Shown here: piece after piece, positions 1 through 64,000 of the stretch | Position numbering within the stretch: position 1 is the first letter of the stretch | Layout of the letters: every line of letters begins with the position of its first letter | Source of the DNA: Parcubacteria group bacterium | GTDB taxonomy: Bacteria > Patescibacteriota > Minisyncoccia > Moranbacterales > UBA2206 | DNA length: 64,000 nucleotides | Reading direction: 5' to 3' | Assembly (NCBI GenBank): GCA_041659505.1 | Contig: JBAZYF010000003.1 | Coordinates: 150,026-214,025, forward strand | The notes under the pieces: generated by a model | What the model was told of the DNA's origin: nothing | Databases searched by the model: none | What the model saw: only the letters and a program-made list of their open reading frames with translations | Position numbers and translations under genes: made by a program

Positions 1-162
1 GTTTTTTTTGGATCAATTCCTGTCTTGATATGCACCTCAACTGATTCGTCAAACTTAGCGATCTTATTATCCCGCACAAGTTGCAAAGCCTCTTCCAAGG
101 AATAGCTTTTTTCTTTGTCTAATTTTTCCGCGACTGCTCGATACTTTTTTCCGTGTGTCATA
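1..162 (-). CDS. rplA: 50S ribosomal protein L1, N-terminal part (gene runs off window start)
   Basis: Minus-strand translation from the ATG at 162..160 gives MTHGKKYRAVAEKLDKEKSYSLEEALQLVRDNKIAKFDESVEVHIKTGIDPKK, a typical L1 N-terminus. It lies downstream of rplK in the conserved nusG-rplK-rplA order. Confidence 0.85.
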
Positions 163-243
163 TGATTTTTGTGGTTCAAGCGATCAAGCGATCTCCCACT
201 GGTTAAATATTTAGTAAAATTAAAAAATAATTTTTATAGTTTT

Positions 244-288
244 GGGTGGAAAATTGTTTTTTTGGTTAACAATTCCCACCCGGTTTTT
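244..288. promoter_or_regulatory. Stem-loop (GGGTGG/CCCACC plus AATTG/CAATT) followed by a T-run; terminator-like on the plus strand, possible L1 regulatory or processing structure
   Basis: Imperfect inverted repeat 244-256 / 270-281 with a T-run at 282-288, in the spacer between the small ORF at 320..595 and rplA. Confidence 0.3.
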
Positions 289-319
289 GCAATGAGCATG
301 ATCTGCTTTGTTGCCCTTA

Positions 320-595
320 TCAGTCATGCAATTCACCCATCCATTCATCATCATGGTCTGGTTTTTTTCTCCAGGGATAATATCCAAAAACACTTTTGAA
401 ATAATCCCCCGAGAGCCAAATGTATCCCCCGGTATATCCGAAAATGACAGATATTATTATAAAAAACGCAATGGGATTCTTATTAACCACAAGGAAGTAA
501 TGCGATGACAGCCACGTGAACACAAAGCCAAAAAAAGCATATACGCCAGCCACGACCCAAAATCTAAACCTCAGTCTACTCTCTAACATGAGCAC
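320..595 (-). CDS. Small hydrophobic (2-3 TM) protein inserted between rplK and rplA
   Basis: 91-aa ORF in the same orientation as the flanking ribosomal genes, strongly hydrophobic. No family recognised. Confidence 0.4.
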   Translation of the reverse strand: MLMLESRLRFRFWVVAGVYAFFGFVFTWLSSHYFLVVNKNPIAFFIIISVIFGYTGGYIWLSGDYFKSVFGYYPWRKKPDHDDEWMGELHD

Positions 596-627
596 CTCCC
601 TATTTCAATGTACTACGTTATATAAAA

Positions 628-1053
628 TTACCCTTCAATCTTCACACCCATCGAACGCGCGGTTCCGGCAATGATTTTTTCTGCCGCTTCCACATCATTC
701 GCATTCAAATCGGACATTTTCTTTTCTGCGATTTCTCGCAGCTTTGCCGCGGTAATCTTACCAACCTTATCTTTTAATGGATTACCCGCGCCTTTTTCCA
801 CACCTGCCGCTTTGCGCAGAAGATCTGACGCTGGAGGAGTTTTTAGGATAAAATCAAAACTGCGATCTTCATAGATTGTGATTTCCGCTGGGATAATATC
901 GCCCATCTTGTCTTTCGTCGCGTCATTGAACTTAGCGCAAAAATCACCGATATTGATTCCGTGCTGTCCCAAGGCTGGTCCGACTGGAGGCGCTGGATTA
1001 GCTTTCCCTGCCTGAATTTGTAATTTAACAACTGTCTTTATCTTTTTTGCCAT
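628..1053 (-). CDS. rplK: 50S ribosomal protein L11
   Basis: 141 aa: [34 protein letters not shown]... is a canonical L11. Confidence 0.95.
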
Positions 1054-1071
1054 AATGGTAATACTATAAAA

Positions 1072-1617
1072 TTATAATTTATGAATCTGCAAAAAGTCCA
1101 ACTCAACTGGTGTTTCGCGACCAAAGATGGAAACTAAAACTTTCACTCGTCCCTTTTCTTCGTCCACCTCATTGACTTTACCATCAAATTCTTTGAACGG
1201 TCCATCGATAATCTTGACCATATCCCCTGCCTTCACATCAATCTTATACTTAGGCTCGTCCACACCCATCCGTTTTTTGAGCATCTCGATTTCTTTCGGA
1301 TCAACTGGTGTTGGCGTTGTGCCCAGACCGATAAAGCCAGTCACGTTCGGTGTGTTTCGCACGACGTACCATGAAGCGTCCGTCACGATCATATCGACGA
1401 GAACATAACCAGGATAGATCCGCTCTTCAATCACAGTGCGCTTGCCCGCTTTAATTTTAATCTTTTTCTCGATCGGCACCATCACATCGAAGATAAATTC
1501 CTGCATATCCATCGATTCGATCCTCTGTTTCAAATTACGCGCTACATTGTCTTCGTAGCCGGAATAGGTATGGAGCACATACCATGATCTTCCGTGATGT
1601 TGTGATTGTTTTGCCAT
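1072..1617 (-). CDS. nusG: Transcription termination/antitermination factor NusG
   Basis: 181 aa with a NusG N-terminal domain and a KOW motif (GDMVKIIDGPFKEFDGKV). Position between secE and rplK. Confidence 0.93.
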   Translation of the reverse strand: MAKQSQHHGRSWYVLHTYSGYEDNVARNLKQRIESMDMQEFIFDVMVPIEKKIKIKAGKRTVIEERIYPGYVLVDMIVTDASWYVVRNTPNVTGFIGLGTTPTPVDPKEIEMLKKRMGVDEPKYKIDVKAGDMVKIIDGPFKEFDGKVNEVDEEKGRVKVLVSIFGRETPVELDFLQIHKL

Positions 1618-1656
1618 TGTTTTTTCTAAAACTAAACTTAATTAATAAAAAATTGC

Positions 1657-1842
1657 TTATTTTAAGATAAAGGTCTTCAGAAGATACTCAAAAACAAAAT
1701 CGAGTCCGCCGAGAAAAAACGACAAGACGATACTGATCCCGATCACGGTCAAAGTATAGTTGATGGTTTGTTTTTTTGTCGGCCAATTCACCTTCTGGAG
1801 CTCCGATTTGGCTTCTTTCAAAAATTGGACAAGTTTGTTCAT
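1657..1842 (-). CDS. secE: Preprotein translocase subunit SecE
   Basis: 61 aa with a single C-terminal TM helix, and the conserved position upstream of nusG. Confidence 0.8.
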   Translation of the reverse strand: MNKLVQFLKEAKSELQKVNWPTKKQTINYTLTVIGISIVLSFFLGGLDFVFEYLLKTFILK

Positions 1843-1863
1843 AACGATTTTTTAAGCTTTTTT

Positions 1864-1885
1864 AAAAGCCCTTTGGGGCTTTTTT
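1864..1885. terminator. Bidirectional rho-independent terminator (AGCCC-tttg-GGGCT flanked by A and T runs)
   Basis: Hairpin at 1867-1880 with AAA on the 5' side and TTTTT on the 3' side. Confidence 0.6.
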
Positions 1886-2074
1886 GTAGTGTTTTCATCG
1901 TATATCATTTTTGATTTTTTGTCAAATACGTCAAACTATATAATAAAAAATCTCCCGGACTGTGATAGCCGGGAGTATCTAGTATAGTATGCGCATACGG
2001 TTCTATGCGCCAAGTGGACCTCGTTCATGATAAGAACAATTTGGGTTATCGCAACTGCGAAACCTACTCCACCC

Positions 2075-2188
2075 TCAGATATACTTGTCAAACATAACCA
2101 CTTTTCCCGTTCTGCATTCGGGACAAGGCACATCTGTCCGTTCAACATTTCGGGTACCTGGGCCTAATTCAAAATATCTTTCCCGCAT
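2075..2188 (-). CDS. Small 37-aa protein with a CPEC motif (MRERYFELGPGTRNVERTDVPCPECRTGKVVMFDKYI)
   Basis: Minus-strand ATG at 2188 preceded by a strong AGGAGG Shine-Dalgarno at a 5-nt spacing. It is shorter than the ORF-track cutoff. The track ORF 1936..2148 is out of frame with it. Confidence 0.3.
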   Translation of the reverse strand: MRERYFELGPGTRNVERTDVPCPECRTGKVVMFDKYI

Positions 2189-2206
2189 AGACACCTCCTC
2201 TTTGAT

Positions 2207-2452
2207 CTATGAAAGTTTTTTTTGGCAACAGCATTGTAGTGGCAAATGCCTTACCAGGCCGTTGTCTTTTTCAAAAAGACACCAAACGACATCCGTGCCC
2301 GCTCCATTAGGCGCAACACCAACAACGATACCAATATCGTCACATTTAGCGACTATTTCTTTGGGCATATAGCCAAGCTTCTGGCAGGCTTCCGATGAAG
2401 GATCTACCATAACTCCCGCACAAACCGTTTTAAAGAACTCTTTCACTGGCAT
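2207..2452 (-). CDS. Hypothetical small protein (possibly NifB/NifX-like FeMo-cofactor-domain family)
   Basis: 81-aa ORF with a GxGxG-like stretch (GVAPNGAGTDVVW). The family assignment is uncertain. Confidence 0.35.
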   Translation of the reverse strand: MPVKEFFKTVCAGVMVDPSSEACQKLGYMPKEIVAKCDDIGIVVGVAPNGAGTDVVWCLFEKDNGLVRHLPLQCCCQKKLS

Positions 2453-2565
2453 ATTTCCTCCTCTCTCTTGGCTGTTTTTTTCAACAATTCATCCGTAATT
2501 AGATACATCCAGTCAAGCAAACATAAGCTTCTTTGTCAATTACAAAATTTAAATAAAGATTAAGC

Positions 2566-2594
2566 TTGACAAACAGCTAAATCAGTGCTACAAT
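2566..2594 (+). promoter_or_regulatory. Sigma70-type promoter TTGACA-N17-TACAAT
   Basis: TTGACA at 2566-2571, a 17-nt spacer, and TACAAT at 2589-2594, just upstream of the helicase gene. Confidence 0.6.
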
Positions 2595-2618
2595 TGACTT
2601 TTATGTTAATACTTTCGT

Positions 2619-3935
2619 TTGTCTACTGCAACTCTCAAGTATCTAAACATAAAACATTTAATTTTTATGTTTAGAGCCTTTCTTTTAGGAAAGCCTCTTC
2701 CACAAATAAATATGTTTCAAAAACGCTATAGTCGCGCGACTAGTACTTCTTCGCGCAGAAATTTTTCCCGTCCCGCCGGACGGAGCAATGGCCCCATTCG
2801 TGGTGGTCAACGAGGTTTTCGCGGAAGCTTTATCAGTATTGATAAATTCATCAACAAAGCTGCTCCAGTTACTGATATCCCGGCAGAAGCCTACAAGCCG
2901 GAAACACCTTTCGCGGAAATGAAGATCAATAACCGTTTAAAGCAAATAATCACTCAGCGTGGTTATGAACTTCCTACCGCGATCCAAGATAAAACCATCC
3001 CACACATCCTTGAAGGAAAAGACTTGATCGGTCTGGCCAACACCGGCACAGGCAAAACAGCTGCCTTTCTCATTCCGATGATCAATAAGATGCTGGCCAA
3101 TCATGACGAGAAACTTTTGGTCGTCGTACCGACCCGTGAACTAGCGACACAGATCCAAGAAGAATATATCGCCCTCACTCGAGGTCTTAATCTTTTTTCC
3201 GTCGTCATCATCGGTGGCGCCAATATGCACCGCCAAGTTTCGCAATTGCGCTCACGCCCGAACTTGGTCGTCGGCACACCGGGACGTTTGAAAGATTTGG
3301 TGCAACAAAAAAAATTGGATCTTTCTCGTTTTTCCAATGTTGTGCTGGATGAAGCCGACCAGATGCTTGATATGGGCTTTATCAATGATATTAAATTCTT
3401 ACTGTCATTTTTGACCCAGAAAAAACAGACACTGTTTTTCTCTGCCACATTGCCACCGGCCATTGAACACTTGATCAAAGATTTTCTTGTTAATCCAGTC
3501 AGGATCTCAATCAGAAACCAGGCCACGCCCGCCCAGATCGATCAAGATGTTGTGCGTGTGAAGCAAGGTGAAGATAAGATTGAAATTTTACATAGCCTGC
3601 TTAATGAATCCGCCTTTCAGAAAGTGCTCATCTTTGCTCGCACGAAAAGCAGCACAGAAAAACTTTCCAAGATTCTTAGCCTTCGTGGCTTTAAAGCGGA
3701 ATCGATCCATGGCAATAAATCCCATGGCAAACGCCAACAGGCGCTCAAAATGTTCAAAGAAGATCGCGTAGAAATATTGGTCGCCACCGACATCGCCGCC
3801 CGCGGACTCGACATTCCTAATGTCAGTCACGTGATTAACTTCGATGTCCCCGCGACTTACGAAGATTATATCCATCGCATCGGCCGCACTGGCCGGGCGG
3901 ACAAAACCGGCATTGCTTTGACTTTTGTTTCGTAA
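2619..3935 (+). CDS. DEAD-box ATP-dependent RNA helicase
   Basis: Motifs GTGKTAAF (Walker A), DEAD, SAT and HRIGRTGR. The true start is probably the internal Met at about 2712 (MFQKRY...). Confidence 0.9.
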   Translation: MSTATLKYLNIKHLIFMFRAFLLGKPLPQINMFQKRYSRATSTSSRRNFSRPAGRSNGPIRGGQRGFRGSFISIDKFINKAAPVTDIPAEAYKPETPFAEMKINNRLKQIITQRGYELPTAIQDKTIPHILEGKDLIGLANTGTGKTAAFLIPMINKMLANHDEKLLVVVPTRELATQIQEEYIALTRGLNLFSVVIIGGANMHRQVSQLRSRPNLVVGTPGRLKDLVQQKKLDLSRFSNVVLDEADQMLDMGFINDIKFLLSFLTQKKQTLFFSATLPPAIEHLIKDFLVNPVRISIRNQATPAQIDQDVVRVKQGEDKIEILHSLLNESAFQKVLIFARTKSSTEKLSKILSLRGFKAESIHGNKSHGKRQQALKMFKEDRVEILVATDIAARGLDIPNVSHVINFDVPATYEDYIHRIGRTGRADKTGIALTFVS

Positions 3936-3956
3936 GTCTTATTCTAAGGGTAAATG

Positions 3957-3984
3957 GCACCTCGTAAAAAGCGAGGTGCTTTTT
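3957..3984 (+). terminator. Rho-independent terminator (GCACCTCG-taaaaag-CGAGGTGC plus TTTTT)
   Basis: Perfect 8-bp stem followed by a T-run, 22 nt after the helicase stop codon. Confidence 0.8.
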
Positions 3985-3992
3985 ATAATGCT

Positions 3993-4143
3993 TTAGGACT
4001 TACGCGTTTGCCGTGATAAGCTTATACTAGAGCCGGGATTAGCCGGAAATAAACTCACTGTTACTGATAGCTATCCTTGGAACAAGAAAACTTGCAAAGG
4101 CCACGCGGTCTGAAGGTTATCACGGCAAACGCGTAAGTCCTAA
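3993..4143. repeat. 151-bp MITE-like element with perfect 27-bp terminal inverted repeats (TTAGGACTTACGCGTTTGCCGTGATAA)
   Basis: Left arm 3993-4019 is the exact reverse complement of right arm 4117-4143. The terminal 17-mer GGACTTACGCGTTTGCC recurs in a second element at 9172-9350. Confidence 0.7.
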
Positions 4144-4195
4144 ATTTGTTTGACCAAAATATTACTATCCCCTAGACTTAAGTAAACAAATATTT

Positions 4196-5371
4196 ATGGA
4201 AAACTACGACGTCATCATTGTCGGGGCGGGGCCGGCTGGCAGTACCGCCGCTTATTATATTTCAGGTTTGAAAGTTTTAATCATCGACAAGTCTGATTTT
4301 CCGCGCCACAAAGCTTGCGGCGGCGGTCTGATGAGCAGTCGCGATTGGCCACTGGAACTCAAGAACTATGCCAAAATCAAAGATAAACTGACTGCTTATT
4401 CTTGCGAAACAATCAAAATTTATTGGAATTGTGAATACATCGCCAACAGACGGTTCAAACATCTTTTTGACCAGATCGACCGCTATGAGTTTGATAATCT
4501 GCTTCTCGAAGAGGCACTCAAAAAAAGCAACGTCACTTTTCTAAAATTTGATCTGCAAAAAATCCAAAAGGCTACCTTCAAAGGAAAAAATGGCTACACA
4601 ATTTCTGATGGTGAGCAAAGTATTTTTACCACCTATCTCATCGGGGCCGATGGCGTCCATAGCAAAATATCTAGATTTCTTGGTAACCCAAAACTAAAAA
4701 GGCACCAGATCGGCTACTGCCTGGAATGCAACATAACCTGTGAAAAAAAAGACTTGAATGTGCATGTAGTCGCCGGGTATAGGAAAGAGATTGGCTATGG
4801 CTGGATCTTTCCGACAGCCACCGGCTACCAAGTCGGCGTCGGCATAGTACGAAAACCCAAACACGCTTTGCAATATTATCTCGATACTTTTATCGCTTGG
4901 ACGATGGAAGAAAATATCTTGCCTAAAGAGCATGCGATTAAGAAAACTTTCGGCGGAGCATTGCCTCTGCGAGTGGTCAAGACTTATTGCACGGACAATA
5001 TTTTGCTCTGCGGTGATGCTATGGGACTAGTGAAAATGCTCACGGGCGAAGGCATCTATTATGCGATGCGCAGCGGAAAGATTGCCGGACTGGCACTTTC
5101 CGGCGATCGCACCAAACTTAAAAAAACCTACAGACAAAAAATGCGTCCGCTGATCTGGGACACATTCATCACGCCCCATATTCCGCCCAAAATTTTTACT
5201 ATCACTTTTTGGTCTACTTTCTTTGCCGTAGCCAAAGTTTTTGACCGGGCCAAATTCTTGCGCCCGCTCAATCTATTCATCGATTATTTTATGCGCCTCA
5301 CCATGCACCGGAAAAAATTCAAAGGTAAGAGTTACTACTGTGATGAAAAAATCGAAATTGAAAAATACTAA
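4196..5371 (+). CDS. FAD-dependent oxidoreductase, geranylgeranyl reductase family
   Basis: N-terminal Rossmann motif VIIVGAGPAGSTAA, a GDAMG motif and 391 aa length are typical of this family. Confidence 0.75.
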   Translation: MENYDVIIVGAGPAGSTAAYYISGLKVLIIDKSDFPRHKACGGGLMSSRDWPLELKNYAKIKDKLTAYSCETIKIYWNCEYIANRRFKHLFDQIDRYEFDNLLLEEALKKSNVTFLKFDLQKIQKATFKGKNGYTISDGEQSIFTTYLIGADGVHSKISRFLGNPKLKRHQIGYCLECNITCEKKDLNVHVVAGYRKEIGYGWIFPTATGYQVGVGIVRKPKHALQYYLDTFIAWTMEENILPKEHAIKKTFGGALPLRVVKTYCTDNILLCGDAMGLVKMLTGEGIYYAMRSGKIAGLALSGDRTKLKKTYRQKMRPLIWDTFITPHIPPKIFTITFWSTFFAVAKVFDRAKFLRPLNLFIDYFMRLTMHRKKFKGKSYYCDEKIEIEKY

Positions 5372-5377
5372 AATATT

Positions 5378-7252
5378 TTAATTCTGTTTATAGACTCGGA
5401 TAAAATTTCCCGGCCGATTGTCAATCAAAAGCTCCCAAAGCGGGGGGCTTTTTTTTGCCTCGATGAATTGCCCGATATAGCCCCAGCGCACCTGGCCACG
5501 CCGAGTCAAAACGAAATAAACATCATCGCGATTTTGATTGAGCACCTCAATCACTTTTTTTCGATTATCATTGCTGATATCGACACATTGACCAAAAACA
5601 AACGGGCAGACACCAGGATAATCCGCAATTACCGTCGCTTCTTTTTGGGCAGTGATTGCTTTTATTGCTTGCCCCGCTTCATATCCACCATAACCCCAGG
5701 AGCCAGTAACTAGATTTTCTTGAGGCAAAAAAGCATTGGCATAATTAAAATAAAACGGCCTTATGAACCATAGGCTGACCGCGCTGACAAAAATAATCGC
5801 AAAGGAAATAAGCACCTTGTTGAGCTTTTGAAATTTTTTATACTGCAAAAACTCCCAGATCCCTACTGTCGCAAGAAAAATAACCAGTGGAGTAAGAATG
5901 ATGCCATAGCGGATATTGACCAGCAAGTTTTGCATTGTTACCACAATCCAATAGAATAGCACAAAAGCCGAAAGCATAAAAACCAAGAAAGCAAATTGGG
6001 TCTTTTGAAAAACAGTTTTCAGCCAAATAAAAATGAGCGCGCAGAACACCAATGGCGTAAGGGAAAAAACCAGCGGACGCGCTTGCAGAATTAGTTTTTT
6101 CCAAAAAGACAAACTGATAAAAAAATCACTCTGCCGGGAATCAAATGGCACTGCCTCCAGATCCCACAGATTGATTTTGAACGCCCAATTGAAAAAAGCC
6201 AAAAGTGACAGTCCGGCGACAACTACCACGATACCTTTAAAAATAATACTACTATACCGTTTACATCGTTCCATCAGGAATAAAACCACACGGCTTTGCC
6301 AAAAAAACGCATCCGCTGCGATTGCCAGATCTGCGCTCAATGTAGTCCAAAAAATAAAACCCTTGTGATTAAAATTAATCACATCATCAAAAAGGTATTT
6401 GCTTTTCACGAAAACGGCCGGCATCAAAAAAGAAAATAGCAAAAATCCTCCAAAAATAATTGCCAGGTAGAAAAGCGCTAGGCGCAAAACTTTTTGGGAA
6501 AAAATTTCCTGACTTTCTTTTCTGGTTTCATAAGAATAAAGCAGATACGAGAGTAAAACAAAAAATAAAAAATATACCAGGATAAGGGCAATATATTTTG
6601 TTGCCAACGCTAGTCCCAAAAATAGTGTTGTAAGTGCGGCAATTTTCTTTGCATCCGTTTTTAAAAATAGCAGGTAAGCCAAAATTGCGGCTGAGCAAAA
6701 AAGCCAAGAAAGCGCATCGGGGTTCACAATCTGCGAAATGCCCAAGAGGATCGGCGAAAGCAGAATCAGCGTGGCTGACCAAAGACCGATCCAGCGATTG
6801 TCCGTCAGTTTTGCGATGACCCAAAAGAAAAAAATAGAAAATAGGCCATTGAAAATGAGCAGCGGAAGACGGTAAAGAAAATTAATTTTTTGAAATTGTT
6901 GCGGATCATAACTCGTAAAAACATCTCCCCGTTTTTTGATTTCCGCGCTATGATTTTTATCGAAAATCAAGCCCGGACCGGAAATGTAAGCCAGAGATAC
7001 TCCCGGTTTATCATTGATTCTGGTTTTTTTCCAATCCCCTTTTCCCATTGCGTGCCAATACTGTGAGATGCGACCCTGATCAATCCAGAAATGCTCGTCA
7101 GCCGTGTCAAATTTGGTCAAGTGATAGAGTCCGAAAGAAAAATACAAAATCAGGGCTAAACAAAATAATAGTCCAGTTTCTTTTTGCTCAGAATTATTCA
7201 TTTTTTTCTGGCTCATATTTGAAAATTTTAACATAATTTTTTGCTCTTTCAT
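5378..7252 (-). CDS. Polytopic membrane glycosyltransferase, PMT/ArnT (GT39)-like, paralog A
   Basis: 624 aa with about 11 TM helices, a loop-1 DE motif (FDTADEHFW) and a NDKPGVSLAYISG motif. It is paralogous to the upstream gene. The start may be at 7252 (GGGAG Shine-Dalgarno, 59-nt overlap with the upstream gene) or at the internal ATG at 7201. Confidence 0.65.
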   Translation of the reverse strand: MKEQKIMLKFSNMSQKKMNNSEQKETGLLFCLALILYFSFGLYHLTKFDTADEHFWIDQGRISQYWHAMGKGDWKKTRINDKPGVSLAYISGPGLIFDKNHSAEIKKRGDVFTSYDPQQFQKINFLYRLPLLIFNGLFSIFFFWVIAKLTDNRWIGLWSATLILLSPILLGISQIVNPDALSWLFCSAAILAYLLFLKTDAKKIAALTTLFLGLALATKYIALILVYFLFFVLLSYLLYSYETRKESQEIFSQKVLRLALFYLAIIFGGFLLFSFLMPAVFVKSKYLFDDVINFNHKGFIFWTTLSADLAIAADAFFWQSRVVLFLMERCKRYSSIIFKGIVVVVAGLSLLAFFNWAFKINLWDLEAVPFDSRQSDFFISLSFWKKLILQARPLVFSLTPLVFCALIFIWLKTVFQKTQFAFLVFMLSAFVLFYWIVVTMQNLLVNIRYGIILTPLVIFLATVGIWEFLQYKKFQKLNKVLISFAIIFVSAVSLWFIRPFYFNYANAFLPQENLVTGSWGYGGYEAGQAIKAITAQKEATVIADYPGVCPFVFGQCVDISNDNRKKVIEVLNQNRDDVYFVLTRRGQVRWGYIGQFIEAKKSPPLWELLIDNRPGNFIRVYKQN

Positions 7253-9044
7253 TGATTACCAGCTCCCAAACAGTATCACCATTTTCATGTAAATACTTAG
7301 CATTTATCATATCCCACATCCCTCGATACATGATCGCTCCACGGCGAGTTTTGACAAAATAATCCGGGATCGGCTCTCCCTCTCTTAGCTTGAATCTCCC
7401 GTTGCTTTTGCCCATGATACAAAGCCCCTTGAAAAAAGGGCAGTATCCATTATAATCAGTCCAAATCAATAGATTTTCGGCGTCAGGTAAACTATTGAGG
7501 TATTTTGCCGCTTCATATCCGCCATAGCCCCAGGCGTCCGTGATAATCCGGCTATTAGGAAGCAAATCACTGGCATAGTTAAAATAAAATGGCCTAACTT
7601 CCCAAAGGCTCCAAAAACTGATCAGCAAAATTCCTGCCGTTATCCAGTTTTTGTCAATTTTTTCCAACCGCTTCCAAGAAAATAACTCCCAGAGACCGAT
7701 GCCTGCCAAAAGCAGCATCAGAGGATAAAGCATGATGCTATAGCGAATAGTTACGAGCAAATTTTGCGCTAAAACTGCCGCATAAAATGCGCCAAGAAAA
7801 AATAAAATTAAAAAAATTATTTTTGCATACGCCAAATCTTTTACGCTTGCTTTTCCCAAGACAAACAAGCCTGCAAGTAAACTAAGCGGAGTTAGGGAAA
7901 AGATCAAAGGCATCATTTCCAAAATAATCTTCACCAGAAGCGCCTTGTCAGTGAACGTGGATGATTTTTCCAAATCAAAGGAAACATTTTTCATGAAAAT
8001 TTCGCCATATTCAGTTCCCAGACCCCAAGTAAAAAGGATAAACACGAAAAACGCCAGAAAAATAAACGCAAAAATTCGCGGAAAAATCACAGTCAGCACT
8101 CTCGTCTTTTTCATAAGCCCCAATAGTGTCTTACCTTTAAAAATAAGGGCATCAAAAAAAAGTAAAAAAACCATGCTGCTAATGACCCAAAGGACATATT
8201 GAAATCCAGCTAAATCTAAAAAAGCATCATACAAAAGAACCGGGCGGACAAATACTGCTGGAAGAAAAACAGCAAAAACAACCAGCGCTCCAATTATTGT
8301 CCCAAGATAGGCCACTAGCAATAGGCTAATTTCACGAACCGCAATTTTGCGTCTTACTTGCTCAAAATAAATATCGACGATAACCGTACTCAAAAGAAAA
8401 GGAATAAGAATTACCGCGCTATATTTGCTAAGCAATGAAAAACCCAAAAACAACGCGGAAAGAAAAATGAATTTTTTTTCTCTTGTTTTGAGGTAACCTA
8501 GAAAAGCAAAAATCGTTCCAGCGGAAAAAGACCAGAGCAAAGAATCGGGATTGACGATTTGCGAGATGCCCAGAAGGATCGGCGAAAGCAAAATGAGGAT
8601 CGTCGCCCAAAGCGCAATCCATTGATTTTCGCTAAATTTCCAGATAAGCCAAAACAGTACCAAGCAAAATAGTCCATTAAAAATCAAAAGTGGCAATCGA
8701 AACAGGAAATGCACTCGCTGGGTTTCTTGAGGGTCATATTTGCGCTCCACCGAATTATCAAGAAATAACCTATCTGCCGGTTTATCTTTAAAAAGAAGCG
8801 CACTTCCGGAGATATAAGCCAATGAAATTCCCGGCTTATCGTTTATATAGGTGCCCTCTAAATTTCCCTTTCCTAGGGCGTTCCAGTAACTATAGATGCG
8901 CCCATTTTCCGGGTCTTCATACATCCAATAGCGCTCATCGGCCGTTTCAAATCTTGCCAGATGCTGGAGTCCAAAAAAAAGATAAACAAAAAACGCTATC
9001 GCCAAAAAGGAAAATAGATAAATTTTATTGGTCATTTTTGCCAT
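7194..9044 (-). CDS. Polytopic membrane glycosyltransferase, PMT/ArnT (GT39)-like, paralog B
   Basis: 616 aa with the same architecture and motifs (FETADERYW, NDKPGISLAYISG, ILLSPILLGISQIVNPD) as the downstream paralog. Confidence 0.65.
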   Translation of the reverse strand: MAKMTNKIYLFSFLAIAFFVYLFFGLQHLARFETADERYWMYEDPENGRIYSYWNALGKGNLEGTYINDKPGISLAYISGSALLFKDKPADRLFLDNSVERKYDPQETQRVHFLFRLPLLIFNGLFCLVLFWLIWKFSENQWIALWATILILLSPILLGISQIVNPDSLLWSFSAGTIFAFLGYLKTREKKFIFLSALFLGFSLLSKYSAVILIPFLLSTVIVDIYFEQVRRKIAVREISLLLVAYLGTIIGALVVFAVFLPAVFVRPVLLYDAFLDLAGFQYVLWVISSMVFLLFFDALIFKGKTLLGLMKKTRVLTVIFPRIFAFIFLAFFVFILFTWGLGTEYGEIFMKNVSFDLEKSSTFTDKALLVKIILEMMPLIFSLTPLSLLAGLFVLGKASVKDLAYAKIIFLILFFLGAFYAAVLAQNLLVTIRYSIMLYPLMLLLAGIGLWELFSWKRLEKIDKNWITAGILLISFWSLWEVRPFYFNYASDLLPNSRIITDAWGYGGYEAAKYLNSLPDAENLLIWTDYNGYCPFFKGLCIMGKSNGRFKLREGEPIPDYFVKTRRGAIMYRGMWDMINAKYLHENGDTVWELVINERAKNYVKIFKYEPEKNE

Positions 9045-9171
9045 AACTATAAAAAAACGATCTCAATAGGTTTTTCAATTCTGTTTGTATCATATATCAA
9101 TTATTACCAGCAGTCCAATGAGTTTTTTCGCGTTAGTTTTATGTTTATGGCCAACTAGTGTATACTAAATC

Positions 9172-9350
9172 AGGACTTACGCGTTTGCCCGAGTCAGCCG
9201 TATTTTCTAAAAAAACGTGTCTGAGAATGCCTTTTTTCTTCAAAACTTTCCATTGGATGCCATCGATTGAGGGAAAATTTTGAAAAGAAAAAAGAGCGTT
9301 CGAGTTATTTTTTTAGAAAATACGGCTGCGAGGTGAAACGCGTAACTCCT
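9172..9350. repeat. 179-bp MITE-like inverted-repeat element related to the one at 3993-4143
   Basis: Arms of about 42 bp: AGGACTTACGCGTTTGCCCGAGTCAGCCGTATTTTCTAAAAAAA against its imperfect reverse complement at 9308-9350. It shares the terminal motif AGGACTTACGCGTTTGCC with element 1. Confidence 0.6.
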
Positions 9351-9398
9351 ATAAATAATGGATTAGGGTAAATTTAAAATAATAACCGACGCTATTTT

Positions 9399-10871
9399 AT
9401 GAAGAAAAAAACCTTCATTTTGTTTCTTGGACTAACCACACTTTGCATATTTGTGGGGGTTTTTCCTTGGCAAAAAGTTTTGCGCAAAGAAACCGCAATT
9501 CCCCTTTCTTTCCCTCAAGAGCCTCCCTTTGAAATGCCCAATTTTTCTGATCTAAATATTCCAGAAAAAGAATGCCCCATCACGGATTTCGGTGCTAAAA
9601 ATGATGGCGCAACACTCAATACCCGTGCTTTTAATGACGCAGTCATTGAATGCGCGAACGCTGGCGGAGGCCACGTTATTGTTCCTGCTGGCAAATGGTT
9701 GACTGGAGCAATCCACCTCAAAAGTAACATCGATCTGCATTTGGAAAAAGAAGCCGAGATTCTGTTTAGCAAAGATCCGAAAGATTATTTGCCGGTCGTT
9801 TTTACGCGCTTTGAGGGCATTGAACTTTTAAATTATTCTCCCTTTATCTATGCTAAAGATTGTGAAAATATTTCTATCAGTGGCACGGGAACACTAGACG
9901 GGCAAGGCAAGGAATGGCTCAAATGGAAAGATATCCAAAAAGGCGATGCCCAAAGGCTCTACAAAATGGCCGATGATAACGTGCCCGTGGAAGAAAGAAT
10001 TTTTGCTCAAAAAGGTGATGCTTTACGACCGTTTTTTGTGGAGTTTGTCAACTGCAAAAATATCCGCCTGCTTGATTTTACCCTAAAAAACAGCCCAATG
10101 TGGTCAGTGCATCCGTTGTATAGCGAAAACGTGCTTATTCGTGGCATTCAAATTATTACCGACGGACACAACAACGATGGAATTGTCATTGACTCTTCAA
10201 AGTACGTCCTAGTAGATAATACATACTTAGAAACCGGCGATGATTCTATTTCCATAAAATCGGGCGTGGACAAAGACGGCTGGCGCGTCAACCGGCCTTC
10301 GGAAAATATCGTCATTCAAAATTCTCGCATGAAAAATGGCCACTCCAGCATTACGATTGGCAGTGAAATGTCAGGCGGAGTCAAGAATATCTACATAAAA
10401 GATTGCTCATTCGAAGATTCTGGTCAGGGCGTACGCGTAAAATCTCTGCCGGGACGCGGTGGTTATGTGGAAAACATTTGGGCCGGAGGCATCCAGATGA
10501 ATAACATTGAAAGTGCCGCTTTGCAATTCGACATGAACTATGACTCTTCCACTAATAAACCTTCCACAAGCGCCTTACCACGAATTGATAATATCTATAT
10601 CGATCAAATTAATGTTATAGGAAATTCGCCAAAATATTTAGTAAAAATTGACGGTCTACCAGAACAGCCGATAGAAAATGTCACCATAGCTAACGTTACC
10701 GCTAAATCAGAAAAAGGCATTGTGATTGGCAATGCCAGGCAAATTGACCTAGTAAATATTGCATTTTCCGCTAAAAAGAAACCTTATTTTCAATTTACTA
10801 ACGTAACAGAACTAACCCTAGCTAACGCCACTTGCAAAAAAAGCGACTCGAGCTGTGTGGAAATGAAATAA
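9399..10871 (+). CDS. Secreted glycoside hydrolase family 28-like (polygalacturonase/pectin-lyase-fold beta-helix) protein
   Basis: N-terminal signal/TM segment, then a GH28-type N-terminal signature (NTRAFNDAVIECANAGGGHVIVPAGKWLTGAIHLKSNIDLHLE) and repetitive beta-helix-type segments. Confidence 0.65.
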   Translation: MKKKTFILFLGLTTLCIFVGVFPWQKVLRKETAIPLSFPQEPPFEMPNFSDLNIPEKECPITDFGAKNDGATLNTRAFNDAVIECANAGGGHVIVPAGKWLTGAIHLKSNIDLHLEKEAEILFSKDPKDYLPVVFTRFEGIELLNYSPFIYAKDCENISISGTGTLDGQGKEWLKWKDIQKGDAQRLYKMADDNVPVEERIFAQKGDALRPFFVEFVNCKNIRLLDFTLKNSPMWSVHPLYSENVLIRGIQIITDGHNNDGIVIDSSKYVLVDNTYLETGDDSISIKSGVDKDGWRVNRPSENIVIQNSRMKNGHSSITIGSEMSGGVKNIYIKDCSFEDSGQGVRVKSLPGRGGYVENIWAGGIQMNNIESAALQFDMNYDSSTNKPSTSALPRIDNIYIDQINVIGNSPKYLVKIDGLPEQPIENVTIANVTAKSEKGIVIGNARQIDLVNIAFSAKKKPYFQFTNVTELTLANATCKKSDSSCVEMK

Positions 10872-10890
10872 ACGCTCAAGTCTTCTCCTT

Positions 10891-12478
<1,588 letters not shown>

Positions 12479-12498
12479 ACTTTAAAAATTTCAAAAAT

Positions 12499-14313
12499 AT
12501 GAAAGACCATATTGCCATTTTGGATTTCGGTTCGCAGTATATGCATCTCATTGCGCGCAATATCCGTGAGATGAATGTACTGGCTAAGATCTATCCCCAT
12601 GACGTTTCTGCGGAAAAATTAACCACTGCCAGTGGAATTATTTTTTCCGGCGGACCGCAATCGGTCTATGACAAAAATTCACTCACGGTCGATCCAAAAA
12701 TTTTAGAATTAGGCGTTCCCATCCTAGGACTTTGCTATGGACATCAACTGCTCGCCCATCTTCTAGGCGGGCAAGTGAAGCCGGGACGCATAAGAGAATA
12801 TGGTCGAGCTAAGTTAGCGCTGAAAGATAAGACGGCGCTTTTTAGAAACATCCGGCGGACAACAAAAGTCTGGATGAGTCATGGCGACTCCGTCTCGAAA
12901 GTTCCCAAAAATTTCTCCATCACTGCTTCCACGCAGGATTGTCCAGTGACTGCGATGGCCGATGAAAAAAATAATTTCTACGGATTGCAATTCCATCCGG
13001 AAGTCGACCACACGCTCGAAGGCAAAAAGATGCTGGAAAATTTTGTTTTGAAAATTGCCAAGGCGCAGAAAAATTGGGAGATCAAAGATCTGGTCGCCCA
13101 TCTCGTGGATAAGATCAAAAAACAGGTCGGTAAGAAAAAAGTCTTCGTTCTGGTGAGCGGCGGCGTGGATTCCAATGTCGCTTTTGCCCTGTTGACCAAA
13201 GCTTTGGGAAAAGCACGGGTGAAAGGGCTCTATATCGACACTGGGTTTATGCGTCAAGATGAATCCCAAGAAATCATCAAAAATTTTAAAAAGATCGGTT
13301 TTGATAATTTGGAAGTGATCGATGCGAGCGCTACTTTTTTTGAAAATTTGAAAGGGATCTACGAACCGGAAAATAAACGAAAGATCATCGGCCAGACTTT
13401 CTTGGATATCAAAGACAGTGTCACAAAAAAATTAAAATTGAACGACAAGGAATGGCTCTTGGGACAAGGCACGATCTACCCTGACACGATCGAATCAGGC
13501 GGGACGAAAAATTCCGACAAGATTAAAACGCACCATAACCGCGTCGATGCTATCCAAAAAATGATCGACGAAGGTTTGGTCGTCGAACCCCTGGTCGATT
13601 TCTATAAATATGAAGTACGCCAAATCGGCAAACTTCTAAAACTCCCAAAAAATTTGATCGAACGCCATCCTTTTCCCGGTCCGGGACTCGCCATCCGCGT
13701 CCTTTGTCTTGATCATAAAATGCCAGAGGAAGACCTGAAAGATAAGGAAAGTAAGGTGAAAAAATTCTACCAAAAAAATTATCCCGAGATGGGATCAGCG
13801 CTCCTACCTATCCGCTCAGTCGGCGTCCAGGGCGACAACCGCACCTATGCACATCCCCTCGCCATCTGGAAAGAATCAGCCTGGAAAAAACTGGACCAAA
13901 TTTCAGTCAATACGACCAATTCCGTCCACGAAGTCAATCGCGTCGTCCTACTTTTGAATCCTGGGAAAAAACCTGTTTTTCAACTGATCAAAAAAGATGC
14001 TTATCTGACCGAGAAACGCACAGAAACGCTCCGTGAGATAGATGCGATCGTGACTAAAAATATCCGCGCAACCAAAATCTATGGACAGATCTGGCAATTC
14101 CCCGTCGTCCTCATCCCCATCACTGATGGAAGTGGCAAAGAATCGATCGTCTTGCGCCCGGTCAACACCCGTGACGCGATGACGCTAAATTTTTACCAGA
14201 TGGAAAAAACAGTGCTAAAACAAATGACCGAAGCCATTTTGGCTACCGGGCGTATTTCCTATGTCTTTTATGATCTGACTAATAAACCGCCAGGAACGAC
14301 GGAATGGGAATAA
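12499..14313 (+). CDS. guaA: GMP synthase (glutamine-hydrolysing)
   Basis: GATase class I domain (LGLCYGHQLL, FHPE) plus an ATP-pyrophosphatase domain (SGGVDSNV) and a GMP synthase C-terminal domain. The start is set at MKDHIAILDFG, because the track ORF start at 12445 would read through the palindrome. Confidence 0.92.
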   Translation: MKDHIAILDFGSQYMHLIARNIREMNVLAKIYPHDVSAEKLTTASGIIFSGGPQSVYDKNSLTVDPKILELGVPILGLCYGHQLLAHLLGGQVKPGRIREYGRAKLALKDKTALFRNIRRTTKVWMSHGDSVSKVPKNFSITASTQDCPVTAMADEKNNFYGLQFHPEVDHTLEGKKMLENFVLKIAKAQKNWEIKDLVAHLVDKIKKQVGKKKVFVLVSGGVDSNVAFALLTKALGKARVKGLYIDTGFMRQDESQEIIKNFKKIGFDNLEVIDASATFFENLKGIYEPENKRKIIGQTFLDIKDSVTKKLKLNDKEWLLGQGTIYPDTIESGGTKNSDKIKTHHNRVDAIQKMIDEGLVVEPLVDFYKYEVRQIGKLLKLPKNLIERHPFPGPGLAIRVLCLDHKMPEEDLKDKESKVKKFYQKNYPEMGSALLPIRSVGVQGDNRTYAHPLAIWKESAWKKLDQISVNTTNSVHEVNRVVLLLNPGKKPVFQLIKKDAYLTEKRTETLREIDAIVTKNIRATKIYGQIWQFPVVLIPITDGSGKESIVLRPVNTRDAMTLNFYQMEKTVLKQMTEAILATGRISYVFYDLTNKPPGTTEWE

Positions 14314-14328
14314 TAAATCCATAAAATT

Positions 14329-15768
14329 ATGCCAAAAAATAATATCCAAACTGAGGTGCAAAAAGCGGTCGGAGCAAAAGTTGATATTTTTACCGATTCC
14401 AACAATGACCACAGCCGCTACCAAGTGAACAAAAAAAATTATCGGACGATCCTGATCAAGAATATCCCCTTCATCATCACCTGCAATGAGAATGATAAAT
14501 TGGTCATTTTAAAAAATCAATCTATCGCCATCAAAGATGATATCATCACCGAAGTAGCGCCGCTGGAAAAGATCAAAGCAAAAAAATTTGACCTCATCTA
14601 TGACGCTGGAAAACGCGGCGGAACAGTCGTCACTCCGGGACTGATCAACACGCATGCCCATATCCATATGTATCTTTTGCGTAGCGCAATGATCCTTGAT
14701 GAAGAAAAAAGCGTCGATGAAACAATCTCCAACATGGCCGCTTGGCAAAAATTCGAAACGGAAGAATCACTTTTTTATGCCTCAGTCGGCGATCTGACCG
14801 AACAGCAAAAAAACGGAATCACCACGACCCTTACACACGGACCGAGTTTTGAGTCAGGTGAAATCGCCGCGCAGATCACCAGACAAAATCTGCTCAACGC
14901 TGTGAGTGCCGTAAGCAATTCCCGTCCGACCAACTCACCGGAAATGGTGGAAAAATTACTTCAGAAAAAAGATGAGTTCTATTCCACGCCTGCCATCTCG
15001 TTGCACTATCTTTACAAAACGCCTTTTTCCACTTTACGCAAAGTAAAAAAAATCATTGATAAATATCAATCATTTCTGACTGTCCATCTGGCGGAAAGCC
15101 AAACTGTCGCAGAAAATACGCTGCGCTGTCATGGTATGAGCGAAGTGGAAGTGTTGAAAAAATTTAAGCTGCTAAATTCCCGTACCATCGCTTCACATGC
15201 CATCTACATCAAGCCGCAAGAAATCATCGAACTGGCCGAAAACCAAGTCGGAATTGTCCATCTGCCGACTTCCAACACGCTCCATAAAAGCGGCGTCTTT
15301 CCTTTTTGGCAATTCAATGATGCCAATGGCTACAAAAACATCTCCCTAGGAACCGATAGTGTAGTGAGCAAAAACCAGCTCGATCTTTTGACTGAAGCCT
15401 ATCAGGCCCGCATCACTCATCTTTATGCGCGCCCGATCAAATATGGCACGCTATTCAAAATGATGACGGCCAATGGTGCGCGCGTCCTTAGCCTCCTTGA
15501 CCGCGGAAAAATCCTGCCCGGCATGAAAGCCGACATCGTTTTTTGGAAACTGCGCGACCGCGGTTTTGTCCCTTATGACGAAAATAATCCGGCTACGCTC
15601 ATCGGCAATCTCATCACCCATGGCGGACGGATGGTCAGAGACCTTATGATCAACGGAAAGATCATCGTCAAAGACCGCCGCCACCAATTCGTCAATGAGA
15701 CAAAATTACTAGATGTGCTACAAAAGAAACACATGGAAATGCGCGTAAGAAAAGAGAAGAAAGACTAG
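14329..15768 (+). CDS. Amidohydrolase-family metal-dependent hydrolase (possible nucleobase/nucleoside deaminase)
   Basis: The HxH metal motif GLINTHAHIHMY and 479 aa length. It lies immediately downstream of guaA. Confidence 0.65.
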   Translation: MPKNNIQTEVQKAVGAKVDIFTDSNNDHSRYQVNKKNYRTILIKNIPFIITCNENDKLVILKNQSIAIKDDIITEVAPLEKIKAKKFDLIYDAGKRGGTVVTPGLINTHAHIHMYLLRSAMILDEEKSVDETISNMAAWQKFETEESLFYASVGDLTEQQKNGITTTLTHGPSFESGEIAAQITRQNLLNAVSAVSNSRPTNSPEMVEKLLQKKDEFYSTPAISLHYLYKTPFSTLRKVKKIIDKYQSFLTVHLAESQTVAENTLRCHGMSEVEVLKKFKLLNSRTIASHAIYIKPQEIIELAENQVGIVHLPTSNTLHKSGVFPFWQFNDANGYKNISLGTDSVVSKNQLDLLTEAYQARITHLYARPIKYGTLFKMMTANGARVLSLLDRGKILPGMKADIVFWKLRDRGFVPYDENNPATLIGNLITHGGRMVRDLMINGKIIVKDRRHQFVNETKLLDVLQKKHMEMRVRKEKKD

Positions 15769-16586
15769 GATTGTTTTTCCAAGCTGCCTCTAATACTGGC
15801 CGGCTCGATGCCGGTCAGTTTTTTCATCAAAGAATATTCCAAAGAAGTGTCGGCCAAAAAATCCGCCGGCCGCTCGACTGGCATTTTCACATCGACCAAA
15901 TTGTCCGTCGAAACACCCAACGCTTCTAGTGCTTGCTTATGAAATTCATAGACGCTCATTCTTGGACCGGCCACGTGCACAATACCTTGATAGTCAGAAA
16001 AGGCTAATCCTATCGATGCCTGCGCCACTTGAAAAACTCCGAGCGGCGATTTATACATATCTGAGAATCTTTCTAAGCGCTCACCATTTTTGAGCGCCTC
16101 AGAAGCTTTGGATAAACGAGAATCTAAGCGCCCGCCAGAAAAACCATAGAGATAGCTTGGACGGATGATGCAATAGTCTTCACTTTCTTCTCGGATCAAT
16201 TTTTCACAAAGCGCTAAATTTTTGCCATAATTCGTGACGGGCACAGGAAGATCTTTTTCAGAATAATTCCCTTGCTCACCAGCAAAAATTCCATCACTGG
16301 AAAAATAGACCAGGCGCTTGCCGGCACAGCCCGCGATAAACTGGCGCATCGCTTTTTCTAAAAGTTCTTGATCTTCCACAAACTCAATTTTCGCCGACAA
16401 AAAAACCGTATCGATCTCACGGCCAGAAAAAAGTTCCTCACTGTCATCCGCAAAAAAATCAAACTTGAGCGAACCAGGAAATTTTGGATTTTGATTATGC
16501 GTCACTAAAACATCCGCGCCACTCTCCAAGAGTTGCCGCGCGATTTCTCCGCCCAAAAAACCCGCTCCGATGATAGCTGTTGACAT
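15765..16586 (-). CDS. NAD-dependent epimerase/dehydratase (SDR family, dTDP-4-dehydrorhamnose-reductase-like)
   Basis: N-terminal Rossmann motif IIGAGFLGGEIARQLL. Length 273 aa. Confidence 0.65.
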   Translation of the reverse strand: MSTAIIGAGFLGGEIARQLLESGADVLVTHNQNPKFPGSLKFDFFADDSEELFSGREIDTVFLSAKIEFVEDQELLEKAMRQFIAGCAGKRLVYFSSDGIFAGEQGNYSEKDLPVPVTNYGKNLALCEKLIREESEDYCIIRPSYLYGFSGGRLDSRLSKASEALKNGERLERFSDMYKSPLGVFQVAQASIGLAFSDYQGIVHVAGPRMSVYEFHKQALEALGVSTDNLVDVKMPVERPADFLADTSLEYSLMKKLTGIEPASIRGSLEKQS

Positions 16587-16800
16587 ATTTTCACTTTAAA
16601 CAGTACGCAGACCATGCTCCTCTTATAAACTATCAATCACTAATCATTCCTGTCTAGCATGTCCTGTCGCTCGGCGGGCTCAAAAACTGAACAGAAGCAA
16701 AATACCGATCATGCTTGGCAGGGAAGTTTTGATGCTTTGGAAATTTTTTTTGAGTACGATTTTCATCGAAACTTACTAAGCATACAAAAGTTCTTCCATA

Positions 16801-17091
16801 TTAATGTTTTTTATTTTTTTTCATCCCTTGATGCTGGCGCTCAACGTAGACAATCCGCCACCAGTATTGACCAAGAAAATAGCCGCCGAAAAGTCCACAT
16901 GCCCAAAGGATAATTTGCAGATAAGGCGGAAGATAAGAGTGTATGCCAAGATGGATATATTCCTTTGGCAAAAGACCAGAAAAAAGCCATTGATCCACTA
17001 GCCAGATTTCGATTAACCATTGGAAAGTTTCTACTAAAAGCATTCCCAGAAGCATCGCGAATGAAATATAAATATTCTTTTTGATTAACAT
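16801..17091 (-). CDS. Small membrane protein
   Basis: 96 aa with 2-3 hydrophobic helices. Confidence 0.35.
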   Translation of the reverse strand: MLIKKNIYISFAMLLGMLLVETFQWLIEIWLVDQWLFSGLLPKEYIHLGIHSYLPPYLQIILWACGLFGGYFLGQYWWRIVYVERQHQGMKKNKKH

Positions 17092-17203
17092 TGAAATATT
17101 TTAAAAATTAGAGGCAGAAATTAAATAGATCATATAGCATATTTACCATTATCCTACCACAAAAACGCATATATTGCGAGAATACACCATTCTTTAAGGG
17201 TAT

Positions 17204-18175
17204 CTATTTGCCCTCCTCTTCCTTTTTCTCAAACAGCTTCACGAAAATGAAGCGACCGATCCGATAGACGATCCAGAAGAGCAAGAGATAAAGGATCAGC
17301 GTCGGCAAAAAGGTAATGACAAAGACGATCAAAAAGTCGACAAAATTTTGCACCTTGATCACCAAAGAACGGATTGCATCTTTGGCCACCTGCAATGGGC
17401 GCCAAGAATCAGAAACAGCAATTCCAGAATCCTCCGACAGGGTGATAGTGATCGTAGACATATCAGTCTGAGAAGCCAAATAGCGCAACTGTCCTTGGAA
17501 AGATTCAATCTCCCCTCTTACGCGCGAAAGCGCCTGAGTGACTTCGATCACATCACTGATTTTTTGCGCTTGATCGAGAATTTTTTGATATGCCGCCTCT
17601 TCGACTTGTTTGTTCTTGATCCGTCCCTCCAGGTCCTGGTAGCGCTCCGTCACATCTTGACCATTAGTCGATTCGCGCACGACGGCGCTGGCGACAGTTT
17701 TTAATTCACCAAAAGCTTTTTCAAAATTAGCGACCGGCACTTTGATTGAAAGCGTTCCGCTTTTGAGCGATTTATCATTTTGGTAAAAATTAGAAGAAAA
17801 TAAACTTCCACCATTCCCCTCTGCGATCTTTTCAATTGCTGACACAGCCGCATCGACCTTATCCACTTTCAATGTCAGGTTGCCGTTCTTGACTACTTTT
17901 TTGTCTGTCAGCGACTGACTATTTTCCGATGCCTGATAAGTGGCACTGGGAGCACTGTCACGTGTGATGTTTTTTTCTTGTGCCCCTCCAGAAATCGGAT
18001 TGCTAAACGTCGTACCAGAAGACAGTCCTGTCGACATCGGAGCGTCAAGACCATCCCACTGCGCCACGCCTCCCATCTTGCTGGTGGAAGAAATGTTCCT
18101 CATAAAAGCAACCAGGACAAAAAACAGGAGAACAATAACTCCGACAACTATGGCAATTATTTTGGTTTTTTTCAT
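17204..18175 (-). CDS. DUF4349 domain-containing membrane-anchored protein
   Basis: N-terminal TM segment, a low-complexity linker, then a DUF4349-like core (LTLKVDKVDAAVSAIEKIAEGNGGSLFSS...) and a C-terminal TM segment. Confidence 0.6.
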   Translation of the reverse strand: MKKTKIIAIVVGVIVLLFFVLVAFMRNISSTSKMGGVAQWDGLDAPMSTGLSSGTTFSNPISGGAQEKNITRDSAPSATYQASENSQSLTDKKVVKNGNLTLKVDKVDAAVSAIEKIAEGNGGSLFSSNFYQNDKSLKSGTLSIKVPVANFEKAFGELKTVASAVVRESTNGQDVTERYQDLEGRIKNKQVEEAAYQKILDQAQKISDVIEVTQALSRVRGEIESFQGQLRYLASQTDMSTITITLSEDSGIAVSDSWRPLQVAKDAIRSLVIKVQNFVDFLIVFVITFLPTLILYLLLFWIVYRIGRFIFVKLFEKKEEEGK

Positions 18176-18180
18176 TTTTT

Positions 18181-18216
18181 TAAGTTAATAATTAACTAGC
18201 CTCATTATACCACAAA
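18181..18216 (-). promoter_or_regulatory. Extended -10 promoter (TGTGGTATAAT, minus strand) with the GTTAATAATTAAC palindrome
   Basis: The reverse complement of 18204-18214 is TGTGGTATAAT, about 30 nt upstream of the 18175 start. A near-identical arrangement recurs at 42255-42295. Confidence 0.5.
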
Positions 18217-18221
18217 TTTAT

Positions 18222-18884
18222 CTAGCTAAATAATTGCAACAACTCTTTCGTTTCCGGCAGTTTTGTGACAAGCATAAAAATAAAGATGTAGACCAAAAGC
18301 GTAACAACTTTCGAAGAAGAATAAAATTTGAGCGCGTTGCCCAATGATTGCTTGGGCAAAAGCGAATGACCATGCAGATTGACGGAAGAATAAATTTCAT
18401 CCAGCACCAAGTGCCCCAAATATCCCACGCTCACCGCGAGGCCTAAGAATAGTTTTTGCTCGCTTTGGATCGCCAAGAAATTCAAAAACCAGATCGTCAA
18501 AAGACCAAAAAGTACCGCAGCCGGAACGGAATGGAAGATGCCGCGATGATTGGTAAATTTTTCAAACACGTAGCCTGCGCCAAAACGGACCAGCAAAAAC
18601 ACTGCCATTGGGAACAGGACCAGCAGTTTCAATCCTCTTTCTCCGCTTTGATATTGACCCAAAAAAATTAAACCAGCCAGTCCCGCCCCCAAGAGGCCAA
18701 AAAGGATCTGAAATGGAACACCTTCATCCATATCCAGATCAGGAAGGAATGAACCGACCAGGACGGCCAAAAAAATCCAGATGATCGCCTCGGTCGATGC
18801 CATCAAGGAAGTGATAAGACCAGCAACGATAAAACCGATGCCGATAAAAACGCCGAAGCTGATGTGGGTTTTGAAATTTGCCAT
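18222..18884 (-). CDS. Membrane-bound metal-dependent hydrolase-like protein (DUF457/YdjM-like)
   Basis: Polytopic membrane protein with conserved His/Asp residues. The start is probably MANFKTHISFG at 18884; the track ORF extends to 18920 and would overlap the upstream gene. Confidence 0.5.
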   Translation of the reverse strand: MANFKTHISFGVFIGIGFIVAGLITSLMASTEAIIWIFLAVLVGSFLPDLDMDEGVPFQILFGLLGAGLAGLIFLGQYQSGERGLKLLVLFPMAVFLLVRFGAGYVFEKFTNHRGIFHSVPAAVLFGLLTIWFLNFLAIQSEQKLFLGLAVSVGYLGHLVLDEIYSSVNLHGHSLLPKQSLGNALKFYSSSKVVTLLVYIFIFMLVTKLPETKELLQLFS

Positions 18885-18889
18885 AGATT

Positions 18890-19183
18890 TTATTTTTCCT
18901 TCGGCCAGCCCCAATTCCACTTCGGCTTTTCGCCTTTCTTAAAAGCGATAGCGAAGAAGATGGCGGTCCATAAAATTACTAAGCCAAGAAACGCGTAAGG
19001 CACATCACTCTTGGGCGCCGTTGCATCGATTATCCTGGCGGAAGCGACGAGTAGTGCGACATAGATCGCAATCGTGACCCAGCCTTGCCACCTGACCGGC
19101 GTCCAGCCCCAGCCGAACCGTTTTTGCTTGAACCAGTACCCCTTAGGATTATCCTTCACGTACGCGATGTATCTTTCGAACAT
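18890..19183 (-). CDS. Small membrane protein with a Trp-rich N-terminus (GWGWTPVRWQGW)
   Basis: 97-aa ORF containing two TM helices. Confidence 0.45.
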   Translation of the reverse strand: MFERYIAYVKDNPKGYWFKQKRFGWGWTPVRWQGWVTIAIYVALLVASARIIDATAPKSDVPYAFLGLVILWTAIFFAIAFKKGEKPKWNWGWPKEK

Positions 19184-19244
19184 ATGTTTTAGTTTTAATA
19201 TTTAGTCAGTTAGTGCAAATTTTGCATTATGCCTTTTTTGCATA

Positions 19245-20075
19245 TTACTTTCCGGAACTACTTTCTAGTTTTTTCATACTTGCGCTTCCCTCGAGGGATC
19301 TCATCTGAGAAATCGCGCTTTCGTTCAATTTTAGCAAGCGACTTTTCTGTGATAATCCAGCACGAATGAACTCAGCGTTGAGGTTTTCTAAATTTGCCAA
19401 ACAAACTAGTTGCGTCACGGTGGAATAATCTCGTACATTTCCGACTAACTTAGGATTTTTATCTTTCCATTGCCTTGCCGTCATTCCGAAAAGTGCTACA
19501 TTCAAAACATCAGCTTCATTGGCATAAGTGATATCAGCAAGGTGTTTCGATAATTTTTGAGGTAAAACAATCTTTTCTTTGATCGCGTCTGTATGAATTT
19601 TGTAATTGATTTTTGTAAGCATCCGCTTAGCATCCCATCCCAAGGTCAATCTCTCGTTTTCTTCAAGCTTCAGCCGTTGAAATTCATTTATGAGGTAAAT
19701 CTTAAACTCCGGACTAATCCACATGCCAAATTCAAATGCGATATCCTTGTGAGCATACGTCCCTCCATACCTGCCAGCAGTCGCTTTTAGCCCGATCGCA
19801 TTAGTCTTTTCTACCCATTCTTTAACACTTATTTTATAGCTATTGAGCCCGGCCTGACTTTTAATTATGGCAAATTCGCCATAATTAAACCTTGGGTTAT
19901 TTATTTTTTCCCAAATGCCGAGAAATTCAACAGTATTTCTGTTCCGAAGCCAATCAGAAATAAAAAAATCTCCTTCCTTAGCTCTTAGCATATCTGTAAG
20001 GGAGATATAATCGTTATTTTCCTTAGAAATAATCGCTATGTCAATCCCCTGAACATTAATTTTTTTATTTTTCAT
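19245..20075 (-). CDS. KilA-N domain DNA-binding protein with a DinD/Bro-like C-terminus
   Basis: N-terminal KilA-N-like region (IDIAIISKENNDYISLTDMLRAKEG...) and a C-terminal part similar to E. coli DinD. Confidence 0.65.
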   Translation of the reverse strand: MKNKKINVQGIDIAIISKENNDYISLTDMLRAKEGDFFISDWLRNRNTVEFLGIWEKINNPRFNYGEFAIIKSQAGLNSYKISVKEWVEKTNAIGLKATAGRYGGTYAHKDIAFEFGMWISPEFKIYLINEFQRLKLEENERLTLGWDAKRMLTKINYKIHTDAIKEKIVLPQKLSKHLADITYANEADVLNVALFGMTARQWKDKNPKLVGNVRDYSTVTQLVCLANLENLNAEFIRAGLSQKSRLLKLNESAISQMRSLEGSASMKKLESSSGK

Positions 20076-20092
20076 ATTTTTTACTTCGTTTA

Positions 20093-20117
20093 TTATACTG
20101 ATATTATATCAGTATAA
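20093..20117. promoter_or_regulatory. Perfect palindromic operator TTATACTGATAT-t-ATATCAGTATAA overlapping an extended -10 (TGATATAAT)
   Basis: 12-bp arms that are exact reverse complements around a single centre nucleotide, with the core TACTG-N9-CAGTA. It lies 18-42 nt upstream of the KilA-N gene start. Confidence 0.55.
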
Positions 20118-20142
20118 TCATTCTTTGGCAAGTTTTTTGCAG

Positions 20143-21114
20143 CTATTTTTTCGCAATCAGATTTAAAATCAAAGCCACAACTTTCTCTCTGTCTTTAGGA
20201 TCACTGCTCGCAACCAAAATTGTGAGCGCAGTGAGGGCGGAAGGTGTCAATCTACTCACATCTAAGATGTTAGCTTGCCGCAAAAACCAGACAAAAGCAA
20301 ACGCCCCACTTCTTTTATTACCATCGATGAACGGATGATTTTTAACCATGAAATACAAAAGATAGGCCGCCTTTTCTTCGACCGTCCCGTAAAGTTCTTT
20401 TCCGCCAAAAGTCTGCATCACATTTCCGACAATTCCCGCGACCGTTCCTGCGCTCCTTTCTTGGCCAAAAATATCCGTCGCTTTTTTCTCACGAAGCAAT
20501 TCACTCCTTAGCATAGTCAAACTGTCCGCAACTTTTGTTGCTGTGAGTACCACTTTCTTTTTGGTCAGCTTCCCTTTCGGCAAAGCGTCCCGGTCATAGG
20601 CATCCAGAGAAAGCCAGGTGTCAGCAAAAAGCGTGACTAGGTCAATTGCATCGCCAGTATCGATGATTGTTTCACGCGGCAGCAGTTTTTTGATATCCTC
20701 CACCACGCCCAAAAACTGATCATAGTTTTTCTTGATCCGATTCTTGTTGATGGCAAAGCCATCGACGATGTAGCTCCGCAAGGTTTTGGTTGCCCACTTA
20801 CGGAATTCTATCGCTATCTTTGAATTAGTACGATAACCTACGCCCAAAGTAACATCCAGCGAATATAGCGTGATAGGCTTGTCAGAATTTGCATTATGCA
20901 TTTTTTGCATATTGCTTTTTTCCTCAATTTCACCGTCTTTAAATATATTCCTTATATGACGAGACACTACAGATTGGTCGACTCCAAAAAGACTAACGAT
21001 CTGTGCTTGAGACGCCCAGATTGTTTCATGTTTAAAATCACCCTTAAGTTCAATCGCTCCGGATTTAGCTTGATAGATTACTGCCCCTGTGTTTTTTTCT
21101 TTTTTTGTTACCAT
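20143..21114 (-). CDS. RhuM-family N-terminal domain fused to a Fic/Doc domain (HPFIDGNKR) protein
   Basis: The C-terminal motif HPFIDGNKRSGAFA matches the Fic/Doc catalytic motif, Doc-type with K. The N-terminal 200 aa resemble the RhuM virulence-protein family. Confidence 0.7.
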   Translation of the reverse strand: MVTKKEKNTGAVIYQAKSGAIELKGDFKHETIWASQAQIVSLFGVDQSVVSRHIRNIFKDGEIEEKSNMQKMHNANSDKPITLYSLDVTLGVGYRTNSKIAIEFRKWATKTLRSYIVDGFAINKNRIKKNYDQFLGVVEDIKKLLPRETIIDTGDAIDLVTLFADTWLSLDAYDRDALPKGKLTKKKVVLTATKVADSLTMLRSELLREKKATDIFGQERSAGTVAGIVGNVMQTFGGKELYGTVEEKAAYLLYFMVKNHPFIDGNKRSGAFAFVWFLRQANILDVSRLTPSALTALTILVASSDPKDREKVVALILNLIAKK

Positions 21115-21179
21115 AATATTTATTTTAATTTATTACAATGATATTATACCACTATAATAAATTCCCGGCAAGCGAGGGT

Positions 21180-21262
21180 GATTAGGCCAGCATAATCGCG
21201 AATTCCTCTTCCCCGTCCCACTGGGCGAATAGGGAGAGTAGTTTTGAGTTGTTCATTTTTTT
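21180..21262 (-). repeat. 83-bp direct repeat, copy A; encodes a truncated small ORF MNNSKLLSLFAQWDGEEEFAIMLA
   Basis: About 90% identical to 22594-22675. It lies 13 nt after the stop of the RelE-like gene. Confidence 0.7.
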
Positions 21263-21274
21263 TATTTTAGGTAA

Positions 21275-21637
21275 TTATTCGCAATGAGAGAAATTTTTTA
21301 AATAGTCCTTGAGTCTTTCCTGATTTTCATTCTCCTTATCGCCTTTGTAGTATATTTCAATAAATTCGATCAGCTCAATGGTTTGGGTTTTGAGATGATA
21401 AGCATAAATTACGCGGAAGAATTTCCCTTTGGTGGAGTCGCAATGCATCCGCACTTTATATATTTCCAATATATCATTTTTGTGAAGCAGATTCCAATGC
21501 TTGCTTCCATTGCCTTGAGGCGCTGCAACCAGATATAATTCTTTGAGCTGATAAAAATCCTTTCCCAGCGTACGATATTTCTTGGAAAGTTTTTTCAGCT
21601 CTTTGGCAAATTCGCTTGTTTCCTGGAAATTTATCAT
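21275..21637 (-). CDS. RelE/ParE-fold toxin (Panacea-associated toxin candidate)
   Basis: 120 aa with the C-terminal FRVIYAYHLKTQTIELIEFIEIYYKGDKEN pattern of the RelE/ParE superfamily. It starts 12 nt after the stop of the upstream HTH-Panacea gene. Confidence 0.55.
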   Translation of the reverse strand: MINFQETSEFAKELKKLSKKYRTLGKDFYQLKELYLVAAPQGNGSKHWNLLHKNDILEIYKVRMHCDSTKGKFFRVIYAYHLKTQTIELIEFIEIYYKGDKENENQERLKDYLKNFSHCE

Positions 21638-21648
21638 CCGGATTTTTC

Positions 21649-22443
21649 TTAGAGTTTATCGTATTCCCGCACCGACAGTTTTTCATCCCGATAGAATACG
21701 CCGTTATATTCAACTGGCTTTCCCATTTCGGCGGCCCGCCACGGCATATCCTCGTGAGAAAGATCGGAAAGCTCTTTGGCGGTTTTATCAGCTAATCGCC
21801 GAAGTTCCCAATCGATATGCTTGATTTCTTGAGCGGTGAGCGGTGTCAAATCAACTTGATAGTCGGGATTTAGGAAATATTTTTTCTGATCCCGGTCATA
21901 GAATTTCGACCTAACCTCTTCAATCTCATTTTTAGCTTTCATTTCTTCCACAATCTTGGCAAACATCACCGGAGTCGGGCCAAAATGATTTTTAATATAC
22001 ACCGCGCCCATCAATTGCTCTTCATATTTTTCATAATAATCGAAGTCGATGAAATAGAGTAACTTATAGATCGCAGTCATGCCGATATTCGGTTTTCCTC
22101 CAACCTTTTTCAAGATATAGGTCAAGACCGTTTTGAATTTTTTCTGATTCTTAACCGGCACGGAAATTCTGATCTCATTTTCATTTTTCTTTTCTTTTCT
22201 ATCCCCTTCCGCTTCCAAAACAACAGTTTTGTCTATCACGTCAGTGTCGGACAAAAATTCCACAAGCGTCATACCAAAAATTTCCGCCAGCAGTCCCGCT
22301 TCGGTCACGGTGATGTCCCGCTCGCCTTTTTCGATTTGCATGTACGTCGGACGGGAAAGGCTCAATTTTTTAGCTAGATAGTCTTGAGAATAACCCTGCT
22401 TCAAACGAAGCTTTTTGATTTTCTCATATAATTTTTTAGGCAT
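21649..22443 (-). CDS. XRE-family HTH fused to a Panacea (DUF4065, SocA-like) domain antitoxin (PanA-like)
   Basis: N-terminal HTH_XRE (LRLKQGYSQDYLAKKLSLSRPTYMQIEKGERDITV) and a C-terminal Panacea-like segment (IYKLLYFIDFDYYEKYEEQLMGAVYIKNHFGPTP). Confidence 0.65.
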   Translation of the reverse strand: MPKKLYEKIKKLRLKQGYSQDYLAKKLSLSRPTYMQIEKGERDITVTEAGLLAEIFGMTLVEFLSDTDVIDKTVVLEAEGDRKEKKNENEIRISVPVKNQKKFKTVLTYILKKVGGKPNIGMTAIYKLLYFIDFDYYEKYEEQLMGAVYIKNHFGPTPVMFAKIVEEMKAKNEIEEVRSKFYDRDQKKYFLNPDYQVDLTPLTAQEIKHIDWELRRLADKTAKELSDLSHEDMPWRAAEMGKPVEYNGVFYRDEKLSVREYDKL

Positions 22444-22493
22444 AGTTTTGATACTTTTTACTTATACCCAAATCTTACACCGCATAATATCTT

Positions 22494-22512
22494 TTGTCAA
22501 ATATTTTGACAA
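22494..22512. promoter_or_regulatory. Palindromic operator TTGTCAAA-TAT-TTTGACAA upstream of the HTH-Panacea gene
   Basis: Perfect 8-bp arms, 51-69 nt upstream of the 22443 start. The position fits autoregulation by the XRE HTH. Confidence 0.5.
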
Positions 22513-22593
22513 TAGCTATTGTGAGATTATTTGACATATCCCTATCACCCTATTTCACGATAAAAGCCTTGTACAAAATCAATTGCTCCGGCC

Positions 22594-22675
22594 GATTAGC
22601 CAGCATGATAGCGAATTCCTCTTCGCCGTCCCACTGGGCGAGGAGGGAGAGTAGTTTTGAGTGGTTCATTTTTTT
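22594..22675 (-). repeat. 83-bp direct repeat, copy B; contains small ORF 22550..22669 (MNHSKLLSLLAQWDGEEEFAIMLANRPEQLILYKAFIVK)
   Basis: About 90% identical to 21180-21262. It lies 15 nt after the stop of the Mrr-like gene. A degenerate third copy sits at about 24375-24405. Confidence 0.7.
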
Positions 22676-22689
22676 GTACGAAAAATTTA

Positions 22690-23415
22690 TTAGATGTTTT
22701 TTATATAATGACAATTTGGAAAATTGGAACAGCCATAAAAATTTTCTCCCGCATGAGAACCTTTGTGCGCAGTTTTCAAAACCAAGTGACCACCACACTT
22801 TGGACATTTTTCAGAAATGCTAGATCCAAAGACGGGACGATTAGAAATTGCTTTGTCCAATCCAGCCGTCTTCACATATTCCATCAATTTTTTTCCATCA
22901 ATCAATTCGATTGATTTTCCCACTGCGAAGTTTTCCGCTTCCAACGTGAAAACATTGGTCGTGATAAAAAAGGCCTTTGCGTCAGAAAGCTTGTCAACTA
23001 CAGCGCCATAGAAATCACGCATCGCTCCGACAGATACTTGCTGAGTGATGAATTTTTTGCATTGAATGTAGTGCTTCGCTCCCTCTTTTGTAGCGATCGC
23101 ATCAATTCCTCCGTCATTTGGCCTTCCAACTGCTTCAGTTGCATAACCTAATTTATCAAAAAGATGACAAATAAACTCTTCGAACTGAGTTGGGGTTAAG
23201 TTTTTTATCGCCTCCAGTGAATTTTTACTTTCAAAAAAGCTCCTCTTCTTTCGCTTCTTGTATAAAACATAAATAGCTATAGGCAAGAATAAAGCCACGA
23301 GTATAATAGAAACCCCTAAAGCTATATTTTTGAATAGCAATGGTAAGACCTTTATAAACACAACGAGTGCATATAGTACAAATACCATCTCGCCCATTGA
23401 TTGTTTTTTAGCCAT
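22690..23415 (-). CDS. Membrane-anchored Mrr-like restriction endonuclease domain protein with a C-terminal topoisomerase-type zinc ribbon
   Basis: Two N-terminal TM helices, an Mrr_cat-like PD-(D/E)xK segment (FEEFICHLFDKLGY...GGIDAIA...YIQCKK) and a C-terminal CPKCGG...CSNFPNCHY ribbon. The start is probably the ATG at 23415; the track start at 23430 is a TTG. Confidence 0.65.
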   Translation of the reverse strand: MAKKQSMGEMVFVLYALVVFIKVLPLLFKNIALGVSIILVALFLPIAIYVLYKKRKKRSFFESKNSLEAIKNLTPTQFEEFICHLFDKLGYATEAVGRPNDGGIDAIATKEGAKHYIQCKKFITQQVSVGAMRDFYGAVVDKLSDAKAFFITTNVFTLEAENFAVGKSIELIDGKKLMEYVKTAGLDKAISNRPVFGSSISEKCPKCGGHLVLKTAHKGSHAGENFYGCSNFPNCHYIKNI

Positions 23416-23430
23416 TTTTGTTTTATGCAA

Positions 23431-23450
23431 GTAATTAATTACGTAATTAA
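23431..23450. promoter_or_regulatory. AT-rich palindrome GTAATTAATTAC-GTAATTAA sharing the 15-mer GTAATTAATTACGTA with 28214-28228
   Basis: 12-bp perfect palindrome 16-30 nt upstream of the Mrr-like gene start. An identical 15-mer occurs upstream of the MazE-like operon. Confidence 0.45.
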
Positions 23451-23487
23451 ATTTTTTAGAATCACCAGTTGAATTAATTTGCCGTGT

Positions 23488-24309
23488 CTATAGTATAATT
23501 TCAATTTCATTCGCAATAGTAATGTTAATAACTCTAAGCTCCACATCACCAAATCTTTTTATTCTTTGCGCTATTTTAATAGCATCTTCTTTTGTAATGC
23601 TCTCCGAAACCAACACGATGAGAACTGGCAAATCTATCAATAAAAATCTAATTCTTTCAAGGGTCCTCCTTATATAGAATTCCCCAATAAAATCAGCCCT
23701 CTCTGATTTTACATACTTAATCTCAACAATTTTTGAAATTACATCGCTAACTGGAGAATCGTAAAGTATGCCATCTGTAATTAAATTACCTCGTTTTGTT
23801 TCTATTTTTATTTCAGGCTTAAAATAAGTGCCATATTCACTTGATAAAAACTCCAGCGCTCTGCTTTCTGCGATTTTAATTTTATTTCTCTCTTCCTGAA
23901 ATTGCTTTTTTCTATCTATTTTCTCAGCATCACATTTGATACTATCGACACTCTCATCTTCTTGTTTTTTGTCCATTTCTGATCGAGTAGCTGGCTCTGT
24001 TTTTAGGTTCTGGCCGATATGCTCACTTTTACTTCTAAAAATAATTGCTAATTTTTGCATAAACTCCTCGCTAGCAATAATAAGACCACCAATAAAAAGT
24101 GAAACACTAAACACCCATCCATTTTTTGATATAATTGCAACAACAAACACAGCTAGTCCGCCAATAATTTTTTGAAGGCTTTTTTCATTATCATCTCTAA
24201 AAAATAACAATTTTACAAAAGCCAAAATCATCAATAGCAAAAAGGTGTATGTTGATATTGCTTGTAGACATTCAAATTTTATTATAGTTACCATATTTTC
24301 ATTAAACAC
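23488..24309 (-). CDS. Hypothetical membrane protein (N-terminal TM helices, charged coiled coil, C-terminal globular domain)
   Basis: 273-aa ORF. No family recognised. Confidence 0.45.
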   Translation of the reverse strand: MFNENMVTIIKFECLQAISTYTFLLLMILAFVKLLFFRDDNEKSLQKIIGGLAVFVVAIISKNGWVFSVSLFIGGLIIASEEFMQKLAIIFRSKSEHIGQNLKTEPATRSEMDKKQEDESVDSIKCDAEKIDRKKQFQEERNKIKIAESRALEFLSSEYGTYFKPEIKIETKRGNLITDGILYDSPVSDVISKIVEIKYVKSERADFIGEFYIRRTLERIRFLLIDLPVLIVLVSESITKEDAIKIAQRIKRFGDVELRVINITIANEIEIIL

Positions 24310-24442
24310 AAAATCATTGTTATTCCCAGTGTCTCCTAATCACCTCTTTCGTTTTCTTCTCATAAATCCCACTCCTAAAAAAGAAAAGCTAGCCTTGGTT
24401 GGTTCATTTTTTTGTGTATGCAATTAATTGCAAAAAATGAGA

Positions 24443-24733
24443 TTATTTATTTAAAATTTTTTCCAAATATTCTATCTCGGCTTTAAGACATTTTTCCCTG
24501 TATGCAAATTCGTTTTGTTCTTTTGCTATTTCTCCTAAACGCATTGGCTTAAGAACAGGATCATTATGATCATTGTGTAATTTTTCCAAGCTTGCCTGTC
24601 TTCGTTTTAGGTCTTTTTCTGTGCCATATTTTTTTAGTTTTCTATTTTCGATATACTGATAAATATTAAAACAACCACTTAAAATAGTGACAACGCTTAT
24701 AATAATTGCGAGGTTATTTTTTAAAAATTCCAT
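24443..24733 (-). CDS. Small membrane-anchored coiled-coil protein
   Basis: 96 aa with one N-terminal TM helix followed by a charged helical region. It is the last gene of a tight six-gene operon. Confidence 0.4.
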   Translation of the reverse strand: MEFLKNNLAIIISVVTILSGCFNIYQYIENRKLKKYGTEKDLKRRQASLEKLHNDHNDPVLKPMRLGEIAKEQNEFAYREKCLKAEIEYLEKILNK

Positions 24734-24751
24734 ATTTTTTAATAAAAAAAA

Positions 24752-25234
24752 TTAACCAATGAATGAAACTCCTAAGATCAAATAAATTAAACCAAAAACC
24801 CAAGGAATCAGCAGCTCAATATGAGAAAATGGATAATATAATTTTTCTTTTTTCCCCTCCCCTAAAATCTTCCATTCATAATCATACAATGCCAATGGTA
24901 AATTTTGCTCTATTTCATGGATAACTTTAAATTTACCAGAGTTTAACTGTCTATAGGCTCTAAGTAAGAACCAAAAAATAACGCAAATAACCAACCCGAG
25001 TAATGCCAGAACCATTTTTATCCAATTAAGCTTTTCTATCAGCTTAAGTTGAAAAGACAACCCAAGCACAGATATAAGAACGGTGTTGATGGTTAAGAAG
25101 AAATTATTGGCATTCTGCCTTCTGTCACTAATTCTTTCGGCGCTTTCAACATACATTTTATATTGATCAAAATAATGAGCATAATAATTCTCCCCGTATT
25201 CTGGTGCAGACTTATTTAGAAGCTTTTTATCCAT
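24752..25234 (-). CDS. Multi-TM small protein, candidate membrane effector (SLATT-like, tentative)
   Basis: 160 aa with a 50-aa cytoplasmic N-terminus carrying the conserved-looking RISDRRQNANNFF stretch, then 2-3 TM helices. It starts 7 nt after the TIR-like gene. Confidence 0.4.
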   Translation of the reverse strand: MDKKLLNKSAPEYGENYYAHYFDQYKMYVESAERISDRRQNANNFFLTINTVLISVLGLSFQLKLIEKLNWIKMVLALLGLVICVIFWFLLRAYRQLNSGKFKVIHEIEQNLPLALYDYEWKILGEGKKEKLYYPFSHIELLIPWVFGLIYLILGVSFIG

Positions 25235-25241
25235 ACCCTTT

Positions 25242-25643
25242 TTAATATTTATTAACTAGATTTTTTACATTTTCCCATGTCCAATCATAGTACCCTACTA
25301 ATCCTTCTGGCCTAGGGCAACTCTTACCAGGAAAACCTTTCAACCCAACAACAGGAACACAGGACTCTCTCGCCATTGCTATTTCAGCTAGCACTCCATT
25401 GCAAGCATGCGTTCTTTCCCCAACCATAACAATAACCAGGTCACATCTCTTTATTTTAGACAAACATTTTTCTTTCCACTCACCTTGACTCCATGGCTCT
25501 TTCACAGACCAATCTTCCATATCAAATGGTGTGCCATTATTTTTACATTGACCGATAAGGGAATCCCTGAGAAATTGATCATTATCAAAATCAAAGCTAA
25601 TAAATACGCGCTTTTTTTGTTGGTAGTAATTTCTATAATCCAT
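25242..25643 (-). CDS. TIR-like domain protein (DUF1863/ThsB-like)
   Basis: 133 aa opening with RVFISFDFDNDQFLRDSLI, matching the TIR-like DUF1863 N-terminal strand-loop motif, plus a later CDLVIVMVGERT strand. Confidence 0.55.
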   Translation of the reverse strand: MDYRNYYQQKKRVFISFDFDNDQFLRDSLIGQCKNNGTPFDMEDWSVKEPWSQGEWKEKCLSKIKRCDLVIVMVGERTHACNGVLAEIAMARESCVPVVGLKGFPGKSCPRPEGLVGYYDWTWENVKNLVNKY

Positions 25644-25674
25644 ATCCTTTTATTATAAAAATTGAAATTAGTTA

Positions 25675-27531
25675 TTATTTAATTAAACTCTTAAAATATT
25701 CCTTTGTTTCTTTATCTGTAAAATATACATAGCAACCTTTCATGCCTCTAGTCATTAATGTTCTGTAAGTATTTTTGATTATTGACCTGATTTTTTCTTT
25801 CGCCAAAGCTTCATCTTTTTTGAGTAACGTCTTGTATCCTTTAATTGAAGCATCCGTTTTGGCTCTTTTCGATGGGTCAACCAAAACGACTCCGTCTCTT
25901 ACAATCAAATCATCTCCCACGATTACGCCAATATAATCAACCTCCAGGCCTTGGCAAGTATGAATACACCCGGCTTCATTTACAGAATTTTTCGCAATGA
26001 TCCAAAGATTTCCGTCAGAACCAAGATTCCATTGCATCTTAAAGTCATACTCTGGAATGTTAATATCATATAACTTTGAATTTCTTCTGCTAATCCAATC
26101 CCAACAATACCCTGCAACAATTCTAGCTTTGTTGTTTGCTTTATTTTTCTCAACTATGACTTTGCGTAGCTCCTCAGGAGAATCCATGACCTTAAAATCA
26201 AAATCGTCGTCATCCAGAATAACATTTGCCGTTTCTCTGACTTGCAAAGCATTATCTAGCCACGAGAGATATCCGTCCGAACCATTACAACGAAATTGCG
26301 AGCTAAGATCGCTTTCAAAAACATTCGCTCCTAATTTTTTGGCCCATTTTTTAATCTCGTCTTTCTCTCCAATATCATCAAAATGGATCTTTTGATTTTC
26401 ATCAATAAAAAATACTGAGAATTTTGAAGCATTAATTATCTCCTTAATTTGATTTTCTCCCATATTCTTGAACATTCCAGATTTGCTATTGAGGCGATGG
26501 GCTTCATCAACAATTAAAGCTCCAAAGATATTTTTCTTCGCATTATAAAATGATCCTGATCCAGAAAATAGATTTGATATTTCTGTTTTTTTCAAAGTTC
26601 CTACTAATTTACTTTCGTAAACAGTTCTTGGCGCAGAATTTTTTGAGACATACTGAGCAAATAGGCCATTCTTAATAAGCTCGACCATGAGATTTATTGC
26701 TACAACCGACTTTCCCGTTCCTGGACCACCTTCGACGATAAAGACATTCTTGCTTTGATCTGTAGATTTAAGAGCTAAATATTTTGCCTTTTCAAATACA
26801 ACTTTTTGGTCGTCTACCATTACAAATTCACTGTTTCCCAAAAGCATTAGAGATAAGCTGTCTGCCAAGCATTTTGATGGCTTTATTATTCCACTTTCAA
26901 TCTGAAACATTACCTTGCCCTTATCTCCATATTTTACAAATTTCTTGATAAACTCTCTCAGTTTTAATGTCTCTTTCCTCAAAAAAACAGGCGCTCTTTT
27001 TATATGCTCAGCATAAAACTCATTCCTAATTGCCCCATCGTCTATGTAATTATGTAAATATGCACATGGCATTAATGTTATTTCCTCCTTGGTAATAGCT
27101 TCGTTAAAATTATCTAAAAGTGCTGCATATGACCAGGCTTGGTATGCAGGGTGGCTAACTTCGCGCATTCCTCCGCCGACGAATGTTGAAATTATTCCAT
27201 CCATTTCGGTAATTTCCGCTTTTTCCCATTGCTTCAACTCTACAATCACTGCGTGATCTTTTCTGTCATTATTTTGACCAGTTAAAATAAAATCCACTCG
27301 CTTTGATGTTTGTGGAATCTGGTATTCTATCATGACGCCGCAATCACTTGGAATATCCTCGTCTTGAAGAATATTTTCCATGTACATCATAGAATTCTTC
27401 CAGGCATTCATTTCGCTAATTGTGGTTTTTCTTTTTAGCTTTTTCTGAAAAATATCATATATCGCAACTTCGATATTGTTAGTGACAACATCCTGAGAAA
27501 AACCTTGCTTTGTGGATTGATAAACAATCAT
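25675..27531 (-). CDS. DUF2075-family Schlafen-like ATPase (N-terminal PD-(D/E)xK-like region plus P-loop NTPase/helicase-like domain)
   Basis: 618 aa with Walker A GGPGTGKS, Walker B LIVDEAH, and an N-terminal D...ELKQWE nuclease-like motif. The architecture is typical of defence-island DUF2075 proteins. Confidence 0.6.
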   Translation of the reverse strand: MIVYQSTKQGFSQDVVTNNIEVAIYDIFQKKLKRKTTISEMNAWKNSMMYMENILQDEDIPSDCGVMIEYQIPQTSKRVDFILTGQNNDRKDHAVIVELKQWEKAEITEMDGIISTFVGGGMREVSHPAYQAWSYAALLDNFNEAITKEEITLMPCAYLHNYIDDGAIRNEFYAEHIKRAPVFLRKETLKLREFIKKFVKYGDKGKVMFQIESGIIKPSKCLADSLSLMLLGNSEFVMVDDQKVVFEKAKYLALKSTDQSKNVFIVEGGPGTGKSVVAINLMVELIKNGLFAQYVSKNSAPRTVYESKLVGTLKKTEISNLFSGSGSFYNAKKNIFGALIVDEAHRLNSKSGMFKNMGENQIKEIINASKFSVFFIDENQKIHFDDIGEKDEIKKWAKKLGANVFESDLSSQFRCNGSDGYLSWLDNALQVRETANVILDDDDFDFKVMDSPEELRKVIVEKNKANNKARIVAGYCWDWISRRNSKLYDINIPEYDFKMQWNLGSDGNLWIIAKNSVNEAGCIHTCQGLEVDYIGVIVGDDLIVRDGVVLVDPSKRAKTDASIKGYKTLLKKDEALAKEKIRSIIKNTYRTLMTRGMKGCYVYFTDKETKEYFKSLIK

Positions 27532-27534
27532 AAT

Positions 27535-27882
27535 CTAGAGTTTATTGTATTTAGTATGCCTGCCTTTGGCCTTTTCGATTGGATATTTTTCTTCGTTTTT
27601 TGTTTGCTTTTTGTCCAGCGCTTTCAAAACATCTATTTCTAAATCATGACTCATTAGTAAAACCCAATATAAAACATCGGCCAATTCCTCGCCGATTTCT
27701 TCTTTCGCCTTTTTTGCATACTTCTTCATTTCACTTTCATTCTTCCATTGAAAATGCTCCATTACCTCTGCTGCTTCCAAAACCAAAGACAAGGCTAAAT
27801 CTTTTGGATTATGAAATTGCTTCCAATCTCGCGCGTCACGAGAAGCGATTATTCGTTTTGTCAGATCATCTACTTTTGACAT
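27535..27882 (-). CDS. MazG-like nucleotide pyrophosphohydrolase
   Basis: 115 aa with the all-alpha NTP-PPase signature (LALSLVLEAAEVMEHFQW...EELADVLYWVLLMSHDLEIDV...EKYP). Confidence 0.7.
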   Translation of the reverse strand: MSKVDDLTKRIIASRDARDWKQFHNPKDLALSLVLEAAEVMEHFQWKNESEMKKYAKKAKEEIGEELADVLYWVLLMSHDLEIDVLKALDKKQTKNEEKYPIEKAKGRHTKYNKL

Positions 27883-27885
27883 AAT

Positions 27886-28062
27886 TTACTTTTTCCAATC
27901 CTCAATAATTAATTTACTCCCCGATTTTTTGACTATCACTTTTTGTTTCTCCCGCCAACCGAGTGCGCGGAATAATTCGATGGGGATGGTGACGGCGATG
28001 GATTGCTTGCCGACCTTGGTCAGCTTGCGGATATTTTTGTCTTCCATTTTTCTGACTGGCAT
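27886..28062 (-). CDS. AbrB/MazE/SpoVT-family swapped-hairpin DNA-binding protein (MazE-like antitoxin)
   Basis: Unlisted 58-aa ORF: MPVRKMEDKNIRKLTKVGKQSIAVTIPIELFRALGWREKQKVIVKKSGSKLIIEDWKK. It ends 3 nt before the MazG-like start. Confidence 0.6.
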   Translation of the reverse strand: MPVRKMEDKNIRKLTKVGKQSIAVTIPIELFRALGWREKQKVIVKKSGSKLIIEDWKK

Positions 28063-28209
28063 ATATTTGTAGGTAAATTATTTAACCATACGGATTTGCG
28101 CTTCTTAATAAGCTCCTACACTGGATTCTCTGCCTACGCCGAGGCTTCGGCAGGCAGGCCGCCGGAGTTTATGCTTGTGAAGCGGGTGCGGGAATGAATG
28201 ACACGGGGT

Positions 28210-28229
28210 GTACGTAATTAATTACGTAC
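28210..28229. promoter_or_regulatory. Perfect 20-bp palindrome GTACGTAATTAATTACGTAC
   Basis: Exact reverse-complement symmetry, about 150 nt upstream of the MazE-like operon. It shares a 15-mer with the site at 23431-23445. Confidence 0.5.
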
Positions 28230-28233
28230 CACT

Positions 28234-28353
28234 TTAGGCTGCCGCAAACTCTCCCAACTCCTCAAAAACCCCATCGGTGAAATCGGTTGGTTTGAATTTT
28301 AAAATTGCCAGCGCGTTTTTGCGGCAATATTCGAGTTCGGAAAAATTTTTCAT
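28234..28353 (-). pseudogene. Duplicated 3'-end fragment of the HD-domain gene found at 31976..32485
   Basis: About 90% nucleotide identity over roughly 90 nt with 31988-32076. It encodes MKNFSELEYCRKNALAILKFKPTDFTDGVFEELGEFAAA, matching the C-terminus ...LDYCRKNALAIFKFKPTDFTDGVFEELGGFLIG. Confidence 0.7.
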
Positions 28354-28492
28354 TTTTCTAAAAATAAAGTTTTAAACTATTTTAATACCCAAAAAATCCT
28401 ATCGCCCCTGATATCCAGCCTGTCACTTTATCATTTTACGCCTTTTTGGCTTTTTAGGCTAATTCTAGCAGCTGAAACTCATTGGTCAGCTC

Positions 28493-29926
28493 TTACATTA
28501 AAAAATAATAATCCAATGGCACATTTACAATTTTTTCTTCCTGATCAATGACTAAGGGACTACTAGAAAATACGATTCCGTAATCAGAATTAATCCGACT
28601 CATGCTATGCAAAATTTGCTTCCTATCTTTTTTCCCCAGCCCCACTTCAATCATAATCTGCTTCTTATTGCCAATTTGCAAAATAAAGTCAGCTCCGCTT
28701 TGAGCGCTATCATAACGGAATGCTCCCCCGCCTCGAAGGATAAACTCTCGATACAGATGGGCCCCGACAGAATCTTCTAGTAGCTTTCCCTTTCTGGTCA
28801 TAAAAGTACCTTCTTGCCCGGAAATAGAGAGAAAAGACATCCGAATCGCTGAAGACATAAATAAATATTTCGCTGGTTTTTTTGCGACTGACATATTGGA
28901 TCCATAAGCTGAAACCTTCACAAGCAATTCCGCCTTTTCCAGTGCGTCTAATAGACCGAGCACTGTCAAACGATCAATCTGTAATATTTTTTCTAAAGTA
29001 TTCAGGCTTGTCGTATCATTTTCTGCAAGAATAAAAAGCAGCCGCTTGGCTTGCGTTAGCGTTTTTATGTCGAAACTACCCATCATCGGCAAGTCTTTTT
29101 TTATAATCCCATCCAAAAGCAATGATATTGCATCATAAATTGCCGATTCGTTTGGCAATTGCAAAGTGAATGGCAATGAACCTGACGTCAGAAATCTATC
29201 AACATCTCGCCTATCCACCTTACTCCAATATTCATTCACCGATCTTTGCAAATTACCCAACTTAGCATAAACTTCCCTAGCATCAGCTGAAAAGTATATC
29301 GCCTCTCTGATATTGTTTTTTAATTGCTTTGTTGGATAAACCTTATTTCCAACCATCTCAAATTCCGCAAAACACATCGGGGTCATTCGTTCAAAAATAG
29401 CCCGACCCCTTGAGATATCCGGAGTAGTTTGCAGAACGACTGCCGAAGATCCTGTGCAACAAAAAAATATCCTTGCTGTCTTATCGTGCAAGATCTTAAG
29501 TGTTTTTGCCCACTTGGGATCACTCTGTACTTCATCGAAAAAAATAACAACATCTTCCTGTAGGCTTTCAAGATCAACCTTCAGGATTTCTTCATAAGCT
29601 TGCATTATCTCAGAAATACCTACATTAAATAAATTCCTCGCTTCATCGATGGATAAAAATAATATTCTAAGTTTTTTTCTTTTGAGAATAATATCATTAC
29701 AAATCTGTGCCATTAGGGTTGTTTTTCCGACGCCGCGAAGCCCAGGGATTATAATCAACCTATTGTTTGATTTTTTAGCTAAAAAATCAAACAGATATTT
29801 CTGTATTTTTACAAATAAAAAACGACTAGGGAGCTGCTCCCCTTTTATATCATGCGTATATTTATGGATTCTATCCTCTGTTGTTCTTATTTGCTTTTGC
29901 AAATATTGGATTAGCTCCTGCTGCAT
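28493..29926 (-). CDS. AAA-family ATPase with a C-terminal DUF4143 domain
   Basis: Walker A GLRGVGKTTL and Walker B VIFFDEVQ; 477 aa. Confidence 0.7.
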   Translation of the reverse strand: MQQELIQYLQKQIRTTEDRIHKYTHDIKGEQLPSRFLFVKIQKYLFDFLAKKSNNRLIIIPGLRGVGKTTLMAQICNDIILKRKKLRILFLSIDEARNLFNVGISEIMQAYEEILKVDLESLQEDVVIFFDEVQSDPKWAKTLKILHDKTARIFFCCTGSSAVVLQTTPDISRGRAIFERMTPMCFAEFEMVGNKVYPTKQLKNNIREAIYFSADAREVYAKLGNLQRSVNEYWSKVDRRDVDRFLTSGSLPFTLQLPNESAIYDAISLLLDGIIKKDLPMMGSFDIKTLTQAKRLLFILAENDTTSLNTLEKILQIDRLTVLGLLDALEKAELLVKVSAYGSNMSVAKKPAKYLFMSSAIRMSFLSISGQEGTFMTRKGKLLEDSVGAHLYREFILRGGGAFRYDSAQSGADFILQIGNKKQIMIEVGLGKKDRKQILHSMSRINSDYGIVFSSSPLVIDQEEKIVNVPLDYYFLM

Positions 29927-29937
29927 ATATATTAAAC

Positions 29938-29983
29938 TATACTAGTAAGTTATGTTACTAGTATATTATATTAGACTAGTAAT
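29938..29983. promoter_or_regulatory. Operator-like inverted repeat ATACTAGTAA-gttatg-TTACTAGTAT plus a third half-site ACTAGTAATG
   Basis: 10-bp perfect arms at 29938-29947 and 29954-29963, immediately upstream of the AAA ATPase start. Confidence 0.45.
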
Positions 29984-30057
29984 GTCAAACAGTGTTTTTT
30001 TGGCTTAAATATAGTGTTTTTATCCTAATTCTCTTGTTGGATATCTCCTATTCAACC

Positions 30058-30729
30058 CTAGACGAGCTGTTTTTCTTTTAAGCTTGCATAGGCACTTTTT
30101 GTGATTATCACATGATCCAACACCTCAATCCCTAAAATCTTCCCCGCCTCCTTGAGGCGCTTGGTCACTTCCAAGTCATCTTCCGACGGTTCGGCGTTAC
30201 CGGAAGGATGATTGTGCGCGAGAATAACTGACGCCGCCAACTGATCAATGGCCGACTTGAAAACTTCGCGCGGATGAATGAGGCTGGCGTTGAGCGTGCC
30301 GATGGAAACGGTTTCTTTGTGAATCAGTTGACTGCGCGCGTTGAGATAGAGCGCGACAAAATGTTCTTTTTTCATGGTGCGCAATTCTTGCAATTGCGCC
30401 ACGACATCTTTGGCGGAAATAATCATCGGAAGGTTGTTGTCCTCCACTTCCAAGGCGCGCTTGGTCAACTCAAATGCCGCTAAAAAAAGACACGCCTTTG
30501 CCGGACCGATACCTTTAATTTTTGATAGACTTTTATAATCAAGTTCTAATAGTTTTTTCTTGGGAAATTTAGCCAGTATTCCACTGGAAATCTTCAAAAC
30601 ATTTTTGCCTTTTATCCCCGTTCGTAGTAAAATCGCCATCAACTCACTATCGCGAAGATTTTCCACTCCTCTTTCCCGCAACTTCTCTCTTGGCATTTCA
30701 TGTTTTGGCAAGTCTTTGATTTTTGGCAT
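30058..30729 (-). CDS. radC: RadC-family JAB/MPN domain protein
   Basis: JAMM motif HNHPSG, a helix-hairpin-helix region, and 223 aa from the MPKIKDL start. Confidence 0.8.
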   Translation of the reverse strand: MPKIKDLPKHEMPREKLRERGVENLRDSELMAILLRTGIKGKNVLKISSGILAKFPKKKLLELDYKSLSKIKGIGPAKACLFLAAFELTKRALEVEDNNLPMIISAKDVVAQLQELRTMKKEHFVALYLNARSQLIHKETVSIGTLNASLIHPREVFKSAIDQLAASVILAHNHPSGNAEPSEDDLEVTKRLKEAGKILGIEVLDHVIITKSAYASLKEKQLV

Positions 30730-30922
30730 AATTACTTTTTCCAAATATAATTACTCTTTCAAAAACCCCATCGGTAATTCAATCCTACTCCAATTCCCCT
30801 CTTTCGTAAAGAAAAGTTCGCCAAAACAGGCGCATTTTTTATTAAGCTCGAAAAATGGCCAGAACGAAATTGCTTGGGAAAAATTTGCCCATGATCAGCA
30901 TTTCCAAAAATCACACCTCAAG

Positions 30923-31942
30923 CTATAGATTATCCCGGAAAAATTGGATCGTCCTTCGCCAAGCCAAGGAGGAGTTCTGACCGATATTATGGTCGTCTCC
31001 CTGATATTCCACATACTCAACCTTTTTTCCCACTTTCTCCAACTCATCCCGCAAGCGCCGCGAAAGCTCGATCGGCACGCTTTTATCGCCGGTGGCGTGC
31101 TGAAGCTGGATCGGTGAAGAGATATCATTGAGATAGGCATAGGGATCGATCCGGTTCCAAAATTGCGGATTTTGACTGGGCAGGCCATACTCCTCGACCA
31201 GCGGATTGGAACCGCGCAGGAAGGAAATTTTTGCATTATACGTCTCTAGCTCATCAACAAAACTGCCCACCACTCCCGCCCAGAGGGAATAGGCTTTGAT
31301 ATCTTGGGAAATGACCGCGACGCGCAGACCAATTTCTCCCCCGTTGGAATGCCCCCAATAACCGATCTTTCCGGGATCAACATCCGGATATTTTTTGAGA
31401 TAAGCGATGGCCTCAAGCGTGTCGATGGTATATTTTTCGGAAAAATGCGCTCCGGTCGCAACACCCTCGGATTGGCCGTGTCCCCGCAGGTCCGGTTTGA
31501 ACGTGACAAACCCGGCTCTCGCGAGCACTGCCTGATAGCCCTGATAGTTTCCGGTTGTCGAATATTGCTTCGGCGCGATGTACCCATGCACAAAGACGAT
31601 CGCCGGAAAACCCTGCTCCGGCCTTTTCGCGAGAGGAATAGTCAAAAGTCCAAAGATTTTTAAGCCTTCTGAGCGATAGGAAACGATGGATTGTTTGTAG
31701 TTCGATCCGTTCGGCAGAGTTTTTTCCAACACAAATTCTCCGCCTGGATATGTTTGTTTTCTCAACGATTCGATCGCCATCGGAAAATCCGCTTCGCTTT
31801 GGGGCTCGACTTGCGAAACTGGCACATTTTCTTCAACTTTTGGATTCTCGACCGGCGCAGCTTTCTTCGGTCTATCGAAAGCCAAAAATAGCGCCAGTCC
31901 GCTTACGATCACCAAAAAAATGATCGCCGTGGTTTTTTTCAT
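30923..31942 (-). CDS. Secreted alpha/beta hydrolase (dienelactone hydrolase / S9 peptidase-like)
   Basis: N-terminal TM/signal segment, GxSxG nucleophile elbow (GHSNGG), 339 aa. Confidence 0.65.
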   Translation of the reverse strand: MKKTTAIIFLVIVSGLALFLAFDRPKKAAPVENPKVEENVPVSQVEPQSEADFPMAIESLRKQTYPGGEFVLEKTLPNGSNYKQSIVSYRSEGLKIFGLLTIPLAKRPEQGFPAIVFVHGYIAPKQYSTTGNYQGYQAVLARAGFVTFKPDLRGHGQSEGVATGAHFSEKYTIDTLEAIAYLKKYPDVDPGKIGYWGHSNGGEIGLRVAVISQDIKAYSLWAGVVGSFVDELETYNAKISFLRGSNPLVEEYGLPSQNPQFWNRIDPYAYLNDISSPIQLQHATGDKSVPIELSRRLRDELEKVGKKVEYVEYQGDDHNIGQNSSLAWRRTIQFFRDNL

Positions 31943-31975
31943 ATTCTTGCATCAAATATATTACCTCCCCCGCTA

Positions 31976-32485
31976 TTAGCCTATCAAGAACCCTCCCAAC
32001 TCCTCAAAAACCCCATCAGTGAAATCGGTTGGTTTGAATTTGAAAATCGCCAGCGCGTTTTTGCGGCAATAGTCGAGCTCTGGTAGATTATTAGTCTTAG
32101 TGTAATGTTTGAAACTATCAAGCGTGTCCGCCGCGCGGATGATCAGTGCATCACGTCCGGCCTCGGCCGCGCGCTTGGCCAAATCTTCAATGCGCTGGTC
32201 TGAATTTTCAATCGAACGATCCTTGGTGTTGGCGCGCACTAATTGCAAGACGGTTTCCCCGAACTCGGATCGTATGAGCTCCTCGGTAATACCGCTCCAT
32301 TCTAGCGCATCGTGCAGAAGTCCAGTAAGTACTGCATCACGGGAATAGTCATTTTCATAGAGATAGACTCCCACGCGGATAACATGAAACAAGATCGGTT
32401 TTCTTGATCCTTCTTGCGATACTGGAAAATGCGCGACAAGCATCCGCAAGGCCTTTTCAAATTCGATATCGATTAGTTCTGGCAT
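31976..32485 (-). CDS. HD-domain phosphohydrolase
   Basis: HD motif (ILFHVIRVG...LLHDALEW); 169 aa. Its 3' end is duplicated at 28234-28353 and in part at 30766-30790. Confidence 0.65.
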   Translation of the reverse strand: MPELIDIEFEKALRMLVAHFPVSQEGSRKPILFHVIRVGVYLYENDYSRDAVLTGLLHDALEWSGITEELIRSEFGETVLQLVRANTKDRSIENSDQRIEDLAKRAAEAGRDALIIRAADTLDSFKHYTKTNNLPELDYCRKNALAIFKFKPTDFTDGVFEELGGFLIG

Positions 32486-32524
32486 AATTATTTTATCTAT
32501 CTTGGCAATTTATTATCCAACTTG

Positions 32525-32756
32525 GCACACTGCGAGACTGGATTCCCGCCTGCGCGGGAATGACATGAAGGGTTGAGATCCTGAATCAAGTTCAGGATGA
32601 CAATGAGAGCAGGAGGACAAGGATGTAAGTAATTTCCGCCCAAGGCGGATCAGCCTAGGGCTGAAATTGCGTACATCTCTATTCTACCCCCATTTCCCCG
32701 CTTTGGCAAAGAAAAAAGGGATCATCCGTAATGCGAATGACCCCCTTTTTGTGAAC
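32525..32756 (+). ncRNA. Candidate structured non-coding RNA (four consecutive hairpins, then an intrinsic terminator)
   Basis: Hairpins GGATTCCCGC/GCGGGAAT, ATCCTGAA/TTCAGGAT, TCCGCC/GGCGGA and CAGCC/GGCTG at 32540-32662, then AAAAAAGGGATCAT...ATGACCCCCTTTTT at 32718-32756. No convincing ORF is present. Confidence 0.25.
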
Positions 32757-32791
32757 AATGTTCGAATTGAAATTTGCTATAAAAAACCGAT

Positions 32792-33232
32792 TCATTTCTT
32801 GGGGATAGCTTTGGCAAAAAATTCCGCCAATTCCTCTATGTACCTATCCACATGGAGTATCGCCCTTGCCTCATCCGAGACACGTTCCAAAAAACACCTG
32901 TCATTTCCTCCGGAAAAATGCACAGCGCAACGACAGAACCTGATTAAATCTTCGGCGGAGCCGATACTAAAAAGATCGGCCGGATGAACCAAGAAATATA
33001 TATTGCTGTGTTTTACTTTTGGCGCTGGATCATGCTTAGCACCACACGGAAACTTGAGTGCCATCAGTGAGCCTAACAATAATAAGGGAACTTTCTCCCC
33101 CGCTAATGTCAGCTTGACACCTCGATAATCTATTCCTGCTTCTTTTGACCAAAACTCAGGATCAATCACGACCCCAAAGGTTCCATGATTTGGCCAAAAT
33201 ACAATTTCTCCAAGTTCGGGTTTTCTTCTCAC
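32792..33232 (-). CDS. Hypothetical protein X1 (paralog of the C-terminal region of 36706..37308)
   Basis: 146 aa. Shared motifs are PCGAKHDP vs PCGYNYSP and FCRCAVHFSGGND vs FLCRNASFGSLD. Confidence 0.5.
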   Translation of the reverse strand: MRRKPELGEIVFWPNHGTFGVVIDPEFWSKEAGIDYRGVKLTLAGEKVPLLLLGSLMALKFPCGAKHDPAPKVKHSNIYFLVHPADLFSIGSAEDLIRFCRCAVHFSGGNDRCFLERVSDEARAILHVDRYIEELAEFFAKAIPKK

Positions 33233-33244
33233 ATTTTCCTCCTT

Positions 33245-34084
33245 TCAACCAATGAGTACATCCGCCATTGAATAGACAGCACCAGGCTGGATATTTTTGG
33301 CGAGAAAGTTGATGGCGTCCAACGTTCCCAGCGCATATACCTCCCTGCCGTTCACATTATGCGTAAACTGAAAAAAAACACTTCCATCAGGAGAACGCAA
33401 GGAGTAGGTATGCCATCCGTGTGCAGAGAGCGCCTTTTCGGGAACTCCCATCGCTCTTTGTTTTTTGGGATTACGCACCTTTTCAATCTGACTTGGGAAG
33501 AACGGAATTCCCAGAGAATTAAAATAGCCTGCCATTGCCTTGGCCGTACCACTGGTGTCTACTTTGCCGTTTTGATGGCTCTCTTCGATTCTCAGCGTAT
33601 ATCCCCTAAAAACACCCGGGAAATTTTTGGTCGCAAACTCCATCATGGCCAAGAAAGTGACAACTTCCTTGGCCATATTGGGTGCAATGACAGCACAAGT
33701 CTGTGACGCCTTGACCATTTCCACAAGTTTTTTCTGATCCCCACCCGTCGTCTCCATAATAAACGGGATTTTGTGGAAACAATAGAATTTAGCGTTCTCG
33801 ATGACCGCCGAGGGATGAGAGAAATCGACAACAATGAAAGAACGATCCTTGTACCATGTCATCCCTTTCACAAGCTGACTTCTTTCACCAGGCGTGAATA
33901 AATTAATGGTAAATCCGTCATCTACAGTAAACGAGAACGCCGAGATTTCAAGGCCAGTCAAGGAAGATTCGTACAGCTTAAACGGGTATCTAATCTTGTC
34001 TGCCTTCACGATTTGATTGCATACCTCGCCTGCCATTTTTCCAGGCAAGCCATTTACCATTACAACGATTTGGTCACTATTCAT
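33245..34084 (-). CDS. Dihydrodipicolinate reductase (DapB)-like oxidoreductase
   Basis: N-terminal VVMVNGLPGKMAG Rossmann-like region and ESHQNGKVDTSGTAKA, matching the DapB E-HH-x-K-DAPSGTA motif. Confidence 0.55.
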   Translation of the reverse strand: MNSDQIVVMVNGLPGKMAGEVCNQIVKADKIRYPFKLYESSLTGLEISAFSFTVDDGFTINLFTPGERSQLVKGMTWYKDRSFIVVDFSHPSAVIENAKFYCFHKIPFIMETTGGDQKKLVEMVKASQTCAVIAPNMAKEVVTFLAMMEFATKNFPGVFRGYTLRIEESHQNGKVDTSGTAKAMAGYFNSLGIPFFPSQIEKVRNPKKQRAMGVPEKALSAHGWHTYSLRSPDGSVFFQFTHNVNGREVYALGTLDAINFLAKNIQPGAVYSMADVLIG

Positions 34085-34185
34085 TGATTCTTCTCCTTTC
34101 GAAAGTTTAATTGTTTGTTTTATGATTAGTATGGTCAGGATATACCAAGAATAGTCTGAAAATACCTATTCTGTTTTTAAAAAGC

Positions 34186-34235
34186 TATGAAATTAATTTG
34201 TAGCATAGATAGGCGCGATAGTCAATTGAAATCTT
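34186..34235 (-). promoter_or_regulatory. Duplicated promoter/leader element TTGACT-N17-TACAAAT + TTAATTTCATAGC (copy 1)
   Basis: Minus-strand reading GATTTCAATTGACTATCGCGCCTATCTATGCTACAAATTAATTTCATAGC. A near-identical copy lies at 38134-38184. Confidence 0.5.
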
Positions 34236-34271
34236 ATCCCTAAAACCATAATTATAAAAAAATTAAAAGGC

Positions 34272-35126
34272 CTATTTTTTCAACTTTTTTTGATTTTTTT
34301 GCGTTAGAAAATTATTTCTTGTGACAACTTTTTTGCCTGTTCGTTGTTCGATATCCTGCCTGGTTCTGCCGGCCACCGCTCCGCCTTCTTGGGCGTCACC
34401 TCGTAACTTTCCCAAGCCCTGCGAATTTCTGGTAGTGGTTATTTCGGTCGTTGTCGCTTCGCCCAGCATAGTGAGAATCAGTTCTAATTCTGACATATGA
34501 TCCCTGGGATTGTCCGGATTACTGAGTGATTTAAATTCCTTAATCTGCTTGGCATTCATCTCGAACGCTCCTTTGTAAATCTCATTTGTGAGGATAGCAA
34601 AATCAAATCCTTCTCTTGCTCCTCGCCCTTGCCACTCGTCAGTTAGCGTATTTCGCACATTGATGCCTCGCATCCGCTTTGCGATCCAATCGTCATTATA
34701 GCCCTTCTGTTCATAAATTTTCTTGGCTCGCACAATCGCTCTTTCCGGATCTTGAATTTCTTCAATACGCTCTTGTCCGATTCGCGCCAGCCACAGCTTG
34801 AACGGCTCGGCTTTGGGAGATGGAATTGATTGGATGATTCGGAATATTCCTTGCAAATCGCCACAATTCAGCTTCTGTACACCACCCTTTGTCTCTACGG
34901 AAAGGGGGGTGACAATTTGTCCCCACCCTTTGCCAAGTTCAATATCTCTTAGTCTCATTTTCTTGATATAATCAGAAACATTTGACGTTTGAGTCAGCGC
35001 CTCCACTATATCATTTATAACAAAATACCATTGCTCATCGTGCCAGACGCGACGCACTTCTTTTTGCTCGAAGATTGTTGGATGAGTTTCATTTTCTTGT
35101 TTTTTCTTTTTCATATTTTTGCTCAA
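34272..35126 (-). CDS. DinD/Bro-N-like DNA-damage-inducible protein D family protein
   Basis: Similar to E. coli DinD (FDFAILTNEIYKGAFEMNAKQIKEFK...HMSELELILTMLGEATTTEI). Confidence 0.6.
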   Translation of the reverse strand: MSKNMKKKKQENETHPTIFEQKEVRRVWHDEQWYFVINDIVEALTQTSNVSDYIKKMRLRDIELGKGWGQIVTPLSVETKGGVQKLNCGDLQGIFRIIQSIPSPKAEPFKLWLARIGQERIEEIQDPERAIVRAKKIYEQKGYNDDWIAKRMRGINVRNTLTDEWQGRGAREGFDFAILTNEIYKGAFEMNAKQIKEFKSLSNPDNPRDHMSELELILTMLGEATTTEITTTRNSQGLGKLRGDAQEGGAVAGRTRQDIEQRTGKKVVTRNNFLTQKNQKKLKK

Positions 35127-35136
35127 TTATTTTTAT

Positions 35137-35159
35137 TATAATGATATTGTATCATTATA
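35137..35159. promoter_or_regulatory. Inverted-repeat operator TATAATGATA-ttg-TATCATTATA overlapping the -10 element
   Basis: 10-bp perfect arms 11-33 nt upstream of the DinD-like start. The half-site resembles the one upstream of the KilA-N gene. Confidence 0.45.
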
Positions 35160-35206
35160 TCAAATATTTGGCAACTTTACGCAAACGCTTTATCTTTTTC
35201 CGCTCT

Positions 35207-36559
35207 CTATTTTTTCACCCCAAGCATTTTGTCCATCACTTTTTTGGCATAGAGAAGAGAAATGACGACGGCGGTCCAGTTGATGGCGAAAATCCCCCAC
35301 CAGACGCCGTCGAGGTGCCAGTTGAGCACGCGTGTAAAGAGGTAGAAAAAAATGATCGGCGCGAAGGCCTGGCGATAGATGCCGATCCAGATGGCAAAGT
35401 TTGGTTTTTTAAGGCCTTGCAAAGTGGACACGACGAGATAAAGGATCATATAGGCCCAATAGATCCAGATCGAGATGTGAAGATAGTGGACGCCGATTTT
35501 CACTACCTCCGCATCATGGGTGAAAAGCGCGATGAACGGTGTGGCAAAAAGATAGGCCACAAGCATTCCGACAATGACAACGAAAAAGCCATAGCGCATC
35601 ACGGTGCGATAGATTTGACGACAACGCTCAAAATTTCCTGCGCCGTTGCTTTGGGCGATCAAAGTGAGCGCGGCTGTGGTGAGGCCGATCGAGGGAAGCA
35701 TGGCGATCTGATCCATCCGGGTCATGATGCCATAGGCGGCCACCGCCGCTTTGCCAAACGGGGCGACGAAGTAAGTAATGATGAAAATTCCCACCGCGAT
35801 AGTGAGCATATTGAGACTGGCGGGAAAACCTTGTGCGAATAGATTTTTAAAATATTTGAGTTTAGGAACAAGCAACGGCAGGCATTCTTTGCAAAGAATG
35901 CCTCTTTGAGTGAGCACCCAACCCATATAGACCACCCCGATAATTTGGATGACAATCGTGGCCCAAGCGACGCCAGCGAGTCCCATCGCCGGCAGACCGA
36001 GCCAGCCAAACATAAAGACGGGATCCAAAAAACAATTGAGAAAAAATCCGACGATGAGAAAATTACGAAAAGTCGCGGTGTCGCCGCGCGCGCTCAAAAT
36101 TCCGCTCATCACAAAGGTCAGGCTGAAAAAAACTGAGCCGAGAAGAATGATGTTGATGTAGGTTGTCGCGATCTGGAGATATTTTCCTTGGGCGCCCAGG
36201 AGCATGAAAAGATATGGCGCGACCCAAAATCCGATCGCAGTAAGAAAGAGGCTGACAATGACCGAGAAGCTCAAGGCTTGCGAGGCATAGACGCGCGCCT
36301 CCTCTTCGTCTTTCGCTCCGATCGCATTGGCAATGAGCGCCGAGGCACCGGTCGAAATGCCCACGCCCAAGGCAATGATGACAAAAAAGACCGGAAAAGA
36401 AAGTGACAGTGCCGCCAACGCATCGGTAGAAACGAGACCGCCGAAATAGGTATCGACGGCGTTATACATCGTGTTGAAAAAAAATCCTACGCTGGCGGGA
36501 ATGGCGATCAGGCGGATCTGCTTTCCAATATCCCCGCTCGTCAAATCTTGGTCTTGCAT
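35207..36559 (-). CDS. MATE-family multidrug/oligosaccharidyl-lipid efflux transporter
   Basis: 450 aa with 12 predicted TM helices and a NorM-like N-terminus (IPASVGFFFNTMYNAVDTYFGG). Confidence 0.8.
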   Translation of the reverse strand: MQDQDLTSGDIGKQIRLIAIPASVGFFFNTMYNAVDTYFGGLVSTDALAALSLSFPVFFVIIALGVGISTGASALIANAIGAKDEEEARVYASQALSFSVIVSLFLTAIGFWVAPYLFMLLGAQGKYLQIATTYINIILLGSVFFSLTFVMSGILSARGDTATFRNFLIVGFFLNCFLDPVFMFGWLGLPAMGLAGVAWATIVIQIIGVVYMGWVLTQRGILCKECLPLLVPKLKYFKNLFAQGFPASLNMLTIAVGIFIITYFVAPFGKAAVAAYGIMTRMDQIAMLPSIGLTTAALTLIAQSNGAGNFERCRQIYRTVMRYGFFVVIVGMLVAYLFATPFIALFTHDAEVVKIGVHYLHISIWIYWAYMILYLVVSTLQGLKKPNFAIWIGIYRQAFAPIIFFYLFTRVLNWHLDGVWWGIFAINWTAVVISLLYAKKVMDKMLGVKK

Positions 36560-36705
36560 AATTTTAGCCTTAATAAAATTACATCTTTATTTTAGTGAAA
36601 ATTCGGGGTTTAGTAAACCAGCAAGCTCAATTATGGATAAAAAAATAGAGGGATTTGATTTTGAATTACTCCAATAATCAAATCCCTCTTCTTTGAGCAG
36701 CTTTG

Positions 36706-37308
36706 CTACTCCAATTCCATCGCTGCTCGTTGCCAGGCCAGATCCAACGATCCGAAGCTAGCATTGCGACAAAGGAACGAAACTGCTTTTTTGATTGATC
36801 CCTTTTGATCTACTCTTAAGTTCAAGTATTCCTTCAGTCGTCCTTCGGCCGACCAAAGACTTGGGAGATACCACAGTTCCCAAAATCGTGCGTCTTCTCC
36901 CCTTCTTGATCTCAGGCAGATAAAGCCATAACTCGTCAATTTCTCCGCTTCGATCTCATAATTTTCCGGGGAATAGTTGTATCCACAAGGAGCATGGATG
37001 ATGATTGATGGCATGATATATTTTTCCATCTCGACAGGAAACAATTGCAGTTGCTGATTACCCGGAGAGGCGCGGCGCCAGAAAGGCAACATGTCCGTAT
37101 CTTCGGTGGGACCGGGCACATCCTCCCTTCGGCGAATGACCTCTAAGCGACCATCCGTCACGGTTACCCAGAAATGGTTACGAACCATGCATCTGATGTT
37201 TTCTTGTTCTTCCTCGGTCAAATTACCCAAAGCGAGTTCTCCTTTATCACTGGAATGAACTCTTATTCCGGGTAATTTTTTCGGCTTGTTTTCGTCAAAA
37301 TCCCACAT
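36706..37308 (-). CDS. Hypothetical protein X2 (C-terminal region paralogous to 32792..33232)
   Basis: 200 aa. See the motif matches listed for X1. Confidence 0.5.
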   Translation of the reverse strand: MWDFDENKPKKLPGIRVHSSDKGELALGNLTEEEQENIRCMVRNHFWVTVTDGRLEVIRRREDVPGPTEDTDMLPFWRRASPGNQQLQLFPVEMEKYIMPSIIIHAPCGYNYSPENYEIEAEKLTSYGFICLRSRRGEDARFWELWYLPSLWSAEGRLKEYLNLRVDQKGSIKKAVSFLCRNASFGSLDLAWQRAAMELE

Positions 37309-37346
37309 AGATTTCTCCTTTCAGTTGTAGTCACACAAAGTTACTA

Positions 37347-38060
37347 TTAACGGTTGAGATATTTTTTGACATAAATAACTTCTGCCAGAGCAGCGGCCAT
37401 ATCTTCACAGACACCTTCGAGAATAATCGGTATATTCCCTTTCTCTGGCACAGCGTTCAATATCTCGAGCTGTCTTGTAAGAAAAAGTGGCTCGTGATAT
37501 TCAACGAAACCGCTCAGATGGATTTCGCTGATCCGGTCGTAAAACTTTTCAATCATCAGCTGTGCCAGCCGCATCAGCGGGTCAATACTGAAGCAGTGAT
37601 TGAGATCGAGCACAAAACCAAAATTGTTAATTTCAAACAGCTGCTCCAAATTGGAGACTGTTCCATAACTTTTCTTCCTCCAATCAGAGTTTTCCACGCT
37701 GATCGGCAGAGAGAGATTTTTCAAAACTGACCAATCGTCAACGGTGTCCGGATGGATCACCACACAATCGAAATTGAACCGCTCGTGCGCTCTCGTAATA
37801 TGGCCCAAGACACTCATTGTTTCAAAATTTAGCTTGTACCTCAGATCTGTCGGAGCGTGTATTGAGACATGCGCGAAATGTTTCCGGATATCGACAGCAT
37901 CGAGATCGGCCAATCCGCATATATCCTGTTTGCGAATACAACCAATTTCAATCGCACCGCCACCTAATCGTTTGTGGATTTTGATGATGTCAGACGAAAC
38001 TGCCGGGATGCTTTTGAAAAGCGTGCCGGTCGTCATACCGATCAACCTATCATTGCCCAT
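37347..38060 (-). CDS. Xylose-isomerase-like TIM-barrel (sugar phosphate isomerase/epimerase / AP endonuclease 2 fold) protein
   Basis: Motifs VVIHPDT, SVENSDW and LDLNHCF; 237 aa. Confidence 0.5.
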   Translation of the reverse strand: MGNDRLIGMTTGTLFKSIPAVSSDIIKIHKRLGGGAIEIGCIRKQDICGLADLDAVDIRKHFAHVSIHAPTDLRYKLNFETMSVLGHITRAHERFNFDCVVIHPDTVDDWSVLKNLSLPISVENSDWRKKSYGTVSNLEQLFEINNFGFVLDLNHCFSIDPLMRLAQLMIEKFYDRISEIHLSGFVEYHEPLFLTRQLEILNAVPEKGNIPIILEGVCEDMAAALAEVIYVKKYLNR

Positions 38061-38133
38061 ATTCTCCCTCCCTTTTTCTTTGTATTATTAATTTCTGCTA
38101 AAAATAACCAAGAAGCTTATTCGGTTTTTAAGT

Positions 38134-38184
38134 TGCTATGAAGTTAATTTGTAGCATAAACCAAGGCGATAGTCAATCAGAAAC
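38134..38184 (-). promoter_or_regulatory. Duplicated promoter/leader element (copy 2) TTGACT-N17-TACAAAT + TTAACTTCATAGC
   Basis: Minus-strand reading AGTTTCTGATTGACTATCGCCTTGGTTTATGCTACAAATTAACTTCATAGC. It lies 74-124 nt upstream of the 38060 start. Confidence 0.5.
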
Positions 38185-38450
38185 TAATCATCCATCCCGA
38201 TCTTGAAACTCATCGCCAAAAAAGTGCCGGTGGCCACGCCAGCGGCATAGATAATGATGGCCAGCGTGCTCCGCTGAGCATCTAGGTGCGAGAGGATATT
38301 ATAGATCACGAGCATCTGGACCGTCGTGCAAAGGAAGGAAAGCAAGACAGCTGGTCGGACTTTGTGTTTGGCGATATAGCGCCAATCAAGCGTCACCAAA
38401 AAATCCTGGAGGATGCCGGCAAAAAAATAGAGGAATAAATAATAGTCCAT
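38184..38450 (-). CDS. Small membrane protein
   Basis: 88 aa from MDYYLFLYFFAGILQDF, with 3 TM helices. The track ORF extends to 38531 and would overlap the upstream gene. Confidence 0.4.
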   Translation of the reverse strand: MDYYLFLYFFAGILQDFLVTLDWRYIAKHKVRPAVLLSFLCTTVQMLVIYNILSHLDAQRSTLAIIIYAAGVATGTFLAMSFKIGMDD

Positions 38451-38478
38451 TTTGATGTTTATTAAAAAGTCAGACTTG

Positions 38479-39369
38479 TTATTCGCGCTGGAAAATTTTC
38501 CCTGCTTCTCCCAATTCATCAATCGCCTCAAAAATAAGACCCATCAATTTGTCATCCTTAAATTTGATCAGATTATTTCGCACCCAAGCAAGCGCTTGGG
38601 CGTGGGAAAATTTCCGACGTCGAACCGCCGCTTCGTATTGATCGAGCGCGATGAGCGCTTTTCCTTGCAATGCGTCCGCGTAATCTTCCAGCAGACCAAT
38701 GACTCTAGCTTCTGATGGAGTCGCGCCCTTATCCTTCGCTAGTCCATAAGGATCGACATCATGGTCGATATGGTGCGATCCAGCGATAATCCGCGTCCGA
38801 CTATCCAAGCCCTGTGGATATTTTTCCAAAATGTCCCGCGTCCAATAAGCATGCTTATCCCAGAAATCCCGCATCGTCGTTTCCTTGTCGATTGTATATT
38901 TTTCTAGCATCCACTGAACATCTTCAATCTGACTAGGCTCAAAGATTTTCATGATTTCATCCTCTAGCAATAATTTTGGATCGCGAATATTTTCACAGGC
39001 AAAAATTTTTATAATCATTTCTTGCTCACCAAGAGTCGCATCGACCGGTCCTGATTTTCCAATGTCATGCAAAATTGCAGCGATCCGCGCACTGGATTTT
39101 TGTTCTGCGGAAAGGCGCAGTGCAGGATTTTGCTCCGAATAGCGATTTTCCAACAATTTAAGAACATTTTCCATCCCCTGTTCAATTTTGCGCGAGTCGT
39201 CATTAAATTTCGATTCCTTTTCGAGGAGTACCAAGCGACCAATTATTTCCTGATGGAGTGATTCATGGAAACCGATCCGCTCCAAGCTCGTCAAGACATT
39301 TTGGCGGCCGACCGACTCCTTCCATTCCTGTTCGCTGGTTTCTTTCATTGCTTCCGGCATTTCAAACAT
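38479..39369 (-). CDS. HD-domain metal-dependent phosphohydrolase
   Basis: AAILHDIGK and IIAGSHHIDHD motifs; 296 aa. Confidence 0.7.
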   Translation of the reverse strand: MFEMPEAMKETSEQEWKESVGRQNVLTSLERIGFHESLHQEIIGRLVLLEKESKFNDDSRKIEQGMENVLKLLENRYSEQNPALRLSAEQKSSARIAAILHDIGKSGPVDATLGEQEMIIKIFACENIRDPKLLLEDEIMKIFEPSQIEDVQWMLEKYTIDKETTMRDFWDKHAYWTRDILEKYPQGLDSRTRIIAGSHHIDHDVDPYGLAKDKGATPSEARVIGLLEDYADALQGKALIALDQYEAAVRRRKFSHAQALAWVRNNLIKFKDDKLMGLIFEAIDELGEAGKIFQRE

Positions 39370-39465
39370 AGTTTCAAATCAGATTATAAAATTAATTACC
39401 TGATGACCAATTTGGATATCATATTCCTATTTTAATCGTATCTCCCTTTTTAGTAAAGAAATCAG

Positions 39466-41283
39466 CTAAAAACTGGAACATTCTACTCTTGCGCCAATTA
39501 TCTCATCTTCCGGAGAGCCAAGCTTCAACGCCTGGAAAAAATATCGTTCAGATCGAGAAAAATCACCTTGACTGCAATAAAGTCGGCCGAGGTTTTTAAA
39601 AATAGTCTGGCTATCCGGCGAAATCTCTGCTGCTTGCAATAAATTTTTTTTTGCTTCGAAAAAATCATGCTTGGCATAGTAGGCTAGGCCTAGATTATTA
39701 AGTGTTTCCGCCGAATGACTATTCTCTGACAGTGCTAACTTATAATGCCTGATCGCATTATCCAGATCACCTCGATTGAAATAGGCCTTTCCAATGTTGC
39801 GCTCGTAGTTATGCGCCAGGAAACAATTAGCATAATCATCTATTTTATAATCAGAATAAAGCCGACAGGCAATTTCAAAATGTGCCTTGTACTGGTCCAC
39901 GCTGCCTTGATCACCATAGGTTCCAGCTAGATTAAGCCGGGCTAAGGGCGAGTCGCCGTTTTTGGCAACCGCATCAGAAAACAAACTAAGATTATCTTTC
40001 CATTGGCGGTTTCTTTGCGTGACTGTCAGATAAAAACTTCCGCCTAGAATCATTAGCATGCCAAACAATATCATTTTCTTCAACTGATCTTTTTTCGCAT
40101 ATTCGAATAACTTCATGATCATAAAAGCTACCAAAAGAGAAAAGCCCACTGAGGGCAAATAGAGATAACGTTCATCTAGGACACAGTCAGGCAGGCTGAC
40201 ATAATTAAGCGCCGGAAAAAGAGGAATTGCAAATAGAGCAAAGCAAACCAGGAACAGTCTGCGCGTTTCACAAGAAACAATAGAAAACATTTTGCGGCCA
40301 AGACCATCAAACCAGGCAAACATTACCAACCAAAAAAAGATAAACGCAAGATAAAACAGAAAAAAATCTTGAATATGATAGATGTGATCGATGCTTAGCC
40401 TGTAGGGGTAGATTATTTCACCGATATTTTTAAAAAAAAGTTCAACGCTCCAAGCAAAGACCGGGAGAATATAGATGAAATTCAGGCCAATATTTTGGAC
40501 AGCAGTGCCGATAATCATTTTTCGGATAGTCAGATAAGCAACGATAATGGCGATGTAGAGATAATTTCTGGCGATCCATCTCCGAATCCTTTTTAAGCTT
40601 TTATAGTGAGCATCAATACCCATGATAAAATCATACGCTAGAAGCATCGCTGGTAGCATGATTGCCGTTTCCTTGCAAAGCAAAGCAATAGAAAATAATA
40701 ATAGCGAGACAAAATGATATTTTCTTTCAGTATTCGCTTTGATATAAAAATAAAAAGCCAAGAGATAAAGAGGGGTAAAAGTGAGCTCTGGAACAGCAGA
40801 AATCCAATTGACAACCTCACTGTTTATCGGGTAGATGGCAAAAATGAGAGCGGCGATAAAGGCAATTTTGTCCGTCTTTCGCTTTTCCCTCTCATTATCT
40901 TTGAAAATTTCTCTCAGTAGCAGACGCAAAAATGCAAAAACCATCACTGCTACAATTGCGTGAAGACAGACATTAACAACATGATAGCCGGAAGGATCCA
41001 AGTGGAAAAAATGATACTCGACAGAAAAAATCAGATGCATGATTGGACGATAATAGGCACCGAAGTTATTACCAAATTCCCGGAAACTCCACACACCGGA
41101 AGAGAATATTTTGGGTACATTCTGGAAACTCCTAATCCAGGAATTGGTAACGATCTGCTCTTTGTCATCATAGACAAAGCCATTGCTAAAAGTATTCTGG
41201 TAAAAAATAAAGCATGACGCTATGAGAAAAAATATCCCGAGAACCAACCGGTATTTTTCAAATTTAAATTCATTCTTCAACAT
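39466..41283 (-). CDS. Polytopic membrane protein with C-terminal TPR repeats (TMTC/PMT-like glycosyltransferase architecture)
   Basis: About 11 TM helices in the N-terminal 420 aa, then TPR-like repeats (NLGLAYYAKHDFFEAKKNL..., FKNLGRLYCSQGDF). Confidence 0.6.
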   Translation of the reverse strand: MLKNEFKFEKYRLVLGIFFLIASCFIFYQNTFSNGFVYDDKEQIVTNSWIRSFQNVPKIFSSGVWSFREFGNNFGAYYRPIMHLIFSVEYHFFHLDPSGYHVVNVCLHAIVAVMVFAFLRLLLREIFKDNEREKRKTDKIAFIAALIFAIYPINSEVVNWISAVPELTFTPLYLLAFYFYIKANTERKYHFVSLLLFSIALLCKETAIMLPAMLLAYDFIMGIDAHYKSLKRIRRWIARNYLYIAIIVAYLTIRKMIIGTAVQNIGLNFIYILPVFAWSVELFFKNIGEIIYPYRLSIDHIYHIQDFFLFYLAFIFFWLVMFAWFDGLGRKMFSIVSCETRRLFLVCFALFAIPLFPALNYVSLPDCVLDERYLYLPSVGFSLLVAFMIMKLFEYAKKDQLKKMILFGMLMILGGSFYLTVTQRNRQWKDNLSLFSDAVAKNGDSPLARLNLAGTYGDQGSVDQYKAHFEIACRLYSDYKIDDYANCFLAHNYERNIGKAYFNRGDLDNAIRHYKLALSENSHSAETLNNLGLAYYAKHDFFEAKKNLLQAAEISPDSQTIFKNLGRLYCSQGDFSRSERYFFQALKLGSPEDEIIGARVECSSF

Positions 41284-41371
41284 GCCAAATTTTTTTACTT
41301 AAGTATTGTTTTTTTCAACAGTATTATTTTATCATGAAATACGCTAAGCGCATATTGAAATTAAAAAATCC

Positions 41372-41412
41372 CCCAACCAATTACTTGGCCGGGGGGTGCA
41401 AGTCGCAGGGAC
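41372..41412 (-). terminator. Rho-independent terminator downstream of yggT
   Basis: Minus-strand CCCCCCGGCCAA-gtaa-TTGGTTGGGGG followed by ATTTTTT. Confidence 0.55.
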
Positions 41413-41438
41413 CCACTTCCGATCATCAGTACCAAAGT

Positions 41439-41738
41439 TCATTGAGGCCGATAGTATCTTGGCCCGGCGAAGGACAGTATTTCCATAAGCAGATAGCCGG
41501 CCAAAGCATAGACAATCAGAGCGACCAGTGTGGTGATGTCAATGACGAATCCTCCGATATTTAGGTTTGGCAGAATCCTAGCAAACGGTGCCACAAGGGA
41601 AGCCGTTGAGCCATAGAGCCATGCTACGAACGGGGTACTTGAGTTGACCGCGAAGAACTTGAAAATAAATCTCAACGATAAGAGAAATTCAATCACACCA
41701 ACGATGATATTCACTATTGTTCTAATAAATCCCAACAT
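41439..41738 (-). CDS. yggT: YggT-family membrane protein
   Basis: 99 aa with two TM helices and a YggT-like pattern (FFAVNSSTPFVAWLY...). Confidence 0.6.
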   Translation of the reverse strand: MLGFIRTIVNIIVGVIEFLLSLRFIFKFFAVNSSTPFVAWLYGSTASLVAPFARILPNLNIGGFVIDITTLVALIVYALAGYLLMEILSFAGPRYYRPQ

Positions 41739-41863
41739 ATGTTTGTATTATTTTACTGTCAGACACAACTCCGACCGACGGATACTAACTATACGATTTA
41801 GGTGGCTTTTTGACGCAAAAAACACCCCAGAAAGGGTGTTATTGGAAAAACCGAAAACGTTGC

Positions 41864-42247
41864 CTAGGCAAAATATCCGTAATAGAGAGAGATGAGTCCG
41901 ATGATGATCACAAACCAGGGAATCGCCTTGGAATTGTCTTTTTTACCGATAATTTTCTTATAGAACGTTCCGGTCTGGACAGGAAACATCAGAAGCGCCA
42001 AACCTTTGAACAAGGCGACCCAGCCCATCAGTGTAATAAACAGCGACCAGAGACTGTTCGTCGTGACATGAAAAACAATCAAGCAATAGCCGATTGCCAG
42101 ACTGATGAGACCGCCAAAAAATGTAGCGAAGTTACTGCGCCCGAATTCACGCAGGAGATTGGTAATAAATTTCGGATTGACAAGCATGCCCATACCGATG
42201 GCAAAAAAAGTCAGTCCGAACAGTTGAAAAATTTGTATCTCGCTCAT
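41864..42247 (-). CDS. Small integral membrane protein (4 TM helices)
   Basis: 127 aa, preceded by a promoter nearly identical to the one at 18181-18216. Confidence 0.45.
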   Translation of the reverse strand: MSEIQIFQLFGLTFFAIGMGMLVNPKFITNLLREFGRSNFATFFGGLISLAIGYCLIVFHVTTNSLWSLFITLMGWVALFKGLALLMFPVQTGTFYKKIIGKKDNSKAIPWFVIIIGLISLYYGYFA

Positions 42248-42254
42248 ATTTTTG

Positions 42255-42295
42255 TTTTGTTAATTATTAACTAATTTTATTATACCACAAAATTC
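42255..42295 (-). promoter_or_regulatory. Extended -10 promoter (TGTGGTATAAT) plus the GTTAATTATTAAC palindrome
   Basis: The reverse complement of 42280-42293 is TTTTGTGGTATAAT. It parallels 18181-18216. Confidence 0.5.
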
Positions 42296-42396
42296 ATAAA
42301 ACAAAAACCTTTTCAAAGATAATGCACCTTTAATTAGCATTGCTATTCCAACCACATTCCTCTAAAATTAAACTATAACTTTTTTTCTGAACATTT

Positions 42397-43158
42397 ATGT
42401 CAATCGGCGCAATTCTTATTGGACTACTTACCGGATTTATTTCGGCTTTTTTTGGTATCGGTGGCAGTAGCATCGACACTCCGCTACTGCGCGTCTTTCT
42501 TCATACTCCACAGTATGTCGCGCTAGGCAGTCCTTTGCCGACGGCACTGCTCACAATCATGATTGCCCTGGCCATCTATTGGAAACAGCATCTGATCAAT
42601 TATCATATTTTGAAGTGGAGTTTAGTCGGCGGTATCCCGGGAATAATTTTTGGTTCATATTTGTCAGGAAAATTTTCCGGCCGGTCGCTCATGCTCATGA
42701 GCGCCGTGGTTTTGTTTTGCATCGGTATAAATTTTATCTACAAAAAATTTCACAGCCACGAGATCAATGCAAATATTACAGAGCATAAACCGATCAATGC
42801 GAGCTTTGTCACCGTTATCGCTTTTATCGCCAGCACAATCTCGGGCATGCTCGCCAACGGAGGCGGACTGCTGCTCATCCCGGCCTATGTCCTGATTTTC
42901 AAACTCAAAATCAAAGAAGCGATTGCCACCTCACTCATGACCGTGCTGGTGATGTTCATCCCCGCTTGCATTATCCATTATCATTTGGGTCACATTGACC
43001 TGGGAATCAGCCTCGCCATGAGTCTAGGTGTAATTCCTATGGCTTATATCGGAGCCAAAACTAACCTCAAAACTAAATCCAACACAATCCAATTGCTTTT
43101 TGGGATTATGCTCATTATTTTTTCCGTATACTTTTTTATCTCGCAACTTTGGGGATAA
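42397..43158 (+). CDS. TauE/SafE-family (DUF81) sulfite/anion exporter
   Basis: 253 aa with duplicated 4-TM halves and a GIGGSS-like motif (FFGIGGSSIDTPLL). Confidence 0.75.
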   Translation: MSIGAILIGLLTGFISAFFGIGGSSIDTPLLRVFLHTPQYVALGSPLPTALLTIMIALAIYWKQHLINYHILKWSLVGGIPGIIFGSYLSGKFSGRSLMLMSAVVLFCIGINFIYKKFHSHEINANITEHKPINASFVTVIAFIASTISGMLANGGGLLLIPAYVLIFKLKIKEAIATSLMTVLVMFIPACIIHYHLGHIDLGISLAMSLGVIPMAYIGAKTNLKTKSNTIQLLFGIMLIIFSVYFFISQLWG

Positions 43159-43255
43159 AACTACCGCAGATCATCAAGAGGCATATTTATTCCGAATTTA
43201 TTTTCTTATTTCTAGATCTATTTTAGCGTGATATCAGTTTTTAAGCATTAAGAAA

Positions 43256-43276
43256 GGGGTGGACGATGTCCACCCC
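43256..43276. terminator. Bidirectional terminator hairpin GGGGTGGAC-gat-GTCCACCCC between convergent genes
   Basis: Perfect 9-bp stem with A-run and T-rich flanks, sitting between the TauE 3' end and the nadE 3' end. Confidence 0.7.
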
Positions 43277-43285
43277 TTAAGGGTA

Positions 43286-45226
43286 TCAAATTTCAATACT
43301 TTTCGCACTGTCGATCCACAGTTTTCCTGTGGCATCGGATGGTGCGCGCCAGTCACCGCGAGGAGAAACAGAGACAGAACCGATCTTGGTCCCATCCGGC
43401 ACTGCGTTGCGCTTGAACTGGGCCGCGAACATCCGCTGGTAGAATTTCACCAACTGATCTTTGATATACTCCACGTCATAGACCCCGGCAAATGCCTGAC
43501 GAGCCAGAAAATTGATTTTTTCCGGTTCGAAGCCGTTACGCAATGAGTGAAACATGAAGAAATCATTCAGATCATATTCCCCGATCAATGCTTCGGTCTG
43601 CTGTCCCGGCAATAATTCCGGTGAAATTGGTGTCGCACAGATATCCTTGATAATCTTGGACGCAATATCGCTGAACATTTCCAGCTTGACGACTTGCTCA
43701 ACCACGAATTTCACCAAAGTCTTGGGAACACCGCAGTTCGGATTATACATCGACATATGGTCGCCGTTATAGGTGCACCAGCCGAGAACTAACTCGGACA
43801 AATCCCCTGTCCCGATCACGAAACCAAGAGACATCAGGATCAATGTACGGATCCTTGCCTGAGAATTCTCACAAGTGAGACAGTTCATACAAGGTTCGTG
43901 TTCAATATCACGGAGCAATTGTAAGGTCAGTTTTTTGATCGGAATTTTCTTGAGCGTGACACCGAACTCCTTGCAAAGCTTGATAGCGTTATTCAGTGTA
44001 CGCTTGCTCGTCCCAAAACCCGGCATCGTCACTGCGATGATGCCGCTACGCGGCCAGCCAATCATATCGAACGCCCTAACTGTGGCAATGAGCGCAAGAG
44101 TCGAATCGAGGCCACCGGAAATTCCGATGACAACCTGGCGATTCAGGACTGACTCCAACGAAGAAAATCTTTTCACCAGACTGGCGATTTGGAGCTGCAA
44201 AATATTCTTGCAACGTTCATCCAACGTCGCCGGATCTTTCGGCACAAACGGATTCGCGTCAAAAACAAACATAGCACTGAGCTTATTCAGATCGAGCGGA
44301 GCAATTTCAGCCCTCACCTGCCGATAAGTCTTGCCATAGACGCTTGTTTCATTGGCAATGGCCTGAGAAAAACTCCCGGACACGCGCCGCTCCCGATTGA
44401 GTCTTTGCACATCAATATCATAGGCAAGCAAGCGCTCATTAAAGAACAGCTCTTGTTTTTCTGCAACGATCGAACCATTGTCAGCGATCAACATATGACC
44501 GCTCCAAACGACATCCGACGTCGATTCTCCTGCGCCACACGACACATAGACATAGGCACACAAACAACGCCCGGATTGATTCTTGACCAGTTCTCGGCGA
44601 TAATCGGACTTGCCAATCAATTCGTTAGACGCAGAGAGATTAAGGATTACCGTCGCCCCCTGGGCTGCCAGATGGGAACTCGGCGGGATCGGCATCCACA
44701 AGTCTTCGCAGATCTCGACACCAAAAGAGAAATCCGGAATAGTTGTCAGAACGACAATATCTGTTCCGATGCTGACTTTCTGCAGACAAAATTCAATCTC
44801 TTTTATGGGAAGCCGGTCGGCCGGAGAAAAATGCCGCAGTTCATAGAATTCCTTGTAATTGGGAATATACGATTTGGGAATGATCGCCAGCACTTTTCCC
44901 GACTGACAGACGACAGCCACATTGAACAGTTGGCCGCCAACCTTGAGCGGTATGCCGAACACGGAAATAAGATCATACTTCTCCGTCGCTTGGACATACC
45001 GCATCGCTTCTACTTCAGCTTCATTCAGTAGTGTGTCCTGCAAAAAAAGATCGCCACAGCTATAGCCTGTCATTCCCAACTCTGGGAAGACAAGCAGCTG
45101 CACATTTCTGCTTATTGCCTGACCTGCCAACCTGATCATATTTTGCACGTTCTTTTTCGGATCAGCAATCTCCACGAGCGGCTTGGCTGCCGCCACGCGG
45201 ACATAACCATAATCATTTTTTTTCAT
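43286..45226 (-). CDS. nadE: Glutamine-dependent NAD+ synthetase (CN-hydrolase domain plus NAD synthetase domain)
   Basis: N-terminal nitrilase-like domain and a C-terminal PP-loop domain with GISGGLDSTLAL; 646 aa. Confidence 0.9.
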   Translation of the reverse strand: MKKNDYGYVRVAAAKPLVEIADPKKNVQNMIRLAGQAISRNVQLLVFPELGMTGYSCGDLFLQDTLLNEAEVEAMRYVQATEKYDLISVFGIPLKVGGQLFNVAVVCQSGKVLAIIPKSYIPNYKEFYELRHFSPADRLPIKEIEFCLQKVSIGTDIVVLTTIPDFSFGVEICEDLWMPIPPSSHLAAQGATVILNLSASNELIGKSDYRRELVKNQSGRCLCAYVYVSCGAGESTSDVVWSGHMLIADNGSIVAEKQELFFNERLLAYDIDVQRLNRERRVSGSFSQAIANETSVYGKTYRQVRAEIAPLDLNKLSAMFVFDANPFVPKDPATLDERCKNILQLQIASLVKRFSSLESVLNRQVVIGISGGLDSTLALIATVRAFDMIGWPRSGIIAVTMPGFGTSKRTLNNAIKLCKEFGVTLKKIPIKKLTLQLLRDIEHEPCMNCLTCENSQARIRTLILMSLGFVIGTGDLSELVLGWCTYNGDHMSMYNPNCGVPKTLVKFVVEQVVKLEMFSDIASKIIKDICATPISPELLPGQQTEALIGEYDLNDFFMFHSLRNGFEPEKINFLARQAFAGVYDVEYIKDQLVKFYQRMFAAQFKRNAVPDGTKIGSVSVSPRGDWRAPSDATGKLWIDSAKSIEI

Positions 45227-45252
45227 TGGTTACTACCTCCTTCATGAGATAT

Positions 45253-46155
45253 TTACAGTAATTTCGCAATGAGCGGTGAAAGCGATAAAACTTCAAAATA
45301 CGGCTCTGATTCAACTTTCGCCACCGTATCAGGACAAGAATCGGTCAACCAAACAAAATCAAACAAATCGGGCGTAAACTTTTTCCATGAATCGTGAACA
45401 AACACGCCATGCGTCGCATATGCACTGATCTTGTAGGCACCTGCCAGCATTAGGACTTTCTGGCATTCGATCAGTGTACCACCAGAAAGGATAAGATCAT
45501 CGACCATGATGATATATTTGCCTCGCGGATCACCTTCTTTGATAGTCACAACTTTTGTTCCGTCCGGCATTTTCACCTTATTACAAACAATCTTAGGATA
45601 TTCAGGAAACATCGCACCGAATCTCTTATGCGCTCCATCATCAGGAAACGCGATTGCCACATTCGGGATATATTTGATGCGCCCTTTGAGCAACGGAATT
45701 GCACTGACCAACTCAGGCAATACTCGCGTGTCATCAAAATAAAACTGGGTCTGCAGGGCATGGATATCGAAAATTGTGATGATCGGCGACCTTGGTATGG
45801 TGGATAACATCCGTGCCAAAGTTTTTGCCGTCGCAATTTCCCCATACTCTGTCACTCGTTCCATCGTGCCGACAGGATAGAAAGGCACGATGACTCTAAA
45901 CGAATGCACCAGATGCATCGGCATCGCATAGAGAATCGCGAATTGCTCGAACAACGATTCGGGCTTTTCAAAGTTTGCAAAGAAAATAACGTCTTGGTTT
46001 CTCACCTGATCCGCATCCTCGATGAATATTTTCGGCCAACCATCGCCAAAACTCTGCCAAGATATCCCACCTATTGCTACACCAACCATCTCAGCAACTT
46101 TCTCCGCCATTTCCGTAATCGTATGATGGGCAAAAATAATTTTTCTAGTCGCCAT
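45253..46155 (-). CDS. prs: Ribose-phosphate pyrophosphokinase (PRPP synthetase)-family protein
   Basis: FDIHALQTQFYFD (cf. Prs DLHAxQIQGFFD) and the PRPP-binding loop IIMVDDLILSGGT. Confidence 0.75.
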   Translation of the reverse strand: MATRKIIFAHHTITEMAEKVAEMVGVAIGGISWQSFGDGWPKIFIEDADQVRNQDVIFFANFEKPESLFEQFAILYAMPMHLVHSFRVIVPFYPVGTMERVTEYGEIATAKTLARMLSTIPRSPIITIFDIHALQTQFYFDDTRVLPELVSAIPLLKGRIKYIPNVAIAFPDDGAHKRFGAMFPEYPKIVCNKVKMPDGTKVVTIKEGDPRGKYIIMVDDLILSGGTLIECQKVLMLAGAYKISAYATHGVFVHDSWKKFTPDLFDFVWLTDSCPDTVAKVESEPYFEVLSLSPLIAKLL

Positions 46156-46172
46156 ATTTCTTCCTCCTTAAT

Positions 46173-46997
46173 TCAGCGCGAAAGACCTTTCTTGGTCTGC
46201 AAGGCTCGATAAAATTCATTACTATCAGTGACTGCGAAAAGCAGCCGGGTTTCATGCTGTTTGACGATGATTTTTTCTCCCACTGTCATATTGCCGATAA
46301 TCTTTCCATCAGCGACTAAGTTGACCACGCCAGAAGGCTTGGTACCGACCAATTCCATCGTGATGATAGAATCGGGCGTCATGACCAGCGGCTTGACATT
46401 GAACTGATCGGAATACATCGGTGTCGCAAAAAGACATTCGATGCCCGGCAAAGCGATAGTTCCACCAGCGCTTACATTATACCCGGTCGAACCGGTCGGC
46501 GCGGCAATAATGAAACCATCAGCCGTCATCGCCCGATAGACCACGTGTCGATTGACCGACAATTTCATGGTCGCCATTGATGCGGTATGTTTCAACACGA
46601 CATCGTTAGCAAACGGACCATATTTGGTGCCTTTATATTCCAGCTCCAATCCGATCCGCTTTTCCGCGATATACTTTCCCTTGATGATTTTTCCCAAAAT
46701 AGTATCCCAGTTTTTCATATTGCCAATGGTCACAAATCCGACACCGCCGTCAATATTGATCGGAATCGTAATGACTCCGTAGATCGAATATTCCGTCACG
46801 GTCCGAATGGCCGTCCCATCACCGCCAAGGGCGATGACATAACGAGCCAGCATCTTGAGCGGATCGCTTTCAGCAATCACGATTTGACCCTCGGCAAGCA
46901 GCCACTCGGTCATTTCTTCCTTCACTCGCATCGCCAGCGACTTTCCCTTGTTCGCGACAACCACAAAACCTTCTCTTTTTTGCGTCATAACAATCAC
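46173..46997 (-). CDS. nadK: NAD+ kinase
   Basis: GGDGT motif (ALGGDGTAIR) and NAD-kinase C-terminal beta-sandwich motifs (TGSTGYNVSAGG). Confidence 0.85.
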   Translation of the reverse strand: MIVMTQKREGFVVVANKGKSLAMRVKEEMTEWLLAEGQIVIAESDPLKMLARYVIALGGDGTAIRTVTEYSIYGVITIPINIDGGVGFVTIGNMKNWDTILGKIIKGKYIAEKRIGLELEYKGTKYGPFANDVVLKHTASMATMKLSVNRHVVYRAMTADGFIIAAPTGSTGYNVSAGGTIALPGIECLFATPMYSDQFNVKPLVMTPDSIITMELVGTKPSGVVNLVADGKIIGNMTVGEKIIVKQHETRLLFAVTDSNEFYRALQTKKGLSR

Positions 46998-47131
46998 CTC
47001 TCTTTCGCTAATTTATATATTCACTTTTTAAAGAAATGTTTCTACACTTTTGTCGAGCTTCCCAAAAAAATTTTGAGCTTCTCGATTAAAGTGTGATGGA
47101 AAAGAAATTGTTCTTCCTCTCCATCACGCGA

Positions 47132-48094
47132 TTACTGAATAATAAAATTCCTTTTGACATACGCCATTGCGTCATCAATAAATTTACGATGATGCTTAAG
47201 CCCCAATTCGAGCACGGGAATATCTCCATACGGAACTGCGATAACTTCCCTCGCATCATCCGATGCCTTGAATAATGCGGCTGCAGACACGGCATCCAAA
47301 TCGGAGTCAATATTGACAACGGTTGCATAGGCAAAGGTCCAATAGACCCGCTTAATCTGGAGTTTATTGCAGTTCGTTTCTGCGATCCGCTCCTTTTTTT
47401 CTGTGACATATATACCGAGATATTTGAGTGCGGCACTGACTTTCTTATTATCAATATCAACTGAGATAAGAAGGCCGTCAACATTGGGATCATCCAGGCT
47501 TCTGGATTGAGATACTCTTGCAGACATTCCTACAGAAATTTCTTCAGATCCCTCGCGCAGCGCACATCTGGCTCCAGTTTCGATGTCATAGACTCCGACA
47601 TTCAGGAATCCTCCCGGAGCGGCAATCGTGCCAACACCAGGTTCATTTTTCCGCCGGATCAGGATGAGAAAAACTTTGTCATTGCGATCCCGGACGAAAA
47701 GCACCAGATCGGAAGCCAGTCCCGGCTTGATATACGCGCGCCACATCATGGAATCCACGGTATAGATATAGCTATGCGAAACGGGCACACGATGCCGACT
47801 GATCTGGATCACATCGCCGAAACAGCCATAATCATCGCGCTGACAATAAAATTGCTGCGCAAGCTGTCTGACATTTTCCCGATCCCATTCGTCATCCATA
47901 TGCATCGTTGCCTGATATTCCGCCGCCTGGATTTCCCCCATATTCACCGGCACAAATTCAAAGATTGGTGTTGTGCTCTTGCCCTGACGACTTGCATCCA
48001 GCGGATTGTCATAGACACCAACAATCTCACCTTTCATTCCGACAACATAATATCGCTTGGTTTCAATAATGGACATATCTATTCCCTTTCTCAT
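47132..48094 (-). CDS. Nudix hydrolase-domain protein with N- and C-terminal extensions
   Basis: Central Nudix box-like segment (GGFLNVGVYDIETGARCALREGSEEISV); 320 aa. Confidence 0.55.
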   Translation of the reverse strand: MRKGIDMSIIETKRYYVVGMKGEIVGVYDNPLDASRQGKSTTPIFEFVPVNMGEIQAAEYQATMHMDDEWDRENVRQLAQQFYCQRDDYGCFGDVIQISRHRVPVSHSYIYTVDSMMWRAYIKPGLASDLVLFVRDRNDKVFLILIRRKNEPGVGTIAAPGGFLNVGVYDIETGARCALREGSEEISVGMSARVSQSRSLDDPNVDGLLISVDIDNKKVSAALKYLGIYVTEKKERIAETNCNKLQIKRVYWTFAYATVVNIDSDLDAVSAAALFKASDDAREVIAVPYGDIPVLELGLKHHRKFIDDAMAYVKRNFIIQ

Positions 48095-48244
48095 TAGAGT
48101 TTCGTATGGTTAAAGAACAACGCTCGGTTGAATCACGAATAATAGAAATTATTCGTGATTCAATTAAGCGCAGGAGGGAAGAAGTTTCTTCTTCGCCTCC
48201 TGCTTTTGGATTATTTCAATTCATCTTATCGTGCCAGGCGCTTT

Positions 48245-49432
48245 CTATGCCCGCTCATATGCGAGTTTAAGTTCATCGCCATTTCCATGTTTCCGACCAA
48301 CCTTCGTCCGATAGACCCATTCGCCATTTTCCTTCACATGGGAAATATCGGAAGTGAACATTGCAAAACGGATCCAGGATCCGGTTCCGATAAAATCCAT
48401 CGGGGCATTAACCTTTTTGAAGGCAGCAACTTTCTTTTTGTTGAAGCCGGAACTAACAACGATTTTCACATTGTTGGCACCGATGCTGTCAAGATAGTCC
48501 CTAATGACAAAAGTTGCTTCTGCCGTAACGCCGTTTCCGAAGAAATATTTTTCAGATGTACCGATTTCCATGCCGTACTTATTTTCAAAGACGCGCATGG
48601 TGCTATTCAGAATCAGCCCTGTTTTTTTCCGGAAATAGCTTTCCAGCATATGAAAATCAGTCGGATCATGCGTTCCCTGTAGCTGTCTTCCGCCGTGCGT
48701 GTCAAGGCGGACCGCAAACAGCTTGTCGCCGAAAACCTCAAACGCCTGTTTGGCCACATCAAGCTCGCGACCTTCGAAATCAACAAGCACCGTGATGGGT
48801 TTGTTCGGATATGTCTCATGAAACAGCATGGCTGCCGCTACACTGGGAAAGATGTTTTCTTCTTCGGCCATATGGGAAACGACTGCAGCCATAGCATGCG
48901 GAAGAGAAGCATAAAGTCTGAAGGCATCTCCCGGGTTATAGAATCTTTGCACGTAGTTGTATCCGGCCTGAGTCGATGTACCGGCTGCGCCGCCGAGATA
49001 AGCTGCCAGCGCCGCTTCCTCAATGATATTCCACGGAAAATGCCGTGCTGACATATCAACGACCGGAATGGCTCCGGCCACATCGACAATTTCTTTCATC
49101 GCCGTCGCCGCTCCGCTGTAACTGAGAAATCCCAGATAAGTGGTTTCCAGATTAACCAGCTCCATAAACAGACCCTCAATGATCAAAACGGGATCACCCG
49201 ATTTGAAAGCTTCACCATCTTTGAGCGCCATGATTCTCAGCGGCCCAAAAGTATTTTCGGAAATGAAAGCCACGGCCCGGTTACTGCCGGCAACAATGCC
49301 ATCTTCCCGTGCAAACACCTTGTAGCGGACCACTGTGGCAATCAAGTTGGGATTCCGAAGAACGATATCCCGGCAATTGTTGAAATACTGATCTGCGATT
49401 TTGACTGTTTCCATCGATTCTCTCCTTTGCAT
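48245..49432 (-). CDS. Nicotinate/nicotinamide phosphoribosyltransferase family protein
   Basis: Type II PRTase (NAPRTase) family by length (395 aa) and its context among NAD salvage genes. Whether the substrate is nicotinate or nicotinamide cannot be decided from sequence. Confidence 0.65.
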   Translation of the reverse strand: MQRRESMETVKIADQYFNNCRDIVLRNPNLIATVVRYKVFAREDGIVAGSNRAVAFISENTFGPLRIMALKDGEAFKSGDPVLIIEGLFMELVNLETTYLGFLSYSGAATAMKEIVDVAGAIPVVDMSARHFPWNIIEEAALAAYLGGAAGTSTQAGYNYVQRFYNPGDAFRLYASLPHAMAAVVSHMAEEENIFPSVAAAMLFHETYPNKPITVLVDFEGRELDVAKQAFEVFGDKLFAVRLDTHGGRQLQGTHDPTDFHMLESYFRKKTGLILNSTMRVFENKYGMEIGTSEKYFFGNGVTAEATFVIRDYLDSIGANNVKIVVSSGFNKKKVAAFKKVNAPMDFIGTGSWIRFAMFTSDISHVKENGEWVYRTKVGRKHGNGDELKLAYERA

Positions 49433-49697
49433 TTGGCTGAATGATATTTCAAAATAAATATTTGGCAGAATTTCTCTGCAAACACAAAAACTTCCACATT
49501 ATTGATTTCAACATCCGGCTGAAAAATATTTTTCGACAATCTCCTTTCGTTCGATTGATGAATTGAGTTTTAAGGTACTCTTCCGCCTCAACCGAAGTTG
49601 AAGCGAGAAAACTGGAACCAAATATCTTTCGTTACAATTTTCTGGGCGGGGAGAAAACGAAATTGCTTTCTCCCCGCACTGTTCTTGTTTGAAAAAA

Positions 49698-50768
49698 TCA
49701 GAGACAATACCCCGCCTTCTGAACCATTGCCAATTGTTGGAAAGCTAAACCCTTTTCCTTCACAAAACTTTCGGTGTATAGCCAGACTTCGGTCAAAGCT
49801 TTGGAAGACAGCAACCAAGCCGACAATACTTGCGGTGGCATTGAAAACTCAAGCAGGAATGGCTGACAGGAGCCACCTTTTTTGTGACCCTTTTTGGGAT
49901 CCTTGGGCGAAAAAACTCCGAGGGATTTCATCTGGGTCAGCACACCATTCACGCGGACTGGTGTCGGTTCAAGATATCTTTCCAAGAGTTCAATCGTGAG
50001 GCCAGTTTTCAATTTCGCTTGCCGAACCGCGGCACTTTCCGGATTTTCATACATCCGAATGGCACCACCAGGCACTGCCAATGCTCCGGGAAAGTCAGGT
50101 TTTTTTCGGCTGCGATAACCGCAGATGATTGAATTTTTTCCTTCATAGCGATTGACGATGATAGCATCGACTGCTTGGCGTCCTTCCACGAACTGATTCA
50201 CGTCATGCTCGAGCGCCTGGCAGATTCCTTCAAATCCATTGACTGCGCCCATAAGTTGAAGTGTTCCCGGTGCCGCCACTTTCCTGAAACCTTCCCAATC
50301 GCCTCTCTCAATCATTTCCCGCATATCGGTGGAATGGAAAGGAAATTGATATTGTCTCGGCAATTCCATTTCAGGATTGAAAATTCTTTCGAAAGGAATC
50401 GGTAGTTTGCGTGCATAGATCTGGTCAGTGATCATCGCGGTATTGCCAGTCACGAGCCACTTGGCATTGTAGCGTTTTTGCAATTTCAGGATATGCCCAT
50501 ACCATTTCTCAAAATCATGGAAATCGGGCAGATGGATGACCGGCACGCGATCGATATTAATGCCCCGAGCAACAAGACTGGCCAGATACATCTTTTCCCG
50601 ATAGACAGCCGAAAGGGGGTGTTTCTTCATTCCCTGACAATAAACACTGCCCATGACGATCAGAACTCGGTCAAATTCCTCCTCTTTCAAAAGATATTCA
50701 ACATTGATGATATGCCCCCAATGAGGCGGGTCAAGTTTGCCGATAAACATGGCTGTTCTTTGCGACAT
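49698..50768 (-). CDS. nadM: Bifunctional NMN adenylyltransferase (archaeal NadM-type) / Nudix ADP-ribose pyrophosphatase
   Basis: N-terminal (H/T)xGH nucleotidyltransferase motif (GKLDPPHWGHI) and a C-terminal Nudix segment (PGGAIRMYENPESAAVRQAKLKTGL). Confidence 0.75.
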   Translation of the reverse strand: MSQRTAMFIGKLDPPHWGHIINVEYLLKEEEFDRVLIVMGSVYCQGMKKHPLSAVYREKMYLASLVARGINIDRVPVIHLPDFHDFEKWYGHILKLQKRYNAKWLVTGNTAMITDQIYARKLPIPFERIFNPEMELPRQYQFPFHSTDMREMIERGDWEGFRKVAAPGTLQLMGAVNGFEGICQALEHDVNQFVEGRQAVDAIIVNRYEGKNSIICGYRSRKKPDFPGALAVPGGAIRMYENPESAAVRQAKLKTGLTIELLERYLEPTPVRVNGVLTQMKSLGVFSPKDPKKGHKKGGSCQPFLLEFSMPPQVLSAWLLSSKALTEVWLYTESFVKEKGLAFQQLAMVQKAGYCL

Positions 50769-50892
50769 CCGGAACTCCTTTCCGCAAAATTGCGCTTGGA
50801 TTTTTCTCTGATCAATTCTTTAAGGTTAAAGTACTGATTTGAAAAAAATACTTTCAAAAATTCTGGCTATTCTATTGTTAAGTGGTTGAAAA

Positions 50893-50936
50893 AATTGGAT
50901 CCGGAGCCGAGCAAGATTTTTCTCGCTCGACTCCGA
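50893..50936 (-). terminator. Rho-independent terminator after the vWA gene
   Basis: Two-segment stem CGGAG/CTCCG plus CGAGC/GCTCG, followed by a T-run on the minus strand. Confidence 0.5.
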
Positions 50937-50959
50937 ATGTTGATGTTCGTTGAAAGGTA

Positions 50960-51790
50960 CTATGACTGGTCCCAGAAGCCGCCCGTGGTCGGAGTTCCGA
51001 CAGTCTTCAGGCTTCCGCTGATAACCTGACTGGAAAGAGTGCCGATCATGTGTCGGAAACGTCTCTGAATATCTTCCGTGGTTTCACCGGCGACCTTCTT
51101 GAATTCGAAGACATCAAACCCCGTGTCCTTAGCAATTTTTCTGCCATCGACCTTTTCCCAGGTTTCAAAAACGGCAAATGGGAATTGAAAGAGCTCACGG
51201 CTGAGGCCATCGACGAGTGTCTTAACGGAACTGGCCTTGGCCCGTCCCACATTGTCAGCCCCATCACCCAGACCGACGATAATGACTTTGGGTGGCGTAC
51301 CCGTCTGTGAAAAAACATCGGTGGCTTGAGCGCAGGCTGCCGTAATGGCATAGACCTGGGCCTGATACTGATTCGTTGCTGAGCCGGCTTCGGGATCATA
51401 ATCTGCATGAGTCAGATACGGCAGATCTTCAAGTCTTTTGAACCCACCGCCCCAAAGCGGAGTGATGTCAGAGCTGAATGATAGACCACCGATAATGATC
51501 GTTTTGGTCGTCTTTTTGGACGCTCCACGTAATCCATCAATCATAACTTCATTGAACGTCTCAATCAGAACATCCCGGACGTCTTTCATGGACGGTGATC
51601 GGTCGATACAAAAAAACATGATGATCACGTCCTCGGTCTCAATCGTCTGAATGGGCACACCCACGCACATCGGCAGGGTCGTCGCATTCAGATTGGCAAT
51701 CATAATTTTCGAAGTATCGTCTTTGATCCCCAGGTCTGCTGCATCGTCTGTGTTAAACAGATCTGTTACGGACTGAACTGTTGTTGTCAT
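50960..51790 (-). CDS. von Willebrand factor A (vWA) domain protein, TerY-like
   Basis: MIDAS motif DRSPSM (DxSxS); 276 aa. Confidence 0.7.
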   Translation of the reverse strand: MTTTVQSVTDLFNTDDAADLGIKDDTSKIMIANLNATTLPMCVGVPIQTIETEDVIIMFFCIDRSPSMKDVRDVLIETFNEVMIDGLRGASKKTTKTIIIGGLSFSSDITPLWGGGFKRLEDLPYLTHADYDPEAGSATNQYQAQVYAITAACAQATDVFSQTGTPPKVIIVGLGDGADNVGRAKASSVKTLVDGLSRELFQFPFAVFETWEKVDGRKIAKDTGFDVFEFKKVAGETTEDIQRRFRHMIGTLSSQVISGSLKTVGTPTTGGFWDQS

Positions 51791-51892
51791 CTTGTGTTCT
51801 CCTTCTCATTTTCAGAATTTCAGAATAATGTTGGGACGGCGGAAGCGGTTGCTCCCGCCATCGATTCGTTAACGTTTTTCCTGATGCAATAA

Positions 51893-53584
51893 TCAGGCGA
51901 ACAGCTTGGTGCTGGTAGTCACCTGGATGCCCTGGCTGGCCATCCGTCTCAGGAACTCATCAGCGATCCTCCGGTTGTTCGGAAAAACCATACTCGTGCA
52001 GTCCGTCAGGAATTTCACCTTCTGGAGCGCCTGGGGATGTTTTCTCGCGAAGTAGGAAAGAAGCTGGACCATACTGTCATGGACGCAGAAATCCTCGGCC
52101 TCGCCGGCAACACCGACCACATCATAGCGAGCAATCGCATCCAGCATGGCAGTGTTCAACCCGCCATTGGGATGATTGGGACGCTCGATACAGGGGCAGA
52201 AAATTCCATAGTGTTCGGTCGTTGGGACCGAACCCTTGAACAGGAACATCGGTTGTTCCTTCCGAACAATGCTCCACCAATAGATCGCTTCTACCAGCGC
52301 CGGCATCAGCGATCCGCCTTGAGTGCCGACACCGCAATGGTCCGGCCAAATCATGAGCGGGGTCTGATTGTTTTTCTCGAGATCGCCCGGATAGGACTCG
52401 GCTTCTTTGGTAGGCTCGATTCTTGCCCGCATTTCTCCACTGGCAACCATCGAGGCCAAAATCTGCGTGAACACCATTGGATTCTGGTTGGCCTTGTCCT
52501 TCCAATAACGGGAGAAAAAGATTTGCCAGACCAAATGCATGTCCATCGAAAGCAGAAGCGCCGAGATTTTTTCCGGGTATAGATAGATCAGTTCGATGAA
52601 ACGACGCAAATCGTCCACCGCACCGGATACCATCAGCGATCCCGCGGGCTGAAGAATTCTTCCCATGAGGTCCTTAATTTCCTGAAGAATGAAGTCGGTC
52701 TGCATATCAATTCCGACCAGCAGAGTCTTCACCCTATCACTTGATGCGGGTGGAAGATTCATGCGCTTGGCTTCGTCCTCAACCCAGTCGAGCCTTGGCA
52801 AATAGAATCTGCCTGCATCAGCTGGATCATAATATGCCGGCATCTGACGCCCGCGTAATGTTATCCCGGATTTTCTGGGACGAACGGCGGCCGGCAATTC
52901 AGCCTGGAAGTTGATGACTTCACAGTCATACAATTCCGTCAGCTTGCAGTTGGGGGCGATATATTCTTTCATGCCCCGAACACCCTTGTCGTCATAAGTA
53001 TACCCATCGCCCTTGTACTGCTCGCGCAGATGGACGACGAAATACAGGAATGCCCGGGCGTTTGTTGCTGTGTCCGCTGCTTTCTCATAACGCTCATAAG
53101 TCATGAACGCCGGATTTGCTTTTCCTTCGTGATCGACCACGGACATATCACAGCCATAATCATTTTCGAATTCATCAAATGAGGTGTTCTTGAGGACATC
53201 GGCGTGACGGCGCAGGCGATCGGCAATATCCGGATACGCTCTCGAAGTCACTTCGATCATCCCGTCCCAGGTCGCGAGCTGTGCCGGTCCGCCTTCGCGG
53301 AACACGACCAGTTTGACTTCATATCCATCCTGAATTTTCTGGATCGCATAGCCGGGTTCCCACCCGATTTTGATGAGAATCAAAAATCCGGGGGTGCCGA
53401 CCAATGATGCCAGGCCTTCGGGATCTGTCAGCAAAATTAACTTTCTGTCGGGATCTTCGCTCAGGGTTTCAAAATCCTTGGCGCTTCTCCCACGGATCAC
53501 GCGGCCCAAAAGGCCCTGCGTGGTCACTTCTCCAAGGAAGCCTCTTCTGAATGCATTTGCGTACTGATGAACTTGTGTCGTCAT
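51893..53584 (-). CDS. Fusion protein: unknown N-terminal 290-aa domain plus C-terminal nicotinamidase/isochorismatase-family (PncA-like) cysteine hydrolase
   Basis: The C-terminal half has LLVGIDMQTDF, MIWPDHCGVGTQGG and VVGVAGEAEDFCVHDS, which align with E. coli PncA LLVDLQNDF, WPDHCVQNSEG and IVMGLATDYCVKFT. The N-terminal half is unrecognised. Confidence 0.7.
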   Translation of the reverse strand: MTTQVHQYANAFRRGFLGEVTTQGLLGRVIRGRSAKDFETLSEDPDRKLILLTDPEGLASLVGTPGFLILIKIGWEPGYAIQKIQDGYEVKLVVFREGGPAQLATWDGMIEVTSRAYPDIADRLRRHADVLKNTSFDEFENDYGCDMSVVDHEGKANPAFMTYERYEKAADTATNARAFLYFVVHLREQYKGDGYTYDDKGVRGMKEYIAPNCKLTELYDCEVINFQAELPAAVRPRKSGITLRGRQMPAYYDPADAGRFYLPRLDWVEDEAKRMNLPPASSDRVKTLLVGIDMQTDFILQEIKDLMGRILQPAGSLMVSGAVDDLRRFIELIYLYPEKISALLLSMDMHLVWQIFFSRYWKDKANQNPMVFTQILASMVASGEMRARIEPTKEAESYPGDLEKNNQTPLMIWPDHCGVGTQGGSLMPALVEAIYWWSIVRKEQPMFLFKGSVPTTEHYGIFCPCIERPNHPNGGLNTAMLDAIARYDVVGVAGEAEDFCVHDSMVQLLSYFARKHPQALQKVKFLTDCTSMVFPNNRRIADEFLRRMASQGIQVTTSTKLFA

Positions 53585-53680
53585 TGTTCGTTACTCCTTT
53601 TCTTGAGTTGGGATTTTACTGCGATTATTTTTCATTATATACAGATTTACCAAAAAAACTTTCACCACCGACATCCCAAA

Positions 53681-55648
53681 CTATTTGGAATCCGGCGTCA
53701 GATAGAGAATCCGATCACGACTGATTACCAGGACCCCATTTTGATAGCGGAGCAACTGGGAAACGCCGGTGACATAATTCTCTGTTCCGGGAAGGTTTGA
53801 CGTGCTTTGGTCAGCCACTATTTCCATCACGATTCCGTCATCGGTTGCGTGAAGGACAGAGTGACCAAGATAGCCCTTGCCATGGATTGAACTGTACAGC
53901 TTGGCATCAGACACTTTCTGGCGATATGAGCTGAGCACCTTTCCACTCTTCGCTTCAAGTTGCTCGACCCGTACATATTTCGTACCGGAAAGTTTCGTTT
54001 GCCGCATCACAAGCACCGTGTCATTACTGAACCGGACTGAAGTGTCGATGAGTGATTCGGCTTTCAATAGTGCCGAAAGCTCGACATTATGGCGGTCGTA
54101 GGTTCGTCCATCAGGAGCGCCCTCGACCAGGAACCATTTCAACTCATCAAACATCCGATAACACCCGAACAGCAGTTCCTTTTTCAGTTCCGGATTGGAA
54201 CCGACAACGAACCAGGTCTGATTGGGCATCGCCTCAATCACTTCACGTTCCGCCAAGTGATCTCCGAAAAGATCGCCTGACATGATTTTATTGCTCACGA
54301 TGCGATACAATCTGCGACTGGAACAGCCGAAGACCGCACTACTGCCACCGAACTTGGAAGTGGTGGATTTCGTGATCGGCTTGATTTTGGCACCGCTGAC
54401 ATCCAGCAGAAAAAGTTTTGGTTCTTCTTCGGATGGCTTCGGGCAAACAACCAGGGTCTCTTCGAAAAATTCATAGCGCGCTCCGACAGTTGTGGCAAAT
54501 AATTCCTTTCGCTCAATCACTCCCCTAGGTGGTTGGATATACAACACCGTCGTACCGGCTTCATCAGCCAGACAATAGATACTGTCACCGACCAGCTGGA
54601 AATGCAGGATTGCTCCCGGAGTTTCCAGAATGATCCGACTGACACAACCAGCCACTTTCGCGGCCATTTGAGCGGCCATGATTGTTTTAGTTGCGCAACC
54701 AGGACAGTTGCTCCGAGTCGCCGGATACCAGATGTGACAATTGCTGCATTCCACCAGCAGCTCGCTGTATTCGCGCAAAGCATCGATCGGAAATGAATCC
54801 GTGCGTTGCCGCTTGAGATACGCGAGGAGCAGATTGATCAGATCATCAGTCATAATTTCCGGCGGGTTTGCCATTTTGGGAAACCGCACATCCTTGTCGA
54901 GAATGGTCAGGCCATGCTTGGCTCTTTCGAACAGGGAAACGTGCGAACGATGGAAACCACTCCCGAAGGGGTGCGCCATCATGATCGCCCGGAACAAGAG
55001 TACCGCAAAAGAGTAGTAATCATGTTCGGGCTTGAACATCGCTTGCTTCGCCAGATCGATCCCATACAGCTCCGGCGTCAGATAATCATCCGAACCGACA
55101 CTGCAAGGAAAGTTGTTGCCAATCTGCCAGCTATCCGCATCAATCCAATAAATCAGTAATTTATGCAGATCAAAATGCTGGTTCTGATCATTGAGATCAC
55201 CCACTGTCGTATTACCAGCCTTATGAATGCCATCAAGACCCATAAGCATATTGCAAAAGATCTTGGCTTTCATCTGGTTGGTGACGCGATACTGAGTGCA
55301 GAAATCCTGCCGCATCAGCATCGCCAATGGTTCGGCACCGGTTGGCATCAAACTCATCTGGAAACCAATAATCCCCTTGTCAGTTTTATTCCGATAAACC
55401 GGAGCTTCCGGCCCGAAGACTGTTTCAGGGAATTTCAATCCCTTCTGAAAAATGTAGCCTAGCTTTTCTGATCTTGCCGCTGTCGGTTGGTGATACAGCT
55501 TCAGAGCCTTATTGCCACCAACGCCGATGATAACCGCTTCGCCACCTGAACCGATGACTTGCGACTGATCAATATCGACACGCTGGCGATCCTGTCCTTG
55601 ACCGACATAGCAATCTCTATTCTTAACCGTACTTTTAGCTACTGCCAT
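53681..55648 (-). CDS. Ser/Thr protein kinase-like domain, zinc ribbon, and a C-terminal beta-rich domain
   Basis: Gly-rich loop VIGSGGEAVII, catalytic-loop-like VGDLNDQN, DADS (DFG-like), YLTPELY (APE-like), ribbon CSNCH...CPGC. The start at 55648 has a perfect AAGGAGG Shine-Dalgarno and overlaps the PP2C stop by 14 nt. The track ORF extends to 55759. Confidence 0.65.
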   Translation of the reverse strand: MAVAKSTVKNRDCYVGQGQDRQRVDIDQSQVIGSGGEAVIIGVGGNKALKLYHQPTAARSEKLGYIFQKGLKFPETVFGPEAPVYRNKTDKGIIGFQMSLMPTGAEPLAMLMRQDFCTQYRVTNQMKAKIFCNMLMGLDGIHKAGNTTVGDLNDQNQHFDLHKLLIYWIDADSWQIGNNFPCSVGSDDYLTPELYGIDLAKQAMFKPEHDYYSFAVLLFRAIMMAHPFGSGFHRSHVSLFERAKHGLTILDKDVRFPKMANPPEIMTDDLINLLLAYLKRQRTDSFPIDALREYSELLVECSNCHIWYPATRSNCPGCATKTIMAAQMAAKVAGCVSRIILETPGAILHFQLVGDSIYCLADEAGTTVLYIQPPRGVIERKELFATTVGARYEFFEETLVVCPKPSEEEPKLFLLDVSGAKIKPITKSTTSKFGGSSAVFGCSSRRLYRIVSNKIMSGDLFGDHLAEREVIEAMPNQTWFVVGSNPELKKELLFGCYRMFDELKWFLVEGAPDGRTYDRHNVELSALLKAESLIDTSVRFSNDTVLVMRQTKLSGTKYVRVEQLEAKSGKVLSSYRQKVSDAKLYSSIHGKGYLGHSVLHATDDGIVMEIVADQSTSNLPGTENYVTGVSQLLRYQNGVLVISRDRILYLTPDSK

Positions 55649-56456
55649 GGTCGCCTCCTTTGGGCTCTGTCGATAATCCGACTCCGTCACCGGAATTGAG
55701 ACTGCCGACCAGCTCACCGCTTGCCGAAATTTTTTCCACGATGATTGCACTGCAATCATCTTTGAAAATAAGCTTACGAAGCGAGAGGACTTTCAACGCC
55801 CGCTGCACTCCCAGTTTATCTTCCGTGTGACCCCAAAGGGCGCCCGCTGCTTCCGGCAACATGCCGTCAGAGCAAACTGCGAAACGATTGATAAAACTCA
55901 TCTGATAAGTCTGCACCATGAAGGCATCCGGCACGATTCCGTCTTTGGCTGTCAGATATTTGCGGTCAACTAAATGGTACCCCAAATATCTCGGCTTGTT
56001 GTCTTGATCAATCTGTATGAATTGATCATTAATGACAAGCACCCCATCCCCGGCTGAGAAGAATATGACTCTCTCGTTGTCCGTAATAAATCCGATGATG
56101 GTACAGAGTAGATGGTTGATGATAAAGTTAATCCTTTTGATCGGATCACCTATACTGGTCATCGACGCTATCGCCGAAAGATATCCGATGCAACGCGAGA
56201 ACAGTGCTCCAGGAATTTCTTCCATCGGTACGCCGACCTGCAACATCATTGGAATCTCACTGGCAATATAGCTGACCATGAGATGTGCTCCCGTTTCATT
56301 ACGCGCACCGGCCGAGCAACCATCACAGACTACCCCAAAGGTGTAATTCGTCTTTTCGACGGTTACACGATCGAAATAAAGACTGTCCTGGTTGTTTTTT
56401 CCGACGCGCTTATGATCGTTTCCCGGGAACGACGCGATTCTGAACCGATAATCCAT
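55635..56456 (-). CDS. PP2C-family Ser/Thr protein phosphatase
   Basis: Metal-binding motifs VCDGCSAG, FSAGDGVL and VCSDGM; 273 aa. Confidence 0.7.
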   Translation of the reverse strand: MDYRFRIASFPGNDHKRVGKNNQDSLYFDRVTVEKTNYTFGVVCDGCSAGARNETGAHLMVSYIASEIPMMLQVGVPMEEIPGALFSRCIGYLSAIASMTSIGDPIKRINFIINHLLCTIIGFITDNERVIFFSAGDGVLVINDQFIQIDQDNKPRYLGYHLVDRKYLTAKDGIVPDAFMVQTYQMSFINRFAVCSDGMLPEAAGALWGHTEDKLGVQRALKVLSLRKLIFKDDCSAIIVEKISASGELVGSLNSGDGVGLSTEPKGGDHGSS

Positions 56457-56940
56457 TCCTTTTCTTCCTCCCTATATAAGTGATTTTTCTTCGTAAAATC
56501 TGTTTTTCCAATTCTTCAATTTGTCAATGATCTTTCAGCCAAATAATCGCCTCACAGAAGTGCAAACCGCATTTTTAACTGAACTCCGAAAGATACATCA
56601 TACTTCTAGATTTGTCAATACCCCTTACACTCAAAACCTCCCATTCCCAAATCATATTAATCACCCGATTTCGACTCAGTGATAATTCGTATCCTACCCA
56701 GACCAAGATAATAGATACGTTTTTAAAGAACTGCATTGGCCTGATAGCACGCTTCTATTGATTAAAAGCGCCCTATCAAGTCAAGATTTCTTATATTTCT
56801 TTTTTGAATCTGGGAAAAGTGCCACTTAATAGAAACTACAATATCAACGAGTCTTTCCAGCTATGTTCACGTATTTTTTACACTTACTATTATGAAAATA
56901 AAAACAGGAGAAACTGACTGCAAAAAACCTCCGAAACGGA

Positions 56941-57609
56941 TCATAAGATCTGGATCATACTTGCCTTCTTTTGGGTAAAGGTATATAAATCAGCCGGTCT
57001 GCTCGGAAGACCCTTTCTTTGTTTTCCGCTCTTTTTTACTATTCCCAACGAGAGAATCCTTTTTCTAAAATTTCGTTTGTCCAGTTTCTTTTGCAAAATG
57101 ATCTGATAAATGTTTTGTAATTCGCTCAGCGCGAAAGTTTCAGATAGTAGACCATAGGCGATGTTTGTGTATTCTAATTTGGCTTTTAGACGGCCGATTG
57201 CCGTTGCGATTATCTCCGCATGATCATACGCCAGCGCCGGAAATTTACTTATCGGAAACCACTGAACTCCAGCATATTCTTCCGTAGTTTTCAGATCAAG
57301 ATTGCCCCAGGGAATTAGGGCAAAATAGGCGACGGAAACCACCCTCCCAAACGGATCGCGATCTACTTCGCCAAAAGTATAGAGCTGCTCCAGATAAACA
57401 TCACCTAAGCCCGTTTTTTCCAACAGAATCCTCTTGGCTGCGTCATTAGTCGATTCTTCAGGACCAACTAGTCCGCCAGGCGCCGCCCAATATTTTTCAA
57501 ACGGCTTTTTTTTCATCTTAATCAGCAACACCTGAAGCTCATTATCAATGATAGTGAAAATTACCACATCAACCGCTATAACCGCAAATTTGTATTTTTT
57601 TGTAATCAT
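56941..57609 (-). CDS. nrtR: NrtR-like regulator (Nudix-like ADP-ribose-binding domain plus C-terminal winged helix)
   Basis: 222 aa with an N-terminal Nudix fold (AAPGGLVGPEES) and a C-terminal wHTH-like region. NrtR-family proteins regulate NAD salvage genes. Confidence 0.55.
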   Translation of the reverse strand: MITKKYKFAVIAVDVVIFTIIDNELQVLLIKMKKKPFEKYWAAPGGLVGPEESTNDAAKRILLEKTGLGDVYLEQLYTFGEVDRDPFGRVVSVAYFALIPWGNLDLKTTEEYAGVQWFPISKFPALAYDHAEIIATAIGRLKAKLEYTNIAYGLLSETFALSELQNIYQIILQKKLDKRNFRKRILSLGIVKKSGKQRKGLPSRPADLYTFTQKKASMIQIL

Positions 57610-57920
57610 ACTATTTAAATATGCTTCCCCACTTAGTGTTATATATACACATATTAATTCATCTTCTCATTTGTGTCAAGAGCGCCCATGCGCAACTGCT
57701 CAAAGAATGCCAAGCTGATAGTAGTGACATTTCCAAGTAAAAAGTCAACTTGTTTCAGGTCATTTCAAACTCCTCTTTGAACCACCCAGAAATTTCGCCT
57801 TTCCGTATTTCTTCTTTTTCTACCCGGCGAAATTCGCCATGCTTATATTCTTTCTGTCCACTTAGCTTTAGACTAGACACAAAACAGCACAGGGAGCTGA
57901 GTTCCTTTTTTGCCACAAAA

Positions 57921-57957
57921 AAAGCGCTTAACTCATGGCTAGGCGCTTTTTCTTAGA
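57921..57957. terminator. Bidirectional terminator (AAAAAAAGCGCTTA...TAGGCGCTTTTTCTT)
   Basis: Hairpin with an A-run on the 5' side and a T-run on the 3' side, just downstream of the cupin gene. Confidence 0.55.
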
Positions 57958-57971
57958 CATGGGAAGAATAA

Positions 57972-58370
57972 TTATTCCGTTGTCTGGCCGTCAAATTCCG
58001 CTTCATTACTTTCCGCCTCCTCTTTAGTGGCTCTGACAATTCCATCTTTATGATGCGCCGGCGAATAAATGGTGTACATTTTTAGCTCTTCGGTTTCGGA
58101 AGTGTTGATGATGTTGTGCTGGGCGCCGGCCGGAACAATGATTGCGACGCCGTCTCGCAGGGCATATTCATTATCATCGATGATGCATTTGCCCTCGCCT
58201 TTTTCAAAGCGAAAAAATTGGTCATTTTCCTCGTGCACTTCCATGCCAATTTCTTCTTTCGGCTTGAGGCTCATAAGCACTAACTGGCTATGTTTACCAG
58301 TGTAAAGCACACGACGGAAATCGGTGTTTTCCAAAGTGTCTTTTTCGATGTTCGCATTGAATCCTTGCAT
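57972..58370 (-). CDS. Cupin-domain protein
   Basis: Cupin motifs (HEENDQFFRFEKGEG...IIVPAGAQHNIIN); 132 aa. Confidence 0.7.
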   Translation of the reverse strand: MQGFNANIEKDTLENTDFRRVLYTGKHSQLVLMSLKPKEEIGMEVHEENDQFFRFEKGEGKCIIDDNEYALRDGVAIIVPAGAQHNIINTSETEELKMYTIYSPAHHKDGIVRATKEEAESNEAEFDGQTTE

Positions 58371-58419
58371 ATATTTTTTGTTAATAATTAAGCTTGGTTT
58401 TATTATACCTCACCCATTT

Positions 58420-58695
58420 TTATTCTTCAATTCTTAGTGCTTTGCCTTTGACAATCGCTTCGGCAACTTTCACTCTGGCGGAAGCTAAGATTCGCTGAAA
58501 AGTGCTCTGCGAAGTGTTCATTTTTTCGGCTGATTCTGTCTGCTCGAGCCCGTCAAAATCCTTAAGCTTCAGCGCTTCCATTTCTTCCTTGGTCAAAACC
58601 ACTTCATCCAGTTGATGCATGGGAATTCCCTGCGGTTTGAAATAATGAGCCTTGGGCTTGAACCTCAGCCTTCGACATATTTTTGGCCTTACCAT
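58420..58695 (-). CDS. DUF134 (UPF0251) family predicted DNA-binding protein
   Basis: 91 aa opening with VRPKICRRLRFKPKAHYFKPQGIP, typical of the DUF134 family. Confidence 0.65.
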   Translation of the reverse strand: MVRPKICRRLRFKPKAHYFKPQGIPMHQLDEVVLTKEEMEALKLKDFDGLEQTESAEKMNTSQSTFQRILASARVKVAEAIVKGKALRIEE

Positions 58696-58789
58696 ATAAT
58701 TTTTCTTAATTTATTATATTATACCACTAAAAACAAGCTTCTCCCTCTTTGACAGCCAAAGAAAGAGAAAGACTATTTTCAGAAGAAAA

Positions 58790-59035
58790 TTATTCACTTT
58801 CCAGCCCCTTCAGCTCTTCCTCTGCCATCCGCAGCTCTTGCCTTAAATCTTCAATCTCCGATTTCAGTAATTCTTTTTTCTCCGCCGTTGTCAGAGCATT
58901 AAATCTTCTTCGGCCAAGCCCACTTCCACAGCCTCGTCCCAAGCCCTTACCTCCTCCGCAAGAACCCATTTCCCTGCCAGTTCCCGGTCCTGCGCCTAGA
59001 GGTCCTGTCTTATCTAATTGTGGCATATTTATCAC
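58790..59035 (-). CDS. DUF5320-like glycine-rich/coiled-coil small protein
   Basis: Glycine-rich N-terminus (GPLGAGPGTGREMGSCGGGKGLGRG) and a C-terminal coiled coil. Often found next to DUF134 genes. Confidence 0.5.
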   Translation of the reverse strand: MINMPQLDKTGPLGAGPGTGREMGSCGGGKGLGRGCGSGLGRRRFNALTTAEKKELLKSEIEDLRQELRMAEEELKGLESE

Positions 59036-59114
59036 CTGCCTTTCTAGTTTAGTTTATTTCGCTCAAGCTATGTTATGAATATATACCCATATTACAATCT
59101 TGTCAACACTAAAA

Positions 59115-59147
59115 AACCTGCCGATTAGTAGACAGGTTTTTGATAAA
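59115..59147 (-). terminator. Terminator hairpin (AAAAACCTG...CAGGTTTTT)
   Basis: ACCTG/CAGGT stem with A and T flanks, immediately downstream of 59166..59699. Confidence 0.5.
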
Positions 59148-59165
59148 GCACAAATTGACAACGGC

Positions 59166-59699
59166 TCAGCACTTGATAACTTCCCGCTCCAGTTCCTCGC
59201 ACCAATTGTGTCCGCAATTTTCCACTTCAATGACCGAGAAGCCTTTGGCGCGCATAAATTGTACCGCCTCATCGCTACAAATAAAATGATCGTTTTTTCC
59301 TCTGATCATGATTAAGTTTTCTTTAGGAATACTCTCTAACTTCTGGGAAAAATCAAGTTGCAAAAGTTTCACGCACCGCACGATTTCCAATATATAACAA
59401 AAAGGATTCAGTGAATATTTTTGTCGCTCAAAGAATAGCCCTTCGGTAGAAATAAATTTTACCCAATTCAAAAACCAACGGAAAATATTTTTTCTCGGCA
59501 AAGGTGGGCTGACTAAAATTAATTTTCCTTTCCCATCCCAATCTCGCAAAGCCGAAAGCGCACCCAAACTTAGCCCGATGATGTGATTGCTATTATTGCT
59601 TGCATCAAAAGTACCGATTTGGACGCTCAGATTTTCAGACTCGTGATATAATTTCAGTCCGGTCATCCAACCGGGGAGAAGTAAAATTTTGTCAGACAT
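59166..59699 (-). CDS. Small alpha/beta-fold hydrolase-like protein
   Basis: 177 aa with a GLSLG nucleophile-elbow-like motif. Confidence 0.45.
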   Translation of the reverse strand: MSDKILLLPGWMTGLKLYHESENLSVQIGTFDASNNSNHIIGLSLGALSALRDWDGKGKLILVSPPLPRKNIFRWFLNWVKFISTEGLFFERQKYSLNPFCYILEIVRCVKLLQLDFSQKLESIPKENLIMIRGKNDHFICSDEAVQFMRAKGFSVIEVENCGHNWCEELEREVIKC

Positions 59700-59708
59700 A
59701 TTATCAGC

Positions 59709-60278
59709 TTATTTTGATAGTTTATTGATACTTTGAACAACATCTGGCAACTCCAAGCAAGAGTCTTCTCCTTCAATCGCCCCAGAAAAATGCTTGGCGT
59801 TATGCTTGATGATAATTTCCGCCCCTAGTTTTTCTTTGAAAATATTTGCATATTTCAAATCTACATAAGGATCATCGTCGGAATGAATTGCCACGAACCC
59901 ATTTTTCGATCTGCTTTTAATTTTCGCAAGATCGATCGGCGTTTCAAAAAAATTTTGGATTTCATCAAATCCTACGTTTTCATTAAATCCAGCCACAAAA
60001 ACCACGCCACCGACTTTTTCCGTTTCTTTGAGTGTTTCCAGATAACGCATAATCGTAGCACAACCGATGCTGTGCCCGATAAGATAGAGCTCGACATCGG
60101 GCGCGCTAATCACTTCTTGCAGTTTCGGCACCCACTGATTCATCTTTGGCATTTCCGTTTCTGGAAAAGCCGGCACTTCAACCTGAAAACCTTTTGCTTC
60201 CAGTTCTTTTTTGACCCAAGAGTACCAGCAATACTGCGGATATCCTTCCCAACAATGGACAATGATTGCTCGTTTCAT
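59709..60278 (-). CDS. Alpha/beta hydrolase, RBBP9/YdeN-like serine hydrolase
   Basis: GHSIG nucleophile elbow; 189 aa; IIVHCWEG N-terminus. Confidence 0.65.
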   Translation of the reverse strand: MKRAIIVHCWEGYPQYCWYSWVKKELEAKGFQVEVPAFPETEMPKMNQWVPKLQEVISAPDVELYLIGHSIGCATIMRYLETLKETEKVGGVVFVAGFNENVGFDEIQNFFETPIDLAKIKSRSKNGFVAIHSDDDPYVDLKYANIFKEKLGAEIIIKHNAKHFSGAIEGEDSCLELPDVVQSINKLSK

Positions 60279-60298
60279 GATTTTAAATATTTTGTTAT

Positions 60299-61018
60299 TT
60301 AATTACGTTCTGATTCCTTCAAGAAACTCCTGCCAACAACCATACCAATCACTGATCCAATGATAGCACCAGCGACGAATTCAGAAAACCAGTGAATGCT
60401 GGTCATCGCCACAGCGATGCCGACATAGAAAGCATAGGCCAGGGCGATGGTGCGGATAAGTTTGTTTTTGGGAAACATGACCCAAATGGTGACCATCATG
60501 GCAAAAGCAATGGTCGTGTGCGATGATGGCCAACCCCAAAAAACGCCGTGGCGCAAAAAGCCAAACTGAAACTGATGGCTAATGTCCACCAATTTACTGC
60601 CATCAATAATCGCCGCATGCGAGTGACCGGGCGGCTGGATTCTTCCGGTGAAAGCTTTATAGAAACTGGAAATGAGCACACCAAGAAGAGCCGCTTGCGC
60701 TACCGCCACTCCAACTTTCAATGCTTTTCTATTTTTCAAAAGTAATCCAACCAAAATCAAAATAAGCGGAAGAAGCACCGGCAAAGTCGTTCCCAGCGCC
60801 AAGGCAGGAAAAAAATCAGCCCGCCAAGCGACAGTGATGGCATAGAGAAAAAATTTCCAGTCGAACCCAGAGACCACAATAATGTAAGTGAGCGCAATCG
60901 CCAAAAAATGCCAGAGCAAATTATACCCGGAAAAAATCTTCAGGATATTTCGAAATAGTTGGTTGAAAAAATTTCGCATAATATTATTAATCGAAGACGG
61001 TCCTCGACTCACAACCAA
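60299..61018 (-). CDS. PAP2-family membrane phosphatase
   Basis: Motifs Kx6RP-like (KAFTGRIQPP), PSSHT (PSGH-like) and HxxxD, in a polytopic membrane protein. Confidence 0.65.
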   Translation of the reverse strand: MVVSRGPSSINNIMRNFFNQLFRNILKIFSGYNLLWHFLAIALTYIIVVSGFDWKFFLYAITVAWRADFFPALALGTTLPVLLPLILILVGLLLKNRKALKVGVAVAQAALLGVLISSFYKAFTGRIQPPGHSHAAIIDGSKLVDISHQFQFGFLRHGVFWGWPSSHTTIAFAMMVTIWVMFPKNKLIRTIALAYAFYVGIAVAMTSIHWFSEFVAGAIIGSVIGMVVGRSFLKESERN

Positions 61019-61905
61019 TCAGCCACAATTTTCGCCATTTTTGCTTCGTGATTTCTAAATGAATGATCGGCGCCTTTCACAATTTCATAACTAAAATCTG
61101 ATTTGTAGCCTTTTAAAATGTCCACACTCTTTCTGACATCCACTCCGGAAAATTCATCAATCTCACCATAGACGACCAGCGTAGATTTTTTGATTGATTT
61201 GAAATGTCGGAAACGCTCTTTTGTCGACAAGTTAATTTTATTCATAACTTCGTAATATGGAAACGTGTTATAATCTCCGTCCGGGTTCGCTGTGTCATAA
61301 AAACTGGCATAGGAATATATAAGATCATATCCCAACAGTTCTGGCATGATTTCAGTGCCTTTGCCCACTTTAATTTTTTCCTTGGCTTTGGACAGCATTG
61401 CAAAAAATTTTCTTTCTCCCAGCATCTCACAAAAAATCCCCGTATCATCTCCACCGGAAAGCAAAACGTATTTGGCAATTTGGTTTTTTGGTTTGTAGAA
61501 ATTATACACACAAATTTTGTTGGCTCCCGTAGACTCGCCAATCAGAAAGAACTCTTCGAAGCCTAATTTTTTGAGAAAACTGATCGCCCCATCAATATCT
61601 TCCACACATTCTTTTATCTTTTCATAGGCCGTCCCATATCTGATTCTTTCTATTTTTCCGCACCTTCTCACATTCAGTTTTTTGACAATATGCGCGCCGC
61701 GATTATTGAAAAAGAGGCTCGAGATCCCCCGCTTCTCTAGTGCATCTGCCAATATTCGATTCTGCACTTCATCATAAAAAACCGACGAGCTCCCATTGCC
61801 GTGGAGCATAATAGCAACTTTCTTGGACTTTTTCCCCACATACAAAAGCCCAGGAAGAGTCAACCCGTCTTTTGTGTTAAGTTCGATGTATTTTGGGTTT
61901 TGCAT
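61009..61905 (-). CDS. Alpha/beta hydrolase (esterase/lipase-like)
   Basis: GxSxG (IGESTGA); 298 aa. Confidence 0.65.
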   Translation of the reverse strand: MQNPKYIELNTKDGLTLPGLLYVGKKSKKVAIMLHGNGSSSVFYDEVQNRILADALEKRGISSLFFNNRGAHIVKKLNVRRCGKIERIRYGTAYEKIKECVEDIDGAISFLKKLGFEEFFLIGESTGANKICVYNFYKPKNQIAKYVLLSGGDDTGIFCEMLGERKFFAMLSKAKEKIKVGKGTEIMPELLGYDLIYSYASFYDTANPDGDYNTFPYYEVMNKINLSTKERFRHFKSIKKSTLVVYGEIDEFSGVDVRKSVDILKGYKSDFSYEIVKGADHSFRNHEAKMAKIVADWL

Positions 61906-61926
61906 AGATGTATTAATTTAGTCAAT

Positions 61927-62451
61927 TTAGTCGATGACCGTCCTCGATTTTTCCCCCGCAAACAGTTTGGCAAGAAAATTATCCGTACCGCTTCTATTTT
62001 TTATGTGGATTATTTTATCTTCAAAACCTTTTAGAGCCTCCTCTATTTCCGGTCTTTCCGCTCTTTTCCACATGACTTCTAAATAATTCCAGTCAAATTT
62101 TTCAATACACCCCGCCGCCATTTCCGGTCTAGTTTTGCCTCGACATCTCCACCACCTGCTTAAACCACCCCAAAATGCCTGCCAGCCAGAATAATCCAAG
62201 TAAATTATAGTATCTGCATTTTTCAATTTACTTTTGGCAGCTGGGTGGATAAAGCCTTCAATAATCCACCTATCCTTTTTAATAATCTCTTCTAATTTTT
62301 GTTCCACTATTTTTTCATCTATTTCTTTCCAATTTTCGCCCCAAACAAACTCGTCATAATGAGTGACTGGAATTTTTGAAAAATCGGATAATTTTCTTGC
62401 CAATCTCGTTTTGCCAGTTCCGCTTATTCCGATAATCAATACTTTGTCCAT
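61927..62451 (-). CDS. P-loop NTPase, adenylate-kinase-like/AAA_33-type small kinase
   Basis: Walker A GISGTGKT at the N-terminus; 174 aa. Confidence 0.6.
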   Translation of the reverse strand: MDKVLIIGISGTGKTRLARKLSDFSKIPVTHYDEFVWGENWKEIDEKIVEQKLEEIIKKDRWIIEGFIHPAAKSKLKNADTIIYLDYSGWQAFWGGLSRWWRCRGKTRPEMAAGCIEKFDWNYLEVMWKRAERPEIEEALKGFEDKIIHIKNRSGTDNFLAKLFAGEKSRTVID

Positions 62452-62464
62452 TGTAACAAAAAAT

Positions 62465-62938
62465 TTATTTGATTAACCCTTTAGAGTATAAATCGTCAAA
62501 AATTAGGTGGTCAACGGGAGAAGTCATTGGTTTTTGAGAATAAGTGAAAAAGGCCATTTTCTCTATTTCAGCGTCAGGCTTTAATTCGCCCTTATAGTCA
62601 GCAGTGCAGCATGTCATGCGAACAACAGTACCTAAGGGCTTGCCGTGTGCTTGCGTTTCAAAAGTTCCATAATGCTTTATTGTATCAGGAACAAGATCAA
62701 CACAGAGCTCTTCTTTGATCTCGCGGATTAAAGCCTCCTGGTCAGTTTCGTCCTTCTCCCGTTTACCGCCGGGGATATACCACGTATCTTTTCCCTTGCT
62801 TAAAGTTTCCAATACTTTTTCATCCTTGAGATGGATGTAGGCTAGCTTGTCGATAAATTGTTTTTCCATAGATTTAATTAAATAAATTTTTATTATTTTA
62901 TATAACTCGATTATATCAGACACCCCTGAAAAAACCAC
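62465..62938 (-). CDS. Nudix hydrolase
   Basis: Nudix box GGKREKDETDQEALIREIKEELCV; 157 aa. Confidence 0.75.
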   Translation of the reverse strand: MVFSGVSDIIELYKIIKIYLIKSMEKQFIDKLAYIHLKDEKVLETLSKGKDTWYIPGGKREKDETDQEALIREIKEELCVDLVPDTIKHYGTFETQAHGKPLGTVVRMTCCTADYKGELKPDAEIEKMAFFTYSQKPMTSPVDHLIFDDLYSKGLIK

Positions 62939-62963
62939 CCTGGGAGGGTGGTTTCAAAATAAT

Positions 62964-64000
62964 TTACTTCCAATTTTTTCCAAGCAATGGAGTTGATGGC
63001 GTAAGAGTGATAATCGATTCTTCAGATATTTTTTCTGGATTAACCTTATCTGAATTACCAAAATTATCATTAAGTGTCCCCTCCTCATTTAGAGTTACAA
63101 TGTATTGGAATTTAGTCCCGGTTTTGCTCAAATTTTCTAAAAATTCATACAGACTGATAAAATGTGCCTTATCTATTCCGTCAAAGATACCATCATGCAC
63201 CAAAAACTTCGGGCCACATAAATTTCTTCTAATCGCATTAAATAGAATCGCCAAATCATAAATTAACGTTCTTCCTTTATTTTTCCCGTAAGAAAGATCC
63301 GAAGAAAGGACAACATTCATATCGATTCTTGAATCTTTACGTTTTTTCGGACTAAAAATAAAAGCTGAATCTCCTTCATTTTCGACATATATAGCATCAT
63401 GAATTTCAAAGAAAACATTTCTAAATTCTGATAACTCTTTTTTAATTTTTTGAGAGAAAGCTTCTATTTCAACATACAATTTCGCACTTTCTACTTCCCT
63501 CTCAGCCATTTCATTTCTTAAATCACGATATGTTTTAATTCGTCCATCTAGATCGCTCATTTCATCTCTCTTTCTACTTAAATTCATGTATGCTTCCGAA
63601 AGATCATTAATTGCTTTTTTCGCACTTAAAAACTGGAAAAGTTTTGACCTTTTCTCCTCAAGTTCATTAATCTTATTACTCTTGTCCTTTATGGATTCCT
63701 TTAGCGAGTGAATTTCTGAAGAAAGAAAATCCTTTCTTGATTGAGAAATCGCTTTCCTGAAATTTATTGCATCGTCTAATGTTTTTTTAATATTTCCAGC
63801 CAACAACTCATTCAGCTCGCTATATATTTTTTTTATTTTTGCAACATTTACATCATCTTTTAATGAAAAACTCTCCTCATAAAATTCTATTTTTCTCCTA
63901 TCTGAGTAATTATCATGCCATAACTCTTTAATTTGAGATGTAAGCTTGTTGCTTTCTTTTTCTACATCTTCGTACTGTTCTGCCAGCTTGAAGCTGTCAA
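62964..64000 (-). CDS. Coiled-coil protein with an ABC/SMC-type ATPase C-terminal region (Walker B/D-loop FLVHDGIFDGID); partial, N-terminus beyond the window end
   Basis: The reading frame stays open from 63806 to the window edge (…DSFKLAEQYEDVEKESNKLTSQIKELWHD…), then a long coiled coil and the C-terminal GRTLIYDLAILFNAIRRNLCGPKFLVHDG. Confidence 0.5.
   Translation of the reverse strand, partial: DSFKLAEQYEDVEKESNKLTSQIKELWHDNYSDRRKIEFYEESFSLKDDVNVAKIKKIYSELNELLAGNIKKTLDDAINFRKAISQSRKDFLSSEIHSLKESIKDKSNKINELEEKRSKLFQFLSAKKAINDLSEAYMNLSRKRDEMSDLDGRIKTYRDLRNEMAEREVESAKLYVEIEAFSQKIKKELSEFRNVFFEIHDAIYVENEGDSAFIFSPKKRKDSRIDMNVVLSSDLSYGKNKGRTLIYDLAILFNAIRRNLCGPKFLVHDGIFDGIDKAHFISLYEFLENLSKTGTKFQYIVTLNEEGTLNDNFGNSDKVNPEKISEESIITLTPSTPLLGKNWK

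Follow-up and report, generated by a model that had tools for sequence, protein, structure and literature searches.

The question raised by this locus is whether a run of defence-type genes, found on a metagenome contig of an uncultured, ultra-small Candidatus Moraniibacteriota (CPR) bacterium, arrived as one mobile element, belongs to the core genome or was assembled piece by piece. The window, i.e. the whole stretch of 64,000 nucleotides that was analysed, contained a variable region of 12.7 kb (approximately 19223-31975), in which all cargo genes are co-directional on the minus strand, the strand of every feature given below. Independent assemblies from two samples (L017; L018 and L002) gave the same arrangement. 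The first-pass annotation had described a defence island at 19245-29926 with RadC just beyond it. All genes it listed were found as ORFs at their positions and nearly all domain calls held, including KilA-N, RhuM-Fic/Doc, HTH-Panacea, the DUF4143 ATPase and RadC, which were matched by Pfam or PADLOC. The extent did not hold, as the variable region reaches 31975 and both RadC and an S9 hydrolase fall inside it. With a probability of roughly 0.8, the region is a chromosomal defence hotspot built piecemeal from at least eight independent modules, and not one system or one mobile element. As part of this reading, the modules are the S9 hydrolase; RadC with the DUF4143 ATPase; MazG with a Nhi-like protein; TIR with 8xMP; TM273 with a membrane-anchored Mrr nuclease bearing a zinc ribbon; PanA with a RelE-superfamily-like toxin; RhuM-Doc; and KilA-N.

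The boundaries were obtained by comparison with the related loci L019-L024, each of which is opened by an HD_4 homologue 84-91% identical to that of the window. The high-coordinate anchor is the intact HD_4 phosphohydrolase gene (31976-32485; Pfam HD_4), and the low-coordinate anchor is a conserved 97-aa gene with two TM segments (18890-19183), a 73% identical copy of which closes the variable region in L024. At the low-side edge lies a RhuM-like remnant of 36 nt (19216-19251), which resembles the stretch coding for NMQKMHNANS and is 89% identical to 20883-20918; homology with L024 restarts at about 19222. Between the same flanking anchors the cargo differed in every related locus examined, and comprised R-M systems, which dominate, as well as Fic, DUF3800 and other DUF2075 helicases. 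L024 carries, in this order, Bro-N, AbrB, a REase-like gene, a Dcm methyltransferase, a HATPase-like gene, NIF3, DUF3800 and TspO, followed by the 97-aa gene and DUF4349. The cargo of L020 consists of Fic, AbrB and a Dam-like methyltransferase, that of L021 of AbrB followed by a methyltransferase and others, and that of L022 of a DinD/Bro-like gene, MazG and two other DUF2075 proteins. L019 has the order HD_4-AbrB-MazG without the hydrolase-RadC-DUF4143 segment; its MazG is 96% identical and is followed by a non-orthologous GIY-YIG-DUF2075, while in L008 an R-M system follows MazG in place of DUF2075. The 58-aa AbrB/MazE-like gene (27886-28062; Pfam MazE_antitoxin, 3e-6) is a conserved internal anchor and not cargo, and copies 80-84% identical to it precede unrelated cargo in L020, L021 and L024; it is possibly a regulator.

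Differing cargo between fixed anchors therefore marks the region as a variable defence hotspot and not as core genome, in agreement with the defence-island content proposed in the first pass. It is extremely improbable that the lineage conserves these genes as part of its core and that the island is only an impression of annotation: relatives have indeed kept HD_4, AbrB, the 97-aa gene and DUF4349, but the cargo between them is not conserved, its GC is depressed, and contigs of three other samples are broken off within it, in the KilA-N gene. Barring paralogy of the related loci, the core-gene explanation is refuted by their differing cargo. A genome from the same species with an empty site was not found, the closest comparators being 9-16% different in HD_4, and species-level genomes showed zero synteny around DUF4349.

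Traces of insertion were observed at the HD_4 gene. A 117-nt direct repeat (85% identical) has one copy in the HD_4 3′ end (31976-32092) and the other at 28234-28350, where a 39-aa ORF (28234-28353) is the remnant of the displaced original 3′ end; the HD-gene fragment noted previously is thus real. DNA past the fragment is homologous to DNA past the intact HD_4 in L019, and the two repeats flank a 3.7-kb insertion that is missing from L019. The insertion is led, at the HD_4 3′ end, by an S9/alpha-beta hydrolase (30923-31942; Pfam Peptidase_S9 and allied families), a gene that L019 lacks in its HD_4-AbrB interval, and also contains RadC (30058-30744; UPF0758_N and RadC JAB domain, Pfam 1e-44) and the DUF4143 ATPase (28493-29926; AAA_14 and DUF4143). 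The hydrolase has a host-like GC of 0.50 and no link to defence. HD_4 3′-end repeats were also present in L022 (74 nt, 82%) and L020 (53 nt, 89%); those of the window, L022 and L020 each enclose different DNA and have the core TTCACCGATGGGGTTTTTGAGGAGTTG in common. Two relatives other than L019 bear insertions of different content at this point. Three copies of the core were found in the window, compared with 0.01 expected. The third, of 17 nt (ACCGATGGGGTTTTTGA, 30759-30775), lies beside a terminator/promoter-like motif of 33 nt (30782-30814) that is found again beside AbrB or MazG in L020, L021, L022 and L024, and the two together (30759-30814) are possibly a scar between two successive insertions. 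At least one insertion, and probably two, would have occurred at a single point in the HD_4 3′ end. A second pair of direct repeats, 77 nt long and 92% identical, flanks the PanA-toxin pair, which would have been inserted between them; copy A (22599-22675) includes the start of a 39-aa ORF and copy B (21186-21262) a shortened 24-aa version of it. The gene after MazG would have been exchanged like-for-like.

Direct repeats at the HD_4 3′ end are a classical mark of site-specific integration at the end of a gene, and phages and ICEs commonly carry KilA-N, RhuM, RadC and toxin-antitoxin (TA) genes as accessories. Together with the low GC (0.365 in 19245-28233 against 0.436 in the remainder of the window), this would fit a single degraded integrative element (genomic island, ICE or prophage remnant) that entered the HD_4 3′ end in a single event and whose integrase was subsequently lost. 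We consider this unlikely, as the repeats enclose only 3.7 kb and the other 9 kb lie outside, relatives retain AbrB and in part MazG amid changing neighbours, and GC is heterogeneous, ranging gene by gene from 0.28 to 0.50, with values of 0.28-0.33 for the genes of 8xMP, TM273 and the 96-aa protein. Structural, replication and conjugation genes were absent from the region, DNA matches were absent among 50,697 phage and 72,556 plasmid records, and neither integrase, transposase nor tRNA was found in the whole 64 kb, which agrees with the earlier remark that no integrase is visible; a distal integrase, whose detection had been suggested along with the boundaries, was likewise not found there. 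The suggested arrival on integrative elements is therefore only partly borne out: there are direct-repeat scars at hydrolase-RadC-DUF4143 and repeats at PanAT, but there is no recombinase. HD_4-end scars are limited to the hydrolase-RadC-DUF4143 segment, and the remaining region looks like cassette replacement between conserved anchors. Since the 64 kb contain no recombinase, we infer, purely by deduction, that exchange would proceed by host homologous recombination, either as single-crossover insertion of circles or as anchor-to-anchor replacement after DNA uptake; alternatively, a recombinase would act in trans.

The modular composition of the hotspot was also evident from its central genes. 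Six co-directional genes had been described as one operon. They do not form one system, as TIR-8xMP and MazG with DUF2075 recur separately; there are at least three independent units (the AbrB anchor, MazG with DUF2075, and TIR with 8xMP). A MazG-like nucleotide pyrophosphohydrolase gene (27535-27882; Pfam MazG-like, 4e-17) is separated by 3 nt from that of a Nhi-like nuclease-helicase (25675-27531; Pfam SLFN-g3/DUF2075 SF1 helicase, 6e-106). The N-terminus of the latter gave no family or structure match; its nuclease-type motif, E69..D80..E98-x-K100, was read from an alignment with the 657-aa protein of L022. PADLOC matches to Nhi/AbiO were partial (5e-10), and plasmids of bacteria and archaea carry full-length homologues with 40-56% identity. 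In L019, L022 and plasmids of Marivirga, Halalkalicoccus and Priestia, the DUF2075 homologues are immediately preceded by a MazG-type gene; in Halomonas and B. cereus such a gene is nearby. The adjacency among Moraniibacteriota loci is not phylogenetically independent. The pair also occurs, unaccompanied by TIR-8xMP, in Bacteroidota, Bacillota, Gammaproteobacteria and a haloarchaeal plasmid. As in Nhi of S. epidermidis (SERP2475), an N-terminal PD-(D/E)xK-type motif precedes a DUF2075 SF1 helicase, but the protein does not resemble the Nhi model over its full length, and Nhi is a single-gene defence, whereas here a MazG-like gene is fixed immediately upstream, a pairing outside the Nhi description. 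By analogy with Nhi, the protein would attack phage nucleic acid.

The second pair consists of a small ThsB-type TIR protein (25242-25643; Pfam ThsB_TIR, 3e-6) and, after a gap of 7 nt, an 8xMP protein with three hydrophobic, presumably TM, segments (24752-25234; PF24838, 1e-43). In an alignment of the TIR protein, Glu87 of the helix motif GV.AEI is invariant, and the protein's AF2 model (pLDDT 77.5) best matched the B. cereus TIR protein 8fz9 in the PDB (E 2.5e-7, TM 0.72), followed by ThsB and the SARM1 TIR. The 8xMP protein has 652 homologues (62-84% identity). A TIR gene was directly upstream of 8xMP in 11/12 contexts, and in 11 contexts besides that of the window the TIR-8xMP pair stands without MazG or DUF2075. 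Thoeris systems with membrane effectors include type II (Macro-TM), type V (ThsF/DUF2270, three TM helices, a ring homo-oligomer) and type VII (SLATT), and a candidate '3TM' class is listed in Table S1 of Yirmiya et al. (bioRxiv 10.64898/2025.12.03.692087). The pair fits such recently catalogued candidate TIR-plus-membrane-effector systems by its sequence, being an operon of two genes, one for a small ThsB-type TIR with conserved Glu and one for a small multi-TM protein; TIRs paired with 8xMP in L035 and L055 resemble '3TM' TIRs, a likeness that concerns the TIR proteins. It differs in its effector, which is 8xMP and not DUF2270, SLATT or Macro (no Pfam match to these at E <= 0.01; PADLOC PycTM/SLATT matches weak), in the lack of a recognisable ligand-binding domain in 8xMP, and in its habitual attachment to R-M or Nhi-like operons. 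8xMP is presumed to be the membrane effector. By analogy, the TIR protein would turn NAD+ into an ADP-ribose-derived signal that would open an oligomeric 8xMP pore, leading to abortive infection as in types II, V and VII. The adjacent 96-aa protein (24443-24733; GC 0.28), with one TM segment and a charged helix, is perhaps part of the module; it was absent alongside TIR-8xMP in the other contexts examined.

Two membrane-anchored nuclease-type proteins follow. In TM273 (23488-24309), a charged linker lies between three TM helices at the N-terminus and a C-terminal domain. TM273 had been called a TM coiled-coil protein; it is a TM protein, but its C-terminal domain also bears near-invariant residues E148, D179-G180 and E196-x-K198, a PD-(D/E)xK-type motif taken from the alignment of a family with no Pfam or PADLOC model and no structure match. 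The predicted membrane Mrr-like REase was confirmed as a protein with an N-terminal TM, Mrr_cat (1e-25) and a C-terminal Top1-type zinc ribbon (Zn_ribbon_Top1, 3e-13) at 22690-23430, and it is 61% identical to a 240-aa protein two genes behind TIR-8xMP in L033.

The PanA-type antitoxin (21649-22443; HTH_3 and SocA_Panacea, 2.9e-16) precedes a 120-aa candidate toxin, PanT (21275-21637), by 11 nt. The label "RelE-like" given to the latter is plausible, and membership of the RelE/ParE superfamily is suggested by weak fold and profile matches. The protein had no Pfam match; its AF2 model (pLDDT 83.9) has a beta-alpha-alpha-beta4-alpha topology, the best Foldseek matches were TA toxins (7vd7_A, E 0.04; 6af4_A; YafQ 4q2u_B), profile matches to HigB-2 were weak (E about 0.45), and homologues are labelled RelE or YafQ by JGI. 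Upstream of the pair, two overlapping promoter-like sites and a 25-nt palindromic repeat present twice (22472-22536) likely form an autoregulated operator, judging by their sequence. The order, with a Panacea antitoxin carrying an N-terminal HTH first and a small toxin 11 nt downstream, and the predicted palindromic operator are those of the PanAT family (PMC8832971); the weakly RelE/HigB-2-like toxin family without Pfam model and the enclosing 77-nt repeats are differences. The RhuM protein fused to a Doc-type Fic domain (20143-21114; RhuM 3e-17, Fic 1.4e-11) carries the Doc-type motif HPFIDGNKR and matches TIGR01550 DOC_P1 at 1.4e-7, under the model's own cutoff. By analogy, the PanAT pair and the Doc fusion would arrest translation. 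KilA-N (19245-20075; Pfam E 1e-25) is the final cargo gene. Mobile elements, too, carry KilA-N, RhuM, RadC and TA genes for which no defence role is proven.

As PanAT and Doc are classical addiction modules, the locus might instead be a sink for selfish addiction genes (TA, Doc, R-M-like nucleases, TIR with pore), kept by post-segregational killing and contributing little to phage defence. Distant TIR-8xMP pairs lie on plasmids beside parA, HicAB and RelE genes, and the defence role of the modules rests on analogy. Against this, TIR-8xMP is directly behind R-M genes in 6/11 other contexts, the window TIR shares 52% identity with a TIR that is listed as type IV Thoeris, protection against phage is described for Nhi-type proteins (Nhi and Nhi-like literature), and the relatives' cargo is mostly R-M. 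Addiction and defence are not mutually exclusive. We regard the sink as a minor possibility, somewhat less remote than the single element, and prefer the defence hotspot. Gene content, its variability, the repeats and the recurrent gene pairs are observed, and defence activity, signalling and the route of recombination are deduced.

The PADLOC search proposed in the first pass matched three genes to phage-defence-candidate models, PDC-S22 (KilA-N), PDC-S23 (RhuM-Fic) and PDC-S01 (DUF4143 ATPase), over full length (1.5e-128, 4e-100 and 4e-31); elsewhere in the region there are matches to the PanAT, Mrr, Nhi-like and ThsB-type TIR families. The PDC candidates were derived from guilt-by-embedding in BREX, DISARM or type I R-M (bioRxiv 10.1101/2024.01.29.577857), whereas here they stand alone in the hotspot. 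With integron-like platforms the locus shares a fixed head (AbrB and the terminator/promoter-like motif) followed by interchangeable defence cargo, but it has no integrase, no attC-type sites and multi-gene cassettes, so that this is a resemblance only. The defence-island concept reportedly goes back to Makarova and colleagues in 2011, with hotspot surveys of the E. coli pan-genome said to have come later. Many defence hotspots have no recombinase of their own. Clustered unrelated defence and TA genes, depressed GC, and content that varies among related genomes at one locus with fixed flanks are shared with such islands. The locus differs in its CPR/Patescibacteria host, in the conserved AbrB-like gene, and often MazG, within the hotspot, and in repeated insertions at the 3′ end of one protein gene with duplications of 53-117 nt and no integrase within 64 kb. 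The island is thus of an ordinary, well-known kind, and it offers useful leads in several candidate gene pairs.

Minus-strand ORFs ran unbroken from 19245 to 32485, and nearly every domain that the first-pass annotation had named among them was matched in profile searches. With Pfam and PADLOC profiles, the KilA-N protein (19245-20075) gave a full-length match to the phage-defence-candidate model PDC-S22, the RhuM-Fic protein (20143-21114) matched PDC-S23 and the AAA_14-DUF4143 protein (28493-29926) matched PDC-S01; these three models are candidates defined by their embedding in BREX, DISARM or type I restriction-modification (R-M) systems. Pfam profiles also identified an HTH_3-Panacea antitoxin (PanA, 21649-22443), a protein with an N-terminal transmembrane (TM) segment, Mrr_cat and a Top1-type zinc ribbon (22690-23430), and RadC (30058-30744), and a 273-aa membrane protein (TM273, 23488-24309) had no family match; all of these genes are on the minus strand. 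The region further contained six closely packed genes, encoding an AbrB/MazE-like protein, a MazG-like protein, an SLFN-g3/DUF2075 helicase, a ThsB_TIR-like protein, the three-TM protein 8xMP and a 96-aa one-TM protein, with successive intergenic gaps of 3, 3, 31, 7 and 18 nt. At least seven genes in 12.7 kb gave defence-type profile matches (PADLOC and Pfam). The GC content of 19245-28233 was 0.365, versus 0.436 elsewhere in the window, and was lowest (0.28-0.33) in the 96-aa, TM273 and 8xMP genes. No Rfam family, tRNA or significant tandem array was found to account for the intergenic regions. GC content also dropped toward the window end (0.31-0.41 at 56000-64000), where a gene for a DUF2326 protein (62964-63806) runs off the end; this part of the window may likewise have been acquired or be of defence type.

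To compare the region with its relatives, a metagenome scan was carried out with the HD_4 protein, the gene of which (31976-32485, minus strand) bounds the region on the high side. The loci obtained, with HD_4 at 84-91% identity, carried different genes beyond it. AbrB and MazG came straight after HD_4 in locus L019, whereas HD_4 was followed by a Fic gene, AbrB and a Dam-like methyltransferase in L020, by three other genes, AbrB and a methyltransferase cluster in L021, and by a DinD/Bro-like gene, MazG, two other DUF2075 proteins, ParA and a PIF1-like helicase in L022. Locus L024 carried Bro-N, AbrB, a REase-like gene, a Dcm methyltransferase, a HATPase-like gene, NIF3, DUF3800 and TspO, and met the window again at a conserved 97-aa two-TM gene (18890-19183, minus strand) and DUF4349, with homology restarting at about 19222, just past the KilA-N stop codon. 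Since the cargo differed beyond such similar HD_4 genes, positions from about 19223 to 31975 form a hypervariable hotspot between HD_4 and the 97-aa gene. The island genes were thus not a conserved core of related lineages; cargo differed between flanking genes that had been kept (L019-L024). Together with the clustering of unrelated defence-type profile matches, this supports the earlier reading as a defence island, and the locus as a whole is an ordinary example of a well-known kind, the defence island or hotspot. RadC had been placed just beyond the island, but both RadC and an S9 hydrolase are inside the variable region. The AbrB gene was 80-84% identical in the relatives, ahead of unrelated cargo, and by this conservation is an anchor and not cargo.

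The same arrangement had been assembled independently in a further sample (L018 and L002), and in three more samples the contigs ended inside the KilA-N gene. A genome-contig scan found DUF4349 homologues (48-69% identical) in Candidatus Moraniibacteriota genomes, which places the source organism there; an attempt to set the boundaries with species-level genomes was dropped, since these DUF4349 relatives had none of the window's neighbouring genes around them, guaA and IMPDH included. Two further differences were observed around the island. A Bro-N protein (phage-type anti-repressor-like) is encoded at 34272-35126 (minus strand), 1.8 kb past HD_4 in the window; it was directly upstream of HD_4 in L022 (9-854) and in the related locus L023 (289-1143), and directly downstream in L024 (4008-4856), indicating that the HD_4 neighbourhood has been rearranged on both sides. 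L024 also lacks the YdjM-family membrane-protein gene (18222-18920, minus strand) that separates the 97-aa gene from DUF4349 in the window. The two neighbours are only about 200 nt apart in L024, so that gene presence differs slightly at a second place close to the island but beyond its edge.

The HD-gene fragment noted in the first-pass annotation is real. The C-terminus of intact HD_4 is repeated in a 39-aa ORF (28234-28353), as part of a 117-nt direct repeat (28234-28350 and 31976-32092) that is 85% identical overall and about 95% in its core. The DNA 3′ of the fragment was homologous to the DNA 3′ of intact HD_4 in L019, which identifies the fragment as the original 3′ end of the gene, now displaced. 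The DNA enclosed by the two copies, 3.7 kb with the hydrolase, RadC and DUF4143, is accordingly an insertion that came with a new 3′ end for HD_4. The same scar was observed with other cargo in L022 (74-nt repeat, 82% identical, 1573-nt spacing) and L020 (53-nt repeat, 89%, 1338-nt spacing), and the core TTCACCGATGGGGTTTTTGAGGAGTTG was common to the HD_4 3′-end repeats of the window, L022 and L020. A third core copy of 17 nt was found at 30759-30775, between the hydrolase and RadC, giving three copies in the window versus 0.01 expected. It adjoins a 33-nt terminator/promoter-like motif (30782-30814, minus strand), which combines a hairpin with TTTACG-N17-TAGGAT and has a single copy in the 64 kb. 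The motif recurs, with 87-92% identity across some 40 nt, beside AbrB or MazG at cargo junctions of four relatives (L020, ~2470-2526; L021, ~12950-13007; L022, ~3110-3164; L024, ~5200-5254), so that in five related loci it marks cargo junctions beside AbrB, MazG or RadC. The third core copy and the motif suggest that two insertions occurred in succession. The PanA-toxin pair is enclosed by another pair of direct repeats, 77 nt long and 92% identical, in which the start of a small ORF is duplicated, and a 36-nt RhuM-like remnant lies just after the KilA-N stop. In L019 (8964-9240), the AbrB C-terminus is altered and a remnant of the usual C-terminus (VVKKSGSKLIIKDWKK) lies just before MazG, another small 3′-end duplication/insertion of the HD_4 kind.

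The first-pass annotation had proposed arrival on one or more integrative elements, a proposal that is only partly supported. As to att-like direct repeats, the 117-nt repeat of the HD_4 3′ end brackets only 28351-31975, and the repeat search found no repeat marking the low-side (19.2-kb) end. The annotation had also seen no integrase, and indeed no integrase, transposase, recombinase or tRNA was found in the whole 64-kb window. Megablast of the region's DNA against phage and plasmid collections gave no match, and no structural-gene domain was among the region's Pfam matches. The locus therefore differs from an integrative island or prophage in both its recombinase content and its DNA similarity. 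Because of the missing recombinase, one of three routes of entry is inferred: single-crossover insertion of circular DNA, host recombination replacing the DNA from anchor to anchor, or a recombinase acting in trans.

The six closely packed genes had been taken for a single operon. They are not one system, as TIR-8xMP and MazG-DUF2075 recurred elsewhere independently of each other. The 618-aa protein contains a DUF2075 SF1 helicase domain (PF09848 at 6e-106), and full-length homologues with 40-56% identity were found on plasmids of Bacteroidota, Gammaproteobacteria, Bacillota, a methanogen and a haloarchaeon. A MazG-type pyrophosphohydrolase gene was directly upstream of the homologue in Marivirga, Halalkalicoccus and Priestia and close to it in Halomonas and a B. 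cereus relative; none was present by the homologues of Hymenobacter, Methanosphaera and Streptomyces. In L019, a 96% identical MazG was followed by a non-orthologous GIY-YIG-DUF2075 protein, as in L022, which places a breakpoint exactly at the MazG|DUF2075 junction and indicates a like-for-like swap. In L008, another relative, MazG was followed by an R-M system instead of DUF2075, which raised the possibility that MazG is merely a flanking housekeeping gene; the MazG-DUF2075 pairs on unrelated plasmids make this less likely. The N-terminus of the DUF2075 protein had no Pfam, PADLOC or PDB profile match, and carried the residues E69..D80..E98-x-K100, a motif that could be aligned to the L022 protein. 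Nhi, the nuclease-helicase defence protein of S. epidermidis, and Nhi-like defence proteins combine an N-terminal nuclease with DUF2075; the 618-aa protein shares the DUF2075 SF1 helicase with them, and its N-terminal nuclease-type motif is read from the alignment alone. No description of a pairing of MazG with a nuclease-DUF2075 protein was found in the literature. DUF2075 genes were often observed as tandem pairs of divergent paralogues (L022, 3465-7576; the DUF2075-bearing plasmids L046, 3501-7487, and L047, 3501-7230). The L022 pair consists of GIY-YIG-DUF2075 with a C-terminal S24/LexA-like region, then PD-(D/E)xK-DUF2075, and the Hymenobacter and Marivirga plasmids carry two DUF2075 copies each.

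The second pair was formed by the TIR gene and 8xMP, which was assigned to PF24838 alone in Pfam, with no DUF2270, SLATT or Macro match; the PADLOC PycTM/SLATT models gave weak matches (E 3e-4 to 2e-3). There were 652 8xMP homologues at 62-84% identity. Six further metagenomic contexts had a small ThsB_TIR gene directly upstream of 8xMP on the same strand (two TIR genes in locus L041). MazG and DUF2075 were present in none of the six, and in five the pair was directly behind R-M genes, namely type IIG Eco57I/MmeI with SNF2-PLD, type I M+S, or a C-protein with an N6_N4 methyltransferase and a REase. Distant 8xMP homologues (33-46% identity) were found on plasmids, with a TIR gene directly upstream in Synechococcus, Haematospirillum and Polaromonas, the Polaromonas pair coming after hsdR; in Leptolyngbya a 449-aa protein upstream contains a TIR motif. 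The Streptomyces plasmid was the only context with no TIR upstream, giving 11 of 12 contexts with a TIR gene, from two different TIR subfamilies. TIR and 8xMP identities co-varied across loci, and 8xMP identity was 65-84% versus 43-83% for TIR over the same loci (alignments A2 and A3), which suggests that the putative 8xMP effector is under tighter constraint than the TIR sensor or signal generator. 8xMP was absent from IMG/VR viral contigs, its only match in the phage collection was the Haematospirillum plasmid record, it had no match in the PDB sequence search, and nothing relevant to 8xMP/PF24838 was found in the literature. The 96-aa gene was rejected as a conserved third member, being absent from all other TIR-8xMP loci; the 96-aa protein, TM273 and the 39-aa ORF had no homologues in any comparison locus retrieved. 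Rst_2TM_1TM_TIR, a system of the E. coli P2/P4 hotspot, comprises three genes, two for membrane proteins (2-TM and 1-TM) and one for a TIR protein. By description, and not by sequence comparison, the composition here (TIR, three-TM 8xMP and the one-TM 96-aa protein) is alike.

In the window TIR, Glu87 was invariant and in the expected helix (A3). The best match of its AF2 model (pLDDT 77.5) was the B. cereus TIR protein 8fz9 (E 2.5e-7, TM 0.72), followed by ThsB and the SARM1 TIR. A preprint of December 2025 (bioRxiv 10.64898/2025.12.03.692087) describes 29 putative Thoeris types, with types V-XI validated, including type V, whose three-TM effector (DUF2270) assembles into a homo-oligomeric ring, and type VII with a SLATT effector; its table also lists a putative '3TM' class. 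Identity between the window TIR and a TIR given in that table under type IV Thoeris was 52%, and the '3TM'-class TIRs, compared by TIR sequences alone, resembled the 8xMP-partner TIRs of loci L035 and L055. TIR-8xMP shares with Thoeris a ThsB-type TIR with the catalytic Glu and an adjacent effector conserved as a pair, but 8xMP is outside the described effector families (SIR2-SLOG, Macro-TM, caspase-like, DUF2270, DUF6650, SLATT and others). By analogy, the pair can be placed within the Thoeris scheme at large, in which a TIR protein generates the signal for an effector (here, putatively, 8xMP), and it is best called a candidate Thoeris-like variant. It is possibly the catalogued '3TM' class, for which the table lists TIR but not effector sequences. 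A cluster of NAD genes (43286-50768 and 56941-57609, minus strand), encoding NAD synthase, PRPP synthetase, NAD kinase, a QRPTase_N protein and a NUDIX/NrtR-type regulator, shares the genome with this NAD-consuming TIR module.

Among the remaining modules, the RhuM-Fic protein contains a Fic domain (PF02661 at 1.4e-11; TIGR01550 at 1.4e-7, below its cutoff) with the motif HPFIDGNKR. In the Doc subtype of Fic motifs, K replaces the second G (HxFx[DN][AG]NKR), and by its residues the motif here is of the Doc type. The Mrr_cat catalytic domain (PF04471 at 1e-25) is found without the modified-DNA-reading winged helix (Mrr_N) of the type IV restriction enzyme Mrr, and instead with a TM N-terminus and a Top1 zinc ribbon C-terminus; the protein was 61% identical to one encoded two genes past TIR-8xMP in locus L033. 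TM273 is not an orphan, as 182 representative clusters matched it. In their alignment the three TM helices are conserved, the charged linker varies, and E148, D179-G180 and E196-x-K198 in the C-terminal part are near-invariant, residues that conform to a PD-(D/E)xK-type pattern. TM273 had no Pfam, PADLOC or PDB profile match and may represent a membrane-anchored restriction-endonuclease-fold family. PanA carries a Panacea (DUF4065) domain (PF13274 at 2.9e-16), and a palindromic 25-nt x2 repeat upstream of it overlaps promoter-like sites. A 120-aa protein with 553 homologues begins 11 nt past PanA; antitoxin-first PanAT pairs with RNase toxins have been described (PMC8832971). This protein had been called RelE-like. 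The best Foldseek matches of its AF2 model (pLDDT 83.9, beta-alpha-alpha-beta4-alpha topology) were indeed toxin-antitoxin toxins (7vd7_A at E 0.04, 6af4_A and YafQ), and JGI labels its homologues RelE or YafQ. The matches were weak, however (E 0.04-0.4, TM 0.46-0.56; HigB-2 at E ~0.45 in the profile search), and no Pfam, NCBIfam or PDB sequence match was obtained, nor any Pfam match in 30 homologues. Membership of the RelE superfamily is therefore plausible but not established.

Our broader reading, tentative and with a probability of roughly 0.3, is that the locus is an integrase-free cassette platform that captures defence cargo at one short site and carries two conserved, putative two-gene systems, TIR-8xMP and MazG-DUF2075. 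The HD_4 3′ end, the AbrB-like regulator and the terminator/promoter motif would form a conserved head at which cargo is repeatedly captured by recombination. TIR-8xMP would be a Thoeris-like pore module habitually located behind R-M or Nhi-like nuclease operons, and may serve as a back-up or guard, killing the cell once the DNA-targeting first line fails. The MazG-like pyrophosphohydrolase and the nuclease-DUF2075 helicase, common to bacteria and archaea, would cooperate, MazG for example by clearing modified phage dNTPs or a signalling nucleotide.

As defence islands are commonplace, the island itself is unsurprising. The separation of the apparent six-gene operon into independently recurring units averts a false call of a new six-gene system. 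It leaves two small, easily cloned and assayed pairs with genomic support: TIR with 8xMP, often just behind R-M genes, and MazG with nuclease-DUF2075, in several bacterial phyla and on one haloarchaeal plasmid. Along with these pairs, TM273, as a membrane-anchored PD-(D/E)xK-motif family outside all Pfam and PADLOC models, and the repeated recombinase-free insertion site at the HD_4 3′ end are the leads from this locus. A core of 25-30 nt pins down the point of insertion and no recombinase lies nearby, which makes the site a concrete case for how hotspots are refilled, and a streamlined CPR genome is seen to keep a dedicated defence locus with fast turnover.

Follow-up and report, generated by a model that had tools for sequence, protein, structure and literature searches.

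A repeated promoter and leader element ahead of diverse accessory gene cassettes in a Parcubacteria island

A 64,000-nt stretch of DNA from a Parcubacteria group bacterium (here called the window) contains two two-gene operons. One encodes a DapB homologue followed by a protein called X1, and the other encodes a TIM-barrel enzyme followed by a protein called X2. According to the original prediction, X1 and X2 are paralogues, and one conserved X protein partners interchangeable enzymes under common control exerted from a duplicated promoter and leader. What, then, do the two operons have in common: a protein, a control element, or both?

Two operons behind one promoter and leader

All four open reading frames were found where they had been predicted, and both units are true bicistronic operons with a Shine-Dalgarno sequence before each second gene and strong intrinsic terminators after X1 and X2 (Table 1). 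X1 starts with GTG 12 nt past the dapB stop codon and has its own AAGGAGG ribosome-binding site; X2, with its own AAAGGAG, lies 38 nt past the stop codon of the TIM gene.

The near-identical elements predicted upstream of the operons were borne out. A direct repeat of 72 nt with 78% identity (34167-34238 and 38118-38189, minus strand) precedes dapB-X1 and TIM-X2, and an independent repeat search returned the same pair as the top direct repeat of the window. The predicted distance of about 100 nt to the enzyme gene holds for dapB, but for the TIM gene it is about 75 nt. The pattern TTGACTATCGC-N7-TATGCTACAAATTAAYTTCATAGC matched twice in the window, at 34184-34225(-) and 38135-38176(-), versus 0.00 matches expected in shuffled sequences. 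Nor is the likeness confined to generic -35 and -10 boxes, which the original prediction had named as the result that would speak against it: it extends into the first ~35 bases of the presumed transcript, with a chance expectation of 0, and the downstream part alone, TTCATAGC-N3-TTAAAAAC-N-GAATA, occurs solely at these two sites of the window (0 expected).

Table 1. Features of the two operons and of the region between them
Feature	Position	Strand	Details
Terminator, dapB-X1 operon	32712..32750	-	Intrinsic; hairpin, then U-run; z = -4.0
X1	32792..33232	-	Orphan-like protein, 146 aa
dapB	33245..34084	-	Homologue of plant-type 4-hydroxy-tetrahydrodipicolinate reductase, 279 aa; Pfam DapB_N + DapB_C
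Element copy A	34146..34238	-	Promoter and conserved leader upstream of dapB-X1; 74.7 bits with model R1
Copy A, weak hairpin arms	34166-34171 and 34149-34154	-	GAATAG and CTATTC
Copy A, conserved leader		-	CATAGC-TTT-TTAAAAAC-A-GAATAGGT
Copy A, probable transcription start	about 34188-34190	-
Copy A, extended -10	34197-34205	-	TGC-TACAAA
Copy A, -35	34220-34225	-	TTGACT, then 17-nt spacer
Intervening genes	34272..36559	-	Without the element; each with its own promoter-like site
Bro-N protein	34272-35126	-	PADLOC PDC-S13 match, E=5e-104
MatE transporter	35207-36559	-
Terminator, TIM-X2 operon	36639..36689	-	Intrinsic; 19-bp hairpin, then U-run; z = -6.3
X2	36706..37308	-	200 aa; family with invariant GFxCLRSRR motif
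TIM-barrel metal enzyme	37347..38060	-	Endonuclease IV / AP_endonuc_2 / DUF692 superfamily, 237 aa
Element copy B	38100..38189	-	Promoter and conserved leader upstream of TIM-X2; 66.5 bits
Copy B, hairpin arms	38117-38122 and 38102-38107	-	GAATAA and TTATTT
Copy B, conserved leader		-	CATAGC-AAC-TTAAAAAC-C-GAATAAGC
Copy B, probable transcription start	about 38139-38141	-
Copy B, extended -10	38148-38156	-	TGC-TACAAA
Copy B, -35	38171-38176	-	TTGACT

The upstream part of the element resembles a sigma-70-type promoter. In 14/14 copies (see below), TTGACT or TTGACC is located 17 nt from TACAAA, in agreement with a sigma-70 -35 box and a spacer of 17 ± 1 nt. The -10 sequence TGcTACAAA has the TG at -15/-14 and the A at -11, with an A replacing the usual T at -7; because of this A, a consensus promoter scanner did not list the element. 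Transcription probably starts at the CA of CAyAG. TGCTACAAT was also found at one more promoter-like site in the window: TTGAC-N15-TGCTACAAT at 2566-2595(+) is a generic promoter of this kind that lacks such a leader. Since this promoter type also exists without it, the leader is the specific part of the element.

Copies in relatives and the cassettes behind them

In the window and in related Moraniibacteriota/Parcubacteria contigs, 14 distinct copies of the element were found, all in the same orientation and 50 to 130 nt upstream of a start codon. The cassettes behind them are of nine kinds: TIM-X2, TIM-TM-Zn, TM-Zn, TM-X1, dapB-X1, dapB alone, X2 alone, a secreted protein of 367 aa and a coiled-coil protein; a tenth kind is a membrane protein. 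These tagged cassettes belong to one hypervariable island adjoining tauE and are shuffled between strains, including strains of one metagenome sample. X2 relatives stand alone behind the same element (L004) or beside SRAP or integrase genes (L001, L006), the X1 relative of L011 comes after an 84-aa membrane protein, dapB occurs without X1 (L013), and the TIM gene occurs with TM and Zn-ribbon genes in place of X2 (L007). In L015, the TIM gene is missing and the same leader is joined straight to the next genes. The surroundings in the window are also island-like (Mrr, SLFN-like helicase, AAA_14, Fic/RhuM, SocA, KilA-N and Bro-N), and relatives have restriction-modification systems.

The blocks TTGAC, TATGCTACAAAT, TTrAAAA and AATAGGT are the same, or almost the same, in all copies. 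Most copies were found by patterns that fixed part of the core, and the conservation of TGCTACAAA, CAnAG, TTAAAAA and AAT is therefore partly ascertained. However, TTGAC at -35 was absent from every search pattern, yet it is invariant at a fixed spacing in 14/14 copies; likewise, AATAGGTyTTTT, which no search pattern contained, has a pairwise identity of 82% between copies, versus 51% for the promoter spacer. The TIM and X2 orthologues in the window and in L012 are 51 to 56% identical at their third codon positions, and the flanking noncoding DNA is 54 to 55% identical. Judged by these identities, the neutral background is saturated and the element is conserved against it. The X1 relative of L011 has a protein identity of only 37%, yet the element upstream of its operon scores 74 bits. 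Thus, the predicted common control by a duplicated promoter and leader is supported by an element that is real, goes beyond generic boxes and is conserved in relatives.

A candidate regulon tag

We consider it probable that the element is a lineage-specific regulon or expression tag set ahead of accessory cassettes that are co-regulated. The tag joins a sigma-70-like promoter (-35 TTGACy, a 17-nt spacer and the extended -10 TGcTACAAA) to a conserved block, CAyAGy-N3-TTrAAAAy-N-rAATAGGTyTTTT, that would span about +1 to +35, and a narrow Moraniibacteriota/Parcubacteria clade carries this same tag before at least nine different small accessory cassettes. RNA polymerase would use the generic promoter half, and one dedicated, putative factor would recognize the +1 to +35 sequence. 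It could do so on the DNA, where the block would be an operator immediately past the start site and control would be of the repressor type, or on the mRNA, of which the block would form the 5' end. If one factor reads every tag, all tagged units should switch together, and X1, X2, dapB and the TIM-barrel enzyme would be unrelated passengers. No transcription factor gene was found consistently adjacent to the tagged units.

If the leader acts as RNA, it could be a cis-regulatory element such as a riboswitch-like structure, a protein-binding site or a stabilizing 5' hairpin, and a GAAUAG...CUAUUC hairpin or an alternative AAAAAyC/GGUUUUU pairing would control mRNA stability or translation. The location of the conserved segment downstream of the probable start is consistent with this. 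RNAalifold gave a 6-bp hairpin in 11/11 type-A leaders, and in the TIM copy of the window one pair is altered on both sides and one is now G-U; a second, mutually exclusive hairpin is possible in some copies. However, the consensus structure has only -3.5 kcal/mol with a covariation term of zero, the leaders of the window fold no better than shuffled sequences (z = +0.21 and +1.47), and in the TIM leader the hairpin is missing from the minimum-energy fold. Rfam gave 0 matches in the window at the gathering score, and the matches in E-value mode were at chance level, the best being preQ1-II with 18.3 bits against a cut-off of 47 bits. Moreover, the copies before coiled-coil genes keep the 5' sequence TTAAAAAynrAATAGGT but miss the 3' hairpin arm, which argues that sequence rather than structure is recognized. 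We therefore regard a cis-regulatory RNA as unlikely.

Could the element be just a good promoter whose copies are alike only because of recent duplication or recombinational spread with the cassettes? Spacers and upstream flanks are more alike among copies within a genome (e.g., L007_367 and L007_TIM, or the two window copies with their common ATCGC) than between copies at orthologous positions, which points to copying or conversion between copies. The reshuffling of cassettes between strains of the same metagenome sample fits as well. But a recent copy or conversion tract would bring the spacer along, and spacers and flanks are down to about 50 to 55% identity while the specific blocks are invariant in all 14 copies. 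Also, in a relative further removed, the leader part alone recurs in a weak, diverged form, CATAG-N4-TTAAAAACAAAATA, ahead of an unrelated gene. In a clade this narrow, recent recombinational spread might mimic part of the conservation; as the whole explanation, it is very unlikely.

The tag may be compared with regulon-defining operator and promoter modules, such as the LexA SOS boxes and the phage middle and late promoters, which have long conserved sequences across the start site. As in these, one conserved sequence stands in a fixed position and orientation before functionally unrelated units, and conservation covers the promoter boxes and a block near the start but not the spacer, which can vary freely. 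Unlike these, the block of the tag lies at about +1 to +35 and has no clear dyad symmetry, its regulator is only putative, and the tag is restricted to a narrow CPR clade and one hypervariable island. No described motif matched the element: Rfam gave no match, and a literature search for Patescibacteria promoter motifs returned no papers.

Integron cassettes are promoterless and carry a 3' attC. The tagged units resemble integron arrays in having a single genomic hot spot with short accessory cassettes that vary by strain and are gained, lost and recombined, but each tagged unit has its own 5' promoter. Neither attC-like sites nor an IntI-type integrase (checked in the window, L007 and L012) was seen adjoining the tagged units. 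Going further, the tag might serve both as a regulon mark and as the anchor at which cassettes recombine in a promoter-first system of episymbiotic CPR bacteria. Strains could then use the ~80-nt tag and a second repeated promoter, P2, for homologous exchange and so bring diverse genes, some of them (e.g., X2) maybe viral, under one inducible switch. The resulting genes, variable by strain and induced together, would be an arsenal for interactions with hosts or phages. We offer this as a speculation that is quite unlikely.

To our knowledge, hardly anything is known of how Candidate Phyla Radiation bacteria control their transcription. The tag is sharply defined and easily searchable and is thus a handle to define a regulon in uncultured organisms, and it can be used as bait to find the regulator. 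It also helps to probe the role of strain-variable cassettes that encode a plant-type DapB, an endonuclease IV-like enzyme, secreted and membrane proteins and a family common to viral-classed contigs.

The proteins of the two operons

The predicted paralogy of X1 and X2 did not hold up. BLASTP aligned them with E=5.4 over 30 residues, hhalign of 19 X2-family members against X1 gave a probability of 0.08%, and the AlphaFold models differ in the order of their secondary structures. The PCG(A/Y) and F(C/L)CR motifs named in the prediction are conserved within neither family: PCG is confined to the window proteins, with LCGY in most X2 relatives and PCS, SPHL or none in X1 relatives, and FCRC is missing from the most distant X1 relative. 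A conserved X partner protein thus does not exist here, and the gene pairings are not conserved either. Since X1 and X2 are unrelated, the operons would represent a small co-regulated accessory gene set and not a conserved partner with swappable enzymes.

A single modular two-component system, possibly for conflict or defense, of which TIM-X2 and dapB-X1 would be two versions with a conserved X and exchangeable enzymes, fits two tight bicistronic operons with the same promoter in island-like surroundings, a TIM protein that matches a PADLOC candidate and an X2 that is present in viral-classed contigs, but it is highly improbable given that X1-X2 paralogy is already largely refuted, that neither X1 nor X2 matched PADLOC, Pfam or PHROG, that the pairings vary, and that DapB looks like an ordinary enzyme.

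The DapB homologue matched both PF01113 and PF05173 and carries the catalytic His/Lys and the SGTA motif. It aligned over its full length, both domains included, with the plant-type HTPA reductases 5u5n, 7t34 and 5ua0 of the PDB (E=2e-66 to 2e-60), and its ESHQxxKxDxSGTA catalytic/substrate motif aligned with theirs. On sequence grounds, the product is an ordinary-looking biosynthetic reductase with an intact catalytic motif. Unlike the plant-type enzymes, it scored 274.7 bits with TIGR02130, just below the equivalog cut-off of 294.55, and its gene lies beside an orphan partner within an accessory island; no further dap genes were among the annotated ORFs of the window. The search for X1 homologues gave only 5 matches among 1.84 billion representatives. 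In the predicted fold of X1 (pLDDT 74.6, pTM 0.74), the N-terminal two-thirds contain five short beta strands and the C-terminal part three helices; this fold had no match in the PDB (best E=0.28), nor did X1 match NCBIfam.

For the TIM protein, 102 homologues were found, many with PF01261 and a few with PF05114, whereas the window protein itself is below every Pfam threshold (nothing at E<=0.1, PF01261 included). The family profile matched endonuclease IV (PDB 5zhz, E=1e-5) and the DUF692 protein 3bww (0.008). E38, H68, H103, E123, N124, H155, H181 and E215 are invariant, and the invariant His/Glu/Asp columns, as in the known barrels of this superfamily, would fit metal ligands. The protein matched the PADLOC HMM PDC-M70B with E=5e-27. 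PDC-M70 is an unvalidated candidate defense system whose composition was not found in the literature searched; the B component alone was matched, and X2 and the neighboring proteins match no PDC-M70 model; no second component was found nearby.

X2 had no significant match in the PDB and BFVD. Its AlphaFold model (pLDDT 70.9) shows a small beta domain at the N terminus and an alpha/beta domain at the C terminus, and its family is distributed over CPR bacteria and contigs classed as viral by IMG/VR, some of them very large.

A duplicated promoter-leader and its copies in relatives

The original prediction placed a common promoter and leader in front of two two-gene operons, and this duplication is real. 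The 42-nt pattern TTGACTATCGC-N7-TATGCTACAAATTAAYTTCATAGC matched exactly twice in the 64 kb of the window (0 expected), and the top family in a direct-repeat search of the region was a 72-nt repeat whose two members (34167-34238, copy A, and 38118-38189, copy B) are 78% identical. The likeness extends beyond generic -35 and -10 boxes. Indeed, the part 3' of the -10 box, TTCATAGC-N3-TTAAAAAC-N-GAATA, was found at those two sites only, even at three mismatches, and a generally similar promoter on the plus strand (2566-2595, TTGAC-N15-TGCTACAAT) was followed by unrelated sequence. Scanning the window with a sequence model of the element (R1) revealed no further or diverged copies besides the two. 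The dapB-X1 and TIM-X2 genes behind them form tight operons with their own Shine-Dalgarno site at each second gene, and each operon ends in a strong intrinsic terminator (z = -6.3 after X2, z = -4.0 after X1). In the source of the window, a Parcubacteria-group MAG, X1 is the NCBI hypothetical protein WC848_05180 and X2 is WC848_05200.

Features around the two window operons, and leader hairpins of coiled-coil-protein genes at three related loci
Feature	Position	Strand	Remark
DUF5698 gene	38184-38531	-	adjoins element copy B
TIM	37347-38060	-	behind element copy B
X2	36706-37308	-	after TIM, then terminator
MatE	35207-36559	-	between X2 terminator and Bro-N gene
Bro-N protein	34272-35126	-	between the two operons; PADLOC single-gene defence candidate PDC-S13, E = 5e-104
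dapB-like	33245-34084	-	behind element copy A
X1	32792-33232	-	after dapB-like, then terminator
Orphan promoter P2	32681-32709	-	right after X1 terminator
Short hairpin-forming repeats	32490-32680	-	between orphan promoter and HD_4 gene
HD_4 protein gene		-	after the repeats
Coiled-coil leader hairpin, L007	7130-7224		whole-leader RNAfold z = -1.0
Coiled-coil leader hairpin, L012	1690-1778		whole-leader RNAfold z = -3.2
Coiled-coil leader hairpin, L013	1880-1950	-	whole-leader RNAfold z = -2.5

At L007, the locus of the closest relative (TIM 78% identical), a fuzzy search found three element copies within 2.3 kb. Scanning GTDB genomes and JGI metagenomes with degenerate patterns added further copies, and 14 distinct ones were left after removal of duplicates, every one facing a start codon 50 to 130 nt downstream. 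The genes behind this tag differed among loci: TIM-X2 in the window and L012; TIM, then an 83-aa membrane protein and an 87-aa Zn-ribbon protein in L007; the membrane and Zn-ribbon proteins without TIM in L015; an 84-aa membrane protein and then an X1 relative in L011; dapB-X1 in the window and L017; dapB alone in L013; X2 alone in L004/L005; a 367-aa secreted protein in L007 and L018; a 142- to 177-aa coiled-coil protein in L007, L012, L013, L014 and L018; and a membrane protein in L016. X2, X1, dapB and TIM were thus each found without the partner that they have in the window. Promoter and leader are joined straight to the membrane-protein and Zn-ribbon genes at L015 (1130-1460), and at L007 (7910-8970) TIM lies in between; a single cassette gene behind the tag is cleanly present at one locus and missing from the other.

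When more distant X2 or TIM homologue loci (L001, L006 and L009) were read for the element, it was absent, and the contexts of such homologues were unrelated; nor was it found in IMG/VR viral contigs. The sole candidate in the R1 scan was a weak, diverged leader half (CATAG-N4-TTAAAAACAAAATA; 13.6 bits, E = 0.005) at L029, positions 2919-2961. Downstream of it is an unknown gene of 198 aa, which in this more distant relative directly follows an X2 homologue.

In the alignment of the 14 copies, TTGAC, TGCTACAAAT, AATA and scattered single positions were invariant, in TTrAAAA the A/G position alone varied, and the first G of AGGT and the TT of the T-run were >90% conserved; part of this conservation reflects ascertainment, since the scan patterns fixed TGCTACAAA, CAnAG, TTAAAAA and AAT. 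Among blocks that were never searched for, pairwise identity was 90% for the -35 TTGAC and 82% for AGGTyTTTT; the 13-nt spacer reached 51%. Neutral divergence between the window and L012 has reached saturation (51 to 56% identity at third codon positions, 54 to 55% in flanking non-coding DNA), and the L011 operon carries the element at 74 bits, although its X1 shares just 37% identity with the window X1. This pattern marks a functional promoter and a functional start-proximal block and not a recent copy. Copies from one genome resembled each other more closely in spacer and upstream flank than did copies at orthologous positions; therefore, the copies also exchange sequence within a genome.

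The promoter-leader marks a small, lineage-specific set of shuffled accessory cassettes that are probably co-regulated. A regulon tag is known as a kind, but the present instance is undescribed and occurs in organisms whose gene regulation has hardly been studied; a literature search on CPR promoter motifs found nothing.

Recognition of the leader

Since the -10 box TACAAA is preceded by TG, transcription would be expected to start at the conserved CA of CAyAG, and the conserved block would then span +1 to +35. We favor recognition of its primary sequence, which may serve as an operator just past the start or as a single-stranded 5' RNA site, because the copies upstream of coiled-coil genes keep TTAAAAAynrAATAGGT with the 3' arm of the hairpin described below replaced by other sequence, because RNA structure is weak and because Rfam searches, by gathering score as well as in E-value mode, gave nothing usable. 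In the 11 type-A leaders, RNAalifold found a 6-bp hairpin (GAAUAG/CUAUUC, -3.5 kcal/mol), one pair of which is changed on both sides in the TIM copy of the window. This hairpin was the only structure found, the covariation term was 0 and the folds of the window leaders were no more stable than those of shuffled controls (z = +0.21 and +1.47). Leader RNA structure was therefore not significant, and a structured element is less likely than recognition of the primary sequence. To our knowledge, the leader bears no convincing likeness to the operator consensus sequences of CodY, CtsR, LexA, CIRCE or Fur.

The coiled-coil-gene leaders of L007, L012 and L013, which lie outside the window, contain a stable conserved hairpin after the shared element (CUUCC..CUUGAGCGUGGUGCUUGAGG..GGAAG), and its stem sequence differs by locus. 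It is a candidate for a separate cis-regulatory RNA.

X1, X2 and the enzymes

X1 and X2 had been taken for paralogues that partner interchangeable enzymes. BLASTP gave an E value of 5.4, a 19-member X2-family profile matched X1 with an hhalign probability of 0.08%, the predicted folds differ, and the supposedly shared motifs PCG and F(C/L)CR are conserved within neither family. Homology was rejected on all four grounds, and with the separate occurrence of X1, X2, dapB and TIM in relatives, the notion of a conserved X partner is mistaken.

The X2 family, with the invariant hallmark GFxCLRSRR, has about 20 members in CPR metagenomes and a further nine in contigs classed as viral by IMG/VR (L019 to L027; 4/9 are 184 to 388 kb, GC content 43% to 67%), where the genes sit amid densely packed small ORFs of unknown function. 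X1 is close to an orphan, with five matches in 1.84 billion representatives. In the X2 model (pLDDT 70.9), a small beta domain at the N terminus precedes an alpha/beta domain at the C terminus; in the X1 model (pLDDT 74.6, pTM 0.74), five short beta strands come before three helices at the C terminus. Neither model had a significant structural neighbour, and neither protein matched PADLOC or PHROGs. At L028, the locus of P0127, which is the X1 relative most distant from X1, inspection by eye showed another X1-like ORF (186 aa, 2132-2692) a few genes downstream within a run of small unannotated genes, which suggests local paralogues of the X1 family there.

The dapB-like protein has both DapB domains and an intact ESHQxxKxDxSGTA, scores 274.7 bits against plant-type TIGR02130 (just under the 294.55-bit cut-off) and matches plant-type HTPA reductases of the PDB over the full length (E = 2e-66 to 2e-60). 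TIM has about 100 homologues, mainly in CPR and DPANN, with PF01261 in many, PF05114 in a few and invariant His/Glu/Asp residues; no relatives were found in IMG/VR viral contigs. The family profile matches endonuclease IV (5zhz, E = 1e-5) and a DUF692 protein. TIM also matches the unvalidated PADLOC candidate PDC-M70B (E = 5e-27); a literature search on PDC-M70 found nothing.

Genomic setting

The island in which the tagged units sit, beside tauE, is hypervariable. Between DUF4349 (17 kb) and tauE (42 kb), the window also holds KilA-N, RhuM/Fic, HTH-SocA, Mrr, SLFN-like helicase, AAA_14/DUF4143 and RadC genes. In L007, DUF4349 and tauE are adjacent, with the tagged units directly after them and then restriction-modification genes; in L012, MazE-like, NYN and restriction-modification genes follow TIM-X2; and a single metagenome sample (Ga0172379) held several different cassette arrangements. 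Only this context and one candidate-HMM match speak for a defence or conflict role of individual cassettes, which is possible.

A second repeated promoter, P2 (TTGCCAAAGCGGGGAAATGGGGGTAGAAT), lies directly upstream of the DUF5698 gene in relatives. In the window, its orphan copy is 5.5 kb away from DUF5698, which suggests that the TIM-to-X1 block was inserted or rearranged there. The repeats that follow (e.g., GTCATTCCCGCGCAGGCGGGAATCCAG and GTCATCCTGAACTTGATTCAGGATC) look like a miniature repeat element; GTCATTCCCGCGCAGGCGGGAATCCAG is single-copy in the window, and L012 has a similar stretch at about 3430-3560.

The mobile-element and defence-type cluster of the window spans 17200-30750, with KilA-N, RhuM/Fic, AAA_14/DUF4143 and RadC alongside HTH+SocA (Panacea), Mrr with a Zn ribbon and an SLFN-group-3-like helicase. 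A Bro-N gene is also found at the edge of L007. At 43286-50768 on the minus strand, the window carries an NAD-metabolism cluster of glutamine-dependent NAD synthetase, PRPP synthetase, NAD kinase, two NUDIX-domain proteins and a QRPTase_N-domain protein.

Follow-up and report, generated by a model that had tools for sequence, protein, structure and literature searches.

On the reverse strand of the window (the whole 64-kb stretch of DNA analyzed), an ORF at positions 51893-53584 runs from an ATG to a stop codon without interruption, with a Shine-Dalgarno sequence, AAGGAG, located 8 nt 5′ of the ATG. Its 563-aa product comprises an N-terminal domain (hereafter N-domain), a variable linker and a nicotinamidase domain. 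The neighboring genes on the same strand encode a PP2C phosphatase (55635-56456) and a Ser/Thr-kinase-like protein (53681-55759) on the upstream side, and a TerY-like vWA protein (50960-51790) on the downstream side, so that the kinase/phosphatase operon context given in the original prediction was correct. The NAD regulator NrtR (56941-57609) and the rest of an NAD cluster (43286-50768) flank this group.

Homologs of the full ORF (n = 29) were mostly full-length, 508-610 aa. The AlphaFold2 model of the full-length 563-aa protein had a mean pLDDT of 92.3 and a pTM of 0.62, a value too low for confidence in how the two domains are oriented to each other. The lowest pLDDT block (61-82) fell in the linker, residues 233-285 (52730-52888), which is missing from many homologs and corresponds to the indel-rich columns ~265-340 of the 29-homolog alignment (A1). 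It had been considered that two neighboring genes might have been merged in the window by a frameshift or an assembly error. The two halves are indeed overlapping ORFs in one related MAG (L026), and they are separate genes in three loci (L027/L034, L029 and L035). However, the N-domain is joined to the amidase in most lineages, the single-ORF form was found in 19 complete loci, independent of each other, as well as in ~50 protein clusters drawn from a range of phyla and samples, and the linker keeps the reading frame and is in part structured. Since the fusion is kept across several phyla, it is not a frameshift artefact; this explanation is already refuted by the conservation of the fusion, and we give it practically no weight.

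Residues 286-563 (51896-52729) were assigned to a Pnc1-type nicotinamidase domain on the basis of Foldseek and of a profile search of PDB sequences. The C-terminal half had been described as PncA-like, and the motifs cited for it were present when checked codon by codon: D293-M-Q295-T-D297-F298, W413-P-D-H416-C417, K450-G451 and A496...C500-V. The Asp-Lys-Cys triad is intact and invariant in the 29 homologs, with the catalytic D293 (52706-52708) aligned to VDMQNDF of Pnc1p, the catalytic K450 (52235-52237), in an invariant K-G, aligned to KG of Pnc1p and of A. baumannii PncA, and the nucleophilic C500 (52085-52087) aligned to A..YCV / A.DHCV of Pnc1p and Mtb PncA. The putative metal site spans positions 52337-52543 and consists of D348 and H350 (52535-52543) and H416 (52337-52339), aligned to D-W-H and WP.HC of solved nicotinamidases, with a ~60-aa insert between the D348/H350 and H416 motifs. 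In the 29-homolog alignment the invariant positions are D293, Q295, F298, D348, H350, H416, K450, G451, G494, A496 and C500. An Asp/His/His metal site (D-x-H ... WPxHC) sets nicotinamidases apart from other isochorismatase-family amidases.

The structural searches pointed in the same direction. With the amidase domain as query, Foldseek returned 82 PDB matches at E≤1e-3, of which the top 11 were all nicotinamidases/pyrazinamidases; the best was 3v8e (5.5e-11, TM 0.77), and the target-normalised TM of these 11 was mostly 0.70-0.80, with 0.50 for the longer 9u8m chain. When the amidase profile was compared with PDB sequences, the ten best matches were again all nicotinamidases (2h0r, 1.6e-12), and nicotinamidases scored from 1e-12 to 1e-3, whereas other isochorismatase-family enzymes appeared at E>0.07. 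The Pfam Isochorismatase model (PF00857) did not match the window protein even at E≤10, and a precomputed match to this model was found in two homologs only, marked as faint for P0024. Its fold, metal site and Asp-Lys-Cys triad all being those of Pnc1/PncA enzymes, the C-terminal domain most likely converts nicotinamide to nicotinate and ammonia, as judged from sequence and model. The ORF is the sole nicotinamidase-like gene in the window. In five homologous loci a separate canonical isochorismatase/PncA is also present, so that it may be too simple to call the fused amidase "the" PncA of those loci.

The N-terminal ~290 aa had been reported as unplaceable, and both sequence-family and Foldseek searches upheld this. 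The extent of the region was partly revised: it is unrecognised along its length, but the folded part covers residues 1-232 (52889-53584), and residues 233-285 belong to the linker. It is predicted to fold as an alpha/beta core with a seven-helix insert, and the domain-only model had a pLDDT of 95.3 and a pTM of 0.86, which argues against the suspicion that the region might be disordered. Pfam, scanned at E≤10 with the two protein halves separately, left the N-terminal half unmatched, and NCBIfam, PHROGs and PADLOC at E≤0.01 left the N-terminal region unmatched as well; these four collections likewise had no match for the C-terminal half or for the undivided protein. The N-terminal region hence matches no common housekeeping domain in these collections. 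No meaningful match was obtained with PDB sequences using a single sequence or a profile (the single-sequence search gave only noise), with Foldseek against PDB (best E 1.5) or against the BFVD viral models (best E 0.5), or with tblastn against INPHARED cultured phages and PLSDB plasmids. The ART, RES, macro, Tpt1 and 2H-phosphoesterase folds are well represented in the PDB; they were considered and rejected, being absent from the Foldseek output and with their Pfam models unmatched. The NIR/DUF4062 Pfam family was never matched, and the RyR-domain glycosidase is an unrelated system.

In the 29-homolog alignment the N-domain is better conserved than the amidase. Over 209 aligned N-domains, four codon-verified residues stood out: R28 (53501-53503), in the GR.IRG strand, is 99% conserved, and W106 (53267-53269), R177 (53054-53056; R.FLY helix) and E207 (52964-52966; EY..PN) are 100% conserved. 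As modeled, the N-domain folds on its own, and it belongs to a large family that lacks annotation and has an invariant Arg-Trp-Arg-Glu constellation. To judge from the sequences, an absolutely conserved Glu next to two Arg and a Trp could equally well make up a catalytic site (e.g., that of an N-glycosidase) or a binding pocket.

A profile search of cluster representatives placed at least 790 clusters in the N-domain family, which occurs in CPR bacteria, Asgard archaea, predatory bacteria, metagenomic jumbo phages and Acanthamoeba. About two-thirds of the instances (141/208) are standalone. A standalone N-domain adjoins NadE and NMNAT in one locus (L032) and NrtR in another (L033), and it lies directly downstream of SIR2 in two related Asgard contigs (L031 and L018). 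In L035 the N-domain is fused to the vWA protein that accompanies it (hhalign probability 99.5%, E 4.5e-23), and the amidase is a separate upstream gene; pairwise BLAST of P0036 against the window vWA protein was uninformative, the assignment was decided by profile comparison, and this fusion was found in one contig only. Other fusion partners are the unrelated catalytic domains IMPase, a PPP-like metallophosphatase and, as a weak match, HD, and tandem copies of the N-domain occur. Fusion to unrelated catalytic domains and tandem duplication are typical of sensor domains. Two further partner assignments were discarded: CinA/PncC for the C-terminal part of fusion P0078 (Pfam E 0.017) was unsupported by the PDB sequence search, and SLOG/LOG-like regions in P0134, P0055 and L035:1512-2279 were unconfirmed by Pfam.

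The genes that accompany the fusion form a constant set. Among the loci that carry the N-domain together with this amidase type, counted with fixed domain profiles (N-domain, C-domain and vWA), one PP2C and one kinase were found in 25/25, and a vWA protein in all 23 module loci in which the sequence extends far enough, whereas PP2C, kinase and vWA were found in 0/9 loci with a lone N-domain. Since two-thirds of the family are standalone, without kinase, phosphatase or vWA, the domain has a function of its own for which the switch is not required. The PP2C of the window matched Pfam PP2C_2 with 33.4 bits against a 24-bit cutoff. The Pfam Pkinase match of the kinase is weak and sub-threshold (21.9 bits), and residues G70/G72, K87, H179, D188, N190 and D207 are conserved; the protein also carries a zinc ribbon (C338/C341/C352/C355), present in 13/14 sequences, and a conserved C-terminal region of ~330 aa. 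The ATG at 55648 is probably where its translation really begins. In the vWA protein, family alignment A6, which shows DxSGS...GGTPLYDA...ITDGxDN, locates the MIDAS residues at D63-R-S-P-S67, T139 and D176, followed by a Ser-rich C-terminal tail; the best PDB profile match was weak (the ITIH4 vWA domain, E 0.05). With catalytic residues and zinc ribbon intact in the kinase and the MIDAS motif present in the vWA protein, both look functional, and the combination of PP2C, zinc-ribbon kinase and MIDAS vWA corresponds at the level of predicted domains to the TerY-P-triad architecture. PADLOC at E≤0.01 left the vWA, the PP2C, the kinase and the amidase fusion all unmatched. The G+C content of the module region is 0.46-0.51, and that of the flanks about 0.32-0.42.

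A terminator-like hairpin with an 18-bp stem followed by a T run, detected by consensus scan only, lies just past the vWA gene (50899-50938) and would close a PP2C-kinase-target-vWA transcription unit. A promoter-like site, TTGACA-17-TATCTT, was detected by the same kind of scan upstream of the PP2C gene (56590-56618); chance alone would give as many sites of this type in the region, and the call is accordingly weak. NrtR, a Nudix plus winged-helix, ADP-ribose-responsive repressor of NAD genes, was identified by Pfam (NrtR_WHD, 8e-21; NUDIX, 1.6e-16) and NCBIfam (NF050029, 5e-50), and it adjoins the module in the window and in 15/25 loci; the sequence upstream of the module (56457-56940) yielded no palindromic operator of the NrtR type. 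Downstream, Pfam and NCBIfam matches identified NMNAT-Nudix (49698-50768), NAPRT-like (48245-49432), Nudix (47132-48094), NAD kinase (46173-46997), Prs-like (45253-46155) and glutamine-dependent NadE (43286-45226) proteins; NAPRT, NMNAT-Nudix, NADK, Prs, NadE and NrtR are all encoded on the same strand. Judged by annotated domains, the Preiss-Handler pathway is complete in the cluster of the window. The neighbors of the homologs are likewise enriched for NAPRTase (8), NMNAT-type (7), Nudix, NadE, PnuC and NADK, and two large phage contigs carry the module together with NAPRT and NadE. Given a Preiss-Handler cluster beside NrtR and the NAPRT/NadE company in phages, the context argues for salvage rather than degradation. 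The proposal that the fusion is a two-step NAD-degrading enzyme is thus unsupported as stated, the protein being the only nicotinamidase within a complete NAD-building cluster, and we favor it less than the salvage reading.

With moderate confidence, we propose that the ORF encodes a phospho-regulated nicotinamidase that gates NAD salvage, with the N-domain as a ligand-binding or docking hub. The amidase domain would supply nicotinate to the NAPRT, NMNAT and NadE encoded downstream. The N-domain, as the hub of the module, may bind an NAD-derived or pyridine ligand in its Arg/Trp/Glu pocket and may dock the vWA/kinase/PP2C switch. Reversible phosphorylation would then toggle the nicotinamidase, and hence the flux of nicotinamide into NAD resynthesis, following the NAD status or an attack on the NAD pool, and NrtR would add a transcriptional layer above the phospho-switch. 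In jumbo phages, the cassette together with NAPRT and NadE could rebuild NAD from nicotinamide via the deamidated route. The regulatory role of the hub is inferred from gene arrangements: N-domain-amidase fusions, separate genes, the vWA fusion, the other fusions and the tandem copies are all consistent with it. Weighing against the proposal are the many standalone family members that lack kinase, phosphatase and vWA, the equally good fit of the conserved Glu to a catalytic site, the vWA fusion being confined to one contig, the separate PncA of five loci, the Pfam and PADLOC models that miss the module proteins, and the NrtR operator that was sought and not found. A more specific version, to which we subscribe only tentatively, is that the N-domain has a new fold and serves to sense or convert a metabolite derived from NAD, and that with the nicotinamidase and the vWA/kinase/PP2C switch it forms an undescribed signal-gated NAD-salvage device by which ultra-small symbionts, predators and jumbo phages restore an attacked or limiting NAD pool.

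Other readings of the N-domain place the chemistry in the domain itself. It could be an N-glycosidase or NADase of new fold that frees nicotinamide from NAD(P), NMN or nicotinamide riboside, so that the amidase would pass nicotinate on to the Preiss-Handler pathway. CD38, TIR and ART enzymes are the reference for the make-up of NAD-glycohydrolase active sites, and the invariant Glu207 and Trp106 with two or three Arg resemble such sites; the domain is more conserved than the amidase and mostly standalone, as an enzyme would be, its phosphoesterase fusions (IMPase and metallophosphatase) would suit a stepwise breakdown of phosphorylated pyridine nucleotides, and its hosts (CPR, predatory bacteria and phages) are scavengers. 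However, no known NADase or glycosidase fold resembles it in the Foldseek search of PDB, a glycosidase would not usually be fused to a vWA adaptor or duplicated in tandem, and a NADase would be odd inside an NAD-building cassette of a phage. Furthermore, the NMNAT already present in the clusters could take NMN directly, so that cutting NMN or NAD to the base would be wasteful, and we consider this reading unlikely. Still less probable in our estimation is that the N-domain acts on ADP-ribose, O-acetyl-ADP-ribose or a phosphorylated ADPR, by binding or by hydrolysis, the fusion then clearing both products of a sirtuin or NADase, nicotinamide and ADPR. The position of SIR2 directly upstream of a standalone N-domain suggests such a link, but it was seen in two related archaeal contigs only; several invariant Arg could hold a pyrophosphate, phosphoesterases are among the fusion partners, and the association of the N-domain with the ADPR-sensing regulator NrtR is constant, but the window cluster already has two Nudix domains of the ADPR-pyrophosphatase type, and the N-domain is unlike the macro, ARH, NADAR and Nudix folds by Pfam and by Foldseek against PDB.

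The four genes could also be a TerY-P-type anti-phage or conflict system, in which a kinase-activated N-domain-amidase would remove nicotinamide, and perhaps NAD, and so keep an invader from rebuilding NAD by nicotinamide-dependent pathways such as NARP1 or NARP2. The architecture equals that of the TerY-P triad, TerY-P-like stand-alone anti-phage modules have been reported (PMC11090510), the G+C of the module region is higher than that of its flanks, and phage NARP1 and NARP2 are reported to require nicotinamide. Against this, the PADLOC models match none of the module proteins, the module sits in NrtR-associated NAD-synthesis operons and not in defence islands, the two large phage contigs themselves carry it with NAPRT and NadE, and nicotinate would remain a usable NAD precursor for the cell. 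We regard a role in defence as very improbable.

NAD depletion and rebuilding are a recognised central battleground between phages and bacteria, and CPR symbionts are known to depend on their NAD supply. A phospho-regulated nicotinamidase would wire the first step of deamidated salvage to a phosphorylation switch, a mode of control that would be undescribed for bacterial NAD salvage, and the locus suggests that entry into NAD salvage can be switched in tiny symbiotic bacteria and giant phages. The N-domain family, with at least 790 clusters in the three domains of life and in phages, is without annotation or structural relative, and it is tractable for enzymology or ligand screening thanks to an invariant Arg/Trp/Arg/Glu site and a strict NAD context. 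In addition, the TerY-P-type triad, mechanistically obscure so far, gains a concrete candidate client protein. If the signal-gated device is true, the phage NARP pathways would have in it a regulated counterpart based on the Preiss-Handler route; if the N-domain is no more than a structural appendage, what is left is a divergent PncA whose operon is unusual.

Compared with Pnc1p and PncA (isochorismatase-like cysteine hydrolases; 2h0r/3v8e, 2wt9/2wta, 3pl1 and 1ilw), residues 286-563 have the same predicted fold (TM about 0.77) and share DxQxDF, D-x-H, WPxHC, KG and A..xCV, the triad and the Asp/His/His metal site. Yeast Pnc1p likewise has an insert between the two metal motifs, but that of the window protein is longer, about 60 aa. 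Sequence identity to these enzymes is only 14-19%, and PF00857 misses the window protein, which also differs from them by the addition of a 232-aa N-terminal domain and a linker and by the obligatory linkage of its gene to kinase, PP2C and vWA genes. To our knowledge, no characterised nicotinamidase has such an N-terminal domain and linker. As in NrtR-controlled NAD salvage operons, NrtR is encoded immediately beside the module (in the window as well as in 15/25 loci), but the operator was not found upstream of the window module. We know of no described NrtR regulon that includes kinase/PP2C/vWA genes or the N-domain, and none containing them was found in our literature search.

Phage NAD+ reconstitution comprises NARP1 (Adps and Namat), NARP2 (Nampt and Nmnat) and NARP3 (PnuC and NadR); the last is an unrelated system. 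The presence of the module in large phage contigs with NAPRT and NadE is likewise consistent with NAD rebuilding from nicotinamide. It differs from NARP1-3 in that it would follow the deamidated Preiss-Handler route via a nicotinamidase and includes a signaling triad and an unannotated domain, features that are no part of NARP1-3. The TerY-P triad consists of a TerY-like vWA, a PP2C and a Ser/Thr kinase with a C-terminal zinc ribbon (Anantharaman et al. 2012, as summarised in PMC11090510), and the summary also lists TerY-P-like modules that act as stand-alone anti-phage systems (Gao et al. 2020; PMC11090510). The module shares with it the MIDAS vWA, the PP2C and a kinase followed by a CxxC...CxxC ribbon, in tightly linked and co-oriented genes, but it is missed by the PADLOC models and its kinase bears the extra conserved C-terminal region of ~330 aa. 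Furthermore, whereas TerY-P is found with tellurite-resistance, restriction or CoCoNuT genes, the triad of the module is tied to the N-domain-nicotinamidase in NAD-salvage operons.

The open reading frame at 51893-53584 (minus strand) was confirmed as predicted, and it starts with ATG, carries an AAGGAG Shine-Dalgarno sequence 8 nt 5′ of this codon, and encodes a protein of 563 aa. The PncA motifs originally predicted in it, i.e., D293-M-Q-T-D-F298, W413-P-D-H416-C, K450-G and C500, were all present when checked codon by codon. Its N-terminal part proved to be as unplaceable as claimed: the protein had no match in Pfam (halves scanned separately, E<=10), NCBIfam, PHROGs or PADLOC, and the single sequence retrieved only noise from the PDB sequences, which so far left the resemblance to PncA at the level of motifs. 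A search of 5.8 billion proteins yielded 29 relatives, nearly all full length (508-610 aa) and most of them from Patescibacteria/CPR metagenome bins. When these were aligned, conservation was higher over the first ~230 residues (N-domain) than over the C-terminal half, and residues 233-285 formed a linker rich in indels. Scanning of genome collections revealed a locus 92% identical to that of the window in a Candidatus Moraniibacteriota MAG, which tells from what kind of organism the window derives, and fused homologs in other CPR phyla, in Bdellovibrionota, in Micavibrio and in MAGs labelled Gammaproteobacteria. Since the fusion recurs among the relatives and is conserved in several phyla, two genes joined by a frameshift, the artefact against which the prediction had been set, could be excluded. 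In a Falkowbacteria MAG (L026, 7998-9553) the homolog is divided at the domain boundary into two overlapping ORFs, for which a frameshift of the assembly is the probable cause.

The C-terminal half of this protein (the target) is a nicotinamidase domain, and its predicted catalytic machinery is intact. The AlphaFold2 model of the full-length protein (mean pLDDT 92.3) was compared with the PDB using Foldseek, and all top ranks were nicotinamidases or pyrazinamidases, with yeast Pnc1p (3v8e; E 5.5e-11, TM 0.77) followed by the A. baumannii, Leishmania, Pyrococcus, Drosophila and M. tuberculosis enzymes. A profile of the amidase domain detected nicotinamidases among PDB sequences at 1.6e-12 to 7e-3, and other isochorismatase-family enzymes only at E>0.07. 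In the profile alignments D293, D348/H350, H416, K450 and C500 coincided with the catalytic and metal residues of solved nicotinamidases, and they were invariant throughout the family. Fold, triad and metal site are thus those of a nicotinamidase, as had been claimed for this PncA-like half, and the protein is too distant from the Pfam model to be recognized by it; its chemistry is ordinary and its sequence divergent. No second nicotinamidase-like gene was found in the window.

Loci were compared with profiles of two kinds, fixed domain profiles (N-domain, amidase and a vWA protein) and iterated ones (PP2C, kinase and NrtR). N-domain and target-type amidase occurred together in 25 non-redundant loci (window included), being fused in 19, cut by the contig end in 2, split by a frameshift in 1 and separate genes in 3. 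The predicted kinase/phosphatase operon was borne out, with exactly one PP2C and one kinase in 25/25 loci; the vWA protein was present in 23/23 loci whose sequence extends far enough, and NrtR was adjacent in 15/25. PP2C, kinase and vWA were absent from all nine lone-N-domain loci. This conserved five-component module has two gene orders, (NrtR)-PP2C-kinase-[N+C]-vWA, to which the window belongs, and (NrtR)-[N+C]-vWA-PP2C-kinase. At the window locus, a promoter-like site 5′ of PP2C and a strong terminator-like hairpin directly 3′ of the vWA gene (50938-50899, minus strand; 18-bp stem containing 9 G-C pairs, followed by a run of T), which separates this unit from the NMNAT gene, are compatible, as consensus matches, with a four-gene transcription unit PP2C-kinase-target-vWA. 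The listed kinase ORF overlaps PP2C by 125 nt (55635-55759), but its first 37 residues lack conservation among homologs, and translation therefore probably starts at an internal ATG, at 55648 (MAVAKST...), which reduces the overlap to 14 nt. The kinase retains its catalytic residues and, in 13/14 sequences, a CxxC...CPxC ribbon, beyond which ~330 conserved residues form a region of no recognised nature. The MIDAS signature of the vWA family is complete, and its tail is rich in Ser; in the tail motif FVSQSxxSxSQ (residues ~250-262 of the window protein) S253 and S260 are nearly invariant and are candidate phospho-acceptor sites for the kinase.

The window genes run on the minus strand from NrtR (57609-56941) through PP2C, kinase, target, vWA, NMNAT-Nudix, NAPRT-like, Nudix, NAD kinase and Prs-like to glutamine-dependent NadE (45226-43286). 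Once the target is counted as the nicotinamidase, the set covers the whole Preiss-Handler pathway along with PRPP supply and NADP formation. The Prs-like (45253-46155) and NAPRT-like (48245-49432) proteins are divergent, the latter falling far under the NCBIfam equivalog cutoffs with only a QRPTase_N domain detected by Pfam; they might be an ordinary Prs and an ordinary NAPRT, or else act on ADPR as analogues of Adps and Namat, the phage pair. A 320-aa protein (47132-48094, minus strand), in which an unrecognised ~120-aa N-terminal region precedes a Nudix domain, has conserved counterparts next to the module in L015 and L026 (E about 1e-23). The G+C content of the cluster (44000-56000) is 0.46-0.51, versus about 0.32-0.42 in much of the flanks, and may mark a horizontally acquired island, in line with the patchy spread of the module over phyla and phages. 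Among 126 neighbours at 22 other loci, once module genes were removed, NAPRTase (8) headed the Pfam families, ahead of NMNAT-type cytidylyltransferase and further kinases (7 each), canonical isochorismatase (5), PP2C (4), Nudix (3), and NadE, PnuC, NadR-type AAA_28 and NAD kinase (2 each). Several module loci (L004, 15964-16572; L033, 12198-12884; five loci of the neighbour scan) encode, in addition, a canonical isochorismatase/PncA of ~200 aa as a separate protein, and it may be asked whether the fused amidase differs there in substrate or regulation.

Standalone N-domain genes adjoin NadE and NMNAT in L032, and NrtR in L033, with an isochorismatase nearby. In two Asgard (Loki/Promethearchaeota) contigs (L031, 5343-7681; L018, 3-1909) such a gene directly follows a SIR2 gene, a pairing which hints that the N-domain acts on a sirtuin substrate or product; three further contexts were uninformative. 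In L027/L034 (a 253-kb viral contig) and L029, N-domain and amidase are separate genes of one kinase/PP2C cluster, beside NadE and NAPRT. In L035 a standalone target-type amidase (E 8e-73) lies 10 bp upstream of an N-domain fused to the vWA of the module itself (hhalign probability 99.5%, E 4.5e-23), and PP2C, NAPRT and kinase come next; because this architecture was seen only once, it is suggestive rather than strong Rosetta-stone evidence. The N-domain was also seen joined to an inositol-monophosphatase-family domain and to PPP-like metallophosphatases, of which one has a signal peptide; its further partners were a weak HD match and a second N-domain in tandem. Eukaryote-like members are P0080, P0161, P0165 and P0209 (Acanthamoeba castellanii ACA1_086530); the gene model of the last contains an exact internal duplication, apparently an artefact of assembly or annotation.

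The N-domain is a new, independently folding family tied to NAD genes, and its pair with the amidase is obligatorily linked to a TerY-P-like kinase/phosphatase/vWA set in NAD-salvage clusters, including those of two large phage-like contigs in which NAPRT and NadE accompany the module (L003, Ga0613824_000007, 158 kb; L034, IMGVR_UViG_3300033143_006101, 253 kb). We give about an even chance to a reading in which nicotinamide would enter Preiss-Handler salvage at the target under regulation, the N-domain serving the phospho-switch as a ligand-binding or docking hub. The main rival refines the original prediction of a two-step NAD-degrading enzyme: the N-domain would be a new-fold N-glycosidase that frees nicotinamide for the fused amidase. 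An invariant Glu/Trp/Arg site and the standalone state of most family members speak for it, but the NAD-building context and the N-domain-vWA fusion make it unlikely. The enzyme half of the prediction stands, and its degradative part is less favoured. Processing of ADPR or O-acetyl-ADPR by the N-domain, to which the SIR2 and NrtR links point, seems to us less probable still. Less credible again is a defence system with the target as effector, an idea suggested by the TerY-P analogy and contradicted both by the salvage context and by carriage of the module on phages. For the favoured reading, regulated entry into salvage, the biochemical role of the N-domain is the weakest point, and both this domain and its wiring to the phospho-triad are open to experiment.

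The searchable literature yielded no earlier account of the fusion, the N-domain or the module. Both the domain and its connection to a phospho-signalling triad, as seen in the NAD-salvage operons of jumbo phages and CPR bacteria, appear to be undescribed. In the literature (PMC11090510) the TerY-P triad is defined by three components, a TerY-like vWA, a PP2C and a kinase that bears a zinc ribbon at its C-terminus. The vWA, PP2C and zinc-ribbon kinase of the module have this same architecture, whereas the PADLOC defence models gave no match to the module proteins. The cassette of the two phage-like contigs, in contrast to NARP1-3, would be of the Preiss-Handler type, for NAD in jumbo phages.
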